A stretch of 41,740 nt of DNA from IMG/VR virus record IMGVR_UViG_3300005827_000046, positions 1 to 41,740 of that record; one strand, given 5' to 3'. Shown here one piece after another: positions 1 through 41,740 of the stretch; positions within the stretch are counted from its first letter, which is position 1, and each line of letters begins with the position of its first letter. Source of the DNA: a virus. Under the pieces are notes generated by a model, which made no database searches, was not told the origin of the DNA, and was given only the letters and a program-made list of their open reading frames with translations. Position numbers and translations under genes: made by a program.

Positions 1-120
1 CCCCTTACCACTCGATTCAGTTTCGGACAATATAAACCCCATGATCTGAGAACCCAAAAAGGAATCGCGCCAATATTCGTATCGCGGAACGTCTACATCC
101 TCGGGTGACAAACGAAGTCC
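1..120. repeat. Left copy of exact 120-bp terminal direct repeat (circular-assembly overlap)
   Basis: Bases 1-120 (ccccttaccactcgattcag...acaaacgaagtcc) are identical base for base to 41621-41740. The repeat lies inside an open reading frame. Confidence 0.95.
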
Positions 121-1248
121 GCACGTCGTGGGATACGAATCATATTTCGATCTCATATCACACACGCGCGAAGTGTTCGCCTCCACCGGCAGCACACCGG
201 TAGGGGATACAGTGACGCGTTGCCCGTTCACATCAGTGATAGTGAAGGGCGACACAAACCCCGTTATTGTCAAAGTATCCCCGGGAGTGAGGCCATAGAC
301 CCGTTTCACATCGACCGGAAAGGTCACTGTATCGGCGATCACGGACGGGGTCGATCCAGTATAGCATAGGTGTTTCAGGGGTACGCTGGTTTTGAATGGT
401 CCGTTCCACCCAGATAGCATGGTTTTTAGCGCAATATCGATGGCTAAGTCCTCGATCCACACGAAGGCGGTCACCTCTACACCGGCGGCGTGTGAGGCCG
501 CAGCGCTCCCACCGTAGTTTGGATATTGACCCCTCACACAGCCGTGAACGGCCCCAGAACTTGCGGATGTGTATACAATGAATTCGTCCTCGATCTTTAT
601 CCCTGTTGTTATTGTGGCGTCAATGCCGCCTTGTGGCCCCGCTATTCGTGCGTGTAATCCGTCAATTGAAACTAGAGGTATGTCTGTGTCCCCCGTTCCT
701 ATCGGGGAAGCAAGGACAGTTTTTGTCGTAACAAAACACTCTTGTCTCTGCTTTCCGGAAGGATCGAGAAGATCGAGGATAACAAGGCCGGGCTTACTTT
801 CGATGTTCCGAACAAAGCCCCTAAATAAACGCACGTATTCCTCGGGGAATGAAAGCTGAGAGAACCCGCCCCATAGCTCTACCGTGGCCCCAATGATGTC
901 AGGAATGAGTTGCCCGGGGCTTGTGAGTCGGGTCATCTCCCCGTCTTTATCAACCAAGGCCATCGAGAGGGTGGATACACTGGCGCGACCTTGTTCCTGC
1001 TCTTGTATCTGGGATATTCGAGATGTGGACCCGGCAAGATTTATTAGGGCCTTTTGGTCCTTCAACGGCCTAATGCCACCATACACGAAAGGATCACCAT
1101 AACGAACACCCGGATCGCCGTACCGCAAAGCCGTGCCTATCTCGGTTGTTCCAAGCATGATTGCATAACCTGCAATGGTGAGAACGTAGGACGGAAACTT
1201 TACGGACTGGCCGTTATATATTCCGTACCGCCTCGATGCTTCAATCAT
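1..1248 (-). CDS. N-terminal 376 codons of an 803-aa lambda-J-like tail tip / host specificity protein (continues at 41740 through the circular junction)
   Basis: ATG at 1248-1246 overlaps the TGA of the upstream gene (ATGA). I checked every in-frame plus-strand triplet from 1 to 1248 and found no tta/cta/tca, so the minus frame is open to the window edge. It is in phase with ORF 40457..41731 through the 120-bp overlap. Translation contains IKIEDEFIVYTSASSGAVHGCVRGQYPNYGGSAAASHAAG, which resembles the E-x-I...RG-x-x-G-x-x-A-x-x-H-x-x-G signature of J / Phage-tail_3 type proteins. Confidence 0.8.
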   Translation of the reverse strand, partial: MIEASRRYGIYNGQSVKFPSYVLTIAGYAIMLGTTEIGTALRYGDPGVRYGDPFVYGGIRPLKDQKALINLAGSTSRISQIQEQEQGRASVSTLSMALVDKDGEMTRLTSPGQLIPDIIGATVELWGGFSQLSFPEEYVRLFRGFVRNIESKPGLVILDLLDPSGKQRQECFVTTKTVLASPIGTGDTDIPLVSIDGLHARIAGPQGGIDATITTGIKIEDEFIVYTSASSGAVHGCVRGQYPNYGGSAAASHAAGVEVTAFVWIEDLAIDIALKTMLSGWNGPFKTSVPLKHLCYTGSTPSVIADTVTFPVDVKRVYGLTPGDTLTITGFVSPFTITDVNGQRVTVSPTGVLPVEANTSRVCDMRSKYDSYPTTCGLRLSPEDVDVPRYEYWRDSFLGSQIMGFILSETESSGKG

Positions 1249-1520
1249 TTTATCCTCTGCCCCCGTTCGATCATGACCGTTTCAATGACTCCAAGACGGC
1301 GATCAATTGACTGCAAGGATTCAAGGCATTGCTTCCGCACCTGCTCGATCATCTCCGCGTTTTGTCTATCCACTTGAACCATGACAGCCTCGGAAGCTTT
1401 CCCCGTTGTTGCGCTTGCAACCCGAGAATCAATAAAAGATATCACAGTCACTGTGTACCCGATCACCATGACGGTGAAAGCAAGGACGCCTTTAGCCCAG
1501 TGTTTTGTTAGGTTGGCCAT
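1245..1520 (-). CDS. Small membrane protein: N-terminal TM helix plus coiled-coil tail (holin-like or fibre-associated, function unknown)
   Basis: ORF track 1245..1526, whose listed start is TTG. The first ATG is at 1520. GVLAFTVMVIGYTVTVISFI is a hydrophobic helix, followed by a charged heptad-like segment. The stop overlaps the next gene's ATG. Confidence 0.65.
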   Translation of the reverse strand: MANLTKHWAKGVLAFTVMVIGYTVTVISFIDSRVASATTGKASEAVMVQVDRQNAEMIEQVRKQCLESLQSIDRRLGVIETVMIERGQRIK

Positions 1521-1522
1521 GA

Positions 1523-3622
1523 TCAATCACCAATCTTTCGAAAAGATGTCGTGGTTAGAACGCTGCTGGTCGATACCGTTGAACCGGATTGAGTCGAGTA
1601 CATGCGAATATCGAGAGTGTCGCCCGTGTTTGCGTAAACAGAACATGAACCAACCGTGTTACTGCTAGGTGCAGACCCGCCACCGACAAAGCCGTAAGAG
1701 TAGGAACATCCACCATACGGATTACCGTTATAGTAGCAGCACGCTTGTGTGTATGTTCCAAGAGTGATTGCGGCAACGCCATTCAAGACATTCCCGCCCC
1801 ACTCATAAAAGCCGGGTTTTGGTGCTGTGTAAACGCCGGTTGACACGTTCAACGCGGTATTGGCCACCTTGGCCGTTCCACCTTTAACAATGGTGAACCC
1901 CGAGGTGATAGATGCCCCATCGCTTCCCGCCATTGAGGCCACGAAATTATTGTTCACTAGCTGGTTTTGAGGCAAGTTCTGGCTGATAGGTATGATGGTA
2001 ATGACTGCTCCAAGCGATGTGAGGTCCGCCGTGCATGACCCGGTCCCCGACGATCTTTTACCCACAAGAGAAAAGTCATGGTTGGCTACTGACGTTACAT
2101 TGAACGTATTGCACACTTGCGGAATGCTATCCACCACTGCGCCTTCGGCGTCGCAAGTCCCTCCGGTTGTGGGAGTTACCGCATCCATCTGGATTGCAAA
2201 CTGACAAACAGCGGTATTGAACGCGTACAACGTCCCGTCATAACATACTCTATAAGACCCCACGGGGAGTTGTGTCACACTGGCCGTAAGGTTTCCTATG
2301 ACCGTCGGATTAACCACAATACCGGTGTTTGTGCGATCCCCGGACGTTATGTCTACATCCGTTCCGGCAACAAAACTAGCTGACGTAAAAGACACCGCAT
2401 GCGCAGCATTCGCCGCAATGGAAACGCTGCCATAGGCCATATCTGACCCAAAACGCCCCACCGTCTGGTCAATCGATGGCGTGTAATACACGGATATTTT
2501 TAGTGGCACGTTAGCCGCTCGGACTCGCGAATTCATACCGGCCGACACCTTGGAATAAATCTCGATCTGCTTATTCGTGAAGGCCGTGGAGAAGTCCATA
2601 GAGAACGTCATGGAGGCAACAGATGTTGATACTGTACCCGTATTCGTGTCACTGACACGCGATCCCGTATATCCTTCACCCGAAAACGTGGTGCCGTCCC
2701 CCATCTCATAATATGCATACGATTGGTTTGCCGAAGCTTGGTAGTTATTGAACTCACCGGACACCACAAATAAATAATTTCCGGGGCCGCCCGATAAAAC
2801 GACTCCGGGGATTTTTGTCGCGGGTGCCTGAACAGAGCCCGTCACTGTCGGGGCTGTACACGCAGACACCGCCGAAAACGCAGAGTAGGATGTACTCGTT
2901 AAAGCCCAATCGCACGACCCGTTCATCGGATATATAAGACTCCCAATGTACGAGGATTGTCTAGTCAGATAGGTAACGAAACGACCCTGATACCCATCAT
3001 CCCATTGAATTGTCTGCCATCCCGATGCAGCGGTGTCAATTATTCTCAGTTTATACGTTTCACCGGAAACGCAAGAGAAGGTCATGACCGCTTGCCTGTA
3101 CGTTGCTGATGCCTGTAGCGCGACCGTAGCTATCACAACGCCGCTATTGTTCACTACGTTTGCTGTATGAGTTGTGGAGGTGCCATTGAAATACCACAAG
3201 TTTATCTCATCGTTTGCAAGCCCACCTTTGCAGGCGGTGAGTGTCGAATCGACGTACTGGTTTTGTGCAGCAGCGGTAAACGTAAAAGCCTTGGTGCCTG
3301 TTCGAACACTGGACGCCGTAGTCCCAAAAGTCCCGCCTGATGCGGTCCATCCGGTCGTTCCGTTCTCCGCACCGAAATTTGGCATCACGTTGTCGCTGCT
3401 ACCGCCACCCCCGCCAATCTGACCGGTGGATATAAGAGTATCCAGACGATCACCGAGGGTTGTGTCGTATATCTTTGAAGTATTGATTAAGCTGGTTTTT
3501 GTGGCCCCGGCTGAGATCAACTCGGCTTCGGATTTTACATCCTGATTTTGAATTTTCCCAAGTCCGAAAGCGGGAGACGTTACCAGTAAAATTGATAAGT
3601 AAACTAGAAAAATCCTGAACAT
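1523..3622 (-). CDS. Receptor-binding / fibre-like protein with N-terminal signal-peptide-like segment, sugar-binding-like domain and C1q/TNF-like C-terminus
   Basis: ATG at 3622 preceded by AAGGGGG 7 nt upstream. The track's longer start at 3652 overlaps the upstream gene. The N-terminus is MFRIFLVYLSILLVTSPAFG. NFGAENGTTGWTASGG resembles CBM4/9-type modules. The C-terminus (GVYTAPKPGFYEWGGNV ... GDTLDIRMY) resembles gC1q jelly-rolls. Confidence 0.65.
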   Translation of the reverse strand: MFRIFLVYLSILLVTSPAFGLGKIQNQDVKSEAELISAGATKTSLINTSKIYDTTLGDRLDTLISTGQIGGGGGSSDNVMPNFGAENGTTGWTASGGTFGTTASSVRTGTKAFTFTAAAQNQYVDSTLTACKGGLANDEINLWYFNGTSTTHTANVVNNSGVVIATVALQASATYRQAVMTFSCVSGETYKLRIIDTAASGWQTIQWDDGYQGRFVTYLTRQSSYIGSLIYPMNGSCDWALTSTSYSAFSAVSACTAPTVTGSVQAPATKIPGVVLSGGPGNYLFVVSGEFNNYQASANQSYAYYEMGDGTTFSGEGYTGSRVSDTNTGTVSTSVASMTFSMDFSTAFTNKQIEIYSKVSAGMNSRVRAANVPLKISVYYTPSIDQTVGRFGSDMAYGSVSIAANAAHAVSFTSASFVAGTDVDITSGDRTNTGIVVNPTVIGNLTASVTQLPVGSYRVCYDGTLYAFNTAVCQFAIQMDAVTPTTGGTCDAEGAVVDSIPQVCNTFNVTSVANHDFSLVGKRSSGTGSCTADLTSLGAVITIIPISQNLPQNQLVNNNFVASMAGSDGASITSGFTIVKGGTAKVANTALNVSTGVYTAPKPGFYEWGGNVLNGVAAITLGTYTQACCYYNGNPYGGCSYSYGFVGGGSAPSSNTVGSCSVYANTGDTLDIRMYSTQSGSTVSTSSVLTTTSFRKIGD

Positions 3623-3633
3623 CTGAAACCCCC

Positions 3634-4620
3634 TTAGAGTTGGACAACCCATATAGCGAAAAGTTCTTGCCCTTTGTTTGGGGCGGTCGTCATCGTTATA
3701 GTGACACCCGTTCGCGTGTACTCTCGTGAATAGACTTGTGGCACTCCGTCCAGCATCAACACCAATTCAGCATTGGACCGCGGTGTAGAGGACAGTGTAA
3801 ACGTCTGATTACTGTCATCAACCGTACCCGTAGGAATTCCGGAGGCGAGTTGAATCGAGTTTCCGCTTGATATATCTGTCTCGCGGACGAAGGCGTTATC
3901 ATACACGGGCCGCGTCTCTTCACGATACAGTCGATAGTTGTAAAATTTTATTGATGTGGAAGCCGCAAAGGAATACGGCGTTTCAACTCCGAGAGTGCTA
4001 CGCGTATAAAACGAAATGGTCCACGTACCAGAGGGGCCGCCGGAATTCGTAACGCGTGAATAGACTCGACGATTGTTCGCATCCACAAATAAAACGCCAC
4101 TGACATCTGTCACCGGTGAATAGTTATAGGGGGCATTGGTAACAATACCCTCTTGCGTTGGTCCAGTCGATACCGCAAGCCCGTTAAACATGGTGGAAGC
4201 ATCATATGTGGTACCAGTAACCACAAGGGTCACGCTATCCGCGTATCCGGCCTTTAGCTGAATCCCAGACAAATTACTGTATGGTATGACGCGAGAATCA
4301 ACCCCGTCATGCCGGTGACCGGTCAGCACATCGAATAGAGCGGTTAACAGGTCGGCCCGCGTTTTTACGCTATCGGTTGAAGTTCCGACTACACTTGATG
4401 TCCATGTCGGTTTTACATTATAGACCGCCCCCGCCGGAGCACCGACGAATGACTCGATAGAGTTTATCTCTCTTTGAGTGTTTACTATCGGGGCACCACT
4501 CACAACATCAGAGTTATTTAGCCCGACTTTCCCTATGGTAGCATCATCGCCGTTTTTAGCAAGCCAAGCCGCATTGGAATTGGTTTGGTCAACTAGCTGC
4601 CCGTTTACTATGCCCGCCAT
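3634..4620 (-). CDS. Tail fibre protein
   Basis: 328-aa ORF in the tail module. It is Ser/Thr/Gly/Val rich and has a GHRHDGVDS H-x-H type motif common in phage fibres. Confidence 0.6.
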   Translation of the reverse strand: MAGIVNGQLVDQTNSNAAWLAKNGDDATIGKVGLNNSDVVSGAPIVNTQREINSIESFVGAPAGAVYNVKPTWTSSVVGTSTDSVKTRADLLTALFDVLTGHRHDGVDSRVIPYSNLSGIQLKAGYADSVTLVVTGTTYDASTMFNGLAVSTGPTQEGIVTNAPYNYSPVTDVSGVLFVDANNRRVYSRVTNSGGPSGTWTISFYTRSTLGVETPYSFAASTSIKFYNYRLYREETRPVYDNAFVRETDISSGNSIQLASGIPTGTVDDSNQTFTLSSTPRSNAELVLMLDGVPQVYSREYTRTGVTITMTTAPNKGQELFAIWVVQL

Positions 4621-4623
4621 GCA

Positions 4624-5385
4624 TCACCCCTTGATTATTCGTGATCGTAAAAGGCCCGTGTCCCAATAACCGGGCATACCCATTGATACCTGCTCTTCCA
4701 ACTCAAAGGCCATCCCCGTATCGCTCTTTGGTGTCTTATCGAGCGTTACGTTATGAAACACGCCGGGCGTTGAAAACTCCGGTGTTATCTCAAAAGGCTT
4801 TTGCTGAGTGGCCCAAACAAGCCAATTACTACACGCCGTTTTGTCTCTAAGATGTTTGAGTCTCAGTTCAACGAAATTTTGAGACGCAAAAACAATTGTC
4901 TCTTTTATACCAGACGCGGATAAAGTACGAACACCGTCTTGTAGTTGCAACACATCAGGGCCGCGATAGCTATAAGCAATAGTCTCAGGCCGATAAGCCG
5001 TGCCGGTCGTTTGAACCCCAGTGTATGTTAGTGCGCCCGTCCTATCTGCATGAGCAAACCCGATGATGGGCGCGATTGACGACCCGTTCCGCGTACCCGT
5101 TCCAAACAGTAATGACAAGAAAACGCCTGTTGTCGTCGCGATGGTGACTCTGTTTTCGAGCCCCCCGACATATGTTCTATTCGCTGTCACCGTATACACG
5201 TTTGCAGGGTCGGCGGCTTCCATTGCTCTTTTTATCTCTGTGCAAAGAGTCGTTAAGGAATAGAACCCTGCATTTAAAGAAGCCTGAATTTCCGGCCCAC
5301 CTGATGCATTTTTAAAATCAATAGCCGTATTGAATTCGTTTATCTCGTACCCGTACAATATCAGAGATCGTGCTTTTAAGGCCAT
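4624..5385 (-). CDS. Tail protein in the distal-tail-protein (Dit) position
   Basis: 253-aa ORF. Its ATG at 5385-5383 overlaps the tape-measure stop by 1 nt (TAATG). The assignment is by position only. Confidence 0.5.
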   Translation of the reverse strand: MALKARSLILYGYEINEFNTAIDFKNASGGPEIQASLNAGFYSLTTLCTEIKRAMEAADPANVYTVTANRTYVGGLENRVTIATTTGVFLSLLFGTGTRNGSSIAPIIGFAHADRTGALTYTGVQTTGTAYRPETIAYSYRGPDVLQLQDGVRTLSASGIKETIVFASQNFVELRLKHLRDKTACSNWLVWATQQKPFEITPEFSTPGVFHNVTLDKTPKSDTGMAFELEEQVSMGMPGYWDTGLLRSRIIKG

Positions 5386-7349
5386 TACGCCACCCCTCCA
5401 CCGAGTGCAGTGATATGGAAGTCTGTCACATCGGAAGCCTGCCGGACTATCTGGGCGAGACGTTGGCCCGTCTCTACAGTATTCAAATAGTCTCCCTGAA
5501 TCACGATAGTAGCGCTCTTTTTGTCCTGCACTTTTTCGGCTTGTACCATCGGGACGTTGTCGTTTTTCACGTTAGGGATATTCACATCTCCCGACGCTGC
5601 CGCGCCTCCACCGGAAGGAGTAGCGCTTGTCTTGCTCCGATGTGATAGTCCTTTCACAAAAGACCCGAGAGCCATAAGTGCTATACCGCCCGCAATGGCC
5701 GCTGGGTTTGGCGGGAAAATCCCCATGAGCATCATCATTTCACCATATGACACCGCAATGTCGCCGATCATGCCAAGCATCGCAGCACCAAACTGTCCGG
5801 CGGCATCATCCGCGCCAGAACCAAGGCTCTCAAAAAATCCGTTGAACCCGTTCATGAGGCCATTGACCGCTATGGTACCAGCGCTCTGAATTTGTTTCAT
5901 GCGGTTTTTAAATGCTTCTGTTGTGGAATTCGAAAACCCCGCCCATGTGGTGTATGACCGCATGATAGATTGTCGTTCTTCAAGTTCCTGTTGATTCCGT
6001 AGGGCCTGAGTCTGTCTGAACCGTGCGGATTCGATCTCGCGAATGCGCGATTCAAACTCCTGCTTGGATATGATGTGGTTGGTCTGTTCCTGCTTTGCCT
6101 GCTCAAGCCTCCATGCTGCCTCTTCTTCGATTTTTGATTGCTCTTTTGCAAAGAACATAGAACGCTGTTGCTCTTGATCGGTGATGTTCGCACGAATGGC
6201 CGCAGTCTCCGCGTTCAAAACAGCCATCTGCATTTCGTGATTCGACATAACGCGTATGACTTTCGCGTTACTCAAAACCTCATCGCTCTTTGCTACCTCT
6301 TCGTGAACTATCTGACCACGTTTTTCCCAAGCCTGTAGAGACTTTTCGGCTTCCTCAATCCTCTTCTTTAGCTCAACCCTTCTTTCGTCCGCTACCTCTT
6401 CAGGGCTCTTACCGGTCATGAGGGCCTTACCGGAAGCAATCAACCCGGTGTCGGGTTTCACCGCTGACAACTCCTCGCGCATCGACAAAATGGATCGCTT
6501 GAGTTTTGATGTTTCCGCTTCGATCATGCGGAGTTTGTTTACAGATGATGAGGCGTCTGTAAGCCCGAGAAGATCACCTGCTGCTATCCCCCACTGTGTA
6601 AGGGTATCAATAACCGCGTTGGCGGTTGGTAGCATTTTCACTTTCATGCTATTCGCCATGTCCTCCATGAGAGCCTTGAAGGACTTGAACTTTTCACCGG
6701 TGCCGTCGAGAGAACCGGCGAACGAAGACACACGACGTTCACCGGCCTCAATTAGATTGGTTAAATTGGCCTGTTTGTCTCCCGTGTCTTTCAGGTTTAT
6801 CCCAAAATCCTTGAGTGATCTAAACATGCCCGTACTGAGTGAATGAATCATGGTTTCAAAAATTTGTTCTGTCGAACGACCGCGCAAGTCTATTTTTTCA
6901 AACGTCTCCGCAAGTTCGAGCATGCGCGGAATTGCATCGGCCCGGACATCGTTTTGAAGGGCATACGCCGACATCCGCATGGCTTCAAGTTGAGATATCG
7001 ATCCCTTGGTGGCGCTCTGAATCGATGCCATAAGGGCGGAGGATGTGACTCCTACATCCTTAGCCAAAGCATCGTAAGCGACGCTTACGTTTTTTATGTG
7101 CGACGCCATCTCCGCATTTTTAACCAATTCCTCGAACTGCTCAAAAGCTTTATGTACAAGTTCGATACCTTGGTTAACAGCGATTAGAGCTATCCCCACA
7201 TCTGAAAAAGTAATCTTGCTCTTGTTTCCGGATTCCTCTATTGACTTGGCCGCTTTGGATGTGGTGTCCGGTAGCGCGTTGAGTTTTTTGATATATCCGG
7301 CATCATCCAGATCAACTACGACTGTCGTTTTTGTGTCTGTGTCCGCCAC
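5385..7349 (-). CDS. Tail tape measure protein
   Basis: 654 aa. GTG start at 7349 directly after the TAG of the chaperone extension, with GCGGGGG upstream. Long helical, charged central region. Gly/Ala/Met-rich hydrophobic segment near the C-terminus (AAMLGMIGDIAVSYGEMMMLMGIFPP). Located downstream of the G/T chaperones. Confidence 0.85.
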   Translation of the reverse strand: MADTDTKTTVVVDLDDAGYIKKLNALPDTTSKAAKSIEESGNKSKITFSDVGIALIAVNQGIELVHKAFEQFEELVKNAEMASHIKNVSVAYDALAKDVGVTSSALMASIQSATKGSISQLEAMRMSAYALQNDVRADAIPRMLELAETFEKIDLRGRSTEQIFETMIHSLSTGMFRSLKDFGINLKDTGDKQANLTNLIEAGERRVSSFAGSLDGTGEKFKSFKALMEDMANSMKVKMLPTANAVIDTLTQWGIAAGDLLGLTDASSSVNKLRMIEAETSKLKRSILSMREELSAVKPDTGLIASGKALMTGKSPEEVADERRVELKKRIEEAEKSLQAWEKRGQIVHEEVAKSDEVLSNAKVIRVMSNHEMQMAVLNAETAAIRANITDQEQQRSMFFAKEQSKIEEEAAWRLEQAKQEQTNHIISKQEFESRIREIESARFRQTQALRNQQELEERQSIMRSYTTWAGFSNSTTEAFKNRMKQIQSAGTIAVNGLMNGFNGFFESLGSGADDAAGQFGAAMLGMIGDIAVSYGEMMMLMGIFPPNPAAIAGGIALMALGSFVKGLSHRSKTSATPSGGGAAASGDVNIPNVKNDNVPMVQAEKVQDKKSATIVIQGDYLNTVETGQRLAQIVRQASDVTDFHITALGGGVA

Positions 7350-7709
7350 CTATAACCCCCGCAAAATATTGGCAAGCCCTCTGTTGTCCACCATTTCAGG
7401 CTCGTCTTGTTTTGACGGTAACGCGGAACGGACATGATGTCCATACCCCTCGCAGTGTTCTACCCTTGTCTCTTTGTCGTAGTAGGGCATACTCGCGATA
7501 TCTGCGGCCCTTAAAGACTCTTCGCACACAAGAGCATTCACAGCCCGATAGGCTGCAAAAAACAAAGTGACACGGAGCGACATGATATAGTCGATCGTCC
7601 ACCCGTAAAACCGGGCGAGTTTGAAAACTACAATGCCGAAGTCGAAGACGCCAGGGGCGTTTCCTGCCCCGCCGGTTGAATCGCCGGGGCTTGCGAAGGG
7701 ACCGCAGAC
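7350..7709 (-). CDS. gpT-like -1 frame extension of the tail assembly chaperone (no convincing start of its own; expected as a G-T fusion)
   Basis: I translated the -1 frame relative to 7628..7984. It is open from 7709 to the TAG at 7350-7352 and overlaps the last 27 codons of the G-like ORF. It encodes FKLARFYGWTIDYIMSLRVTLFFAAYRAV, typical of T segments. There is no SD before the ATG at 7583. Confidence 0.55.
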   Translation of the reverse strand, partial: VCGPFASPGDSTGGAGNAPGVFDFGIVVFKLARFYGWTIDYIMSLRVTLFFAAYRAVNALVCEESLRAADIASMPYYDKETRVEHCEGYGHHVRSALPSKQDEPEMVDNRGLANILRGL

Positions 7710-7984
7710 TCATCCCCCGTCAGCTTCTTTCCTACTGCTTTTAAGAGGGCTGAAACCACATCGAAGGGCATCGTCTTCACTTCATTGGACAATGTGGGTA
7801 CGCACGCCCTTACGTAGTCAATACACCACTCCATGAAACTCTCTCCGGTAACATCTTTCGAAAGGGCACGACGTTGTAAGTCAATAAAAATCTCGATAGG
7901 AATATCCACGACTGCATGATCTCGGCCCTTATACCTCACGACTTTTTTAGTAACCACCAATGCATCAAGATCAATAATCTCCAT
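7628..7984 (-). CDS. Tail assembly chaperone (gpG-like)
   Basis: 118-aa acidic ORF between the major tail protein and tape measure genes. GGAGGTAATAAAAATG start context. Confidence 0.7.
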   Translation of the reverse strand: MEIIDLDALVVTKKVVRYKGRDHAVVDIPIEIFIDLQRRALSKDVTGESFMEWCIDYVRACVPTLSNEVKTMPFDVVSALLKAVGKKLTGDESAVPSQAPAIQPAGQETPLASSTSAL

Positions 7985-8017
7985 TTTTATTACCTCCGTA
8001 CCTCAGAGCATACAAGA

Positions 8018-8050
8018 ACGCCCGCCACATAGCAAGTACGTGGCGGGCGT
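8018..8050 (-). terminator. 11-bp GC-rich stem-loop between the major tail gene and the chaperone gene (partial terminator or mRNA stabiliser)
   Basis: acgcccgccac (8018-8028) pairs with gtggcgggcgt (8040-8050). The minus-strand 3' flank is TCTTGTATG, only a weak U tract. Confidence 0.4.
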
Positions 8051-8078
8051 CCGGGAGGCATCCAACCAGTGAGACGAA

Positions 8079-8933
8079 TTAAGCGTAATTCGCGGCCACC
8101 GTAGGAATCGTAAAGGCATCACCTTCAGCAAAATCGATCAGTCCATCATTGATGGTGAACTGCAATTCAGAAGCGCCGGGGTTGGTGGGATTCGAATAGA
8201 ACACAGAACCCACGCGGGCGTTTCCACGGGCACCGGATACGGACCCAATAACCTCGAAAATGCCGCCGTTCGTAACGGCCTTTATGCATGTAGCTGTCCA
8301 CGTTTCCGTTTTCGTGGTGTTGTTATTGACTCCAATACCCGTAAGCGTTCCATTGCCAGTACCCAAGAACGTAGCCGGGCCACCGGTGGCAGCAACAACG
8401 CCCGTCGCGGGATCGCCGTATATGCCGAACATATAGCTTTCGGGTTTTGTGGTGTCGGGATAAATATTGATTTTGACTTCGAGAGTAATCTGGTTTTTCG
8501 CGTCGTAAGTGAGTTTTCCTTCACCTACTGCTACGGCTAGCCAAAAAGTCCAATCGTCCGACAAGTCCGCATCAATCTTGTTCAGCGGGTGAACATTCAA
8601 GAGACCCGCGAGATCGAGATCATTATCGCCGACTTTATTTCCAAAAATAACGGCCTTGGTTGGTCCCGTTCCAACAATCTGCGAATAGGGCCATGCGGCT
8701 TTGATACTGTCAACGGTAAGCTGCGCGAGTTTCACAACAGCCGTTAACTCAACGCCCACGTTCACGCGATTGACCGCGATATCCCCAAACGCATCGGCCT
8801 TGATCTCTGCTTTTTTGTCCTTGATCTCAATGTCCGCGCCGTTAACGCAATACCCAAGATCAACCCCCTTGTACTTGAACCGGGCGGGTGACAGTTTAAT
8901 TTTCTTTAAGTCCCCTGTAATGGTCGCTTTCAT
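8079..8933 (-). CDS. Major tail (tube) protein
   Basis: 284-aa ORF immediately upstream of the chaperones and tape measure. Strong RBS AAAGGGGA, followed by a stem-loop. Beta-rich sequence. Confidence 0.7.
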   Translation of the reverse strand: MKATITGDLKKIKLSPARFKYKGVDLGYCVNGADIEIKDKKAEIKADAFGDIAVNRVNVGVELTAVVKLAQLTVDSIKAAWPYSQIVGTGPTKAVIFGNKVGDNDLDLAGLLNVHPLNKIDADLSDDWTFWLAVAVGEGKLTYDAKNQITLEVKINIYPDTTKPESYMFGIYGDPATGVVAATGGPATFLGTGNGTLTGIGVNNNTTKTETWTATCIKAVTNGGIFEVIGSVSGARGNARVGSVFYSNPTNPGASELQFTINDGLIDFAEGDAFTIPTVAANYA

Positions 8934-8945
8934 TCCTATCCCCTT

Positions 8946-9431
8946 TCAATTTAGATTGAGTGGCTCAAATCGATCCACTCGCAATTTTAAAACAACTTCC
9001 TTATCAAACATCCCTTTAGCCCCAGTGCTAGGCATTGTCGGGGAATATTCGATCTCGTCAACTCTTATTATAGCCCGAAAATCCGTGTCGTCCAGCTCCG
9101 TCAAGTGAAGTACATTCATGAGCGCCCGGGCGTACCGGAACGCTTGAAGCTGTAAATACTTCTCTTTTTCGGCCTCACACACGAGAACCACCATATAAGA
9201 ATCGATTCCATGAAACGTGTTCCCGCCTTCGGGGTCCGTCGTCTCTTTCGTGGGCACTACGAAAATAGCAGGCCGCATCTTTGGTGTGTAATTCTCGGTT
9301 ATGTAATAGTGAGTAACGTGGGGTGTATTCGTCTCGTTGGACGACGTTGCTGTGGTGGCGTCGAGGTACGTATCGAGATTATCCTGCAACAAATCAGTGA
9401 TGAGTGAAACGAGAGTTTCAGCGCCTTTCAT
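8946..9431 (-). CDS. Head-tail connector / tail completion protein (hypothetical)
   Basis: 161-aa ORF with ATGA overlap to the upstream gene. Lies between the capsid and tail tube genes. Confidence 0.6.
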   Translation of the reverse strand: MKGAETLVSLITDLLQDNLDTYLDATTATSSNETNTPHVTHYYITENYTPKMRPAIFVVPTKETTDPEGGNTFHGIDSYMVVLVCEAEKEKYLQLQAFRYARALMNVLHLTELDDTDFRAIIRVDEIEYSPTMPSTGAKGMFDKEVVLKLRVDRFEPLNLN

Positions 9432-9919
9432 TTATCGTACCTCCGCATTTTGGATTTTATTAGCGCCGTCATGAATTCCCCAACCGCTACCTGCCATTGT
9501 TTTTTGATCGCGGGTGTCATCCGGATAAATGGACGATACGGCATCTTCGTTCTCGCCCCACTCGGGTCATTGTGATATTTCGCATAGGGAATTTCAGAGT
9601 CAGACACGCCAAACGTGCCCGTTTTTCCGACGATTGCCTTTACGTGCCCCGCGCCTGTTCGAACGGTAGCCGCTTGCATGAGCGCGCCAGATGCCACCAT
9701 TATTTCACGTCCGGGGTAGTGTTTATTTTTCCAAGTCTTGTACCGATCCGATAGTTTTTCCCACTTACGGCCCATCATGAATGAGCCTTGCGACACGAAT
9801 TGCCTTTGCTCATTCACCATGAAAACATCATGCAGTTTATCCAAAATGGTGGCGTAGGGTATCTGCGGCAACAACGTTGCGTTTACGCGATCCTTTAATT
9901 GCTTCGCCGATATGATCAT
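9428..9919 (-). CDS. Virion morphogenesis protein (Mu gpG / Phage_tail_S-like)
   Basis: 163 aa. GRKWEKLSDRYKTWKNKHYPGREIMVASGALMQA resembles the W-x-x-L...iL-x-x-SG-x-L signature of that family. Connector position. Confidence 0.5.
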   Translation of the reverse strand: MIISAKQLKDRVNATLLPQIPYATILDKLHDVFMVNEQRQFVSQGSFMMGRKWEKLSDRYKTWKNKHYPGREIMVASGALMQAATVRTGAGHVKAIVGKTGTFGVSDSEIPYAKYHNDPSGARTKMPYRPFIRMTPAIKKQWQVAVGEFMTALIKSKMRRYDK

Positions 9920-9923
9920 TCCG

Positions 9924-10553
9924 TCACCGTCTTGGCATGTAGGAGAACGCGGTCAACCCACCTTTTGAAAGAGTAGGCTTATCGCGTTTTCCAAGTCGCT
10001 TGTAGTATTCCGCTCGGCGCTCTGCGCCCATTTTCCCGTGATACTTTGCGAGATCGAGGAAGTGCTTCGGCTTGTCGTCTTCTTGTTTTCTTTCGTCCAT
10101 GTGGAATTGAGCAGAACGCGACTCGGTAAACCGGACACTCAGGTTATTGTACGCCTGCTCGGCAACAAAATGTTTCAATGCAATCTGTAAGCCAATCGGG
10201 ACTAAAGTCTCATCGTCCCCCTCGATAATCATCTGCGATGCGTGCCGGATGTAGGTCAACAACTCCGCATCGGTCCAAAACTGATAATAACTTGTGATCG
10301 TGGGGTCGGTGTTTTTGAGGGGGGCGGTCGTGATAGTCACGGTGCCTGTAAGAGCATCCGTTACTGTGAAAGGTACAGATGCCCCGTCCACAAAAACAGA
10401 CGGCGCCGGTGACGTTACAAGACGTATATTGAAAGCTTTAAAAATCTTATTCGTGCCATCAACACGTCCGAGTAGTCTTTGCTGCCACACGTTTTTATCT
10501 GTCGGGTCATCCCCGAGGAACGAACGACAGTCAGCCAGCGCCGTAGTCCACAT
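9924..10553 (-). CDS. Head-tail connector protein (hypothetical)
   Basis: 209-aa ORF with ATG at 10553, tightly packed in the connector block. Confidence 0.6.
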   Translation of the reverse strand: MWTTALADCRSFLGDDPTDKNVWQQRLLGRVDGTNKIFKAFNIRLVTSPAPSVFVDGASVPFTVTDALTGTVTITTAPLKNTDPTITSYYQFWTDAELLTYIRHASQMIIEGDDETLVPIGLQIALKHFVAEQAYNNLSVRFTESRSAQFHMDERKQEDDKPKHFLDLAKYHGKMGAERRAEYYKRLGKRDKPTLSKGGLTAFSYMPRR

Positions 10554-10554
10554 G

Positions 10555-10923
10555 TTATAGTACCTCCGAGTTTTGAACGTCCTTCACCATATCGCTAAGC
10601 GTCCTACGCGGCCCGTTGTACGTATACACAACGCCGTTCTCCTCGCACAACCTTCGGCGCTCTTCGATCTCCACAATATTTTCGTGTTCGTGAAAATCCA
10701 CCGCAACATTCGATTTCAAATGATACCGATCGACATACAACTTCCGGCCTTTTGAGTTAACAAACCATGGCCACGTATGGCTGATGACGTAGGGTAGCCC
10801 GAATTTCTCCGCAACTATGTCGTGCTTTGGTGCCTCGGGGCGCTCTTCATAGGCCATCTCTTCGTCTTTATCGAGGGCACCGGGTTTACTAAATCCAGAT
10901 CGTTTCAATACTGCACTACTCAT
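10555..10923 (-). CDS. Hypothetical protein (connector block)
   Basis: 122-aa ORF with ATGA overlap to the upstream gene. Confidence 0.6.
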   Translation of the reverse strand: MSSAVLKRSGFSKPGALDKDEEMAYEERPEAPKHDIVAEKFGLPYVISHTWPWFVNSKGRKLYVDRYHLKSNVAVDFHEHENIVEIEERRRLCEENGVVYTYNGPRRTLSDMVKDVQNSEVL

Positions 10924-11252
10924 ATCTGCTTACCTACTAGAGCGATTGCGGCTTTCAATGTCCCCGATGTAATGGTTACGGAGAGACGCATGTTTGCACC
11001 GACGCTTCCAAGTTCGACGGATTGATCGCCGGTCGTGGTGATCGAAATCGCCGATCCGACATTCACCCATGCGGTTTCTTTCGCCGGATTTTGTTTTTGC
11101 GCCTGAATAGCAACGGTGCCGGATGCCGCAAGTGTCGATATGAATAGATCAACAGTTTTGAAATCCCTGACGGCAATTGGTCCGATGGTGAAACTACTTG
11201 AATGCGTTGTTGACCCCTTGTCTAAAATCCAGTCCTTGTTAATAACTCTCAT
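10920..11252 (-). CDS. Hypothetical protein (connector block)
   Basis: 110-aa ORF with AGGGGG RBS 6 nt before the ATG at 11252. Confidence 0.6.
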   Translation of the reverse strand: MRVINKDWILDKGSTTHSSSFTIGPIAVRDFKTVDLFISTLAASGTVAIQAQKQNPAKETAWVNVGSAISITTTGDQSVELGSVGANMRLSVTITSGTLKAAIALVGKQI

Positions 11253-11261
11253 GGATACCCC

Positions 11262-11612
11262 CTATTGAAAATCAATGTCCGCCTGCACAGTCACAGACGT
11301 TTCGTACTCTAATTGAATCCGAGCATATAAACCCACAACCCGAGACTGAAAGACGTGCGATCCGTCTTTCCTCATCGATGCTATATGTGTCTGAGTGTAG
11401 GTTACATTTCCATTTTTGTCATACCGAGCGTCGAACACACGTAAGAGCACTCCCGCAACACCACCGACACAACCCGACACGTTGAAAGTGAAAAAAGCGT
11501 CGCTAAAATCAGAACACGCGATATCTTTTGACACCCACTCGATCCCCGGGCTTTTCAATCCTGAGGACAAATGAAGAGGTAATCTCTGTAGGGTGTTAGC
11601 CATAGCGGTCAT
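11262..11612 (-). CDS. Hypothetical protein (first gene after the capsid terminator)
   Basis: 116-aa ORF with GGGAG upstream of the ATG at 11612. Confidence 0.6.
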   Translation of the reverse strand: MTAMANTLQRLPLHLSSGLKSPGIEWVSKDIACSDFSDAFFTFNVSGCVGGVAGVLLRVFDARYDKNGNVTYTQTHIASMRKDGSHVFQSRVVGLYARIQLEYETSVTVQADIDFQ

Positions 11613-11640
11613 GTTCTTATTACTCCCGTGTGTCCAGCAT

Positions 11641-11674
11641 ACAAAAAATAAGGGGGCCTAGCAAGCGCCCCCTT
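11641..11674 (-). terminator. Intrinsic terminator after the major capsid gene
   Basis: Minus strand reads AAGGGGGC-gcttgctag-GCCCCCTT followed by ATTTTTTGT. It lies 26 nt after the capsid stop codon. Confidence 0.75.
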
Positions 11675-11699
11675 ATCAATATTACCAGAACAAACCAGA

Positions 11700-12857
11700 T
11701 TACACCGACCCGTCGTTACCGAGCCAAGCAAAACGCTGGTCAACCCAATCGCACTCAAAACGGGCGCGGGTCTTGTAGCGGAATTCTTCAACCGCAAAGG
11801 CGTCGCCGCTCTGAGGATTTTCCTGTACCATTTCGACAGGATCGCGGGTCTGGAAAATCGGACCTTTGCCCGCTTCCATAAGAACCCATGCCTTGTCAGG
11901 CATCCAAGGAGAAACGATCGGAACGAACTTACCCCGGAAGGGATTCGATCCGTGGATACCTTCGAACTTACCAGCGGTGCCGATAGGCGTAGCCGGAAAG
12001 TATTCGCTGTTTGCCATGATATCCGCATCCATTTCGTCATCGGGCGAAATCAAGATGGTGTCCGGCATGACAACGATCTTGTTTCCGAGCAAGTCCTTCT
12101 GTTTACGGAGACTCGCGAAAGCGGTCTGGACTGTCTGCTTTCCGAAACGCCCGTAAGAGCTAGGACGGTTTGCACCACCACCGGGGAGAGACGTGCTCCA
12201 CACGCCTGAACCATAGGCGGGCGAGATCGGCACGGGATCGCCGCTGATGTCGGTTGCGACGTTGATCAAACGGGCATAGGCATAAGCGTCCATATAGACA
12301 CCCATGTTTTCACCCATATCGGCTGCTTTACGGGCGATTTGACCGCTCTGATCATCATCGACTAAAGTTCTAGCAAATCCGACTATTGAACCAAAGACGT
12401 AGTTCTGGATTTGTACGTCCAAGCCCTTGATATCAATGCTCTTAAAGGGCTCGCTATCGGACTTACGTTTCGGCATCCCAGCGCGATGGAGTGGCGCATA
12501 GAATTCACCGAACTTATCCGAGTTGGTCATCATAACCCAATTCCGGAAAGTGACCGGCACGGCCTTGTAACGATCATTGGCGATCGTCTGAACGCCTACA
12601 CGCATCAGAGCGCCGAAAGTACCGGCGGTGTTGCGTTCCTTGATCTCACGGGATAAGGCCACGGAGGACTCACGGAGTTTCCGGAAACTGATACGACGGG
12701 CCTTGAAATCGAGAATCAGTTTTCCCGTTTTTTGGTTCTTTTCGTCGATATCAATTCCGTACTCCGACATGATGGACTCGCGGATACGATTGTGTGCGTC
12801 TTCGTTCTGCGCATCAATCTCCGCTTTGTTTGCTTCTAAAACTTGTTTCAATGACAT
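11700..12857 (-). CDS. Major capsid protein (HK97 fold, Mu gpT-like by context)
   Basis: 385 aa. Strong RBS AAGGGGA. Follows the protease-scaffold gene and a small head protein gene, and is followed by a terminator. Family assigned by size, order and general resemblance only. Confidence 0.75.
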   Translation of the reverse strand: MSLKQVLEANKAEIDAQNEDAHNRIRESIMSEYGIDIDEKNQKTGKLILDFKARRISFRKLRESSVALSREIKERNTAGTFGALMRVGVQTIANDRYKAVPVTFRNWVMMTNSDKFGEFYAPLHRAGMPKRKSDSEPFKSIDIKGLDVQIQNYVFGSIVGFARTLVDDDQSGQIARKAADMGENMGVYMDAYAYARLINVATDISGDPVPISPAYGSGVWSTSLPGGGANRPSSYGRFGKQTVQTAFASLRKQKDLLGNKIVVMPDTILISPDDEMDADIMANSEYFPATPIGTAGKFEGIHGSNPFRGKFVPIVSPWMPDKAWVLMEAGKGPIFQTRDPVEMVQENPQSGDAFAVEEFRYKTRARFECDWVDQRFAWLGNDGSV

Positions 12858-12874
12858 GTTTCATTCCCCTTTCA

Positions 12875-13348
12875 TTAGAAATTGAGCGAAGGTGTGCGCG
12901 TATACACAACAACGGGCACTTTCACACCGGCAGCCCCGGCGACGCTTGCGACATTGGAAGGCAGGCGGATATAACCAACCGGGTGGGTCATAAGGCCAGC
13001 CGTATTGGTAATCGTCTGGGAATCCGCGCCAACGTATACTTCCTGAAAATTGACATAGGTTTCACCGGTGGTGGTGTTCAACTTGAACGCATCACCAAAA
13101 GCGGCTTCCATGTCGTAGTGGACGGGAGTCACGCCGTTGCCAAGATTCGAGGCAAACGGGATCGTCTTTGTCGCACAGCCGAGAAGCGTTGCGGCGTCGG
13201 CATCGCTGGTCACGGGCTTTGTGAGGTTATTCACAACGTCGTAAAACACAAGTGAACCCTGCTGGATCGGAAAATTGACTGGGTCAACCGCGAGGTCATA
13301 ATGAGCACCACCCCGCAATTTCTGGGACAGATTGTCTTTTGCTTCCAT
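12875..13348 (-). CDS. Small head protein between scaffold and capsid genes (possible decoration/cement protein)
   Basis: 157-aa ORF. RBS AAAGGGGA is nearly identical to the capsid gene RBS. The function is inferred from position only. Confidence 0.6.
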   Translation of the reverse strand: MEAKDNLSQKLRGGAHYDLAVDPVNFPIQQGSLVFYDVVNNLTKPVTSDADAATLLGCATKTIPFASNLGNGVTPVHYDMEAAFGDAFKLNTTTGETYVNFQEVYVGADSQTITNTAGLMTHPVGYIRLPSNVASVAGAAGVKVPVVVYTRTPSLNF

Positions 13349-13368
13349 GTTACTTTTCCCCTTTCCTA

Positions 13369-14706
13369 TTAGCCGGAAACACCGGCAAAGTGTTGCATAC
13401 CCTTAAGGCTTCCGCGTCCAGACTCGGACACGTTACCCGTTTTTGAACCACCATAGAACTGACCAAACGAAAGGGGCGCATCCTTCGTGATCGTCTTTTT
13501 GAACGTCTCACACACGGTCTTAACCTGCTTTACCGTCGTACACATTCCTAGGATTTCTTTCATTTCATCGGAGTGTGAAGATAGACCGGATTCGCGGACG
13601 ATCTTCTCGCGTTCACTTTCGAACACGATGCGTTTTTTGTCCGCTTTCAAAGCGGCATTTTCGGTTCTCAACTTCAACACGTAGTTGCGAACTGATTCGC
13701 CGACTTTGCCCTTTTTCATTTCGCGATCGACTGATTCTTCAGACTCCTCGGATTCTTCAGACTCTTCGGATTCGTCTGATTCTTCAGACTCCTCGGATTC
13801 TTCAGACTCTTCGGATTCGTCTGATTCCTCAGACTCCTCGGCTTCGTCCGCTTCCGAAGACTTTGCTTTACGTTCTTTCGGAGCTGGCTTTTTGTCCGCT
13901 GGTACTTCGTCGCCGTCTGGCTCTTCCTGACCGTCGCCCTTGTGGGTAATGGTCAACTGGCCTTCCTCCATTGCCTTGTCCATTTCGTCCATGAGTTTTA
14001 ACGCCTCCTCGGTTTTACCCGATTTCAGCGACTCATAGGCTTTTTTAAAAGCTTCCTTCATGATCTCCCCTTTCTTGGATATTGATGCGCCTCTTATGGA
14101 TTCCATAAGCGCGCGAAACCCTCCGCCCGCTCCGGGAACCGTAACAACGTCCGCCGAAGTCGGGAAAAGATCGGTTATATAGTTTATTGTTTCGCCGTCA
14201 GATCGAGCGACTTCTAACTTATTCAGGATGTCCGGGGCTTTCACTTCTTTTGCAACATCATTGATGGTGCGTTCTTTACCGTCACCACGGCCACGAACAG
14301 ATATGCCAATGATGTCTTTTTCTGGATACAGCGTCTTGAACTTTATAGCATTCTTTATTAAGTCCCAGTCCTTCTCATATGTAGCGCCTTCAAACACGTT
14401 GAGGATGCCGCGCATCTCCATAACGCCAGTCTTTTTATTCTCCTCACTTCGAACATTCGACCAGTACCCGATGATGTCGGCGACACTACGCTCGGGTCTA
14501 TCAACTTCCTCTGTCTCGGTGGCATGATCACGAAATACGCGTTCCCCTTCAAACCGGGGGGCGGATCGCGAAATGCACTCAGCCGAATAATAGTTGCGAT
14601 TTTTTAGATTTCCAAGGCCCTCGGATAGCATGGCGCAATCGGCGCTCCGCTTAGCGTCATCTGTGATCGCCGCTTCCCGTAGCGGTATGTGAAAAATGTT
14701 AGGCAT
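13369..14706 (-). CDS. Prohead protease / scaffolding fusion-type protein with an acidic SE-repeat tract
   Basis: 445 aa in the Mu gpI-like position upstream of the capsid gene. Globular N-terminal half, helical charged C-terminal half. Contains a (E/D)ESEES run of about 40 residues. Confidence 0.6.
   Translation of the reverse strand: MPNIFHIPLREAAITDDAKRSADCAMLSEGLGNLKNRNYYSAECISRSAPRFEGERVFRDHATETEEVDRPERSVADIIGYWSNVRSEENKKTGVMEMRGILNVFEGATYEKDWDLIKNAIKFKTLYPEKDIIGISVRGRGDGKERTINDVAKEVKAPDILNKLEVARSDGETINYITDLFPTSADVVTVPGAGGGFRALMESIRGASISKKGEIMKEAFKKAYESLKSGKTEEALKLMDEMDKAMEEGQLTITHKGDGQEEPDGDEVPADKKPAPKERKAKSSEADEAEESEESDESEESEESEESEESDESEESEESEESEESVDREMKKGKVGESVRNYVLKLRTENAALKADKKRIVFESEREKIVRESGLSSHSDEMKEILGMCTTVKQVKTVCETFKKTITKDAPLSFGQFYGGSKTGNVSESGRGSLKGMQHFAGVSG
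13733..13854. repeat. Perfect 2 x 45-bp tandem duplication plus a degenerate partial third copy
   Basis: gattcttcagactcctcggattcttcagactcttcggattcgtct occurs at 13733-13777 and again exactly at 13778-13822. 13823 onward matches for about 19 nt with 1 mismatch and then decays. It encodes the SE-rich tract of the scaffold. Confidence 0.95.
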
Positions 14707-14717
14707 TTAAACCCCCG

Positions 14718-15023
14718 TTATCTCTTTATTCTAACCCGAAAAATGATATCCGCAAGCCCTCCGCCTTGTGGAATCACTTGAGGATTAGCATCAATACTGT
14801 CTGGATTGATTCCCTCATTGACACAATAGCGCTCAAACTCCGTGACCGTCTTGAATCGATGCCCGCCGCACTCGATCATCCGACGTTGATGCTGAACTTC
14901 GCGGCTCTTCGCATTATCCATATACGAAAATCGGTCCTTTATGCGGACCATCTTGGCTTTCATGCGCGCAAAATACTTTTCCCGTGCGCTCTGTCTATCC
15001 ACTTCTGCAATCTCTATATTCAT
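14718..15023 (-). CDS. Hypothetical protein
   Basis: 101-aa ORF between the portal and scaffold genes, with GGGGGTGA RBS. Confidence 0.6.
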   Translation of the reverse strand: MNIEIAEVDRQSAREKYFARMKAKMVRIKDRFSYMDNAKSREVQHQRRMIECGGHRFKTVTEFERYCVNEGINPDSIDANPQVIPQGGGLADIIFRVRIKR

Positions 15024-15026
15024 TCT

Positions 15027-16748
15027 TCACCCCCGGTTTTCTGTCTTGATCGCTTTTTTGTCAGCGCCATCAAGCTGTTTTTTGTTATCGGTTGATGGTG
15101 CGGTCAGCGGATTGAATGTCCCAGCAAGGGACTGCTCCTTGTCCTTTTCATCCGCATCCCGCTCCGCTTTCACATCGTCATAGTTGTAATTGTTGACCTT
15201 CATTTCCTTCGCCGTCATCTCAGCGGCCATGCGTTTCGAGAAGTAGCCCGCCTGTTCTGACTTGATGGTGTCATCAATCTTTGCGCTTCGTTCGTCGATC
15301 TGGATTTCAGGCATGATCACACGGTGATCGGAAGTGATACCGGCAAAATCCTTCCACTCCTGAACGATAAAATCGGCAAGTTCTGAAAGAATGTTTTGAC
15401 GTTCTTCGAAAAACTTTCCAACGGGTTCAGCCGCCACAACAGCCGACGCGCGTGTATGACCGCCTGACTCTGTTGATATACCAAAATATTGCACGGGGAC
15501 ATTCAGACCAATAGCACACATCGAAAGAAGTTGATGCCACGTGGTGTCTGACCCCGTGTTGATTCCAGACGTTTGGAGCGGCTGAATCTCAATAGCCTTG
15601 TTATGGCATAGAGCACTGCCCGCTTGCGGCTCGGGTCCACTCATAATCTCTTGTGCATCTGCAACGTCACGATCATCACCATCAACCACCACATCCCAGA
15701 TAAAAGCGGCTTCGTTTTTTACCTTCACAACGCGGTAGGACATGTAGTCATTGATTCGTTTCAAGTACCCGAGAATGGCGAGAAGATCGGAGCGCCCGCG
15801 TTTTTCGTTTGATACGACGTTGACACGTATGTGCTTTACGTCTTGCGCTGGTACTTGTTCAAGGACGAATTCGCTCATGGGAATGCCGTCCTTGGTGAAC
15901 ATCTGATATTGAGTGGGGTACTGCAAATGGTAATAATAAATTTTCTCAATATCAACCGGATCGGTGACGACTTCCCAGCATGTAGACGGATCTATACAGC
16001 GGCGAATCGGACCAATGGTGGTCATTTGTTTTCGCAGCATGATCTCGCCGTATATGGACAACTCGCGCGCCATAGTACGAATGCGCTCATGAAACTTAGA
16101 AATTTTTTCGAACTTGTCCCAAAGGTCTTGGGCTTCATTGTCGCCATCAAAAACAATTTTGATCTTGCCGCCCAAAACGAAATTAACAATGGTGCTAACA
16201 GCGAATTTCGCAATAGGGTTGTGGTTTACTTCCCACCAAGCGCGGGCGTGCATTTCGAGATAGTTGTAGATGTACTGATTCTTTGAGAACGGGCCGCCCA
16301 TCAATTGGATGTAGTCTTGGCCAACTAGTAGCCCGTTCGATACACCAATACCGGGGCCGCTTCCCGTTTCGAACTCATTCGCTTCTCGTATTTTAAATTC
16401 CTGTTCGGCTTCTTTGACACTCGCGAGAAGCTCCTTCGTGCTCTGAATGCGTATGCGCTGGTATTCCACTTTGCCGTTTTCCGACTCGCGAACACGTAGC
16501 ACAATACCTTTCACGTTCACCGATCCGGGGTTGCTTTGTGTCTCGCGCAAAAACTTCGTCACGGGATCGATCTGGTCTTTCGTGTTTTCGATAACGAATG
16601 GAATACGGTCCGGGTCATACGCATCCGCGTGCGCGATCCCGAAGCCTTTACGTTTTCGCACTGGTTTTTCAGCTTCACGCGTAGCGACTACAGGCATGGG
16701 TTTCCGAACAACCGCTTTCCGTTTTACAGTCCTTGTTTTTTTAGCCAT
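15027..16748 (-). CDS. Portal protein with a basic ~130-aa N-terminal extension
   Basis: 573 aa, the largest head-module ORF besides TerL, adjacent to the MuF-like gene. The N-terminus is MAKKTRTVKRKAVVRKPMPVV...KPVRKRKG. Family not verified by search. Confidence 0.6.
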   Translation of the reverse strand: MAKKTRTVKRKAVVRKPMPVVATREAEKPVRKRKGFGIAHADAYDPDRIPFVIENTKDQIDPVTKFLRETQSNPGSVNVKGIVLRVRESENGKVEYQRIRIQSTKELLASVKEAEQEFKIREANEFETGSGPGIGVSNGLLVGQDYIQLMGGPFSKNQYIYNYLEMHARAWWEVNHNPIAKFAVSTIVNFVLGGKIKIVFDGDNEAQDLWDKFEKISKFHERIRTMARELSIYGEIMLRKQMTTIGPIRRCIDPSTCWEVVTDPVDIEKIYYYHLQYPTQYQMFTKDGIPMSEFVLEQVPAQDVKHIRVNVVSNEKRGRSDLLAILGYLKRINDYMSYRVVKVKNEAAFIWDVVVDGDDRDVADAQEIMSGPEPQAGSALCHNKAIEIQPLQTSGINTGSDTTWHQLLSMCAIGLNVPVQYFGISTESGGHTRASAVVAAEPVGKFFEERQNILSELADFIVQEWKDFAGITSDHRVIMPEIQIDERSAKIDDTIKSEQAGYFSKRMAAEMTAKEMKVNNYNYDDVKAERDADEKDKEQSLAGTFNPLTAPSTDNKKQLDGADKKAIKTENRG

Positions 16749-17770
16749 TCCTCAAATCCCTCCGCTTCTAATTGTACGCCTGATTTTTCAGCCGCATCGT
16801 CCCACATCTCATCAAGTTGCTTACTCGCGGGCGCAAGGTCGCAACGGCAATTGAAATGCAAGGGAGGCGGCGTATCGTCTCCAAACTTCTTTTCTATCTC
16901 TGACAATGTGAGGCCGTCACGAGGACGGCAACAGCATTCGCATGTGTCACCATCGGTGAGCGTAATCCATGTATAGTCATCGATGTCGTATCCAACGCGC
17001 TCGGCAGCATCAATCTTGCCCGTCCGCACGGCGTGAACGAGTTCAGTTTTTAGATCGCGCTCAAACTCCCAGCCGCGTGACCCGCTACGCGTCCACACCT
17101 TCGGTTGTCTATTCGTCCATTTATTGACGGCGCGAAGTTCAGATGATAGGGCCGCGATGTCATTATCATCCAGTATGCCAATATCCTCTGAGTCAACATC
17201 CCCATCGGCCTCAGCTTCACGCACTTTTTCTTTCCCAAGTAATCCGAAAACCGAATCAATCTTTGCAAGCACAACCTGCAATTCCGTGTTGTATATCAGG
17301 CCCTGCTCTAAGAGCGTATTGATCTCTCGCGATATCCGAGCGGCTGTGAGGATTATACGATCCGCGTAGTGAGCTACTTTGTGCTTCGATTCGATAGGAT
17401 CGTTCAGTCCGGGCGCTTTTTTGTCGCCTGAAAGTCCGAGCGTTGACAGCGCATAGAATTCACCAAGCGCGCCCATTGCGTAGCAACGCTGCTTCATTCG
17501 TGTGGTGATGAGAATCAGATCGTGCGCCATATCGCGCAACTCTTTGTTCACTGCGGCCATGGTGGTTTGTGCGTGCTGATTGGCATATGCGTAAGTGACG
17601 CCGCTGGTCTTTTTCATGTGGTGATGCACTACATCGCCGCGTATTATCTTGTTCGCTTTAGATATCCTATCAAAATACTGGGCGCGATAGTACAGATAGA
17701 ATTTTTCGGCCAACGCATTGACCTCATCGCGAACAGCACCATAAAAGGTTGACCCTTTACGGTGATTCAT
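16724..17770 (-). CDS. Head morphogenesis protein (Mu F / SPP1 gp7 family)
   Basis: C-terminal TCECCCRPRDG...PPPLHFNCRCDL matches the H-x-NCRC signature. I chose the ATG at 17770 (ATGA overlap with the upstream stop) over the track's TTG at 17794. Confidence 0.8.
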   Translation of the reverse strand: MNHRKGSTFYGAVRDEVNALAEKFYLYYRAQYFDRISKANKIIRGDVVHHHMKKTSGVTYAYANQHAQTTMAAVNKELRDMAHDLILITTRMKQRCYAMGALGEFYALSTLGLSGDKKAPGLNDPIESKHKVAHYADRIILTAARISREINTLLEQGLIYNTELQVVLAKIDSVFGLLGKEKVREAEADGDVDSEDIGILDDNDIAALSSELRAVNKWTNRQPKVWTRSGSRGWEFERDLKTELVHAVRTGKIDAAERVGYDIDDYTWITLTDGDTCECCCRPRDGLTLSEIEKKFGDDTPPPLHFNCRCDLAPASKQLDEMWDDAAEKSGVQLEAEGFEEWLKKQGL

Positions 17771-18084
17771 GAACACCCGCAATTGTCTTCGCAAAAGGTT
17801 ACGTCACATGAGGCGCTAAGGATGCGATTCGCTGCGGTGTTGTTCGTGAGCCGAAGATACACAGTACATGGCCCCTCAACATCGCTACCACGCTGGTACC
17901 TCGCCGATCCGTATGATATCCATAGCGTGCCCTGTTCAAGCGTTCCTACTTCCACAAAAGCGTCACGGTCAAAACAAGCATCGAGTTCAACACGCCCGAT
18001 AGATGCCTTTTTGCCGTCCTCAATTACAACATGCGACTCGGCAACCGTTCCCGGCGCCACATCCTCACATAGTACCTGTATCAT
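17767..18084 (-). CDS. Hypothetical Cys-rich protein
   Basis: 105-aa ORF coupled by ATGA overlap on both sides. C-terminus is SCDVTFCEDNCGCS. Confidence 0.6.
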   Translation of the reverse strand: MIQVLCEDVAPGTVAESHVVIEDGKKASIGRVELDACFDRDAFVEVGTLEQGTLWISYGSARYQRGSDVEGPCTVYLRLTNNTAANRILSASCDVTFCEDNCGCS

Positions 18085-18791
18085 TTTTTAAACCCTTTCA
18101 CGAAAGCAGTGAAATAGTTAATTCCTGTTAGGTTGTCGCGAACGCAAAGTTCTATATAGTCGTTCAGACTCTTCACAAGCTTTACGGGTTGTGGATACAC
18201 AATCCAAAAGTCCATGTTGTTCGGACTATCGGAAGTATCCAGATAGAACCGATCCGCAAAACTCATCATTTCTTCGTTCTGTTTGAACGTATAAATGCTA
18301 GTTGTGACATTGTTCGCTTTGATCGAATAGGTGATTCCGTTCGTTAGAACCGGGTCGGCATAGAACTTACCGAATCCGATATTCACATCGTTCCCCACTA
18401 TAACCATCTCCGTTACATAGTGGTCTTGAGTGGAACTTGTATTTGTGTACCGAAAACAAACAGGCGTCGCAAGGGTGCCCGTTATGTTCATAGACCTACT
18501 CGCACCATTCAGCAAAAAAGAATACAACCCGTCCGTTGCATTCACCGGTAGGTTGACAACGTTGACGGCAAGGGCGTTCGTGCCGTCGATATTGGAAACC
18601 GTGGCCACTGTAGCCGTAGATCCGTCCTGAATTTTGACGTTGATAGAACTATCAGAGTTGATGCCGAGCGTCCGGGTGTAGAACGTCGAATCTCGTATCG
18701 TCGTCACGTTTGAATAGTCTTGGGATAAGAGGATCGCCGGGCATAACAAGAGGACCACAACAACTAAAAGTTTCGTCATCATGGTCCTCAT
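18081..18791 (-). CDS. Exported protein of unknown function (Sec-type signal peptide)
   Basis: ATG at 18791 with GGAGGGG 5 nt upstream. The track's longer start at 18884 overlaps the upstream gene and lacks an RBS. N-terminus is MRTMMTKLLVVVVLLLCPAILLSQD. The remainder is beta-rich. Confidence 0.65.
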   Translation of the reverse strand: MRTMMTKLLVVVVLLLCPAILLSQDYSNVTTIRDSTFYTRTLGINSDSSINVKIQDGSTATVATVSNIDGTNALAVNVVNLPVNATDGLYSFLLNGASRSMNITGTLATPVCFRYTNTSSTQDHYVTEMVIVGNDVNIGFGKFYADPVLTNGITYSIKANNVTTSIYTFKQNEEMMSFADRFYLDTSDSPNNMDFWIVYPQPVKLVKSLNDYIELCVRDNLTGINYFTAFVKGFKK

Positions 18792-18819
18792 GCTATCCCC
18801 TCCATAGGTTGCTGTCAAC

Positions 18820-19479
18820 CTAGAGCGTGACAGCCCGCAAGGACGCATTGAGTTTTGCGAGCGTTGGGCCGGATGGCTGGCCAAGGTTTACGCCGAGCAC
18901 TTTAATTTTCATGGTGGCCGATCCTGTTACCTTCACGCCGCCAAGTTCGATTGGGTGTATAACCGAGCCGCCGCCTTGAGGCACGACTAGCTTGCATATT
19001 TCTGTGACCGTGGTGCCGTCGTCCGACACAACTTTGAATTCGGAATACTGACGGCATGAAACCGTTATGTTGCGAAGGGACTTCACGACGCCTGCCGAAA
19101 CCGAAATGGTGGCCGGTGTAATCTCGGTGATCGGATCGGAGTTAACATCAACGCTAGTCGATCCCGCGACTGCTCCGCTTTTGAATTCTTCAACACCCCC
19201 GGCCTCAACCGGCACGGTAATAACACGACCCGAGCTATCTGTTGCGATGCGTCGATAGTTTGCCCCGTCGTATCCAGCCATCGGCATAATGCCATCGCCC
19301 GACGTGCCCGCCTGACCATCGAGTGGTACGGTGATCGTGTTGCCAGCGGCATCACTCAACCGAGCAACAGCACGGCCTTTATTATCGACATTTAGGGCTG
19401 TAGCCTCCCCATCCGCGAGCGTTCCGGGGGTTGCCTCATACATCCCAACGCCAAGAGCATCAATCTTCTGTAGTCCCAT
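18820..19479 (-). CDS. Hypothetical beta-rich protein
   Basis: 219-aa ORF with GGAGGA RBS 8 nt before the ATG at 19479. Contains recurring D-x-x-G-x-x-(V/I)-x-(V/L) segments (VDNKGRAVARL, DSSGRVITVPV). Confidence 0.6.
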   Translation of the reverse strand: MGLQKIDALGVGMYEATPGTLADGEATALNVDNKGRAVARLSDAAGNTITVPLDGQAGTSGDGIMPMAGYDGANYRRIATDSSGRVITVPVEAGGVEEFKSGAVAGSTSVDVNSDPITEITPATISVSAGVVKSLRNITVSCRQYSEFKVVSDDGTTVTEICKLVVPQGGGSVIHPIELGGVKVTGSATMKIKVLGVNLGQPSGPTLAKLNASLRAVTL

Positions 19480-19849
19480 GTTTCACATCCTCCATGTTAT
19501 GGTTTATATCCATCTCCAATATGACAGGTAACGCCTTCGATGGCAATACCCGCTTATCGGGCACCGTTGCCCACGAAAGCCATGAATCACGTATAGCCTC
19601 GTAGACTGCCCGAACAGGGACGCCTAGCTTGTGTGATGCTTCAAGTGCTGTGTGTCCTGTTGCCCATAACCTAAGGAGTGCTTTCATGTGGATGACATGT
19701 TTTCGCCCGATGATCTGTCGATGCCTCGACTCCTCAAGACAATAGAGCGAACACGTGAACTGTCGCGAGTGGGGCATAACGCGGAAAGTATTTCTACATC
19801 CACGGCCCACACATCGACGACGTTCTAGTTTTATTCCATCCATATTCAT
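19460..19849 (-). CDS. Zinc-ribbon plus helix-turn-helix protein
   Basis: 129 aa. C-x4-C ... F-x-C-S-x2-C (CVGRGC...FTCSLYC), then GHTALEASHKLGVPVRAVYEAI, which is HTH-like. Lies directly downstream of terL. Confidence 0.6.
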   Translation of the reverse strand: MNMDGIKLERRRCVGRGCRNTFRVMPHSRQFTCSLYCLEESRHRQIIGRKHVIHMKALLRLWATGHTALEASHKLGVPVRAVYEAIRDSWLSWATVPDKRVLPSKALPVILEMDINHNMEDVKHGTTED

Positions 19850-19855
19850 ATTGTG

Positions 19856-21241
19856 TCACCGGCGCGCGAAACGCGCAACGGGCCGTGCGTTTTTCTTGAG
19901 TTGTCGGCGAATAAGATATTGACTCGTGGCGTCAACACGGTCATCGTTCTTGCCGTTTGGAAACGAAACATGTTCCTCGATGTACTTGCTGACCCACGGA
20001 GCAATCGACGGATCGGGCAGGAAAACACTTCCCGACTCAAAACGCGGCGTGATCGCATCGGCGCGAGCAAGTTTTGACCCTTCCGGCTCAACGGCTATCA
20101 CGTTCGAAAACTCTTGTTTAAGCGTCTCAATGATCGCGGGGCCATTCGCCTTGTCCTCTATCAATATTCCGCGTGCTCCGGGGAATCGATACACCACATC
20201 ACGAATAGCCTGCACGGTTGCTAAGAACCCCATGCGCTCATTGACCTCATGGATAAGATAGTCGTTTGGCCCAAGCGGTCCCCACACCTGAATTGCAACA
20301 TAGTCAGATGTTTCCTTATCCTTGAATGTGGCATCAACCGATATCCAGTAGCACTCAACGTTCGGAAGTACCTTATAGCGGTTCATAAACCACTCACGTA
20401 AGAACATGTCGCCCTGTTCGCTTGTCGGTCTACATCCGTACAGAGCCGACCAACCACGAACGCCGATAGTGCGTCTGATGCTGAGAAGTTCTAGCTCATC
20501 ATATCGTTCTGGGCAAAGTGCCTCACCAAACGCGCGGCCTAAAAGATCGCCCTCTTCAGCAAGCGCGGGTAGCTCGATCACTTCCCATGAGTCTTTATCT
20601 TCATTGTCGTCTGACAACAAAAAGCCAATCAAGTCGCCTTCGTGCCATCGTGTTGCCATGACAATGATGGTTGCGCCCGGCTCGGCACGTGTTGAGAACG
20701 TATCGCGCCACCAATCAATTGTACGCCTACGCATAGTAGGTGAATCAGCATCGGCGCGATCCTTCACGTAGTCGTCGATGATGAGAAGATCGCCGCCCTT
20801 ACCGGTTGCGGGGCCATCAACGCCGACGGTCATCATAGCCCCGCCGTCTGTTGTCTCCCACCACTCGGACGATCTCACATCACGTCGAACGCTTATCGGC
20901 AACTTGTCCGCATTCGCTTCCACGATGTCGCGCGCTTGCCTCCCCCACGATGCAGCGAAATCAGCGCCGTATGAACCTAGCAACACGCGCTTGGTGGGAA
21001 ACATAGACAAGAACCAAACAGGCAACCCGCGACTTACAAGATGACTCTTGCCGTGGCGAGGTGGGCACGTAATGATGATGCGTTTCCCACCCTCAAAAAT
21101 CCGTCGGGCGAGTAGGCGGCTGATGTATTCAATGTGTCTATAACGTACAAAATTCTTGTCGAGCCGCGACATCATAGCCGCTGGGTGGATGCGCCACGCC
21201 TCGGCGGCTACAATTTCAGAGGTCGCTGAGGTCTTCGGCAT
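19856..21241 (-). CDS. terL: Terminase large subunit
   Basis: Walker A CPPRHGKS, Walker B DLLIIDDY, C-terminal nuclease-type acidic residues (VDATFKD, NDDRVDA). The start is uncertain: ATG at 21241 or GTG at 21262. Confidence 0.85.
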   Translation of the reverse strand: MPKTSATSEIVAAEAWRIHPAAMMSRLDKNFVRYRHIEYISRLLARRIFEGGKRIIITCPPRHGKSHLVSRGLPVWFLSMFPTKRVLLGSYGADFAASWGRQARDIVEANADKLPISVRRDVRSSEWWETTDGGAMMTVGVDGPATGKGGDLLIIDDYVKDRADADSPTMRRRTIDWWRDTFSTRAEPGATIIVMATRWHEGDLIGFLLSDDNEDKDSWEVIELPALAEEGDLLGRAFGEALCPERYDELELLSIRRTIGVRGWSALYGCRPTSEQGDMFLREWFMNRYKVLPNVECYWISVDATFKDKETSDYVAIQVWGPLGPNDYLIHEVNERMGFLATVQAIRDVVYRFPGARGILIEDKANGPAIIETLKQEFSNVIAVEPEGSKLARADAITPRFESGSVFLPDPSIAPWVSKYIEEHVSFPNGKNDDRVDATSQYLIRRQLKKNARPVARFARR

Positions 21242-21671
21242 CGGATGTCTGTCCAATAGCACTTTCGATTGTTAGCAGCGCCTCGAAAGCTTTCGGATCG
21301 CGCGCAATAGCTGCGAGGTCAATCATCTTGATTGGCGCTTTCGGATCGCCAGCATGAACGATCTTTGATTCGTTTGGATACCGGGCAGGGTCGCGGTGGT
21401 TCAAAAAGAACTTAATGGCAAAGACGTCGCCGAGTAGGGCGCGCTGGTACAGAGCATTTTCAACTTCAATGACTTGCCCCTTAATGATCGCCTCGTACCG
21501 CGCTCGGTTGGCGGGGTTTTGATGCAACCAACGCGCAAACGTGCGTGGGCGTGTCCCGACCTCTTTGCACGCTTTATGCAAAAACTCCCCACGCTCTACT
21601 CTATCCAGAACTGCCAATATTCGATCAATTGCTTCCGGGTCAACAACCGGTGTGTCGATAGATTCCTTCAT
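21216..21671 (-). CDS. terS: Terminase small subunit (HTH type)
   Basis: 151 aa directly upstream of and overlapping terL. ACKEVGTRPRTFARWL is HTH-like. LGDVFAIKFFLNHRDPARY resembles the conserved TerS helix. ATG at 21671; the track start at 21677 is TTG. Confidence 0.7.
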   Translation of the reverse strand: MKESIDTPVVDPEAIDRILAVLDRVERGEFLHKACKEVGTRPRTFARWLHQNPANRARYEAIIKGQVIEVENALYQRALLGDVFAIKFFLNHRDPARYPNESKIVHAGDPKAPIKMIDLAAIARDPKAFEALLTIESAIGQTSDAEDLSDL

Positions 21672-21683
21672 ACCCAAAGGCTA

Positions 21684-22076
21684 TCACAGATCATCGAGGT
21701 TGTGAAATGCCTCATATGCTTGAACCAATTTCATGAATTGATCGAAAGGCAATACAACCATCGGACGTTGGTTATCTCCCGCCGTAACAACCACCGGTAT
21801 GTCACCGCGGGCCTCATCGCAATGCACTTGCTCAATAGTCGTGACGGGTGCATAGGCTTTTAGCTTTTTGCACTGAATCCAAAACGGCCCCGTGTCCTGT
21901 AGGTCGCGCCCCTCTTTCGCGTCCACCGTGTGGAATTCCAAGTGACGGCGCGCTTTTGGGTATATTGATTTTAGTTTGCCCGCAACCCAGCGCTCAAAAT
22001 CGTGCCCTTTTTTGCGTGCCCGGCGACCCTTTAACCTATACACAGATTCTGTTTCAGCATTTTCGAAGTCATTCAT
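21684..22076 (-). CDS. PD-(D/E)XK nuclease, Hjc-like resolvase
   Basis: ATG at 22076 with AAGGAG 9 nt upstream; the track's N-terminal extension to 22184 runs into the iteron region. KGHDFERWVAGKL plus GRDLQD...WIQCKK fits the G-x-x-FE ... D ... (E/Q)-x-K pattern. Confidence 0.6.
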   Translation of the reverse strand: MNDFENAETESVYRLKGRRARKKGHDFERWVAGKLKSIYPKARRHLEFHTVDAKEGRDLQDTGPFWIQCKKLKAYAPVTTIEQVHCDEARGDIPVVVTAGDNQRPMVVLPFDQFMKLVQAYEAFHNLDDL

Positions 22077-22109
22077 GGTTCTTTTTCTCCTTAATTTTAT
22101 AAACGTAAT

Positions 22110-22138
22110 ACGATAGAGGCACCTCCTAAAATGGTCAA
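22110..22138 (-). promoter_or_regulatory. Candidate sigma70-type promoter for the nuclease-terminase (late) operon
   Basis: Minus strand reads TTGACC (22138-22133), a 17-nt spacer, then TATCGT (22115-22110). The -10 overlaps the palindrome CGTATTACG. Confidence 0.35.
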
Positions 22139-22164
22139 CTACTCGGAGGCGATTTTTTGACTCC

Positions 22165-22248
22165 TGACCCATTTTATGACCCATCGATAGGTCAGGGTTA
22201 AAACTATGATCTCAAAAAGGAATTCGGACTTTTTAGTGGCTGACCCAT
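22165..22248. repeat. Iteron group: three perfect TGACCCAT copies plus one inverted 7/8 copy
   Basis: TGACCCAT at 22165-22172, 22177-22184 and 22241-22248. ATAGGTCA at 22187-22194 makes the palindrome TGACCCAT-CG-ATAGGTCA. Confidence 0.9.
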
Positions 22249-22285
22249 GTGATCGCCAAAAGTTTCCGTAACTATTGGCGGAGGG

Positions 22286-22310
22286 TCTGTAAGGGGGGGG
22301 GGTTTACAGA
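22286..22310. other. Stem-loop whose loop is a G10 homopolymer
   Basis: tctgtaa (22286-22292) pairs with ttacaga (22304-22310). The loop is G x10 (22293-22302) plus T. Confidence 0.7.
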
Positions 22311-22351
22311 TTTTTATCAAAATGCACCCCTACCACTCTTGTTTACCAAAA

Positions 22352-22435
22352 GATGGGTCAGATGGGTCAGATGGGTCAGAGTATAAGGAATCATTATATT
22401 TTTTGCCTGACCCATCCCTGACCCATCTGACCCAT
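22352..22435. repeat. Inverted iteron array: 3 x GATGGGTCA, a 29-bp AT-rich spacer, then 3 x TGACCCAT
   Basis: ATGGGTCA at 22353, 22362 and 22371 (9-bp period). The spacer gagtataaggaatcattatattttttgcc is 22379-22407. TGACCCAT is at 22408, 22419 and 22428. The array starts 7 nt after the primase-helicase stop. Confidence 0.95.
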
Positions 22436-22441
22436 CTTTTA

Positions 22442-24700
22442 TTACACACTTTTTACCCAACGCTTTCCGAATTCCGTGTGGCACTTCTTAAAACCACACG
22501 CGCGAAGTGCCCTACCAAGTCTGAGTTGCGCTTTGTGGTCCATGCCGTCGGCAGTCCCGTGTAGCGGCCCATTAACGTCGCAGAGGTCTTTTGTTTTTAT
22601 GTACCCCTTATAGAAATCGGGGTTTTCAGCAATATGGGAAGTTATAGCCTCAATCCACGGATCCTCGGCGGTACGCAAGGATTGTTCCTCTGTAACGAGT
22701 CTGAGGATTTCAGGGTCATCTATGAAAGGCTTCTCCCCCTCCACCTCATAGCGAAACACCGCTTCAGCGATTAGCTGGTCTCTATCGCGCGAGAGCGCAT
22801 CACGATCGCAGTGCGACACCGTTACCGGCCAGAACCGTCTATTGCCCGTTTGGTCCTGAAGGTAGTCGTCTGGATTGGCTGTTCCAATGAACACAGTTCG
22901 CCTAGGTAGCTCTATAGTCTCCCGGCCATATGGCAACCGCACATTGTCCACTTGACGCGTTATAAACGCTTTTAGAGCGTTGATCTCCGTTTTACGCATG
23001 CCGGTCAGTTCACCAATCTCGTAAACCCACCGGCCCTGAATTCCGAGCACGGTATCCTTGTCACCGATGTTGAGATCGGCATCGCTGAACCAATCGCCGC
23101 CTAGTATTGAAACGGCGGTTGATTTTCCGCAACCCTGTTGTCCTTCAATAATGGTGACTGTATCGACTTTGCATCCGGGTGAAAGCCCGCGAGCGGCCAT
23201 TGCGATGATCGTCTTTGACCCAATAACTTGGAGTAGCTTGTCAGGCCCCTTGGCTCCTAGATAATCACGTAGCCAAGTGTTTAGACGCTCTTTGCCATCC
23301 CATCTGAGGCTGACAAGATAATCACGAAGCGGGTCTATGGCGTTCGCATTCGCAATGCTGCATACGGCATCATATATCTTGGCCTTGTCGGGCTCAAACC
23401 GCCACGTGTTAGCTAACCACATCATGATGATCACAGCATCCGAGTCGCCAAACTTGTCACCGAGTTTTGCGCCCCATGGAGCGTTACACCCATAGGTGAT
23501 GCGATTCATGAATATGTTTTTAACGAAGAGATTTTTCCCAACCGCGTTTGAAAGAACAAGGACAATATTGCGTACCGAACACTTGGGACGTGCGCCCGGG
23601 CCGGGACCACTTCGCTCGATGTCCTCACGCCACGATCGGAGGGTCTCTAAATCCTTCTCTTGCTCATTACGAAGCGCGGGGGTAAGAGCATCTAGGTCTT
23701 GTCCTAACACTGAGTCAAATTGCATCTCGGGGTCTGATGATTCGCGGGCCTTCGGCATGGTGTACTTTAAAAGCCAATCGATGACACTCTTTCGATTCGT
23801 GCGACCATGATCATACCCCACCATCCCAAGTGCATAGAAATCATCAGACAGCACGGATAAAATTTCATTCGTCTTATAGCCCGCGTGGTACATTTTGCAC
23901 GCGACGGAAAGAAGCGCCGCCGATCTATCAACTACACCCTCACCCGTCATGATCATCGTTTGCGTTGCAGTGTCTAGTTTGTCGAGGGACACCGTTTCCG
24001 GAATATCCGATCCCGGGTCTATTGTCGTCTTAACAGATGGCGCCTGTTCCAAGTCTTCAACTTTTTCAAACAGCGGGAAGTCTTCTGTAACGTGAGGTAG
24101 GAAACCCGCCCACTGATAGGGCTCATTACTATCGGGGTGTATAGATGGTGGTAGCACGATCTGACGACCCGCCGACATCGCAACAATCTCCCACGCCGAA
24201 CGCCAGCGATAACCGGCATCAATCTCCACCGCAGTCAGATACTTTCGATCATTCCCGGATGGTGGAGTACTCGGCATCATCACGCGCACTTTATCTGATG
24301 AGCACGCGAGCATGCGCCCCTTAAATTCTCTCCGGGTTCTGATGTAGATATGTCCCGAGCCGTTTCCCCGACCTGATAAAACGGCGGCACGTTCGGGCGA
24401 TGACATTGAACCGCCCCCCGGGATGATTTTATCAAGAGCCTCGTGCATTTCGTTGAGGTGTTTTTCGTCCTCACTCTTTACATCGCAGTCGAGAGCCGCG
24501 AGGAATGTTCCGTCTGGAAATTCAGACATGGCCCCAAGACGCACCCCGAGATTGTATCCCGGTTTATATGCAGCCACTAGCGTTTCGAGTTTTTGTTTTG
24601 AGCCCGTTGACCAACGCGCAGCAAGCGGCGCTTTGCTTTTAGGTTTCAACCAATGTAGGGAAAACCCAAGCTTATAGTACCATTCAAGGTGATTAAGCAT
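22442..24700 (-). CDS. Bifunctional primase-polymerase (PrimPol) / VirE-D5-type helicase
   Basis: 752 aa. N-terminal LGFSLHWLKPKSKAP, ALDCDVK (DxD) and SGRGNGSGHIYI resemble PrimPol motifs. Walker A is GQQGCGKST in the C-terminal half. GGAGGA RBS. Confidence 0.85.
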   Translation of the reverse strand: MLNHLEWYYKLGFSLHWLKPKSKAPLAARWSTGSKQKLETLVAAYKPGYNLGVRLGAMSEFPDGTFLAALDCDVKSEDEKHLNEMHEALDKIIPGGGSMSSPERAAVLSGRGNGSGHIYIRTRREFKGRMLACSSDKVRVMMPSTPPSGNDRKYLTAVEIDAGYRWRSAWEIVAMSAGRQIVLPPSIHPDSNEPYQWAGFLPHVTEDFPLFEKVEDLEQAPSVKTTIDPGSDIPETVSLDKLDTATQTMIMTGEGVVDRSAALLSVACKMYHAGYKTNEILSVLSDDFYALGMVGYDHGRTNRKSVIDWLLKYTMPKARESSDPEMQFDSVLGQDLDALTPALRNEQEKDLETLRSWREDIERSGPGPGARPKCSVRNIVLVLSNAVGKNLFVKNIFMNRITYGCNAPWGAKLGDKFGDSDAVIIMMWLANTWRFEPDKAKIYDAVCSIANANAIDPLRDYLVSLRWDGKERLNTWLRDYLGAKGPDKLLQVIGSKTIIAMAARGLSPGCKVDTVTIIEGQQGCGKSTAVSILGGDWFSDADLNIGDKDTVLGIQGRWVYEIGELTGMRKTEINALKAFITRQVDNVRLPYGRETIELPRRTVFIGTANPDDYLQDQTGNRRFWPVTVSHCDRDALSRDRDQLIAEAVFRYEVEGEKPFIDDPEILRLVTEEQSLRTAEDPWIEAITSHIAENPDFYKGYIKTKDLCDVNGPLHGTADGMDHKAQLRLGRALRACGFKKCHTEFGKRWVKSV

Positions 24701-24713
24701 GATGTCCTCCGTC

Positions 24714-24941
24714 TTATTTTTTACGAATGGTTTTCGGTCTTGTGCTCTCCCAAATTTTACTAAAGGTCAGTTCCCCGCAAGACTGTTTGATGATCCTATC
24801 TATCATTGGTGCGGATGGTGTTGCGTTGTGTTTGAGCCAGTGCCTCACGCGCGCGGGGTCGATGCAAAGTGAAGACGCGAATTTTATCACCCCACCTTTT
24901 TTCATAACGTACTTGTATAGCTCCGTTGACGTGTCGAACAT
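24714..24941 (-). CDS. Cro / YdaS-like HTH regulator
   Basis: 75 aa. GGVIKFASSLCIDPARVRHWL is HTH-like. AGGAGG 8 nt before the ATG. First gene of the leftward arm. Confidence 0.7.
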   Translation of the reverse strand: MFDTSTELYKYVMKKGGVIKFASSLCIDPARVRHWLKHNATPSAPMIDRIIKQSCGELTFSKIWESTRPKTIRKK

Positions 24942-24971
24942 ATGGAAACCTCCTAGGAAAAAGATTTTAAA

Positions 24972-25000
24972 ATTCTATGTTGACAACAGCACCTAGTCAA
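24972..25000 (-). promoter_or_regulatory. Leftward promoter (TTGACT-17-TAGAAT)
   Basis: Minus strand has TTGACT at 25000-24995, a 17-nt spacer, then TAGAAT at 24977-24972. It lies about 30 nt upstream of the cro-like ATG. Confidence 0.65.
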
Positions 25001-25008
25001 CGTAAATT
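24980..25008 (+). promoter_or_regulatory. Rightward early promoter (TTGACA-17-TAAATT)
   Basis: TTGACA at 24980-24985, a 17-nt spacer, then TAAATT at 25003-25008. It lies about 50 nt upstream of the SNF2 helicase ATG. The two -35 boxes form GTTGAC-N12-GTCAAC. Confidence 0.65.
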
Positions 25009-25059
25009 CTTTTTCGCGCAACGCACAACCCAAACAAAACCTATTGGAGCAAAACGATC

Positions 25060-26562
25060 ATGCGCCTCACCTTCAACCAAAATCGAAAGAGATTCGAGAC
25101 TGAAACACGACACGCGAAATTACTGGTTGACGACGTGAACAAAGTATATTACGCCGACACTATGCGCATCGCCTTGCCGTTCTATGACTGTATGGACGAA
25201 GAGGCGAAGAGAATACTTGACCGCCGACGAGTCATCACTTACAGCGAAAAGACGCGAGGCGATGCGCACCAACAAACTGCACGGCCTGCTGATTCCGCGA
25301 ATGAAGCTGTCCCCTCCATCTACGCACTTTTGCGGCCCTACCAGAATCAGGCCGTGCAGTTTATCCTTGAACGAAACCACTCCTATCTATTTATCCCGCC
25401 GGGTCTTGGTAAAACACCAATCGCTGCACGTGCGGCCATCGAGGCCGGAGCGTATCTCATTTATATATGCCCGCCGTCTGTGCGAATCAACACCGAGCGC
25501 GAACTTTTGAAGTGGGGACTAGCACCAAATCAGTTTTGCGTGCTTCCCGATTCGCAAGTTCATCGATATGTTGAGGCTGCACGGAAACAAGCGGCGCACG
25601 TATGGCTTGTGGTTGATGAGGCTCATCGATTCAAGTACGCGGACACGCGGCGCGGGATGGCAGTCTACACGCTTGCTGATAGCTTCGAACGCGTTGTACT
25701 CATGTCCGGCACCGCCATCACGCGTGGATACTGGGACCTTTGGGCACCTCTTCGATATCTCGCATGGAACTGTATAGACTACATGGACCAATACAAGTAC
25801 GCGGCGATGTATTGCGATCCGCTCCATGGACGCGAGGGCTTCCAGATTGGTGGCAGCACGAACGGCAAGGAACTAAGAAAACGCCTCGCCCCGTTCATGT
25901 TCAGCGTCCTGAAAAAAGACGCGGCAAAAGACTTGCCCGCGCGTATGGAATCTATTTTGATCGTGGGTGAAAACCTCCCGCGCGATTTGGCATCAATGGA
26001 CAAAGAACTTTTGAAACAGTATTCGCCTATTGATATTGCCGAAGGCAAGTACAACCTCGAAACGGACGGACACATTGCAACCTATCGCCGGTTGCTGGGT
26101 GAAATAAAGGTCAAGCCTACACTTGATTATTTGATCGACGAATTGGATTTCGGCCACGAGTCATTCATTGTGTTTTGCTACCACCGAGATGTTGCGAATT
26201 TGTTGTATGAAGGTCTAAAGTCTTTTGCGCCTTCATTGATCGTGGGCGGAATGACTACAGAGCATAAACAGATCAACGCTGATAGATTTCAAAACAGAGA
26301 AACTCGTGTGATCATTGGCAACTCGGCCATGTGGGTTGGGTACACATTGACAGCCGCAAGCCAAGTGCTATTGGTTGAGCCATCATGGACGCCCGCAGAT
26401 AATGAACAGGCAATTGATCGTGCTCACCGCATAGGCCAGACGTTGCCCGTCCTCGCCCGCTATGTGTGCTTTGAGAATTCAATAGACCGGAAAGTGATTA
26501 ACGTGAACTTGCGAAAGCGTGAGAAGATAGAAGATTTTAAAAACGGAGGTGATCAAAAATGA
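25060..26562 (+). CDS. SNF2-family helicase
   Basis: Motif I PPGLGKT, motif II VVDEAHRFK, motif VI QAIDRAHRIGQ. Confidence 0.9.
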   Translation: MRLTFNQNRKRFETETRHAKLLVDDVNKVYYADTMRIALPFYDCMDEEAKRILDRRRVITYSEKTRGDAHQQTARPADSANEAVPSIYALLRPYQNQAVQFILERNHSYLFIPPGLGKTPIAARAAIEAGAYLIYICPPSVRINTERELLKWGLAPNQFCVLPDSQVHRYVEAARKQAAHVWLVVDEAHRFKYADTRRGMAVYTLADSFERVVLMSGTAITRGYWDLWAPLRYLAWNCIDYMDQYKYAAMYCDPLHGREGFQIGGSTNGKELRKRLAPFMFSVLKKDAAKDLPARMESILIVGENLPRDLASMDKELLKQYSPIDIAEGKYNLETDGHIATYRRLLGEIKVKPTLDYLIDELDFGHESFIVFCYHRDVANLLYEGLKSFAPSLIVGGMTTEHKQINADRFQNRETRVIIGNSAMWVGYTLTAASQVLLVEPSWTPADNEQAIDRAHRIGQTLPVLARYVCFENSIDRKVINVNLRKREKIEDFKNGGDQK

Positions 26563-26882
26563 GTACTGAATCGCTAGGAGAACTTAAGCGGTTAGTGTCG
26601 AGGATTAATAACCCCTCTTTGCAGGAGGAATTCGTAAAGTGGATTGATATAAATGTCCGGGTTTTCGTATCATCCCGAGTGCTGGAAGTACCAATGAGCG
26701 GTAACGAAACACCGACGTCCGAAGCATTGAAGCACCTACTGATGATGGATTTAGTCAATTATATCTATGACACCGTAAAGGGGGAGAGCACTTTTTATAC
26801 GCTGAATCCGCACAGACGTTTACATCGGTACAGCCTCGGCGTTTTCGGCCCGCTTAAAAAAGAGGTGATCAAAAATGAGTAG
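26559..26882 (+). CDS. Hypothetical protein
   Basis: 107-aa ORF with ATGA overlap to the SNF2 stop and GGAGGTGA RBS. Confidence 0.65.
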   Translation: MSTESLGELKRLVSRINNPSLQEEFVKWIDINVRVFVSSRVLEVPMSGNETPTSEALKHLLMMDLVNYIYDTVKGESTFYTLNPHRRLHRYSLGVFGPLKKEVIKNE

Positions 26883-27171
26883 AGCATACAAGATACGAGG
26901 ACCGGGAGAATATAAAACGCACAACGGCTGCAAGGTTCTCTTGAAACGGAAAATCCTTACCGCCCAAAAAGAAATCAGGTGGGAGGGTGTACTGCACCAA
27001 TACGGGCAACGGCCCCTTAACACGAATTGGGGGCCGAACGGCAACGTGTTTGATTCGGAGGAGAGCCCTTATGATATTGCCGGACGGTGGGGCGATAAAG
27101 ACGACATTGCGGATCGCATAGATACATTGGAGCGAAGAATCACAGAACTGGAAAGGGTGTTGATGACATGA
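26875..27171 (+). CDS. Hypothetical protein
   Basis: 98-aa ORF. Its initiation region is the same 20-nt gaggtgatcaaaaatgagta as the previous gene. Confidence 0.65.
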   Translation: MSRAYKIRGPGEYKTHNGCKVLLKRKILTAQKEIRWEGVLHQYGQRPLNTNWGPNGNVFDSEESPYDIAGRWGDKDDIADRIDTLERRITELERVLMT

Positions 27172-27539
27172 GCACAGAAATAAAAAAGTGTCCGTCATGC
27201 GGGTCAGAGGGAATATTTTTTAACCGCCCAGATCGTCACATGTATGTCGTGTGCTCAAACGACTACTGCACGATGAGCGGGCCGAGCGAAAGTAAAGAAA
27301 CCAGTGCGGATAAATGGAATGCCTTGCCAAGGCGCGAGGGCGCGCTCGTTACGGGAATGGACCCGCCTAAATGTGAAACACGCGAGTTAGCAAAAGAGTT
27401 GCGAAAGCGGTGTAAGTGGGGTGAGGAGGATGGATGCCCCAGCGAATGCGAAGTGCTTGACGTATGCGGAGAAGGAAGTATCCACTCGTGGTCATTCCCT
27501 TGTCCACACTGCAACGGAACGGGGAAAGAAAACCTATGA
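27168..27539 (+). CDS. Lar-like zinc-ribbon protein (restriction alleviation family), paralog 1, with an extra Cys-rich C-terminus
   Basis: KKCPSCGSEG...VVCSNDYCTMSGP...ADKWNALPRR fits the Lar pattern C-P-x-C-G ... C-x-x-x-C ... W-N-x-x-x-R. The C-terminus has CPSECEVLDVC and CPHCNGTG. Confidence 0.6.
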   Translation: MSTEIKKCPSCGSEGIFFNRPDRHMYVVCSNDYCTMSGPSESKETSADKWNALPRREGALVTGMDPPKCETRELAKELRKRCKWGEEDGCPSECEVLDVCGEGSIHSWSFPCPHCNGTGKENL

Positions 27540-27655
27540 GTCTTTTAATTATTATATGTATCGGATTTGCGCTTTTGGTTCTTATTGTGACCGGTATCGT
27601 TATTGGTGCCGCAATCACTTTTTGTCGAACATTGATGGACCTTGAGGACAAATAA
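27536..27655 (+). CDS. 39-aa single-pass membrane peptide
   Basis: ATG at 27536 overlaps the upstream TGA (ATGA). Sequence begins MSLLIIICIGFALLVLIVTGIVIGAAITF. Confidence 0.55.
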   Translation: MSLLIIICIGFALLVLIVTGIVIGAAITFCRTLMDLEDK

Positions 27656-27657
27656 TC

Positions 27658-27906
27658 ATGGGGTTTTTAGCAATTTTCATACCTCTATGCTTTGTGTTTT
27701 TCTTTTTGGTAATGAGCCGGTTTCACCTTGCGTTTCACCACATTGAAAACCTAAAGGGTAGGGTCAAATTACTCGAAGACGCCGCCAACCGCATACCCGT
27801 TGCCGCCGTCAAAGGGTTGGACGACACAGAGGCTTTTTTGGTTAGTAGTAGGGAACAACCTTTAGGGGTTGTCAGTATTAAAGACATAGGGAGGATACTG
27901 AAATGA
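27658..27906 (+). CDS. Small membrane protein (N-terminal TM, then a helical and a beta segment), paralog-like set member 1
   Basis: 82 aa. MGFLAIFIPLCFVFFFLVM is a TM helix. The C-terminus is PLGVVSIKDIGRILK. Confidence 0.6.
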   Translation: MGFLAIFIPLCFVFFFLVMSRFHLAFHHIENLKGRVKLLEDAANRIPVAAVKGLDDTEAFLVSSREQPLGVVSIKDIGRILK

Positions 27907-28250
27907 GCATTGAACTAAAACCCTGCCCGGCATGTGGTGGGGTTCCAAAACGGTATGATAGATTCATATTTTGTTTTTCAAAAGGCTGTCATGTGTCTGG
28001 TCCATACGATGACCAAGACGGTTCAAAGTGGAACGCCCTTCCAAGACGCGATGACGTACATGAAACCCTAGAGGATAAAGTCATTCGCGAGGCGCATCAG
28101 AAATATTTAAAGAACAACAAGATCACCAAGCGCGACCTTTTTGCGGCGGCTGTTTTGGTCGGTGTTAACCTAAACCAGTTTGGCTTTGATACCACAGCCG
28201 AACAGTGTTTTGCGGCTGCCGACAAAATGATTGAGGAGAGTTTGAAATGA
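27903..28250 (+). CDS. Lar-like zinc-ribbon protein, paralog 2
   Basis: MSIELKPCPACGG...CFSKGCHVSGP...DGSKWNALPRRDDV. Confidence 0.65.
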   Translation: MSIELKPCPACGGVPKRYDRFIFCFSKGCHVSGPYDDQDGSKWNALPRRDDVHETLEDKVIREAHQKYLKNNKITKRDLFAAAVLVGVNLNQFGFDTTAEQCFAAADKMIEESLK

Positions 28251-28567
28251 ACATCGAATTAAAACCCTGCCCAGCGTGTGGGAATGATGGACTACTTTTT
28301 GGGCAACGTGATTGGTGTACCTATGCTGTATGTACCAATGACAAATGCTGTGTGCATGGGCCGTTATACGACACCGACGGCTCAAAATGGAACGCGTTGC
28401 CAAGACGCGATGACGTGAAAAACCAACCGGATGAGGGGGCTTTGCTAAACCACATCACCACCGCTTACTTCCTATTAGGCCCTGTACTACGTAACAACCA
28501 CTCGCCTGAGAGCATGGTCGAGGTCTATAAGCACCTACGCGAAAAGATAAAGGCGGTGATGACATGA
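28247..28567 (+). CDS. Lar-like zinc-ribbon protein, paralog 3
   Basis: MNIELKPCPACGN...CTNDKCCVHGP...DGSKWNALPRRDDV. Similarity to paralog 2 is visible at the DNA level. Confidence 0.65.
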   Translation: MNIELKPCPACGNDGLLFGQRDWCTYAVCTNDKCCVHGPLYDTDGSKWNALPRRDDVKNQPDEGALLNHITTAYFLLGPVLRNNHSPESMVEVYKHLREKIKAVMT

Positions 28568-28839
28568 ACGGGCTATTCACTGCCGGAGTGTGTTTCATTA
28601 TGGGCGCATCCGTCTGGGCCTTGTTGTTCGGACGGGACCCGATGAGTCGTGAAAACCTGCTTCTAAATGCGCAATTGACCGAATGCCGAAACAGTACGGA
28701 AGGCAAAGTGCTGGAAAGTTTTTTGCTGCCGGTATCACCCTCTGGGTACGACGTTTTTCCCTATGTCACAATAGGTAGTAAAGAGTTTAAAAAATACGAA
28801 GGCCGATTGGTCCGAGTGGTTATACGGGAGGCAAAATAA
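28564..28839 (+). CDS. Small membrane protein, paralog-like set member 2
   Basis: 91 aa. GLFTAGVCFIMGASVWALLFG is a TM helix. The C-terminus is GRLVRVVIREAK. Confidence 0.6.
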   Translation: MNGLFTAGVCFIMGASVWALLFGRDPMSRENLLLNAQLTECRNSTEGKVLESFLLPVSPSGYDVFPYVTIGSKEFKKYEGRLVRVVIREAK

Positions 28840-29240
28840 TGAGCACATCGATTTCTAAATTCATGAAACGCGCACAGGACAAATATATCCAAAGCAACAA
28901 CAAACCACCGGGCATGATGGAACTTGATAACCTACTTGCAGAGATGGCGACGGAGGGGCACCCCGAGTGGTCCCGAAGGGTCAGGGACTGGGTACTGCAC
29001 CGGATACACACAATTGGTGGGTCGTCGTTTATGGTGTTCGGCGAGACAGATCGTGAAATGCAAAGGATTAAAGAGGAGATCGTGGGGGAGGGCACCCCCG
29101 TGCCCGCATTCGCGATTGAAATAGTATCTCGTGATATCGCAAAAGAAGTAGAGACTTTTTTACTGCATAACCACTGGGGGCCTTTTGGGCAAAAGCCAAC
29201 CGGTGTTGTTGCATTTATTGACCTGGGGGATTTAGTATGA
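28839..29240 (+). CDS. Hypothetical protein
   Basis: 133-aa ORF with a TAATG junction and GGGAGG RBS. Confidence 0.65.
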   Translation: MSTSISKFMKRAQDKYIQSNNKPPGMMELDNLLAEMATEGHPEWSRRVRDWVLHRIHTIGGSSFMVFGETDREMQRIKEEIVGEGTPVPAFAIEIVSRDIAKEVETFLLHNHWGPFGQKPTGVVAFIDLGDLV

Positions 29241-29551
29241 CCATTGTGTTTTTTGGTGGTGTGGTAGTAGAGTTATTTATGTTCGGGTTCTGTGTATACT
29301 TGGCCAAAGCCGCACTAGAAGAGACGACAGAAATCAGTCAACGCGTTAACAGGTTTGAAAAACACTGGCAAGAAATCGTACTGGAAAACAAAGGAACACC
29401 GAAAAAGGAAAAATCAAATCGGGTTTTGGTAGAGGACACGGTTAAAGTCTGGCATGAAGGCGGTGTTTCCTACATCCGCTTGTGTGATGCCGCCTTGCTC
29501 CCTCATACTGGGACAAGAGTCCACGTGACCATAGAGGAGATAAATCAATGA
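29237..29551 (+). CDS. Small membrane protein, paralog-like set member 3
   Basis: 104 aa. TIVFFGGVVVELFMFGFCVYLA is a TM helix. The C-terminus is GTRVHVTIEEINQ. Confidence 0.6.
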   Translation: MTIVFFGGVVVELFMFGFCVYLAKAALEETTEISQRVNRFEKHWQEIVLENKGTPKKEKSNRVLVEDTVKVWHEGGVSYIRLCDAALLPHTGTRVHVTIEEINQ

Positions 29552-29772
29552 GCAATGAGCCAAAGACATGCCAAGACAATGCATGCCCAACGGTTGAAAG
29601 CCTCCGGGCGCTCAACCTCAAACTGAAAAACCACAACGTGCGCATGTTGTCCGCGCTTCGGTGGTACTCCGATCCGGACAATTACGTTGATGGTGATGGG
29701 TGGTGTACAGTAGAACTTGTCGGGACAATGGCCGATGAGGCGCTTATTGATATAGGAGTAAAGACGAAATGA
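29548..29772 (+). CDS. Hypothetical protein
   Basis: 74-aa ORF with ATGA overlaps on both sides. Confidence 0.6.
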   Translation: MSNEPKTCQDNACPTVESLRALNLKLKNHNVRMLSALRWYSDPDNYVDGDGWCTVELVGTMADEALIDIGVKTK

Positions 29773-30116
29773 CTAAAACCATTCACGGATTAATTAAAAG
29801 ACTGAAACGAACACCGATAACGATACATCAGTATTACCCGGGATTTATTGAGGGAGAGGTGATTGAACAGGCCACAGTGTACACCAAAAAGGAATTTAGG
29901 GCGATTCCGTTCATAAAACGACGGCTGGATAATAAAGATTGTTGCTTGAGGATTAGCCCCGACCAAGGACAGCCCGCTCTTATGGCTGTATACTCTGACT
30001 CATACTGGGTGATCGCTTTTATCTATGGAGATTGGAGACGATTAAAGTTACCGAAATGGAATCCTCGATTCCCATACAGAGATGAGACGAAGCCAAAAGA
30101 GGAGAGACATTCATGA
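29769..30116 (+). CDS. Hypothetical protein
   Basis: 115-aa ORF with ATGA overlaps on both sides. Confidence 0.6.
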   Translation: MTKTIHGLIKRLKRTPITIHQYYPGFIEGEVIEQATVYTKKEFRAIPFIKRRLDNKDCCLRISPDQGQPALMAVYSDSYWVIAFIYGDWRRLKLPKWNPRFPYRDETKPKEERHS

Positions 30117-30547
30117 AGTACCTAAGATATTTTTTATACGTTCTGAGTCATAAATACCACGTGGCCCGGTACTGCTTTAAACTCGGACTTTATCGAGAGG
30201 CATTCACTCACGACCTATCAAAATTTTGGCCGGATGAGTTTATTCCCCACGCACGTTATTGGTACCACCCGGAGGGCATGGACGCACCGAAGGGGAAAAT
30301 CAATCGTAGGGTGGATTTCATGAAGGCGAAGACTCTTCACTTCTCACGCAACCCGCACCACCTATGCCCAGCCCCGTTTTTGGACCGCCGTCACATACTT
30401 GAAGCATGTGCGAACTGGTTGGCTATGGGGTATGTTCGGAATGAAAAAGCATCAAACTATTATATTCAAAACATCCGGTCAGTTCTAAAATTGCCCCCGT
30501 TTGATAACGACGCGGTGCTGAGAATTTTACGAAAATATGAGGTTTAG
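30113..30547 (+). CDS. DUF5662-like protein
   Basis: 144 aa. YVLSHKYHVARYCFKLG...HDLSKFWPDEFIPHARYW matches my recollection of the HDLSK-x-x-P-x-EF signature of this phage-associated family. Not verified by search. Confidence 0.5.
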   Translation: MKYLRYFLYVLSHKYHVARYCFKLGLYREAFTHDLSKFWPDEFIPHARYWYHPEGMDAPKGKINRRVDFMKAKTLHFSRNPHHLCPAPFLDRRHILEACANWLAMGYVRNEKASNYYIQNIRSVLKLPPFDNDAVLRILRKYEV

Positions 30548-30549
30548 AG

Positions 30550-30765
30550 GTGATACCTACCACGGTCAAAAAACAAGAATTAATACAGCGACTGCAAAAT
30601 TACAATAGAACAGGCTATTGCAAAATATGTGGTAGGCCCAGAACTTTTACCTTTCGAGAACACGGTGTTCAGGTATCCGCGAAGTTTTACAGTCATATAG
30701 TATACGGTTGTTTTTCGTGCCTTTTAAAAACCGGAATCGGAAAATTAAGGGAGATATATCTATGA
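30550..30765 (+). CDS. Small zinc-ribbon protein
   Basis: 71 aa with a GTG start at 30550 and GAGG upstream. CKICG ... CFSC. It fills an otherwise 215-bp gap. Confidence 0.5.
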   Translation: MIPTTVKKQELIQRLQNYNRTGYCKICGRPRTFTFREHGVQVSAKFYSHIVYGCFSCLLKTGIGKLREIYL

Positions 30766-30983
30766 ACTGGACAGTTACGTTTGACAAATTCAATTCGTAT
30801 TACATTGCCCAATCCGTGATTTTTACTATACTAAGCGTTTTGCTCTTCGCATGTTACATGTCATGGTGCACGGATTCCGACGAACATATCCGAGCGAGGA
30901 AAATCATTAGCACAATTTCTCGGACTATGTTCATCCTCCATGCGATATTGACCCCGCTTTATCTACTCAATCCGGGAAAATGA
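30762..30983 (+). CDS. Two-TM small membrane protein
   Basis: ATG at 30762 (ATGA overlap, AAGGGAG upstream). Hydrophobic helices SVIFTILSVLLFACYMSW and MFILHAILTPLYLL. Confidence 0.6.
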   Translation: MNWTVTFDKFNSYYIAQSVIFTILSVLLFACYMSWCTDSDEHIRARKIISTISRTMFILHAILTPLYLLNPGK

Positions 30984-31603
30984 AAACGTTTTACGAGATG
31001 TTTGCAACATCTCAATACACGATTAATCGACATCGGCCACCGGTTGCAGTAGCACCGACCGATGCGATAGTCCCCGAAAAGGAAGGTACTGACTCTATGA
31101 ACATTATGATCTCGTTTGATTCAAAGACCGAAAAAGCAATCAACTCACTTGCCTCTGTAATGAGCCGCGTTGTTGCTCTCGCTGAAGGCCAAACAGCGAT
31201 GCCCGATGCAACAGAGCCTACGGCCAAGATCATGGAATCAGCGCCGGAACAGCCAAAGAAAACCCGCGCGCCGAAGACAGCAAAAGCCCCGGAGCCTATC
31301 GAAACATCAGTCATCAGCCCCGCAAAAATTCGCGAAGAATTGGCCGAGGAAAAAGAAGCTGAAGAGTTTGAAGACGAATTTGGGGACACACCTGCTAAGC
31401 CCACAGTGGCGACAACCCCCCAGCGTGTAGTGAGTCAGCAAGAGATGATCACCATGATGACAGCTTACGCAAACAAACACACCAAGGAAAAAGCCAAGGC
31501 GATCATCCGTGGATTCAAAAAGGCGGATGGTACCCCGTGCGCTGTGATGCGCGACATCCAGCCGAAAGATTACGCGTGGGCCTATGAAGCATGTTTATCG
31601 TAA
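30980..31603 (+). CDS. Hypothetical protein with a low-complexity acidic/Pro-rich centre
   Basis: 207-aa ORF preceding the nuclease-SSB-polymerase module. An alternative start at MNIMISF has GAAAAGGAAGG upstream. Confidence 0.6.
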   Translation: MKTFYEMFATSQYTINRHRPPVAVAPTDAIVPEKEGTDSMNIMISFDSKTEKAINSLASVMSRVVALAEGQTAMPDATEPTAKIMESAPEQPKKTRAPKTAKAPEPIETSVISPAKIREELAEEKEAEEFEDEFGDTPAKPTVATTPQRVVSQQEMITMMTAYANKHTKEKAKAIIRGFKKADGTPCAVMRDIQPKDYAWAYEACLS

Positions 31604-31614
31604 GGCGGACAGCC

Positions 31615-32838
31615 ATGAAGAAGATTGAGCACAAAGAGCGAGCACATTCGCGGTTTGCCGCCTCCGCCGCTGAAAGGTGGATGGAATGCACGGCGTCCGT
31701 CGCTCTTTGTGAAACATGTCCCCCGTCACCCGATAGCGTGTACTCGCTTGAGGGTACAGAGGCGCACGAATGCCTTGAAGCAATTTTGCGCGGAGATTTT
31801 AGATACGTTCCAACCAAGTTGAAAGATAAGTACCCGCATGAAATGGTAGACCACGCGCACGCTGCCGCTCATCATCTCCGAGGTCTTCGATCTGGTCAGG
31901 ACTTACTAGACGGTGCAAAAGAGTTGGTCGAAACGCGTGTTGAAATCCCCGGCATCAAAGATGCCTTTGGAACGCTCGACTACGCGGTGTTGACCCCGCT
32001 CGGCCCGCTTCGTGTCTGGGATTTCAAATATGGTTCTGGAAAGTATGTATCACCTCATGCCAATCCGCAACTTATGTACTATGCGGTTGGTCTGTACGAA
32101 AAGTACAATGAGGCGTATGATTTCACCGAGGTCGAACTAGGCATTATCCAGCCCAGATGCGCGAGTAATTCCGGTGACGTTAATCGATCATGGACGTGCA
32201 GCATCGAAACCTTAATGGAATTCAAGGCCCAATTGGTGAAGGCCGCTGAAGAGGCGGACGACCCAACGCGCGCCAAGTTCGCGGCGGATGCTACTCGCTG
32301 CCGGTGGTGCCCAGCAAAGCAGCACGGAAAGTGCCCGGAGCTAGGACGCGTTGGGCATAGCGAAGCGCGTGAGGCGTTTTCCGAAGTACCTACCGTTGTT
32401 GATTCGTCGCTTTCCCTCAACCTCCCGACCCCCGACAGCATGGACGCCGCAACACTCGCAAAAGCGTTTGAAGCAGCGGCCAGACTCACCATGTGGGTTG
32501 CAGCGGTGAAAGAAAAAGCGTACAAGGTGGCAGGATCGCCGGAAGGTTTACCGGGATTTAAACTCGTAGCTGGACGCGCCAAACGTGTTTGGAACGACAA
32601 AAAATCCGTGGAATTGGATGCCGATCTCGAAATCGGAGACGAAGCATTCAACACCACACGAGAACTAAAAAACCTTCCCGACATGGAAAAGGTAGCAGGC
32701 AAGGATTGGGTAAACGCCCGGTGTTCTAAGATGTCGGGCAGTCTTGAGCTAGTGCCGAACGATGACCCGCGACACGGCACGACTCGCGCAGTGAATGATT
32801 TTGCGGGCGTATCGTCCACGTCGGACGACGAACTTTAA
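31615..32838 (+). CDS. PD-(D/E)XK / Cas4-like nuclease (DUF2800-like)
   Basis: I chose the ATG at 31615 (after the upstream stop, AGGCGG RBS). HSRFAASAAERWMECTAS at the N-terminus, DYAVL...VWDFKYG core, C-terminal Cys cluster CRWCPAKQHGKC. Lies directly upstream of the SSB-like and PolA genes, as in the known module. Confidence 0.7.
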   Translation: MKKIEHKERAHSRFAASAAERWMECTASVALCETCPPSPDSVYSLEGTEAHECLEAILRGDFRYVPTKLKDKYPHEMVDHAHAAAHHLRGLRSGQDLLDGAKELVETRVEIPGIKDAFGTLDYAVLTPLGPLRVWDFKYGSGKYVSPHANPQLMYYAVGLYEKYNEAYDFTEVELGIIQPRCASNSGDVNRSWTCSIETLMEFKAQLVKAAEEADDPTRAKFAADATRCRWCPAKQHGKCPELGRVGHSEAREAFSEVPTVVDSSLSLNLPTPDSMDAATLAKAFEAAARLTMWVAAVKEKAYKVAGSPEGLPGFKLVAGRAKRVWNDKKSVELDADLEIGDEAFNTTRELKNLPDMEKVAGKDWVNARCSKMSGSLELVPNDDPRHGTTRAVNDFAGVSSTSDDEL

Positions 32839-32856
32839 AAACAAAAGGAGCACACA

Positions 32857-33531
32857 ATGGCAAATTTCCAAAAACGAACAGTCATGGTAAAAGTGGACCC
32901 CAAAAACAAAATGCTGGTCACGCCAAAAGTCCGGTTGTCTTTTCCCGCCCTCATGGCGCCCGAAAAACCAAAGGCAGGAGATGACCCAGACAAAAAGCCA
33001 CAATACTCTACCATCCTCTTAGTGCCAAAAACGGTAGACCTGACTCCGTTCAAAAAAGCACTGACCTATGCCATCATGGAAACGTATGGCGAAAAGGTTG
33101 TTGATTTGAAAAATTTTCGGTGGAATATCAATGCCCTACCCGAAGGATTCAGAGTACCAATAAAAGATGGGGATAAAAAAGCTGATTGGAAAGGCTTCCC
33201 CGGTAATTGGTATATTCGAGCATCAACATCACTCCGAAAACCTACAATATTGGGACCAAACAAAAAAGAGATTACCGATGCTGAGTTGATATATGGTGGG
33301 TGTTACGCGCATGTATCGATGGGCGCGGGATGCTATAAACACATGGGTGTTGAGGGTGTGAAGTTCTACCTCAACCACGTCATGAAGGTCGCAGATGGTG
33401 AACGTCTGGGTGGTGGTGATGCCGCTGCGGATTTTGCAGAGATCACACCCGATCTTTCGGGGTTTGGTGAGCAAGTTGCTGACATGCCTTTCGAATCTAC
33501 AGATGATGGTTTTGACTCCGGCGATCTGTAA
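32857..33531 (+). CDS. ssDNA-binding protein (DUF2815-like)
   Basis: 224 aa. VTPKVRLSFPALMAPEKPK at the N-terminus and an acidic tail ESTDDGFDSGDL. Positioned between the nuclease and polymerase genes. AAGGAG RBS, followed by a terminator. Confidence 0.6.
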   Translation: MANFQKRTVMVKVDPKNKMLVTPKVRLSFPALMAPEKPKAGDDPDKKPQYSTILLVPKTVDLTPFKKALTYAIMETYGEKVVDLKNFRWNINALPEGFRVPIKDGDKKADWKGFPGNWYIRASTSLRKPTILGPNKKEITDAELIYGGCYAHVSMGAGCYKHMGVEGVKFYLNHVMKVADGERLGGGDAAADFAEITPDLSGFGEQVADMPFESTDDGFDSGDL

Positions 33532-33555
33532 TTAGTGGAGCTACAACGCTGGACG

Positions 33556-33586
33556 GGGGCCGGGATGTCTCGGCCCCTTTGTTTTT
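33556..33586 (+). terminator. Intrinsic terminator between the SSB and polymerase genes
   Basis: GGGGCCGGG-atgt-CTCGGCCCC followed by TTTGTTTTT. Confidence 0.75.
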
Positions 33587-33598
33587 ATAGAGGGCAAT

Positions 33599-35557
33599 AT
33601 GGGATATGTTGTAATCGATTTCGAAACACGGTCCGAGGTTAAAATAAAAACGCAAGGGGGCTACGTTTATGCCGAGCACCCATCAACAAGATCAATGTGC
33701 ATTGCGTGGAGATATACAGCACAGCAAGACCGACAAGCCCTAAAATACATGAAAACGCAAGTCGCATGGACGCTTGATGGTACGTTTCCAAAAGACCTAG
33801 CGAAGCTATTACTCAAGCCATCGGTCAAGATCGTTGCCCACAATGCCAATTTCGAGCGCCTCATTTTGAAGCATGTTCACAAATGCGACATACCCATCAA
33901 CCGGTTTTTCTGCACCGCTGCGCAAGCACGTCGGCTGGCCCTTCCGGGGAACTTGGAAGGCGCAGCGATTGCCGCAAAACTTGCGATCAAAAAGGATATA
34001 GCCGGGAATAAGTTCACTCTGAAATACGCGTGCCCAACCCGCAAAGGGCAGTTCCTAGAGGTGACACCGGAGGCAAAGCAGCGAATCATGGACTACTGCG
34101 CGACCGACATCGACGCCGAGGTTTTATTATTTTGCAGTCTCCCACTCACCACCGGCCCGGATTCGTTACGTATATATGAAGTCGATCAAAAGATAAACGA
34201 CCGGGGTTTCCGTGTGGACGTTGACCAATGCCGGGCAGCGATTGAACTATCCGACGTAGCCGCAGCGAACGATACCGATAGGCTTATACGCCTGACCGAT
34301 GGCGTAATCTCCACACCAACCCAAGGCGAACGAATTAAAAAATGGTGCGCTGAAAGGGGAGTTGAATTAGCTGACCTCACGGCCAAGACGGTCAATGACA
34401 CTTTATTGAGCGGTCAAGCAATACCCGATGACGTGCGGGATATGTTGGAGATACGTCAAGGTGGCGCGAAAGCATCCATCAAAAAGTACAACGCCGCCCT
34501 TGATCGCGTGAGCCGTGATGGTCGCATTCGTGGTGCGTTCAACTACCACCGGGCGTCAACGGGACGATGGGGAGGCACTGGTTTTCAGCCCCATAATATG
34601 CCCCGAGGAATAGTGAAGCACCCCGAAATTTATGTTGAACTGATAAAGATGCAAAGTACAGACATGATCGACCTCATCGGATACCCGCTTTCAAGCGTTC
34701 TATCGTCGTGTGTTCGATCCGCTATCATACCGTCGGATGGTCACGATTTCATATGTGCGGACTACGCGAGTATTGAGACGTGCGGTCTGTTCTGGCTCGC
34801 CGATCACAAAGTTGGCCTTGAGATGATTCGTAACAAAGTCAACCTATACATGGACCTTGCGTCCAGCATCTACGGAAAACCTATAACAACCAAAGAATGC
34901 TTCGAGTACCAAGTAGGGAAAAAGGGGATATTGGGTCTTGGTTATCAGATGGGGGATAAAAAATTCACGGGGGCATGCGAGCAAGACGGGATTATTTTGC
35001 CACCCGGGATGGCGTGGCAAACGGTGAATACGTATCGTAGGAAGCATGCACCAATTCCGGCACTATGGGAAAAGGTAGAAAACGCTGCCATAGACGCCGT
35101 GCGATTTCCCGGGAAAGCCTACACGGCAGGAAAAACAAAATGGTACGTTGACCGTGGGTTTTTGGTTGCCGAGCTACCATCACGTCGGTGCATCGTGTAC
35201 GCCGAGCCTCGTATTGACTTCGAGACGTATAAAGGTAGACCCTCCCCGAAACTTAAATTCATGGCCGAGCAGGCCCAGACGCGCCAATGGGTTGAAGAGT
35301 CTACATATGGTGGGAAATTGGTTGAAAACATCACGCAAGCGGTATGTTGTGACCTATTGGCATCTGCGCTTTTGAGGCTTGAATCACACCCGCTCTATAG
35401 AGTCGTGGCGCATACGCACGACGAGGCGCTGGCTGAAGTACCCATCGGTAAAGGCAGCGTTGAGGAGTTTATAAAAATAATGTGCGACGCGCCCGCATGG
35501 GCGGAAGGGCTACCAATTCGCGCCGAAGGATGGCGCGGTCCGAGGTACAGAAAATGA
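33599..35557 (+). CDS. Family A DNA polymerase with 3'-5' exonuclease domain
   Basis: Exo motifs VVIDFETRS, VAHNANFE and YCATDIDAE. Pol motif A DYASIETCG, motif B QVGKKGILGLGYQMG, motif C VAHTHDEALAEV. Confidence 0.9.
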   Translation: MGYVVIDFETRSEVKIKTQGGYVYAEHPSTRSMCIAWRYTAQQDRQALKYMKTQVAWTLDGTFPKDLAKLLLKPSVKIVAHNANFERLILKHVHKCDIPINRFFCTAAQARRLALPGNLEGAAIAAKLAIKKDIAGNKFTLKYACPTRKGQFLEVTPEAKQRIMDYCATDIDAEVLLFCSLPLTTGPDSLRIYEVDQKINDRGFRVDVDQCRAAIELSDVAAANDTDRLIRLTDGVISTPTQGERIKKWCAERGVELADLTAKTVNDTLLSGQAIPDDVRDMLEIRQGGAKASIKKYNAALDRVSRDGRIRGAFNYHRASTGRWGGTGFQPHNMPRGIVKHPEIYVELIKMQSTDMIDLIGYPLSSVLSSCVRSAIIPSDGHDFICADYASIETCGLFWLADHKVGLEMIRNKVNLYMDLASSIYGKPITTKECFEYQVGKKGILGLGYQMGDKKFTGACEQDGIILPPGMAWQTVNTYRRKHAPIPALWEKVENAAIDAVRFPGKAYTAGKTKWYVDRGFLVAELPSRRCIVYAEPRIDFETYKGRPSPKLKFMAEQAQTRQWVEESTYGGKLVENITQAVCCDLLASALLRLESHPLYRVVAHTHDEALAEVPIGKGSVEEFIKIMCDAPAWAEGLPIRAEGWRGPRYRK

Positions 35558-35685
35558 TACTCCCAATAGTTCCGTCGTTCGCAGAGGCGTTTTGCATCGT
35601 TTGGATGAGTCAAATTTTTGTCCTAGTCCTTTGGTGTATCTGGAAAGTGTTTGAATACATTGCGGAAGACTTCAAAAATTCGTAA
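35554..35685 (+). CDS. 43-aa membrane peptide
   Basis: ATG at 35554 overlaps the polymerase TGA (ATGA). Contains FCIVWMSQIFVLVLWCIW. Confidence 0.5.
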   Translation: MILPIVPSFAEAFCIVWMSQIFVLVLWCIWKVFEYIAEDFKNS

Positions 35686-35717
35686 TACGATTTTCCTTGA
35701 AAACGTATTACGTTTAT
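35681..35717 (+). terminator. AT-rich palindromic hairpin (two CGTAWTACG sites) plus T tract; terminator and/or operator
   Basis: cgtaatacg-a-tttt ccttg aaaa-cgtattacg followed by TTTAT. It overlaps the stop of the 43-aa ORF and precedes the last three-gene block. Confidence 0.5.
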
Positions 35718-35763
35718 GAGATGATCTAATTATAGGGAAACACGAAACACCGGGAGGGATGTT

Positions 35764-35970
35764 ATGAGAACGTACAAGATACTCGACGACAAGACCCAAA
35801 TAGTGCTCGATACTGTTCAGGCGGATTCACCAAACAAGGCCGTTTTGGAGTATTCGAAAAACCAAAAGCGCGCTATCGATTGGGGCTATAACTCTGAAAG
35901 AGGGCTGGTTTTCATACTCGTAAGAACCGCCCAGATGTGCAGGGTGATGGAGGCAAAAGATGCGAACTAA
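35764..35970 (+). CDS. Hypothetical small protein
   Basis: 68-aa ORF with GGGAGGG 5 nt before the ATG. Confidence 0.65.
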   Translation: MRTYKILDDKTQIVLDTVQADSPNKAVLEYSKNQKRAIDWGYNSERGLVFILVRTAQMCRVMEAKDAN

Positions 35971-36145
35971 AAGCAAACAGGGGCCGCGAAAGGTGTATAG
36001 CGTTCGATTGAGCAATGAGGAAATACGTGTATTAAACACTAGAGGGTTCACCCTCACGGAAGCACTCCGGTACATGATCAGAGGTTTTCGGTATTCAGCA
36101 TGGGACTACGCGGAGGGTAAAAAACAAAAGCGAAAGGCACGGTGA
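35960..36145 (+). CDS. Ribbon-helix-helix-like DNA-binding protein
   Basis: 61 aa. KVYSVRLSNEEIRVLNTRGFTLTEALRYMI fits a beta-strand plus two helices, as in CopG/Arc proteins. GGAGG RBS. Confidence 0.5.
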   Translation: MRTKSKQGPRKVYSVRLSNEEIRVLNTRGFTLTEALRYMIRGFRYSAWDYAEGKKQKRKAR

Positions 36146-36148
36146 TTT

Positions 36149-36409
36149 ATGAGTGTTTGCATGAATTGCTTTGAAGCTACCCCGAACGATGGACACACCG
36201 GCGAATTTAAATTGTGCGAAAAATGCGAAGCCGAAGCCCGTGAAGTCTATGACCGTGTTGCGAACAAAATCACCCCGATCATGCTAGATATGAACCCTTC
36301 GCACCATGTGATGCATCGAGTTATTGAAATGCTCCGAAACACCTTGAAAGACGACCGGGGGCGGATACGCTATCCCGTAACACCGCCCCCGGACTTAAAT
36401 CAACGTTGA
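36149..36409 (+). CDS. Small zinc-ribbon protein
   Basis: 86 aa with CMNC ... CEKC. Last gene of the rightward arm. Confidence 0.6.
   Translation: MSVCMNCFEATPNDGHTGEFKLCEKCEAEAREVYDRVANKITPIMLDMNPSHHVMHRVIEMLRNTLKDDRGRIRYPVTPPPDLNQR
36355..36392. other. 10-bp perfect GC stem (ccgggggcgg / ccgcccccgg) with an 18-nt loop at the convergence point
   Basis: 36355-36364 is the exact reverse complement of 36383-36392. It lies inside the last rightward gene, just past the end of the leftward arm. The minus-strand 3' flank TCGTCTTTC is only a weak U tract. Confidence 0.45.
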
Positions 36410-37194
36410 CCCTGACCGCCGCTTGAACCCACAAGCGGCTTTTCTTTTTTCACACTCTTGATCAACCAGAACATGCAATATACGCCGTCCTGTTCGCAGT
36501 ACGATGCGGGGAAAGACTGATAGCCGCCGATGCCACAATCCGCCCCCCAAGAATTCTTGACGATAAAATAAACGTCCGCCCCCTGCTTCTTATAACCCAT
36601 GACTTCAAGAGCATGGCCACTGTTTGGAACGGGCGGCGACGTGGGGGACACAACAGCTTTGCAATTCACCATGTCATTCGGTGTGCTCATCGCAACATAG
36701 GCGGGTTTTTTAGCGGCGAGATGAGCTACAATCTCGTTTACCGTGAACACCTGAACGGAGTTTGCTAGTTTATATAGCGGCGATTGTTTCCACGTCGGAA
36801 GCGGAGCCGTTGCGGATTGTGGCCAGAATGTACTTTCGATCAAGCCCCGGCCTTTTGTTGCGACGCTGACAGCGGTGGACGCCTGATACACTTGATACTG
36901 ATTCCAGAAATCACGCGCCGATAATTCCGTCCCGTCGCAAAGTAAGTTCTCAATTGCACCGATCAACCCGAACGTTGTACACGTCCCGCCGAATTGCTGC
37001 TTCACTTCGGTGTCACAGGATACAAGAGACACCGAGGCGGGTGTCTTTTGCGCCCGAGACGCGTGTACTTCCCGGCGATGTTTGTCGATCTCGATACGTT
37101 GGTCAACAGATATCAGAGAATCAAGAGGCACCGTTACTGGAAACCCTTGCGCGAGAACTGGAAACAGGAGCATAAACAGTATTCGTTTTTTCAT
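36400..37194 (-). CDS. Exported papain-family (C1) cysteine protease
   Basis: Signal peptide MKKRILFMLLFPVLAQG. Gln-x5-Cys in KQQFGGTCTTFG (compare papain Q19...C25), His in SGHALEVMGY, Asn in IVKNSWGADCGIGGY. All are in the papain order. Confidence 0.8.
   Translation of the reverse strand: MKKRILFMLLFPVLAQGFPVTVPLDSLISVDQRIEIDKHRREVHASRAQKTPASVSLVSCDTEVKQQFGGTCTTFGLIGAIENLLCDGTELSARDFWNQYQVYQASTAVSVATKGRGLIESTFWPQSATAPLPTWKQSPLYKLANSVQVFTVNEIVAHLAAKKPAYVAMSTPNDMVNCKAVVSPTSPPVPNSGHALEVMGYKKQGADVYFIVKNSWGADCGIGGYQSFPASYCEQDGVYCMFWLIKSVKKEKPLVGSSGGQGQR
36418..36450 (+). terminator. Intrinsic terminator of the rightward arm, embedded in the 3' coding end of the convergent protease gene
   Basis: GCCGCTTG-aaccca-CAAGCGGC followed by TTTTCTTTTTT, 9 nt after the stop at 36409. 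Confidence 0.75.
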
Positions 37195-37496
37195 ATGTTC
37201 ACCTGATTATTGTGGTTGGCATGAACCGCAGCATCGTAGTCTTGGCGGGCGATCCGCTCCGCCTCTTCGACTAGTTTGCCCCGAGCGATGAGGTACGCAA
37301 GCCCCACGATCAAAAGAAGCGCGGCCTTTATCGACCCCCATAGCCCCTCTTTGCTCGACGCGAGAACAGCCGCAAACCAGTCATCGAGCATGGTGATCGA
37401 CACGTTATTAGTACGGTGAGCCTTCCAGTCAAAGGAAAACGTTGATGGTGCGCTGGTTGGCGTTGTAGTTGTGTTTACAGGTGTTCCGGGACTCAT
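37191..37496 (-). CDS. Small membrane protein (single hydrophobic helix in the C-terminal half)
   Basis: ATG at 37496 overlaps the upstream TGA (ATGA). Thr/Pro-rich N-terminus, then WGSIKAALLLIVGLAYLIARG. The stop overlaps the protease ATG. Confidence 0.6.
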   Translation of the reverse strand: MSPGTPVNTTTTPTSAPSTFSFDWKAHRTNNVSITMLDDWFAAVLASSKEGLWGSIKAALLLIVGLAYLIARGKLVEEAERIARQDYDAAVHANHNNQVNI

Positions 37497-38134
37497 TGCG
37501 AAGCCCCCCACCAATAAGCGAAGCGGCCCGATTCGCCCATGACAATTGCCGCGGTAGCTGGGGTTTCAAGCGCGGTTTCGTCTTTCAGATACTTCCCTTT
37601 TGGTTCCCAGATGGTGGAGTAATGCGCACTCTCTCCGAGATATAAATACTTCCCCGACCGGATCGGCTTTTGCATCGGTATGTATTTTGAGTCGGTTATG
37701 ATCACGCGACCCGTCGCAAAACTTCCGACATTGGTTGCGGCGTCAATCGGGGCGATGTCAAAGGTGAAGTTAAAAACCGATTCCCCCGCGTAGTCCGTGG
37801 GCTTTATTGTAATCGAAAATGCTTTACCCGCCGGGACAACATATGTTTTATTTAGAGATGCCGGGAGATTCGCAGAGACTTGAAAATCCACATTGTACGC
37901 GAATTGCTGTTCTATCGAAGATATGACAACGCTTTGATCGTTCGTCACTCGGAACGAACAGAACCCAATTTCGCCACCGGAATCACGGCACGTTTTGCCG
38001 TTCACATACACCAAAAACTCGGGGGAGTTTGCGAGAACGGGGGGCAAAACTCCAAGGTCCGATTTATACGGGATGGCCTGACATGCAACAAATATCGCAA
38101 TCAAGGCCGCCACGATTAAAAATGTCTTTTTCAT
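37493..38134 (-). CDS. Lipoprotein of unknown function
   Basis: ATG at 38134 with GGAGGGGG 7 nt upstream; the track's 70-codon N-terminal extension crosses the terminator region and is rejected. MKKTFLIVAALIAIFVAC has a lipobox-like FVAC. The mature part is beta-rich. Confidence 0.65.
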   Translation of the reverse strand: MKKTFLIVAALIAIFVACQAIPYKSDLGVLPPVLANSPEFLVYVNGKTCRDSGGEIGFCSFRVTNDQSVVISSIEQQFAYNVDFQVSANLPASLNKTYVVPAGKAFSITIKPTDYAGESVFNFTFDIAPIDAATNVGSFATGRVIITDSKYIPMQKPIRSGKYLYLGESAHYSTIWEPKGKYLKDETALETPATAAIVMGESGRFAYWWGASQ

Positions 38135-38300
38135 TTTTGACCCCCTCCAATTGGGTCTGATGTTTTGAGACGTAGGGCAATCCCGCCCACGCCTTGAGCC
38201 AAAAAGAACAACCGCACGGTGTCTGATAGGTGTGGCCACGATAGACCCACACCGGTACAGACGACATGAAACCAGAACGTTTTTGACTGCCAAAGTGTTT

Positions 38301-38342
38301 TCATAAATAAAAAGGGCCGTCCGACTCTTCGCCGGACGGCCC
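38301..38342 (-). terminator. Intrinsic terminator after the 83-aa gene
   Basis: Minus strand reads GGGCCGTCCG-gcgaagagt-CGGACGGCCC followed by TTTTTATTTAT. Confidence 0.8.
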
Positions 38343-38369
38343 ACCTCCGTCTTTTGTTTCGGCGATCTA

Positions 38370-38621
38370 TTAGCCGATCAAAGCGTCAACCATTTCACCG
38401 GTGTGATAACCAATTGTCTGGATAAACACCTTGCGATTCGCTTTCGCTTCGTTCGGGATATCCTGACAATTGTCGATAGCGGAAACCACAAGCGGCAACT
38501 CGGTAGCCATGATCTCGGCCAAGGGCTTTTTCTGGCGAATGCTGGCGGCGAGGTTATTAACCGCGATCATCACATCCCCGATTTCTTTTGCATAGTCGAT
38601 TTCTTTTTTCTGAATGCCCAT
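38370..38621 (-). CDS. Hypothetical soluble protein
   Basis: 83-aa ORF with GGGAGGA RBS and no hydrophobic helix. Confidence 0.6.
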   Translation of the reverse strand: MGIQKKEIDYAKEIGDVMIAVNNLAASIRQKKPLAEIMATELPLVVSAIDNCQDIPNEAKANRKVFIQTIGYHTGEMVDALIG

Positions 38622-38725
38622 AACTTAAATCCTCCCTTATCAATTTTTGTTCCGACCCATACAGCCGTTAACCACACCACGCAGATAATGGCTATGACAT
38701 CGTAATACTCAAAATCGTACACGAT

Positions 38726-39097
38726 CTAAAACCAGTCCGCAACTTGAATGTGGATATGCGCGGAAGGGCCTTGCCCGTCGTAATTCCCGCCGTCATTCAC
38801 TTTTGCAGTCTCAAGTTTCGGACGGGCTGGGTCGTAACAGTATTTCGAATTGAGGTAGTCAACTAATTCGATGGCCTCACCCGGCTTTAAGACCCCCGTG
38901 ACGCGTAGGTCAGCCGCCCGCTTGGCAGCATGGATGCCGGAATCTCCGGATTGTGGCCGGATGATCGACGTCCATGTGGCCTCGGTTCCCTTTCGGTGCA
39001 TGTAGCACTCCACATCGAACATTATCATAGCGAGACGTGGGTGGACCTCAAAAACCATATCAGGCGTTGAGTGCGTTTCGGCCCCTAAAAACTTCAT
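38726..39097 (-). CDS. Zinc peptidase M15-type endolysin (Peptidase_M15A-like)
   Basis: 123 aa. SGIHAAKRAADL gives the H-x6-D spacing of the S-x-H-x-x-G-x-A-x-D motif. The C-terminal SAHIHIQV resembles the H-x-D/H metal ligand motif. Confidence 0.6.
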   Translation of the reverse strand: MKFLGAETHSTPDMVFEVHPRLAMIMFDVECYMHRKGTEATWTSIIRPQSGDSGIHAAKRAADLRVTGVLKPGEAIELVDYLNSKYCYDPARPKLETAKVNDGGNYDGQGPSAHIHIQVADWF

Positions 39098-39513
39098 ACT
39101 ATGTACCCCCTTCCGTAATTGTGCATAGTGATGCCCGGTCCGGGACCGGGAAAATTTATAAACGCAAGTCCTGTTGTGGCCGTCAATTCCGCCGGTGCGA
39201 TAAAATCCCTTGTGAGCCGTGGCGCGAGGTGACGCGCAAAAATCACTTGGCCGCTTAGGTCGAAATACATTGAACCGGGATAGGGTCTACCCGATGCGAA
39301 TTCATACACAAGTTGAGTGTTTGCACCTCGCGCCGTCTCGGCATCTATTGATGCGTTTTGTGATGTATTGGTATTCGTAAGGGACACATTCGCTGCCACA
39401 TGTGCCCCGCAGTCAAGCCCCAGACGACGCAAAAGGTCGTATCCGGTAGGCATTCGAAACCGTGTTTCATTGTCATATATATTCTCATAGGTGTTTTCGG
39501 GAAGCAAAGACAT
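39094..39513 (-). CDS. Hypothetical protein (tail-distal block)
   Basis: 139-aa ORF with AAGGGGG RBS. The stop overlaps the endolysin ATG. Confidence 0.6.
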   Translation of the reverse strand: MSLLPENTYENIYDNETRFRMPTGYDLLRRLGLDCGAHVAANVSLTNTNTSQNASIDAETARGANTQLVYEFASGRPYPGSMYFDLSGQVIFARHLAPRLTRDFIAPAELTATTGLAFINFPGPGPGITMHNYGRGYIV

Positions 39514-39523
39514 GAGTACCCCC

Positions 39524-40000
39524 TTACACGTTCACCGCTTGCCACGTATCGACATAGATATTGCTCGCATCTACTGGGCATTGAAAGGCGAAGACAGCCG
39601 GAGCGGCGGAAAAGTCGCACGCGAACGATCTCACATTGGTGCTATTAGTGAACGTCGGTATGATCGACTGAACGAAAAAAGGCACCAAGTCGATGTTGTT
39701 CGAGTATGTTCCGAGAAAAATATGGACCGCCGATCCGGGAATGAAGTTTTGCGCTCCACCATACACGACCATGTTGAGCGTGTAATCCTGAACCCTTGCG
39801 CCATGAAGCATTACGCCCCGCGCGTTCCATGCAGATATTCGCCCAAGTAAGGCCGTGTCTTGCGCGAATAGGTAGGCCGCTCTGTCCCGAAAGAAGTTGA
39901 GGGCCGCGCCAATCTTCTGCATGACGTACTCAGATAGGGGGCGTTTGGCCTCGACGTCCTTTGAATCCATTCGCACGTAAGTGCTTGGTACGTTGCTCAT
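39524..40000 (-). CDS. Hypothetical protein (tail-distal block)
   Basis: 158-aa ORF with ATGA overlap to the upstream gene. Confidence 0.6.
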   Translation of the reverse strand: MSNVPSTYVRMDSKDVEAKRPLSEYVMQKIGAALNFFRDRAAYLFAQDTALLGRISAWNARGVMLHGARVQDYTLNMVVYGGAQNFIPGSAVHIFLGTYSNNIDLVPFFVQSIIPTFTNSTNVRSFACDFSAAPAVFAFQCPVDASNIYVDTWQAVNV

Positions 40001-40452
40001 ACGATATCAGCCCTCCATACTCGAACGCCCTGACCGGGCAGAAGCCCCAAAAAGAAGCATCTAGGAGAGCCGAGGGGGATATTTTCCTCAATGACTTTTC
40101 TGGTACCAAAGGACGCTGCGAAATCAGAACCGTGTGGACACATCATAACAATAGCAGTCCAAGTGGTACTTGTTCCGTCATACTCCATGAACCACAAAGG
40201 GGCCTCCCCTCCGGGGTTTCCCGAGTAGTCCAAGTCCTTCACGTGGGTCAGTTTTATATTGGCGTTTCGGCTAACAATCGAATTCACGCCCGATTGAATG
40301 GTGGTATCGTTCGCGGGCAACACATTGGTGAACTGGTCGTGTAGGTACGTATGATCTGCTCCGAGTTTCCCAATAAGGTCTTCAGTCGGCGCGGCCTGTA
40401 CTCTTGTTTCCTCGATCGTAACGGGTGAATTGGCTCCTGCTATTATTCCCAT
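39997..40452 (-). CDS. Hypothetical protein (tail-distal block)
   Basis: 151-aa ORF starting 5 nt after the J-like gene stop. Confidence 0.6.
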   Translation of the reverse strand: MGIIAGANSPVTIEETRVQAAPTEDLIGKLGADHTYLHDQFTNVLPANDTTIQSGVNSIVSRNANIKLTHVKDLDYSGNPGGEAPLWFMEYDGTSTTWTAIVMMCPHGSDFAASFGTRKVIEENIPLGSPRCFFLGLLPGQGVRVWRADIV

Positions 40453-40456
40453 GATT

Positions 40457-41740
40457 TTAAATTATCCTGTAAGGCGCACCGTTGTCAATAAAGCCTATTA
40501 GCTCCACGAGATCACCCGGGGAAGGCGTGAACCCTAGAGCGTTTTGAACCGTAGCAACTCCCGCCGTGTAGTCTGTGATTATTGTCTCGGGGGACTGGTA
40601 TGACCAGTTAGGCGCTCTGACAATCACATATGCCCCCTTGCGAAGGTTGGGCGCTGTGAATACTGTTTGAGATGTCCCGGAGGTCACAACTTCGGTCGGG
40701 TCGATATGACAGTAGGCATTTTTTGACAGCGTTCCCGCATCGTCATACATTGGCGTTTCGATGAGATCACCTATAAGAGCGGTATGCGTGCGATCAAGAT
40801 AGAACTTGTTTTGATTCCCCTCATCTTGTCGGACGATGACGGCGATCATGTCCCGAGAATAGTCGATGCTGTGTAGTCGAATTGTTTCACCAATAAAAGG
40901 CGTCCATTTTTTCCACTCACTGTCGCCATATTTCGCGCCGAAAGACGGAGTGACTTCGATCCAATCTGCGCCAACGCGGACAAGATACGAAGACGGGGCA
41001 ATTACCGCGTATCGATCAGATACCTCAAAACCCGCTTTAGACAGCACTTTCATTTGGACTTTTCCGTCACCAATCCCGACGGACCTCTCCAAAATTTCAA
41101 CGGGTCTATTGGCGATTCGTCTTGTTCCGTTGTCGGTGTTTGGTATCTTCAGCGAGCCTTTGTCATTCAAAATAACTATGTCCCCGACTTCATGCAGGTG
41201 ACCACGACCCCACGAAGTGGAAAGCGTTATCTCCTCACACCCAAACCGATAGCGCATAAGGAAGCGAAACGCTCGATTAGCTACGAGAGTACCGCCCCCC
41301 AAGTGTGTTCTGAATCCACGCGATTGAATAGGCAAAACCTTGGTGATACCAATCCGAGTTATGGACTCAGAGTCTACTTGACGATACGAATTTTTGAAGT
41401 TTCCACCCTGTTCGTCGTATTCATAAAAAATCTCCGAGAAAAAACGCCGCGTGTCTGTTCCGCGCTTTACTGATATTGATGCGGGTTCAATGATCGCATC
41501 GTCATCGATCACATCAATAGTATCTGTTGCAAGCGGGGGGTGAGTAAGCCCCATACTGATACGCCCATCACGGGTCATGGAATACGCGCAGATTGGTAAT
41601 AGCAGTTCCTTCTCGATGAACCCCTTACCACTCGATTCAGTTTCGGACAATATAAACCCCATGATCTGAGAACCCAAAAAGGAATCGCGCCAATATTCGT
41701 ATCGCGGAACGTCTACATCCTCGGGTGACAAACGAAGTCC
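40457..41740 (-). CDS. C-terminal 427 codons of the same J-like tail tip protein
   Basis: ORF track 40457..41731. The apparent start at 41731 is a TTG that is internal to the junction-spanning frame. The stop is at 40457-40459. Confidence 0.8.
   Translation of the reverse strand, partial: GLRLSPEDVDVPRYEYWRDSFLGSQIMGFILSETESSGKGFIEKELLLPICAYSMTRDGRISMGLTHPPLATDTIDVIDDDAIIEPASISVKRGTDTRRFFSEIFYEYDEQGGNFKNSYRQVDSESITRIGITKVLPIQSRGFRTHLGGGTLVANRAFRFLMRYRFGCEEITLSTSWGRGHLHEVGDIVILNDKGSLKIPNTDNGTRRIANRPVEILERSVGIGDGKVQMKVLSKAGFEVSDRYAVIAPSSYLVRVGADWIEVTPSFGAKYGDSEWKKWTPFIGETIRLHSIDYSRDMIAVIVRQDEGNQNKFYLDRTHTALIGDLIETPMYDDAGTLSKNAYCHIDPTEVVTSGTSQTVFTAPNLRKGAYVIVRAPNWSYQSPETIITDYTAGVATVQNALGFTPSPGDLVELIGFIDNGAPYRII
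41621..41740. repeat. Right copy of exact 120-bp terminal direct repeat
   Basis: Identical to bases 1-120. Confidence 0.95.

Follow-up and report, generated by a model that had tools for sequence, protein, structure and literature searches.

Several phages carry exported accessory proteins, or morons, in their late or structural regions. The known examples include Lom and Bor of lambda, Cor of phi80 and N15, Llp of T5, and Sp and Imm of T4. In the moron criteria of Hendrix and Juhala, such genes are recognized by their presence or absence at the same map position, by an autonomous promoter/terminator unit, and by deviating composition. The three-gene cassette described here is present or absent at the same map position in related phages, but it has neither its own promoter/terminator unit nor deviating composition. 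It encodes a protein, C, that carries a predicted export signal and lies within a head operon.

The window, meaning the whole 41,740-nucleotide stretch of viral DNA that was analyzed, holds a complete 41.6-kb phage genome. The first-pass annotation had reported four close-packed open reading frames between the terminase gene and the MuF/portal genes, and they are indeed there, all on the minus strand (Table 1). TerS is also among the confirmed flanking genes. The stop codon of TerL (19856) is followed by the start of A (19849), A and B overlap by 20 nucleotides, 28 nucleotides separate B from C, and ATGA overlaps occur at both C/D and D/MuF. The last of these indicates that MuF starts at the ATG at 17770 rather than the TTG at 17794. 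All four are genuine genes, since each has orthologues in independent metagenomic phages. They do not form one unit, however. The interval consists of two separate things, gene A and a cassette of B, C, and D.

Table 1. Features of the terminase-portal interval and its flanks
Feature	Position	Strand	Basis
Large terminase subunit, TerL (upstream flank)	19856..21262	-	Terminase_6N/6C; phrog_38, 8.7e-97
Gene A, 129 aa	19460..19849	-	ORF; four-orthologue alignment; Cys4 zinc-ribbon-like motif and putative HTH
Gene B, 219 aa, first cassette gene	18820..19479	-	Orthologues 40-46% identical in L001 and L003/L006
Ribosome-binding site of C, GGAGG	18799..18803	-	Sequence; 7 nt upstream of ATG
Gene C, 236 aa, most conserved in the block	18081..18791	-	Orthologues: L001 60%, L003 52%, L012 41% identity
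Predicted Sec (SPase I) signal peptide of C, residues 1-23	18723..18791	-	n/h/c layout kept in four orthologues
Stalk region of C, residues 24-85	18537..18722	-	Alignment; pLDDT 50-69
Jelly-roll beta-sandwich domain of C, residues 86-236	18084..18536	-	pLDDT 96-98; family profile; Foldseek
Gene D, 105 aa	17767..18084	-	Orthologues 26-31% identical; ATGA overlap with C and MuF
MuF-like minor head protein (downstream flank)	16724..17770	-	Phage_Mu_F 3e-4; phrog_115 4e-8
Portal protein	15027..16748	-	Phage_portal_2 3e-11

Searches of A to D against Pfam, PHROGs, NCBIfam, and PADLOC returned nothing apart from a sub-threshold helix-turn-helix (HTH) match for A, and Rfam and tRNA scans were empty. 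Neither megablast of the region nor tblastn of B, C, and P0011 found a match among GenBank phages. The first metagenome scan, the single-protein scans of IMG/VR with B and C, and both genome-collection scans also gave no matches; the scans thus point to no prophage and to no host. No description of the jelly-roll family discussed below, or of this gene arrangement, was found in the literature.

Gene A and the B-C-D indel

Gene order in related phages sets B, C, and D apart as a clean indel of three genes, which three diverged relatives carry and a fourth lacks. L001 and L003/L006 have the order A-B-C-D-MuF-portal. In the sister phage L002 the order is TerL-A-MuF-portal and A directly adjoins MuF (the absence of B-C-D was checked over about 78% of the L002 contig), and the more distant L008 has TerL-MuF-portal. 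The interval had been proposed to be an accessory insertion in the packaging/head module that carried its own DNA-binding protein. Relative to L002, B-C-D is such an indel, but A lies outside it. A is found upstream of MuF-portal in four related phages, including L002, which lacks the cassette, and in L003/L006 it keeps company with MuF-portal even though TerL has been replaced by an unrelated TerL. The putative DNA-binding protein therefore belongs to the backbone and not to the insertion.

What kind of protein is A? Its orthologues in three other phages are 28 to 34% identical. Across the four aligned sequences, C13, C18, and C33 are invariant and C37 is kept in three; L002 lacks the fourth cysteine, and the first pair is spaced as either Cx2C or Cx4C. 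A putative three-helix HTH at about residues 55 to 95 resembles that of the small resolvase/homeodomain-like HTH proteins (HTH_23/HTH_7). The Pfam match to HTH_23 falls short of the cutoff (E = 0.048, 13.9 bits against 24.6), and a profile of the four sequences matches the DNA-binding domain of gamma-delta resolvase, 1res, with E values of 0.004 to 0.013. The original description of A as a zinc-ribbon plus HTH protein is plausible, with most of the cysteine motif kept and an HTH match below the Pfam cutoff. A differs from the resolvase-like proteins in lacking a catalytic recombinase domain, in carrying the N-terminal Cys4 motif, and in its fixed position between TerL and MuF, which is specific to this clade. 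It appears to be a zinc-ribbon protein with a resolvase-type HTH that forms part of the packaging/head-gene backbone of the clade, perhaps as a regulator or a packaging accessory.

Was the cassette acquired recently? For the block, GC3 is 0.47 to 0.56 and the codon-usage score is -1.14 to -1.19, both inside the spread seen in the remaining genes. When the window is compared with L001 and L003, respectively, C is 60% and 52% identical, the major capsid protein 54% and 55%, the portal 43% and 41%, and MuF 35% and 38%, making C about as conserved as the major capsid protein. Native codon usage, the ATGA overlaps, and a C that is 52 to 60% identical where portals are 41 to 43% identical indicate that B-C-D is old. 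Recent or foreign acquisition of the block was rejected on the grounds of native composition, level of divergence, and translational coupling to MuF. Receptor-binding and exclusion proteins usually diverge fast, and conservation at the level of a capsid protein is in that respect a point against an envelope function for C.

Transcription signals of its own are likewise missing from the cassette. No terminator was found after D. The sole promoter-like site near C (18818-18790) overlaps the C start codon, and promoter-like sites are about as numerous as expected in shuffled sequence, so an internal promoter for C was rejected. A position inside the head operon, coupled by ATGA and lacking both a terminator and a usable promoter, is atypical for a moron and also speaks against an envelope reading.

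Products of the cassette

C is preceded by a good ribosome-binding site, as first noted, with a 7-nucleotide spacer before the ATG. A 267-residue form starting at a TTG is unlikely because the orthologues begin at the hydrophobic segment. Sec signals cleaved by signal peptidase I have a positive n-region, an uncharged h-region of about 7 to 15 residues (up to 20), and small residues at -3 and -1 (the AxA rule). C has the n-region MRTMMTK (+2), the h-region LLVVVVLLLCPAILL, and a likely cleavage site at LLS|QD. In C, P0003, P0004, P0005, and P0026, the n-regions carry charges of +1 to +2 and the uncharged h-regions span 12 to 20 residues, lengths that mostly fit cleavable signals and not membrane anchors. 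Three aligned orthologues have the predicted cleavage sites AHA|V, SKA|Q, and LAA|S; in the window (LLS|Q), leucine at -3 and serine at -1 are both allowed. The predicted cut falls 0 to 4 residues ahead of the first conserved mature motif, DYS.

None of the 19 alignment columns of the signal region is invariant among C orthologues, compared with 21 to 32% in the mature part, where conservation starts at the predicted mature N terminus, QDYS..T.I.D. An n/h/c layout that is kept in four orthologues while the residues change is characteristic of a real Sec signal. The Sec-type signal peptide claimed in the first-pass annotation is thus well predicted, and the segment would be captured by Sec/SRP. 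The genome encodes other exported proteins, so Sec routing is evidently used by this phage. AlphaFold models residues 2 to 16 as a helix. An LLLC motif raised the possibility of a lipoprotein. A lipobox, the signal peptidase II site, closes the h-region with [LVI][ASTVI][GAS]C; in C, leucine occupies -1, the cysteine is missing in all orthologues, and no lipobox is present, so this candidate was rejected.

The stalk that follows carries a DG...D(G/S)...L.V motif, the sole stretch that aligns with B, and not significantly. B and C had been suggested to share a fold on the strength of a recurring D-G...V-x-V pattern. That suggestion is not supported: the pattern is shared as a short motif only, profile comparison by hhalign gives a probability of 0.9%, and a common origin of the two proteins was rejected as unsupported.

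The rest of C is a jelly-roll of about 150 residues. AlphaFold reached a pLDDT of 44.6 with two sequences and 96 to 98 for residues 86 to 236 with 60 homologues. The family comprises at least 453 representative clusters (50% identity) in metagenomes at a profile E value below 1e-3, with E values down to 1e-16 for distant members, and its motifs are LLNGxSxxMNVxGS..PV.F (with N at the x before GS in one version), LTNG, and VRDNLTG/RDNLTG. The weak lead from tblastn of P0012 against GenBank phages pointed to PS25B.1, a cultured Vibrio phage whose protein p0030 (QZI92155.1) matches the C jelly-roll with an hhalign probability of 99.1% (E = 1.7e-18) and is encoded between terminase and portal. The same search with P0085 gave nothing beyond a 34-residue fragment from a metagenomic record that lacks annotation. 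By Foldseek, the C domain also matches the BFVD model A0A2I7QKZ4 (E = 3e-11, rmsd 2.0 A). The family has no Pfam or PHROG entry, no solved PDB structure, and no described function for any member.

Most of the family lacks an export signal. Of the 60 members sampled, 55 are without a signal peptide, which was seen only in C orthologues and P0026. In long members, the domain is C terminal and follows repeat-rich or coiled-coil regions. Members without a signal occur in virion modules, between TerL and portal in L009 and right after a portal-MuF fusion in L055, and others (L014, L015) lie in structural modules or near portal-MuF genes. This recurrence in the structural modules of unrelated phages favors a virion role for the family.

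Against the PDB, Foldseek returned a Cry11 domain (top), CBM32, CBM6, and a hemagglutinin head, with E values of 0.008 to 0.03 and TM scores of 0.25 to 0.38. By these weak matches, the nearest solved folds appear to be generic carbohydrate- or receptor-binding jelly-rolls. C matches no CBM or lectin family in Pfam or in PDB sequences. Described superinfection-exclusion and defense families (PADLOC, Pfam, PHROGs) gave no match either, and this want of similarity to any known exclusion or defense protein is a further point against an envelope role.

B carries a fibre-like motif twice, as ..D.KGRA..RL.. and GYDGANYRRIATDSSGRVITVP, and ends in a beta-rich domain of about 120 residues. It has no signal peptide and no Pfam, PHROG, NCBIfam, PADLOC, or PDB match. 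P0158 is a relative at the motif level only, a homologue of the C-terminal domain (5.8e-12) lies upstream of TerS in L027, and a neighboring gene in L013 was considered as a B homologue and rejected.

D is probably a small all-beta cytoplasmic protein and a conserved partner of C. A D homologue (hhalign 96.4%, hmmsearch 4.5e-9) directly follows the C orthologue in L012, where the two genes overlap, B is missing, MuF is not nearby, and a TnpB-like gene adjoins the pair. Outside the terminase-MuF interval, the pair lies upstream of a TerS-like gene. The terminal cysteine cluster noted earlier in D exists in the window, but the orthologues do not keep it, and a metal site was rejected on that ground.

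Candidate roles for the cassette

What would a protein with an export signal do inside a head operon? The secretion signal on the jelly-roll means that C probably acts at the cell envelope and not in capsid assembly. We give a probability of roughly 0.4 to the reading that C is a virion-type glycan- or receptor-binding module redirected to the envelope. B-C-D would then be an old accessory cassette under strong selection that sits between A and MuF, is expressed with the rest of the late head operon, and is built around the translationally coupled pair C-D. C would be made with a cleavable Sec signal peptide and exported, leaving a mature protein with a stalk and a lectin-like jelly-roll head, probably oligomeric and fibre-like. 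The head belongs to a large family that phages usually deploy with no signal attached, frequently as the C-terminal part of fibre-like proteins and within virion modules. Late in infection, C might attach to a conserved glycan or receptor on the surface or in the periplasm. The likely purpose would be receptor masking, serving either superinfection exclusion or keeping progeny off lysing cells and debris. B and D would remain in the cytoplasm, where D may serve C as a partner or chaperone.

The main rival makes B, C, and D virion accessories, either fibres on the head or neck or decoration added close to the portal vertex. In that case the hydrophobic N terminus of C would not be an export signal in vivo but could be a buried oligomerization or anchoring helix, or be removed in some other way. 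It had been argued at the outset that an exported protein has no obvious role in cytoplasmic head assembly. That argument is reasonable, but it is weakened because the domain family of C is otherwise typical of virion modules and recurs beside portal genes. The placement of the cassette within the head-morphogenesis operon and its coupling to MuF, the capsid-like conservation of C, the signal-less relatives beside the portals of unrelated phages (PS25B.1 p0030 among them), and the fibre-like repeats of B all agree with a virion role. The N terminus does not: across four orthologues, a positive n-region, an h-region of 12 to 20 residues, and an AxA-type c-region persist without residue conservation, and we know of no tailed-phage virion protein that is Sec-exported. 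No solved virion component resembles the C domain at a Foldseek E value below 1e-3, PHROG structural annotation is absent, and B, C, and D match no known decoration, head-fibre, or scaffold family in Pfam or PHROGs. On balance, a virion role for the cassette is unlikely, if by no means far-fetched.

Alternatively, C could be a membrane-tethered morphogenesis or lysis-timing factor, with an uncleaved anchor and a periplasmic domain that links the state of the envelope to assembly or lysis. Loose analogies are the membrane-associated initiation of T4 proheads and the periplasmic sensor domain of the RI antiholin. C is near and coupled to MuF/portal, which initiate head assembly, and its hydrophobic N terminus and late expression from the structural operon would suit such a factor. 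By the positive-inside rule, however, the entire folded portion would end up beyond the cytoplasm and apart from the portal. Most of the h-regions are short for a lasting membrane anchor, the cleavage sites look canonical, the probable lysis genes are elsewhere (36.4-38.3 kb), and C resembles no known holin, antiholin, or spanin family, which together make a tethered factor improbable.

It is more improbable again that C and D are mobile cargo for host competition, an exported effector (a lectin-like bacteriocin or toxin) with a cytoplasmic immunity protein or chaperone. The two genes do move as a pair between contexts, next to a TnpB-like gene in L012; C is predicted to be exported and D is not; and the top PDB match, weak as it is, is a toxin domain. 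Yet the Foldseek matches are generic jelly-rolls at E values of about 0.01, no toxin or immunity family was matched, and a stable place in an essential operon with very high conservation fits cargo poorly. Finally, the idea that A to D are chance frames or decayed remnants has nothing behind it beyond the absent database annotation and is refuted by intact frames, conserved order, and overlapping start and stop codons in several independent metagenomes, as well as by the high-confidence model of C.

Returning to C as a module redirected to the envelope, a more ambitious version is that a secreted ligand-binding module and D, fixed in the head operon, constitute a late receptor-masking or anti-readsorption system, a new class of self-exclusion in which C-D is mobile; bolder still, Sec-routed C might end up on the particle. 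We regard this as speculative and rather doubtful.

Comparison with known systems

The analysis defines a large phage domain family, hundreds of clusters strong and missing from Pfam, PHROGs, and the PDB, that now has a confident structural model and a cultured representative in Vibrio phage PS25B.1 p0030. It also offers a clean case of a virion-type domain gaining a predicted secretion signal, and with it a handle on how structural modules may be recruited to envelope-level functions such as exclusion, receptor masking, and debris avoidance. Two cautions follow for annotation: not every gene in a terminase-portal interval is a head-assembly gene, and an unannotated block there need not be a recent insertion.

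In fold, C has the same general jelly-roll topology as CBM6, CBM32, Cry domains, the hemagglutinin head, and phage receptor-binding heads, and in long members of its family the domain likewise comes last, after repeat-rich or coiled-coil regions. The structural similarity of C to CBM6, CBM32, Cry, and hemagglutinin is only weak and comes with no sequence relationship, and C is a putative ligand binder by comparison with them.

Like Lom, Bor, Cor, Llp, Sp, and Imm, C is phage encoded, has a predicted N-terminal export signal, is variably present, and lies among late genes. Those proteins act at the envelope and not in the virion, as C may also do. C differs from them in resembling none of them by sequence or family and in being neither a lipoprotein nor an outer membrane beta-barrel. 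It also differs in lacking its own promoter and terminator, being coupled into the head operon and conserved like a capsid protein, and in being accompanied by two genes for cytoplasmic partners.

Gene order around the packaging module

An exact 120-bp direct repeat at both ends of the window shows that the contig is a complete phage genome, circularly closed, with about 41,620 unique bp. Neither a tRNA scan nor an Rfam search of it returned a match. The minus-strand ORFs A, B, C and D (129, 219, 236 and 105 aa) lie between TerL and the MuF-like gene exactly where the first-pass annotation placed them, and they are tightly packed. A starts 6 nt after the TerL stop, A and B overlap by 20 nt, and the 28-nt gap between B and C holds a GGAGG 7 nt before the C ATG, while ATGA overlaps join both C to D and D to MuF. 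After the portal gene come a 101-aa ORF, a scaffold-like protein, a 157-aa ORF, and the major capsid protein, in that order.

Other features of the region are worth recording. Directly upstream of TerS, the same strand carries an unannotated 166-aa ORF and a primase-polymerase/VapE-type helicase gene, so the replication and packaging genes are contiguous with no obvious break. Head genes usually run portal then MuF; this clade has the reverse order, and an unrelated phage, L055, encodes the two as a 779-aa fusion. The scaffold-like protein (445 aa) carries a long acidic tract of SEESEE/SDESEE repeats, in place of which its orthologues in the related contigs L001 to L003 have lysine/glutamate-rich tracts.

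Positions of the features discussed, in the window and in the phage contigs compared with it
Contig	Feature	Position	Strand
Window	Terminal direct repeat	1-120 and 41621-41740	
Window	709-aa ORF	1523-3652	minus
Window	Scaffold-like protein	13369-14706	minus
Window	Portal	15027-16748	minus
Window	MuF-like	16724-17770	minus
Window	D	17767-18084	minus
Window	C	18081-18791	minus
Window	Sigma-70-like site	18818-18790	minus
Window	B	18820-19479	minus
Window	A	19460-19849	minus
Window	TerL	19856-21262	minus
Window	TerS	21216-21677	minus
Window	166-aa ORF	21684-22184	minus
Window	Primase-polymerase/VapE-type helicase	22442-24700	minus
Window	Cysteine peptidase	36400-37194	minus
Window	ORFs with hydrophobic segments	37191-37514 and 37493-38344	
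L002	577-aa fibre-like protein	4568-6301	plus
L003	Module-exchange boundary region (L006 likewise)	1300-3563	
L013	P0026	2176-2955	minus
L027	Small beta-rich ORFs	53-2012	plus
L055	Portal-MuF fusion	4030-6369	

An old three-gene indel beside a backbone gene

Are A to D genuine genes? Searches of Pfam, PHROGs, NCBIfam, and PADLOC gave no match except a sub-threshold HTH_23 for A, and nothing similar to the region was found in GenBank phages. Metagenomic phages do carry orthologues, in the same order. The order is TerL-A-B-C-D-MuF-portal in L001, a 7.4-kb JGI contig (A 29%, B 43%, C 60%, and D 31% identical to the window), and A-B-C-D-MuF-portal in L003/L006, from IMG/VR and an activated-sludge ENA contig of ~39 kb (34%, 40%, 52%, and ~28%). 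Since intact frames, gene order, and start/stop overlaps are kept in these independent phages, all four are real genes.

By comparison of gene orders, B-C-D is a clean three-gene indel, and A belongs to the backbone of the clade. The sister phage L002 (IMG/VR, 39 kb; portal 38% identical) reads TerS-TerL-A-MuF-portal with A abutting MuF, and B, C, and D HMMs matched nothing in the ~78% of that contig searched. The more distant L008 reads TerL-MuF-portal, and L007 reads TerL-85 aa-portal. In L003/L006, A stays with MuF-portal although TerL is not homologous to that of the window; a DNA methyltransferase gene lies between this TerL and A, placing a module-exchange boundary just upstream of A. 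Within the cassette, C-D is the tighter unit. In contig L012, a C orthologue with 41% identity overlaps by 4 nt the D homologue that comes after it (hhalign 96.4%, hmmsearch 4.5e-9); the pair has no B upstream and no MuF downstream, its neighbours being TnpB-like and DUF5681-like (TerS-like) genes. In L027, a distant relative, a run of small beta-rich ORFs (98, 105, 190, and 255 aa) lies ahead of TerS, the first being a homologue of the B C-terminal domain, and junctions close to the terminase appear to be a hotspot for genes of this kind.

How old is the cassette? Between the window and L001 or L003, respectively, C is 60% and 52% identical, the major capsid protein 54% and 55%, the portal 43% and 41%, and MuF 35% and 38%. 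By these identities the carriers are deeply diverged, and C is as conserved as the major capsid protein. GC3 and codon usage of A to D fall within the range of the window's other genes. A recent acquisition is ruled out by this native composition together with capsid-level conservation among diverged carriers; the cassette is old and under strong purifying selection. No transcription signals of its own were found. Promoter-like sites in the 8-kb region scanned are about as numerous as in shuffled sequence, and the best sigma-70-like match there (TTGACA-17-TAGCAT, 10/12) has a -10 that overlaps the C ATG and so could drive only a transcript that begins within the codons for the signal peptide.

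The first-pass annotation had described an accessory insertion that contained an exported protein and carried its own DNA-binding protein. The indel and the signal features of C bear it out in part, but the cassette is of great age, has a native composition, and does not include A, which stays with MuF-portal in L003/L006 and is present in L002. A has a Cys4 motif, in which three Cys are invariant, together with an HTH whose profile matches the gamma-delta resolvase DNA-binding domain (E 0.004), and is itself probably a small DNA-binding protein of the backbone. B combines two fibre-like motifs with a distinct beta-rich C-terminal domain, and P0158 is its only outside relative at the motif level; homology between B and C, for which a common fold had been suggested, finds no support. 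D is a small protein conserved together with C, and the C-terminal Cys cluster once highlighted in it is absent from the orthologues.

The predicted signal peptide and jelly-roll of C

The predicted signal peptide of C, residues 1 to 23, reads MRTMMTK-LLVVVVLLLCPAILL-S. The same layout recurs in all four orthologues: a +1/+2 n-region, 12 to 20 uncharged residues, and AHA|V, SKA|Q, LAA|S, or LLS|Q, with the predicted cut 0 to 4 residues ahead of the first conserved mature motif, (Q)DYS..T.I.D. There are no invariant columns in the signal region, against 21% in the stalk and 32% in the jelly-roll, and no lipobox is present. This pattern is typical of cleaved signals.

What is the rest of the protein? 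When C and its orthologue from L001 were used in an exhaustive profile search, 453 representative clusters matched at E<1e-3, all of them aligning to the C-terminal ~150 residues and sharing the motifs LLNGxSxxMNVNGS..PV.F, LTNG, and VRDNLTG. With 60 family sequences as the alignment, AlphaFold models residues 86 to 236 as a jelly-roll sandwich (pLDDT 96 to 98), leaving the stalk (residues 24 to 85) uncertain. Foldseek against the PDB returned only generic jelly-rolls at E 0.008 to 0.03 (a Cry11 domain, CBM32, CBM6, a haemagglutinin head, and viral capsid jelly-rolls), and against BFVD one close model, A0A2I7QKZ4 (E 3e-11, rmsd 2.0 A). No member matched Pfam, PHROGs, or PDB sequences. This is a large, undescribed phage domain family.

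Most members look unlike C at the N terminus: 55 of 60 sampled lack a hydrophobic segment, which is confined to the C orthologues and P0026. The gene for P0026, on contig L013, adjoins that for an RmlD-like dTDP-sugar reductase, a surface-polysaccharide context. Signal-less members lie between head genes and sheath in L014 (a 95-kb myovirus-like contig), downstream of TerL-portal in L015, beside tail-fibre-like and Ig-domain genes in L005, and directly after the portal-MuF fusion of L055. In the cultured Vibrio phage PS25B.1, hypothetical protein p0030, encoded between terminase and portal, carries the jelly-roll (hhalign 99.1%, E 1.7e-18). By these settings in virion modules, the domain is normally a signal-less component of structural modules, often near portal genes. 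In the long members P0027, P0032, and P0038 it follows repeat-rich or coiled-coil regions, and it could plausibly make up a distal binding head.

Other exported-looking proteins occur in these phages. At its distal end the tail module has a 709-aa ORF that matched nothing in Pfam or PHROG; this ORF has a signal-peptide-like N terminus, MFRIFLVYLSILLVTSPAFG, from an internal Met and is apparently a second large exported protein in a structural region. A papain-like/C39-like cysteine peptidase with a signal peptide (MKKRILFMLLFPVLAQG) adjoins two ORFs with internal hydrophobic segments, probably making up a Sec-exported lysin and lysis cassette. In L002, the sister phage without B-C-D, a gene just ahead of TerS codes for a 577-aa fibre-like protein; the N terminus of this protein is signal-like (MQYLILLFVMIASICFA|ADD), and it has no homology to C or the 709-aa ORF.

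A possible role at the cell envelope

What might C do? Our preferred reading, at a probability of about 0.4, is that a virion-type ligand-binding module gained a Sec signal in the C lineage, and that C would be exported late in infection and bind a conserved envelope glycan or receptor. The data show the indel, the conservation, the signal features, the fold, and the family; we infer the export of C, its oligomeric state, its ligand, and its likely purpose, which would be receptor masking. Such masking could exclude superinfecting phages or keep progeny from adsorbing to lysing cells.

Several observations fit an envelope role poorly. The cassette is without transcription signals of its own and is coupled to MuF, C is far more conserved than is usual for receptor-interacting proteins, and the tendency of family members to lie near portal genes points towards a virion role. 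The main alternative, which we consider less probable than the preferred reading, is that B, C, and D are accessory proteins of the head or neck and that C does not use its N terminus for export. Less favoured still are two further readings, an assembly or lysis factor tethered to the membrane and an exported effector that has a partner protein.

Beyond the new domain family, what is unusual is that C unites a secretion signal and capsid-level conservation with translational coupling to head-assembly genes. As a putative exported phage accessory protein, C would be of an already known kind. Its proposed action resembles that of Llp, Cor, Lom, and Sp, but C belongs to none of these families.

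Follow-up and report, generated by a model that had tools for sequence, protein, structure and literature searches.

What do three small related proteins, encoded close together in the replication arm of an uncultured phage, do for that phage? The genes lie in a 41,740-bp viral record, which was analysed at its full length (the window) and which is a complete phage genome with direct terminal repeats and a GC content of ~50%. A first-pass annotation, made from the sequence, had described them as three diverged paralogs of the Lar restriction alleviation family. It had proposed either an anti-restriction set diversified against several host systems, or a zinc-ribbon scaffold reused for new targets.

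The three open reading frames (p1, p2 and p3; Table 1) are real, translationally coupled genes: each begins at the first start codon after a stop, is preceded by a Shine-Dalgarno-like site and has an ATGA stop/start overlap with a neighbour. The motifs that had been read in them are all present. The N-terminus carries EIKKCPSCG in p1 and ELKPCPACG in p2 and p3, and the second Cys pair is followed by SGP (p1 and p2) or HGP (p3) and then by KWNALPRR with E or D. In BLASTP, p2 and p3 are 54% identical (E 4e-19), p1 and p3 43% (E 9e-18), and p1 and p2 40% (E 8e-12), a homology of the heads that is, at the sequence level, far beyond chance. The similarity is limited to the first ~55 residues and ends at about residue 57. 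The likeness of p2 and p3 also extends to the DNA: the stretch encoding KWNALPRRDDV is identical at 31 of 35 bases and DGSKWNALPRRDDV is common to both, the two genes being moderately diverged elsewhere. A six-frame HMM scan of the window for a fourth copy returned exactly three heads (next match, E 0.016), and a search of the whole record agreed, with no further copy.

Table 1. Positions of the features in the 41,740-bp window.
Feature	Position	Strand	Basis
Promoter-like site, putatively heading the rightward arm with the three genes	24980-25008	+	Consensus scan, 10/12 matches
SNF2-type helicase gene	25060-26562		
Near-identical sequences (…gaggtgatcaaaaATG)	26540-26561 and 26856-26877		
p1, 123 aa: Lar-type zinc ribbon head and Cys-rich tail	27168-27539	+	ORF; PF14354; AF2; BFVD
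p1 head, aa 1-58: predicted Cys4 zinc ribbon and helix, GP-x11-WN class	27168-27341	+	Alignment, HMM, AF2
p1 tail, aa 59-123: 7 Cys including CPSEC and CPHCNGTG	27342-27536	+	Homology searches; poorly modelled (AF2 pLDDT about 50)
Small protein with hydrophobic segment, 39 aa	27536-27655		
Small protein with hydrophobic segment, 82 aa	27658-27906		
p2, 115 aa: zinc ribbon head with 5-residue hairpin deletion, and three-helix tail	27903-28250	+	ORF; PF14354; identity to p3
p2 tail: KRDLFAAAVLVG...AADKMIEE motif	28050-28247	+	Weak relation to tails of P0039 and P0117 and to PHROGs 2201 and 20565
p3, 106 aa: zinc ribbon head (GP-x8-WN class) and orphan 49-aa tail	28247-28567	+	ORF; PF14354
Small protein with hydrophobic segment, 91 aa	28564-28839		
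Small protein with hydrophobic segment, 104 aa	29237-29551		
ORF of 74 aa with N-terminal C-x4-C	29548-29772		
Strong terminator-like hairpin	33555		
Family-A DNA polymerase gene	33599-35557		

How firmly these heads belong to the Lar family depends on the model that is consulted. Against PF14354 (Lar_restr_allev), with a gathering cut-off of 28.6 bits, the whole proteins scored 29.9 (p1), 26.6 (p3) and 12.1 bits (p2), and a six-frame search gave 31.9, 22.1 and 10.7 bits in the same order. The profile search that had been suggested as a check therefore accepts p1 and leaves p3 and p2 below the cut-off; despite these scores, both are tied to p1 by their direct BLASTP homology. The NCBIfam model TIGR03655 (anti_R_Lar, curated cut-off 39.6 bits) is reached by none of them, with 22.8 bits for p1, 12.6 for p3 and no match for p2. 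PHROG 599, "Lar-like restriction alleviation protein", is weakly matched by all three (E 1.4e-5 to 4e-4). In comparison, Lar/RalR of the Rac prophage itself scores 53.5 bits on PF14354.

A profile of the head built from 145 relatives aligns with Rac Lar/RalR over 46 columns (hhalign 96%, E 4.4e-9). The alignment pairs the CPxCG knuckle, the second Cys pair and the WN motif, and places KWNALPRR opposite ERWNKR. Residues C8, P9, C11, C29 and C34 do not vary across the 55 members aligned, p1, p2 and p3 among them. KWNALPRR of p1, p2 and p3 corresponds to the W-N-x-R helix motif of PF14354, with W48 and R53 invariant. The AF2 models show a zinc ribbon of three short strands, followed by a helix carrying KWNAL. 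Their pLDDT over the head is 86-90 for p1 (16-sequence alignment) and about 95 for p2 (63-sequence alignment), with a range of 86-96 over the two models and a mean of 86.9 for the whole of p2. In a BFVD fold search, nearly all of the best matches carry a Lar-family annotation (probability up to 1.00, rmsd about 2 Å over 52-56 residues); for so small a domain, the E-values are no better than marginal (1.6e-3 at best). Sequence-profile searches of the PDB gave nothing significant, and fold searches of the PDB with both models gave only generic zinc ribbons of the TFIIB, ribosomal and topoisomerase types, none significant (E at least 0.06). No Lar-family structure appears to have been solved to date. 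By sequence and model, the heads are Lar-superfamily zinc ribbons at the edge of the curated models, with zinc binding predicted. The Lar reading thus stands at the level of the superfamily, through p1, PHROG 599, the profile alignment and the fold matches, but not at that of the curated family models for p2 and p3, nor for any of the three under TIGR03655.

Lar/RalR of Escherichia coli K-12 (b1348, 64 aa) is the founder of both PF14354 and TIGR03655. Like p1-p3, it combines the CPxCG knuckle with a second pair of Cys and a helix that terminates in W-N-x-R, and it is encoded in an early region with ralR beside recT/recE, just as p1-p3 lie near recombination genes. However, Lar consists of the head alone, whereas each of p1-p3 continues into a tail of 49-64 residues. 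The subfamily to which p1-p3 belong is marked by an invariant GP behind the fourth Cys and by ALPRR behind WN, and in the class of p2 and p3 a DxDG loop takes the place of the N-terminal part of Lar's helix. The subfamily departs from Lar just before the WN motif, a point against the best explanation proposed below. As summarised in PMC3177214 (citing King and Murray 1995), loss of Lar enhances restriction by EcoKI, and in that summary Rac Lar is the only family member for which alleviation of restriction and enhancement of modification of type IA restriction-modification systems are known. The same source credits Lar and lambda Ral alike with a presumed enhancement of de novo methylation, "but the mechanism is unknown"; Lar is the only member ever tested (PMC3177214).

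A different view of the family comes from the later report that the 64-aa RalR (= Lar) is a non-specific DNase/endonuclease toxin controlled by the small RNA RalA (PMC4041452). Host DNA would then be attacked by the heads themselves, acting as a nuclease, or by a nuclease that they recruit, and restriction alleviation would be indirect, DNA damage leading to ClpXP-dependent loss of HsdR; in an alternative form, they would help host DNA breakdown or recombination together with the neighbouring exonuclease and SSB. Restriction alleviation by the ClpXP route follows unmodified sites or damage (PMC4231737, PMC11109961), recombination genes are adjacent to family members here and elsewhere, and the p2/p3 class has a near-invariant D-x-D-G in front of KWN. 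This motif is, however, absent from p1, and the head is a ~55-residue zinc ribbon without a recognisable nuclease fold, for which no nuclease was matched in Pfam, PDB or fold searches. Moreover, the heads are near neutral (median pI 6.1), whereas most DNA binders are basic. A RalR-like DNA-damaging activity appears unlikely. An Rfam scan of the whole window for an antitoxin-like RNA gave no family match, the presence of RalA in Rfam being uncertain. The complementarity within the RalR/RalA pair is 16 nt only.

The three genes are part of a tightly packed chain of small genes on the + strand that extends from the SNF2-type helicase to an exonuclease, a gp2.5-like SSB/annealing protein and a family-A DNA polymerase, p1-p3 being placed between the helicase and the exonuclease and SSB genes. 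This gene content, the promoter-like site (a weak signal, as the number of such sites is not above that in shuffled sequences) and the terminator-like hairpin identify the segment as a replication/recombination (early or middle) arm, and the placement of the genes in an early arm is borne out. The polymerase has at most 36.5% identity to any match, among them phages from a spring-water metagenome and phages of Janthinobacterium, Stenotrophomonas and Achromobacter, the homologues of the last three being 35-36% identical. Judging from these sequences, the phage is very distant from cultured phages. Searches of cultured phages by blastn and tblastn gave no match to the region or to p3, and neither syntenic relatives, sought through the SNF2 helicase, nor close relatives of the whole phage were found. 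A scan of genome contigs for the pattern GxKWNALPR returned 45 pattern matches, none of which was confirmed, and hence no host taxonomy.

Other small genes of the chain deserve mention. Four of them, interleaved with the Lar-type genes and translationally coupled to them, encode proteins of 39, 82, 91 and 104 aa, all of which have a single, strongly hydrophobic segment at the N-terminal end; family searches with these four gave no match. A further ORF of 74 aa carries an N-terminal C-x4-C (KTCQDNACP) and matched neither the Lar head profile nor any family. Just upstream of two consecutive gene starts, a near-identical sequence occurs (Table 1).

On long contigs, relatives of the heads are likewise found amid runs of small unannotated ORFs, adjoining genes for RecT, SSB, DNA polymerase A, primase and helicase, which agrees with the setting of ralR beside recT/recE in Rac and with that of the present phage. 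Such a setting would suit accessory factors of replication or recombination. The ribbon would dock on a helicase, primase, SSB or exonuclease of phage or host and the tails would tune this machinery, with no link to defence. The genes indeed lie inside the replication arm and are transcribed together with those for the SNF2 helicase, exonuclease, SSB and polymerase, and one bacterium has a DnaE1 copy in which a Lar-like domain stands in place of the C-terminal domain (PMC3919608). The features that speak against this role are the orphan tails, a copy number of 1 to 3 depending on the phage and the unconserved small-ORF neighbours, a pattern more like that of accessory genes. As a rule, core helpers of replication are conserved together with the proteins they partner. 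We consider a role confined to replication or recombination improbable.

Searched against 1.84 billion representative proteins, the head profile retrieved 627 clusters at E≤1e-3, of which 29 at E≤1e-10, with the common pattern LKPCPACG...C..C..GP...KWNALPRR. Nearly all members are metagenomic and named "hypothetical protein", and a precomputed PF14354 match is present on about half of the short members. The broad alignment (A3) was too diverse for the retrieval of loci. Besides the residues named above, G38 and P39 are invariant in the 55-sequence alignment, and L5, K6, D42, G45, K47, N49 and P52 nearly so. Several of these conserved residues are not zinc ligands, and the sequence thus points to a conserved interaction surface.

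That surface bears on the possibility that the proteins share no function at all. Unrelated small phage proteins would then have reused the head simply as a zinc ribbon that folds stably, and the label "Lar" would be functionally empty. Zinc ribbons are generic, as the PDB matches illustrate, the tails are extremely diverse, and sub-threshold PF14354 matches occurred in 14 of 14 control genomes, the cut-off being passed in only one; but the non-ligand residues G38, P39, W48, R53, K47, N49 and P52 are invariant or nearly so over hundreds of clusters and the WN...R motif is common to Lar itself, which speaks for a surface conserved for interaction, not just a scaffold, and leaves this reading with little likelihood.

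Members of the subfamily differ mostly in what is attached to the head. C-terminal tails of at least 25 residues are present in 121 of 150 members, N-terminal extensions in 22, and two to four heads per polypeptide in seven. The tails fall into many small unrelated families, including MSDGELIARAI-type and EPGWYW-type tails and coiled coils. At least four Cys are found in 18 of the 121 tails, so that Cys-rich tails, such as p1 has, turn up repeatedly. Tails beginning with (W)TKEPPxEPGWYW were seen in P0043, P0071, P0072, P0089, P0131, P0141, P0146, L015:5001-5348 and L016:3054-3434; in P0043 the Lar domain is the sole Pfam match. A short tail, PNDVDC(T/K/Q)GCPERR, follows the head in the otherwise different members L012:428-676, L017:5001-5255 and P0105, and may be a mini zinc knuckle. 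Among the metagenome proteins P0012, P0050, P0074, P0080, P0083 and P0096, some carry two to four tandem Lar-type zinc ribbons, P0012 reaching 96 bits on PF14354; this multivalency may matter for the function of the family. In a provirus, a 457-aa protein (L006:4001-5371) joins a Lar-type head (CPFCGG...KWNAR) to a long unrelated body, which ends in another CPECG...C..C zinc motif.

The history of the three copies is less simple than the triplication that had been assumed. Two spacing classes are distinguished in the subfamily. The first, GP-x8-WN with the DxDG loop, comprises 95 of 145 members, including p2 and p3; the second, GP-x11-WN with a longer helix as in Lar, comprises 27, including p1. 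In a maximum-likelihood tree of 146 heads, which is weak with its 63 columns, the three copies are not together: p1 groups with P0048/P0078, and p2 and p3 are separate within the main clade. AU tests reject neither p2 and p3 as a clade (p 0.31) nor all three (p 0.144). The pairwise alignments and tree that had been called for thus confirm that the heads are homologous, but do not unite the three in a clade, and a triplication from one origin is unrejected rather than recovered. As p2 and p3 are adjacent and share an identical 14-residue motif, they are plausibly a tandem duplicate; p1 reads as an older or separately acquired copy. Five other viral records contain one or two copies each, and several diverged Lar-type genes, some with extra domains, are a common pattern in phage genomes.

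Each copy was said to have a different C-terminal extension, and the tails of p1, p2 and p3 are indeed unrelated. Among 5.8 billion proteins, full-length p1 retrieved only itself and full-length p3 only itself and p2. The tail of p1 matched none of the 121 family tails and no homologue was found in any search; for the p3 tail, the searches, including that of the family tail set, gave no relative either. The common family tail MSDGELIARAI has no similarity to any of the three. In the p1 tail, CPSECEVLDVC and CPHCNGTG are present as described, but the likeness to DnaJ is one of motif only: with the DnaJ CXXCXGXG profile (PF00684) p1 scores 10.8 bits against a cut-off of 32.7, the match falls on the head and not on the tail, and CPHCNGTG occurs once, without a repeat. 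A DnaJ-type domain was therefore rejected. The seven Cys of this tail are, from their sequence, suggestive of a possible second zinc site.

The tail of p2 is modelled by AF2 with fair confidence as three helices (residues 56-71, 76-92 and 99-114). Its motif recurs in the tails of P0039 and P0117 (RRDYFVAAALTG... and RDRFAMAALTG..., E 0.0035 and 0.024 within the tail set), and PHROGs 2201 and 20565, of unknown function, match it weakly. As the motif is found on two other members, the p2-type combination of head and tail has arisen or spread more than once.

Proteins of the same build occur in other phages. A0A8S5PPQ9 (124 aa) and A0A6J7WQ93 (123 aa) are phage "Lar family restriction alleviation proteins" with C-terminal extensions (BFVD/UniProt). 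Proteins of this type have the predicted head fold of p1-p3 (rmsd about 2 Å over about 54 residues, probability 1.00) and, since their overall length is near that of p1-p3, they too combine a head and a tail. Their identity to p1-p3 is only 20-31%, and their Lar annotation is by homology only. Lambda Ral, a small protein expressed early, shares its genetic phenotype with Lar but, to our knowledge, is not homologous to it. With type IA enzymes, it relieves restriction and raises modification (PMC3177214), and it was recovered as an inhibitor of type I restriction-modification in accessory-gene screens (PMC12373910). A further small phage protein is Enki, a 52-aa predicted zinc-ribbon protein of Vibrio phage 1.080.O, which overcomes AbiH and a retron by experiment (bioRxiv 10.1101/2024.06.14.598830). 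It is, like p1-p3, a small phage zinc ribbon, the likeness being one of predicted fold and size. Enki is a precedent for tiny zinc ribbons as counter-defence proteins against targets other than restriction-modification.

Beyond the homology, fold, modular architecture and genomic setting established above, the best explanation, which we hold with about even confidence, is that p1-p3 are early accessory host-interaction proteins, most likely acting in counter-defence. The phage would express three separate, co-transcribed and translationally coupled accessory genes from its rightward replication/recombination arm. Each product consists of two parts, a ~55-residue Cys4 zinc-ribbon head and an unrelated C-terminal tail. 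The head, which ends in a short helix with an invariant Trp and a PRR patch, belongs to the Lar/RalR superfamily as a distinct GP...KWNALPRR subfamily and would be the conserved working or docking module; Rac Lar, the protein that relieves restriction by EcoKI, is made up of nothing else. The tails would add or redirect specificity and so diversify the target or the effect. The phage would in this way make three related host-interaction, probably counter-defence, proteins early in infection. That at least one of the three alleviates type I restriction is a narrower claim, and a rather doubtful one. The diversification against several host systems that had been proposed is likewise conjectural, leaning on the single tested family member, whose mechanism is disputed (PMC3177214, PMC4041452).

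A bolder form of the counter-defence reading, which we regard as speculative and on the whole unlikely, is that the GP...KWNALPRR ribbon is a docking head for one common hub protein of host or phage, with the hypervariable tails as swappable effector or specificity modules, so that the subfamily would be a modular counter-defence platform. If this were true, the phage would carry three versions, drawn from two head lineages and each armed in its own way, and tandem multi-head proteins elsewhere would apply the same principle in multivalent form.

Few small accessory proteins of phages are as common as the zinc ribbons of the Lar family, and for the sole tested member of that family the mechanism is disputed (modification enhancer or DNase). 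By itself, the present locus adds little. It helps to define a large, mostly unannotated subfamily in which many clusters score under the Pfam threshold, the residues GP, W and PRR form an invariant surface apart from the zinc ligands, and tails are exchanged freely. The added value is modest and consists in the delineation of this large, mostly sub-threshold KWNALPRR subfamily with its exchangeable tails. Comparing the head alone with the head plus tail within one phage would offer a clean route to the binding partner of the head.

Follow-up and report, generated by a model that had tools for sequence, protein, structure and literature searches.

What would an exported papain-type protease be doing at the end of the structural genes of a tailed phage? 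In the complete 41.6-kb phage genome analysed here (the window, a stretch of 41,740 nt), the late arm closes with an operon of three genes, which code for a lipoprotein, a small membrane protein and an exported protease. The operon sits where the two convergent arms of the genome meet.

The operon and its boundaries

The features of this region are the following:

36341–36406, minus strand: terminator-like hairpin just 3' of the protease stop codon (inverted repeat I18)
36400–37194, minus strand: gene 3, 264-aa pre-pro short C1A cysteine peptidase (Pfam, AF2, Foldseek)
36417–36440, plus strand: terminator of the convergent early/replication arm, inside the C-terminal tail codons of the protease and outside the operon (terminator scan)
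36553–36615, minus strand: catalytic His and the Asn and Trp of NSWG; codons H194 (36615–36613) and N214 (36555–36553), then S215-W216-G217 (alignment)
36979–36996, minus strand: oxyanion-hole Gln to catalytic Cys; codons Q67 (36996–36994) and C72 (36981–36979) (alignment to procerain B)
37191–37496, minus strand: gene 2, 101-aa bitopic membrane protein (hydropathy), ATGA-coupled on both sides
37493–38134, minus strand: gene 1, 213-aa predicted lipoprotein precursor (signal and lipobox FVAC)
38135–38300, minus strand: untranslated leader, 166 nt (read from the sequence)
38304–38342, minus strand: intrinsic terminator at the end of the late (structural) arm, stem 38342–38314 plus T tract (terminator scan)
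38370–39097, minus strand: small ORFs directly upstream of the cassette terminator, possible lysis genes (hydropathy)

The terminator that precedes the cassette has a 12-bp stem with 10 G-C pairs and a 5-nt loop (38342–38314), followed by TTTTTATTT, and its hairpin energy of -26.6 kcal/mol makes it the strongest terminator-like site of the genome. The leader extends from 38300 to 38135, in such a way that the real start of gene 1 is the ATG at 38134, with the Shine-Dalgarno sequence GGAGGGGG ahead of it at 38148–38141. A 283-aa ORF beginning with GTG and spanning the leader was discarded as spurious, since its start falls inside the terminator. Neither a sigma-70-like promoter on the cassette strand nor a match to an Rfam family was found in the leader, and the 226-nt stretch made of leader and terminator folds with a z of -3.6. 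The stop and start codons of the three genes overlap as ATGA at 37496–37493 and 37194–37191, as seen directly in the sequence, and genes 2 and 3 are preceded by the Shine-Dalgarno motifs GGTGGGGGG and AGGTGA. An earlier note on this DNA had described the strong terminator, the 166-nt untranslated stretch and the two ATGA couplings, and these, like all its other sequence-level statements on the cassette, proved correct, coordinates included.

At the other end of the operon, the hairpin beyond the protease (CCGGGGGCGG ... CCGCCCCCGG, with an 18-nt loop and a weak T tract) sits within the 3' end of a convergent plus-strand gene (36149–36409), and was missed by the terminator scan because its loop exceeds 8 nt. 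Of the traits of a moron, the cassette thus has a terminator ahead of it and a hairpin behind it, and no promoter was detected. Strong terminators are also found after the capsid and tail genes within the late arm, so the one ahead of the cassette is not proof of its independent expression. The ORFs directly upstream encode proteins of 123 aa (38726–39097), 50 aa, with a single helix and a basic tail (38570–38722), and 83 aa (38370–38621), and none of them gave a match in Pfam, PHROGs, the PDB or the GenBank phages. No integrase or repressor was found in the genome, and no close relative of the phage was found for a presence/absence comparison.

The protease and its two companions

The product of gene 3 is a short, xylellain-type C1A peptidase, predicted to be exported and with its active-site residues intact. 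It scores 41.3 bits against Pfam PF00112 (cut-off 20.7, E 2.4e-10), and also exceeds the cut-off of Peptidase_C39_2 (25.5 versus 24 bits), and 141 C1 chains of the PDB match it at E ≤ 1. When the protein is aligned by HMMER with PDB chains such as those of procerain B, cathepsin H and xylellain, C72, H194, N214 and W216 correspond to Cys25, His159, Asn175 and Trp177; Q67, H194, N214 and W216 do not vary among 51 subfamily members, more than 90% of which keep C72. The AF2 model (pLDDT 91.9, pTM 0.88) has the two-lobed papain fold, and with it Foldseek returned 273 PDB matches at E ≤ 1e-3 (best E 4e-12), the top ones being all C1A enzymes with target-normalised TM values up to 0.76. Pro-Der p 1, procathepsins H and K, cathepsin S, procerain B, xylellain (3OIS) and Lpg2622 (6A0N) are among these matches. 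The earlier note had placed the Cys/His/Asn triad in clan CA family C1 and had proposed a Foldseek search with an AlphaFold model; this search, run for the protease, gave the C1A fold with probability 1.0, in agreement with the profile searches. Its reading of the papain signature needs a partial correction: the Q-x5-C spacing is present, from Q66 to C72, but the Gln invariant in the subfamily is Q67, so the spacing is Q-x4-C and the Gln-Cys loop is one residue shorter than that of papain.

Kyte-Doolittle hydropathy and regex heuristics predict a Sec signal at residues 1–17 (37194–37144; MKKRILFMLLFPVLAQG, followed by FP), after which come an N-terminal extension of 37 residues (18–54, 37143–37033), a high-confidence prediction, and the catalytic domain (55–250, 37032–36445). 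A classical eukaryotic enzyme of the cathepsin-L-like C1A or V-cath type was rejected, because the I29 inhibitor prodomain (ERFNIN/GNFD, about 100 aa) gave no Pfam match and only those 37 residues separate signal and catalytic domain. The similarity to the xylellain type reaches E 4e-6 by sequence and about 2e-10 by structure, at only about 18–19% identity. Pfam detected no muralytic or wall-binding domain in the product.

By the same heuristics, gene 1 carries a lipobox of the outer-membrane type (MKKTFLIVAALIAIFVAC, with Gln at +2) whose predicted lipidated residue is Cys18 (codon 38083–38081), and a regex scan of the six frames found no other lipobox ORF in the genome. The protein has a conserved Cys49/Cys59 pair, and among 5.8 billion proteins searched it matched none but itself. 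Its single-sequence AF2 model, with a beta core at residues 60–146, is poor (pLDDT 47), and with this model Foldseek gave generic Ig/FnIII matches (best E 0.012). The earlier note had seen no chagasin-type motif here, and indeed NPTTG, GxGG and RPW are absent from the sequence and Pfam I42 gave no match; neither this lipoprotein nor the homologue described below matched inhibitor families (chagasin I42, staphostatin and others) in Pfam or NCBIfam. Gene 2 encodes a Pro/Thr-rich N-terminal segment of 50 aa, a predicted helix at about residues 51–75 (37346–37272) and a charged C-terminal tail of 26 aa, with no family match in Pfam, PHROGs, NCBIfam or PADLOC. A predicted lipobox, a single helix and a Sec signal, as judged by hydropathy and regex, agree with the earlier proposal that all three products are targeted to the envelope.

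Distribution of the protease and recurrence of the lipoprotein

The protease belongs to a subfamily of at least 174 clusters, predicted to be mostly exported and often lipidated, whose members come from Bdellovibrionota-like bacteria and from 10 or more unrelated metagenomic phages. A hydrophobic N-terminus was found in 131 of the 163 full-length members and a lipobox in 37, with Asp at +2 in none, and a conserved Cys pair is present in the protease, as also in the lipoprotein. Among cellular proteins, the nearest homologues of the protease are secreted by predatory Bdellovibrionota and encoded beside other secreted papain-fold enzymes. A tblastn search of 50,697 GenBank phage records gave no match to the subfamily. 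PHROG 16701 ("peptidase") matches gene 3 at E 1.4e-4 and the protease of contig L012 at 1.4e-9, and the BFVD, which holds several "Peptidase_C1 domain" proteins from uncultured Caudovirales, gave A0A6J5TCZ4 at E 2.7e-13. The earlier view of C1 proteases as typical of eukaryotes and baculoviruses, and not standard in tailed phages, is therefore not supported, since the enzyme is of the short bacterial C1A type, has these PHROG and BFVD relatives, and the acquisition of short C1A peptidases by Myoviridae and Siphoviridae (Caudoviricetes) is already published (PMC10380794). The class is widespread in bacteria and its function almost uncharacterised, functional data being limited to two species (PMC10380794).

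The phages that carry homologues have no other detectable gene in common with the window phage, except for a TerL match to L009, and the homologues are mostly single genes, often moron-like, on the strand opposite to their neighbours or between modules (as in P0006, L009, P0012 and the L004/L010/L118 group). Two of them adjoin surface-polysaccharide genes, Wzy_C in L007 and a TylF/methyltransferase cluster in L203. The protease is found alongside a canonical muralytic enzyme in L002 (SLT) and L123 (Amidase_2), which argues that it is not generally the endolysin.

The new point is that a counterpart of the predicted lipoprotein partner again accompanies a protease of this subfamily in one unrelated phage. 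The sole detectable homologue of gene 1 (L012, 7380–8057; phmmer 4.6e-13, 28% identity) lies 530 nt from a protease of the subfamily in a 29%-GC myovirus contig (L012/L203) that has no gene in common with the window phage beyond the cassette counterparts. The lipid Cys and the motifs I-x-YK-x-DL, LA-x-SP and NG-x-CR are conserved between both lipoproteins. The positional analogue of gene 2 (8044–8328, 94 aa) also has a central helix. It shares 14 nt with the lipoprotein gene, and its similarity to gene 2 is weak (pairwise E 0.039). The gene order is lipoprotein-membrane-protease in the window and protease-X-lipoprotein-membrane in L012, whose protease is not the closest relative of the one studied here (30% identity versus 41% for others). 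PADLOC models gave nothing below E 0.04 for the three proteins or their L012 counterparts. Of roughly 25 close loci, only 2 have the lipoprotein/membrane pair beside the protease, so that elsewhere the protease evidently works without it; the sensitive search for the lipoprotein covered only loci chosen for carrying the protease (about 1.5 Mb), with the ascertainment bias that this entails. The earlier proposal that the genes belong together is thus backed to some extent for the lipoprotein, found beside the protease in an unrelated phage, but does not extend to the trio as a general unit, given that the protease has neither this lipoprotein nor a membrane partner in some 10 other phage settings.

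Possible roles and known systems

The reading that we favour, at a probability of roughly 0.4, is that the cassette is an accessory module for proteolysis of the infected cell's envelope, in which the lipoprotein and the membrane protein would be a partner pair; as a whole, it would be horizontally mobile and envelope-directed. The protease would be exported in a zymogen-like form and matured by loss of its N-terminal extension, and the mature enzyme would cut periplasmic or surface proteins of the infected cell (for instance receptors, adhesins, tethers or surface layers). Its two companions may form an inner-to-outer-membrane pair that positions, restrains or regulates this proteolysis. The likeliest payoff would be a remodelling of the surface during infection that excludes further phage and reduces the trapping of progeny on debris, with some possible help in release. 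Expression could come from low-level read-through of the upstream terminator or from an unrecognised promoter in the leader.

The identity of the effector is supported by the agreement of Pfam, PDB-sequence and structure searches and by catalytic residues that are invariant in the subfamily, and its extracytoplasmic action by the frequent hydrophobic N-termini and the Cys pairs of protease and lipoprotein. Mobility is suggested by homologues that sit, mostly as single genes, in phages otherwise lacking common genes, the partner pair by a lipoprotein whose only homologue adjoins a protease and is overlapped by a central-helix membrane gene, and insulation by the strongest terminator of the genome. 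The site itself, at the end of the tail module and beside small membrane proteins, suits a lysis role equally well.

Indeed, the cassette could extend the lysis genes, with a spanin-like lipoprotein/membrane pair and a protease that cuts peptidoglycan stems or the tethers between outer membrane and wall, an alternative that we consider rather unlikely. No endolysin, holin or spanin was recognised by Pfam or PHROG anywhere in the complete genome, and the presence of spanins in about 87% of phages with Gram-negative hosts (PMC6139136) counts for a lysis function, as do the status of gene 1 as the only lipobox ORF in six frames and the location of the cassette after the tail module and the 50-aa ORF. 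In L012 the protease lies directly 3' of two small ORFs, one XhlA-like (65 aa; phrog_1193 "hemolysin", E 2.3e-4) and the other holin-like (92 aa, multi-helix), the usual slot of an endolysin; mycobacteriophage LysA endolysins contain papain/C39-like domains (N5 domain, PMC3314691), and papain-fold phage proteins of the BFVD are labelled "peptidoglycan binding" or "muramidase". However, in spanins the i-spanin gene comes first, the o-spanin gene is embedded, overlapped or just downstream, and both together reach a maximum of about 250 aa (PMC6139136), whereas here the lipoprotein comes first, the membrane protein second, and they add up to 314 aa. The helix of gene 2 is central in its 101 residues, and not N-terminal as in an i-spanin, where a long and mostly helical periplasmic domain comes after it; here at most about 28 residues (26–28 after the helix) would be periplasmic, with no coiled coil. 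The cassette thus departs from a two-component spanin in i-spanin topology, gene architecture and length, and agrees with one in the o-spanin-like lipoprotein signal of gene 1 (FVAC, Gln at +2; heuristic prediction). The coexistence of the protease with SLT and Amidase_2 also speaks against lysis, and so do the early or inter-module positions of most homologues and the strong terminator between the late genes and the cassette. No C1A enzyme is known to cut peptidoglycan. It seems improbable, too, that the three genes form an as yet undescribed protease-based system of tailed phages for breaching or editing the envelope, in which a trans-periplasmic scaffold of outer-membrane lipoprotein and inner-membrane protein holds and releases the protease, which would then carry out the spanin/endolysin step or destroy the phage's receptor; the setting of such a scaffold would be a phage without recognisable endolysin, holin or spanin.

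Similarly improbable is that the lipoprotein, perhaps with the membrane protein, acts as an inhibitor or immunity factor shielding the producer's envelope, the protease being aimed at targets outside the cell (prey, competitors or a eukaryotic host) to the benefit of the bacterium. Models for this are staphopain/staphostatin, SpeB/Spi and Bacteroides Bfp/Bfi. Adjacency and a common predicted compartment were found (ATGA operon, 530 nt in L012, predicted export signals), the tight coupling implying co-expression; the joint recurrence in an unrelated phage, the beta-rich core predicted for the lipoprotein (pLDDT 47 model) and the secretion of the nearest cellular protease homologues by predatory Bdellovibrionota point in the same direction. 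There are also precedents in clan CA proteases co-transcribed with lipoprotein inhibitors, one protease being on an excisable prophage (PMC2873492), and in a phage-derived pair of secreted protease and lipoprotein that alters the wall (PMC8235301). Nevertheless, the lipoprotein matches no chagasin (I42), staphostatin or other inhibitor family, its mature form has 195 aa versus 110–140 aa for known inhibitors, its model is too poor to interpret (best Foldseek E 0.012, generic Ig/FnIII), most protease homologues have no such neighbour, and the lack of any integrase or repressor found makes lysogenic conversion doubtful. That three independent accessory genes merely share an operon, the L012 recurrence reflecting a hot-spot for envelope-related cargo, we regard as very improbable. 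The protease is usually alone, the relative gene order differs between both phages, and the L012 protease is not the closest relative (30% versus 41% identity), all of which would fit such independence; but the lipoprotein is so rare that 5.8 billion proteins gave only the query, its sole homologue appeared within about 1.5 Mb selected only for the protease, and the start/stop overlaps argue for co-translation.

Proteases of the exported papain type are met with in many uncultured phages unrelated to one another, none with a known role. If the enzyme edits the envelope (receptors, tethers or surface layer) as in our favoured reading, it would represent a proteolytic route to superinfection exclusion or lysis, and would give access to a large protease family that is still uncharacterised. 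The lipoprotein/membrane pair suggests, as a concrete hypothesis, that the protease is regulated or anchored by its partners. The cassette is also of practical use, since it is small, consists of three genes, can be cloned and allows clear catalytic-dead controls.

Among known systems, xylellain (Xylella fastidiosa, 3OIS) and Lpg2622 (Legionella, 6A0N) share with gene 3 a single-domain papain fold, the Gln/Cys/His/Asn residues, a short N-terminal extension and the lack of an I29 prodomain, whereas the subfamily described here has the Q-x4-C loop, is nearly always exported and often lipidated by prediction, and is phage-borne in this case. T5 Llp and Cor of phi80/T1-like phages are receptor-masking exclusion lipoproteins at the outer membrane of the infected cell, of about 60–80 aa, whose genes adjoin tail-fibre or receptor-binding genes and which involve no protease; they have no known sequence similarity to the lipoprotein of the window and serve as a lead only. 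The C1A peptidases of Caudoviricetes (PMC10380794), PHROG 16701 and the BFVD proteins correspond to gene 3 in both gene type and type of virus, with no described function or partner genes. Baculovirus V-cath is also a virus-encoded C1A protease and acts late on host structures, but derives from a lepidopteran cathepsin F with a full prodomain (PMC10380794); gene 3, of bacterial short-C1A origin, is thus an independent acquisition. The N5 domain of mycobacteriophage LysA (PMC3314691) is likewise a phage papain-superfamily cysteine peptidase, used there against the cell wall, although LysA is cytoplasmic, modular, provided with wall-binding domains and encoded in defined lysis cassettes, and gene 3 is stand-alone, predicted to be exported and of C1A type. 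In lambda Rz/Rz1-type spanins (PMC6139136) a lipoprotein gene also overlaps a bitopic membrane gene near the end of the late genes, but the lipoprotein of the cassette is large and predicted to be beta-rich, with no PHROG or Pfam spanin match. The Bfp/Bfi systems of Bacteroides fragilis (PMC2873492) are likewise made up of clan CA proteases with lipoprotein or Sec signals and adjoining, co-transcribed small lipoprotein partners, carried on mobile elements that include an excisable prophage. They differ in that Bfp belongs to family C10 and gene 3 to C1, Bfi are staphostatin-like proteins of 116–138 aa without detectable similarity to the 213-aa lipoprotein, and the window adds a membrane protein. 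Finally, Mtz/Tim of Listeria (PMC8235301) differs in its metalloprotease, its Gram-positive host, its CI/Cro switch and its unrelated sequence, but there too the gene of an exported protease adjoins that of a lipoprotein, in a locus of phage origin, and the metzincin and the TIMP-like lipoprotein together change the cell wall and promote phage-mediated lysis and the release of virions.

Layout of the cassette and of its genome

The three genes that the earlier note had presented as a terminator-insulated cassette, coding for a lipoprotein, a membrane protein and a papain-family protease, were read again from the sequence, and the terminator, the leader, the overlaps and the signals were all found at the coordinates claimed. 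The elements preceding the genes are the following:

38342-38314, minus strand: intrinsic terminator, with a 12-bp stem containing 10 G-C pairs, followed by TTTTTATTT
38300-38135, minus strand: untranslated leader of 166 nt, with no credible ORF
38134, minus strand: ATG start of the gene for the 213-aa lipoprotein (gene 1), with the Shine-Dalgarno GGAGGGGG just before it

In a genome-wide hairpin scan, the hairpin at 38342-38314 (-26.6 kcal/mol) was the most stable terminator-like site of the window. A 283-aa ORF starting at GTG (38344-37493) was dropped, because its start falls within the terminator and ATG 38134 has a strong Shine-Dalgarno. The genes for the 101-aa membrane protein (gene 2) and the 264-aa protease (gene 3) follow through ATGA overlaps (37496-37493 for genes 1/2, 37194-37191 for genes 2/3), each with a Shine-Dalgarno motif of its own. 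This layout shows an operon of three proteins targeted, according to their predicted signals, to the envelope. Neither a sigma-70-type promoter nor an Rfam family was found in the leader, where a structured RNA or riboswitch was considered and discarded, the low folding energy being largely owed to the terminator; promoter-like repeats common to the intergenic regions were not convincing either. Further strong terminators lie inside the late arm, after the capsid gene and after a tail gene, so the terminator alone is no proof that the cassette is transcribed separately. The convergent arms share 10 nt (36400-36409); a plus-strand terminator (36417-36440) sits within the tail codons of the protease, and a minus-strand terminator-like hairpin (36341-36406) within the ORF 36149-36409.

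Bases 1-120 are repeated exactly at 41621-41740, and this 120-nt direct repeat at the contig ends marks the window as a complete phage genome, either circularly closed or with terminal redundancy, and with a unique length of 41,620 bases. The minus arm runs from primase/VapE through terminase, portal, capsid and tail, wrapping around the contig end, in such a way that the cassette comes last, and the plus-strand replication arm carries a SNF2 helicase, DUF2800, an Enc34-type ssDNA-binding protein and DNA polymerase A. Across the complete 41.6-kb genome, Pfam and PHROG recognised no endolysin, holin, spanin or integrase, and most tail-end proteins (1523-7349 and 39094-41731) are without any family match. 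Directly upstream of the terminator (38370-39097, minus strand) there are ORFs of 123, 50 and 83 aa, none with database matches. The 50-aa ORF (GTG 38722) has a single helix and a basic tail by hydropathy, and terminates in TGATG, overlapping an internal ATG (Met18) of the 83-aa ORF. These ORFs may include the unrecognised holin and endolysin of the phage; an M15-type endolysin was rejected for the 123-aa ORF, since its H-x6-D ... H-x-H pattern was noticed only on visual inspection and searches of Pfam, PHROG, PDB and phages gave no match.

No relatives of the phage were found in IMG/VR through its DNA polymerase and the 123-aa protein, and no GenBank phage matched its capsid protein. The DNA polymerase is around 36% identical to those of Janthinobacterium, Stenotrophomonas and Achromobacter phages, and the loci of polymerase-related phages were uninformative on what occupies the arm junction. 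One of them, an uncultured phage (MW202898.1, polymerase 36% identical), has a gene annotated after its replication genes as 'bone morphogenetic protein 1', an astacin-like metalloprotease (13134-13775), which may be another phage-borne exported protease. On the host there is only a lead, from the GC content of 50% and the relatives in Bdellovibrionota.

Other features of the genome were also recorded. Within the minus ORF 13369-14706, a 9-nt unit is repeated in tandem in 12 registered copies (13706-13864) and encodes an acidic Ser/Glu/Asp repeat; the 445-aa protein, coded between the portal and capsid genes and without Pfam match, is possibly a scaffold. At the 3' end of the primase/VapE gene (22340-22448), tandem AGATGGGTCAG units form a perfect 20-nt inverted repeat (22360-22379, 22418-22437) that could be a terminator, an operator, or a packaging or origin element. 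Three small paralogous plus-strand genes (27168-27539, 27903-28250 and 28247-28567) have repeated 5' ends, and a match to Pfam Lar_restr_allev (restriction alleviation) was obtained for the first.

The protease and its relatives

The proposal that the third gene encodes a family C1 peptidase with its triad intact held up, as Pfam, alignments to PDB sequences and Foldseek concur. The Pfam profile PF00112 scored 41.3 bits (cut-off 20.7), and phmmer against PDB sequences matched 141 C1 chains, including procerain B, cathepsins H, B, S and K, and the bacterial xylellain; in these alignments C72, H194, N214 and W216 correspond to papain Cys25, His159, Asn175 and Trp177. An AlphaFold2 model built from 24 relatives (pLDDT 91.9, pTM 0.88) had only C1A structures as top Foldseek matches in the PDB, with E from 4e-12 to 3e-10, a probability of 1.0 and target-normalised TM values as high as 0.76; they include xylellain (3OIS) and Lpg2622 of Legionella (6A0N). 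Among 51 subfamily members, whose alignment was too diverse for designing search patterns, Q67, H194, N214 and W216 are invariant and C72 is more than 90% conserved. The Q-x5-C motif of the earlier note is literally there through Q66; the conserved Gln is Q67, and therefore the loop is one residue shorter than that of papain. Profile, catalytic residues and predicted fold together place the protein in family C1, subfamily C1A, short bacterial type.

The protease lacks an I29 prodomain and has a short extension (residues 18-54), modelled with high confidence at residues 21-40 and with a helix at 30-42, which carries an (L/V)IP..F motif common to the homologues and may act as a mini-propeptide. 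Hydropathy and lipobox heuristics detected a Sec-type signal (...VLAQG|FP). The gene thus encodes an intact C1A peptidase, with export and activity predicted.

Scanning 1.84 billion cluster representatives exhaustively with HMMER gave 375 relatives at E<=1e-3 (174 at E<=1e-10); a previous genome scan with the pattern KNSWGADC had given no confirmed relative. The N-terminus is hydrophobic in 131 of the 163 full-length members, and 37 of the 163 have a lipobox, in no case with Asp at +2. The nearest genomes are that of Halobacteriovorax and one MAG each of Bdellovibrionales, unclassified Deltaproteobacteria and Polynucleobacter. Bacterial copies neighbour other secreted proteins with a papain fold, from the Gln_deamidase_2 family. 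On two contigs with Halobacteriovorax as nearest genome (L001 7757-9980; L005 4956-5801 and 10204-11043), the homologues lie among several secreted Gln_deamidase_2 (PF18626), YkuD-like and PLD-like proteins, in what looks like a secreted-effector island of predatory bacteria.

The protease is mobile among unrelated phages, its phage copies appearing in at least 10 contexts; apart from a TerL match to contig L009, the window has no further detectable gene in common with these. These contexts include:

39.8-kb podovirus-like contig
44.7-kb phage (L007): protease after a Wzy_C membrane protein
Contigs L009 and P0012: lone protease genes on the opposite strand
A group of contigs: phosphoribosyl-pyrophosphate synthetase gene upstream of the protease
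Contig L123: protease two genes past an Amidase_2 endolysin

The view that C1 proteases are foreign to tailed phages could not be maintained in light of these contexts, PHROG 16701 ('peptidase'), which matches the window protease, phage proteins labelled Peptidase_C1 in BFVD, which match its predicted structure, and the reported horizontal acquisition of short xylellain-type C1A peptidases by Myoviridae and Siphoviridae (PMC10380794); the protease is less unusual than was assumed. According to the same paper (PMC10380794), only two species have provided functional data on the bacterial short-C1A class. No tblastn relatives were found in 50,697 GenBank phage records, so the subfamily is known only from metagenomes.

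Several neighbours of the homologues are listed here as observations. The protease adjoins surface-polysaccharide genes in two phages: L203 has a convergent cluster (12448-16321) that comprises a TylF methyltransferase, a protein of Methyltransf_23 and, by eye and without family match, glycosyltransferase-like ORFs, and L007 (6854-7987) has a Wzy_C membrane protein (O-antigen ligase/polymerase family). TnpB-type genes (OrfB_IS605 / Cas12f1-like_TNB) occur in two protease-carrying phage contigs (L002 18738-19862, L004 9422-10609). DUF5662 proteins are encoded in the window (30113-30547) and in L004 (2317-2760, precomputed Pfam match), with no mutual similarity by phmmer at 1e-4; the L004 gene adjoins a phosphoribosyl-pyrophosphate synthetase and the protease, an order repeated in L010 and L118 with similar N-terminal sequences.

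The lipoprotein and its membrane partner

The 213-aa protein has a lipoprotein signal (MKKTFLIVAALIAIFVAC, Gln at +2; hydropathy and lipobox heuristics) and is the sole lipobox ORF in the six frames of the genome, and the 101-aa protein has one central helix by hydropathy. A search of 5.8 billion proteins with the lipoprotein returned itself alone, and no family was found in Pfam, PHROG, NCBIfam or PADLOC. One clear homologue (tblastn 2e-11, phmmer 4.6e-13, 28% identity) was detected in contig L012 (the same as L203; IMGVR_UViG_3300033153_012630), one of the loci retrieved for the protease, the sensitive homologue search being confined to loci selected for carrying it. Both lipoproteins have the lipid Cys, I-x-YK-x-DL, LA-x-SP, NG-x-CR and a Cys pair. 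An HMM search of the 194 fetched loci gave no further homologues, an IMG/VR pattern scan gave L012 itself only, tblastn against GenBank phages gave none, and relatives of the 287-aa protein of L012 had no cassette genes.

L012 carries a 29%-GC Mu/P2-like myovirus tail module (Baseplate_J, GpP, lectin-domain fibre), with no other genes in common with the window. Its genes encode, in turn, a 65-aa XhlA-like protein (phrog_1193, E 2.3e-4), a multi-helix protein of 92 aa, the protease, which in this contig is a lipoprotein too (LMGC), a membrane protein of 92 aa, the homologue of the lipoprotein, and a 94-aa protein with a central helix. The gene for the 94-aa protein overlaps that of the lipoprotein by 14 nt, and its product has a weak similarity to the 101-aa protein (pairwise E 0.039). 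This layout supports that the lipoprotein and membrane protein are the tighter unit, with the protease nearby. The idea that the trio forms a unit was borne out in part by L012, where the lipoprotein homologue lies near the protease, no other lipoprotein homologue being found. The sequences show a recurrent lipoprotein/membrane pair; this conserved partnership and the three-gene operon, supported by two occurrences, had not been described before.

The single-sequence model of the lipoprotein was poor (pLDDT 47), with a beta core at 60-146 and generic Ig/FnIII matches only. Its identity as chagasin, staphostatin or another inhibitor was rejected, no profile or motif backing it. For the three proteins of the cassette, PADLOC models of defence or exclusion systems gave nothing.

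Possible role and comparison with known systems

We favour, with a probability of roughly 40%, the cassette being an accessory envelope-editing module, since the placement of the family is moron-like in most phages, two associations with surface-polysaccharide genes were found, and the protease coexists with canonical muralytic enzymes, which disfavours a general role as endolysin. The protease would be exported via the Sec pathway, mature by shedding its short extension, and cut proteins in the periplasm or on the surface of the infected cell, and the lipoprotein/membrane pair would position or restrain it. The likely gain would be a surface remodelling that excludes further phage and reduces progeny trapping, with help in release as a possible extra.

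A lysis module is a more doubtful reading. It would agree with the position of the cassette at the end of the tail module, with the XhlA-like and holin-like neighbours in L012, with a genome that has no other recognisable lysis genes and a single lipoprotein, and with the papain/C39-like domains of LysA endolysins (PMC3314691); however, apart from the lipobox, the pair fails to match spanins in every structural respect. We consider it unlikely that a trans-envelope scaffold organises a protease that replaces spanin or endolysin function, or an exclusion system that destroys the receptor. Pairing of the protease with an inhibitor or guard has precedents in Bfp/Bfi (PMC2873492) and Mtz/Tim (PMC8235301), but it seems improbable here, as neither sequence nor fold supports it. 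Mere co-location of the genes appears very unlikely.

Compared with spanins, the predicted topology of the pair is alike in placing one protein per membrane, whereas helix position, periplasmic length, gene order and size differ, and for these reasons it is no member of that class. The likeness to protease-inhibitor operons is in arrangement only. In contrast to the cathepsin-L and V-cath types, which have an I29 prodomain, the window protease is without it and so does not belong to that classical class; it joins an already documented kind, the phage-borne short C1A peptidases.
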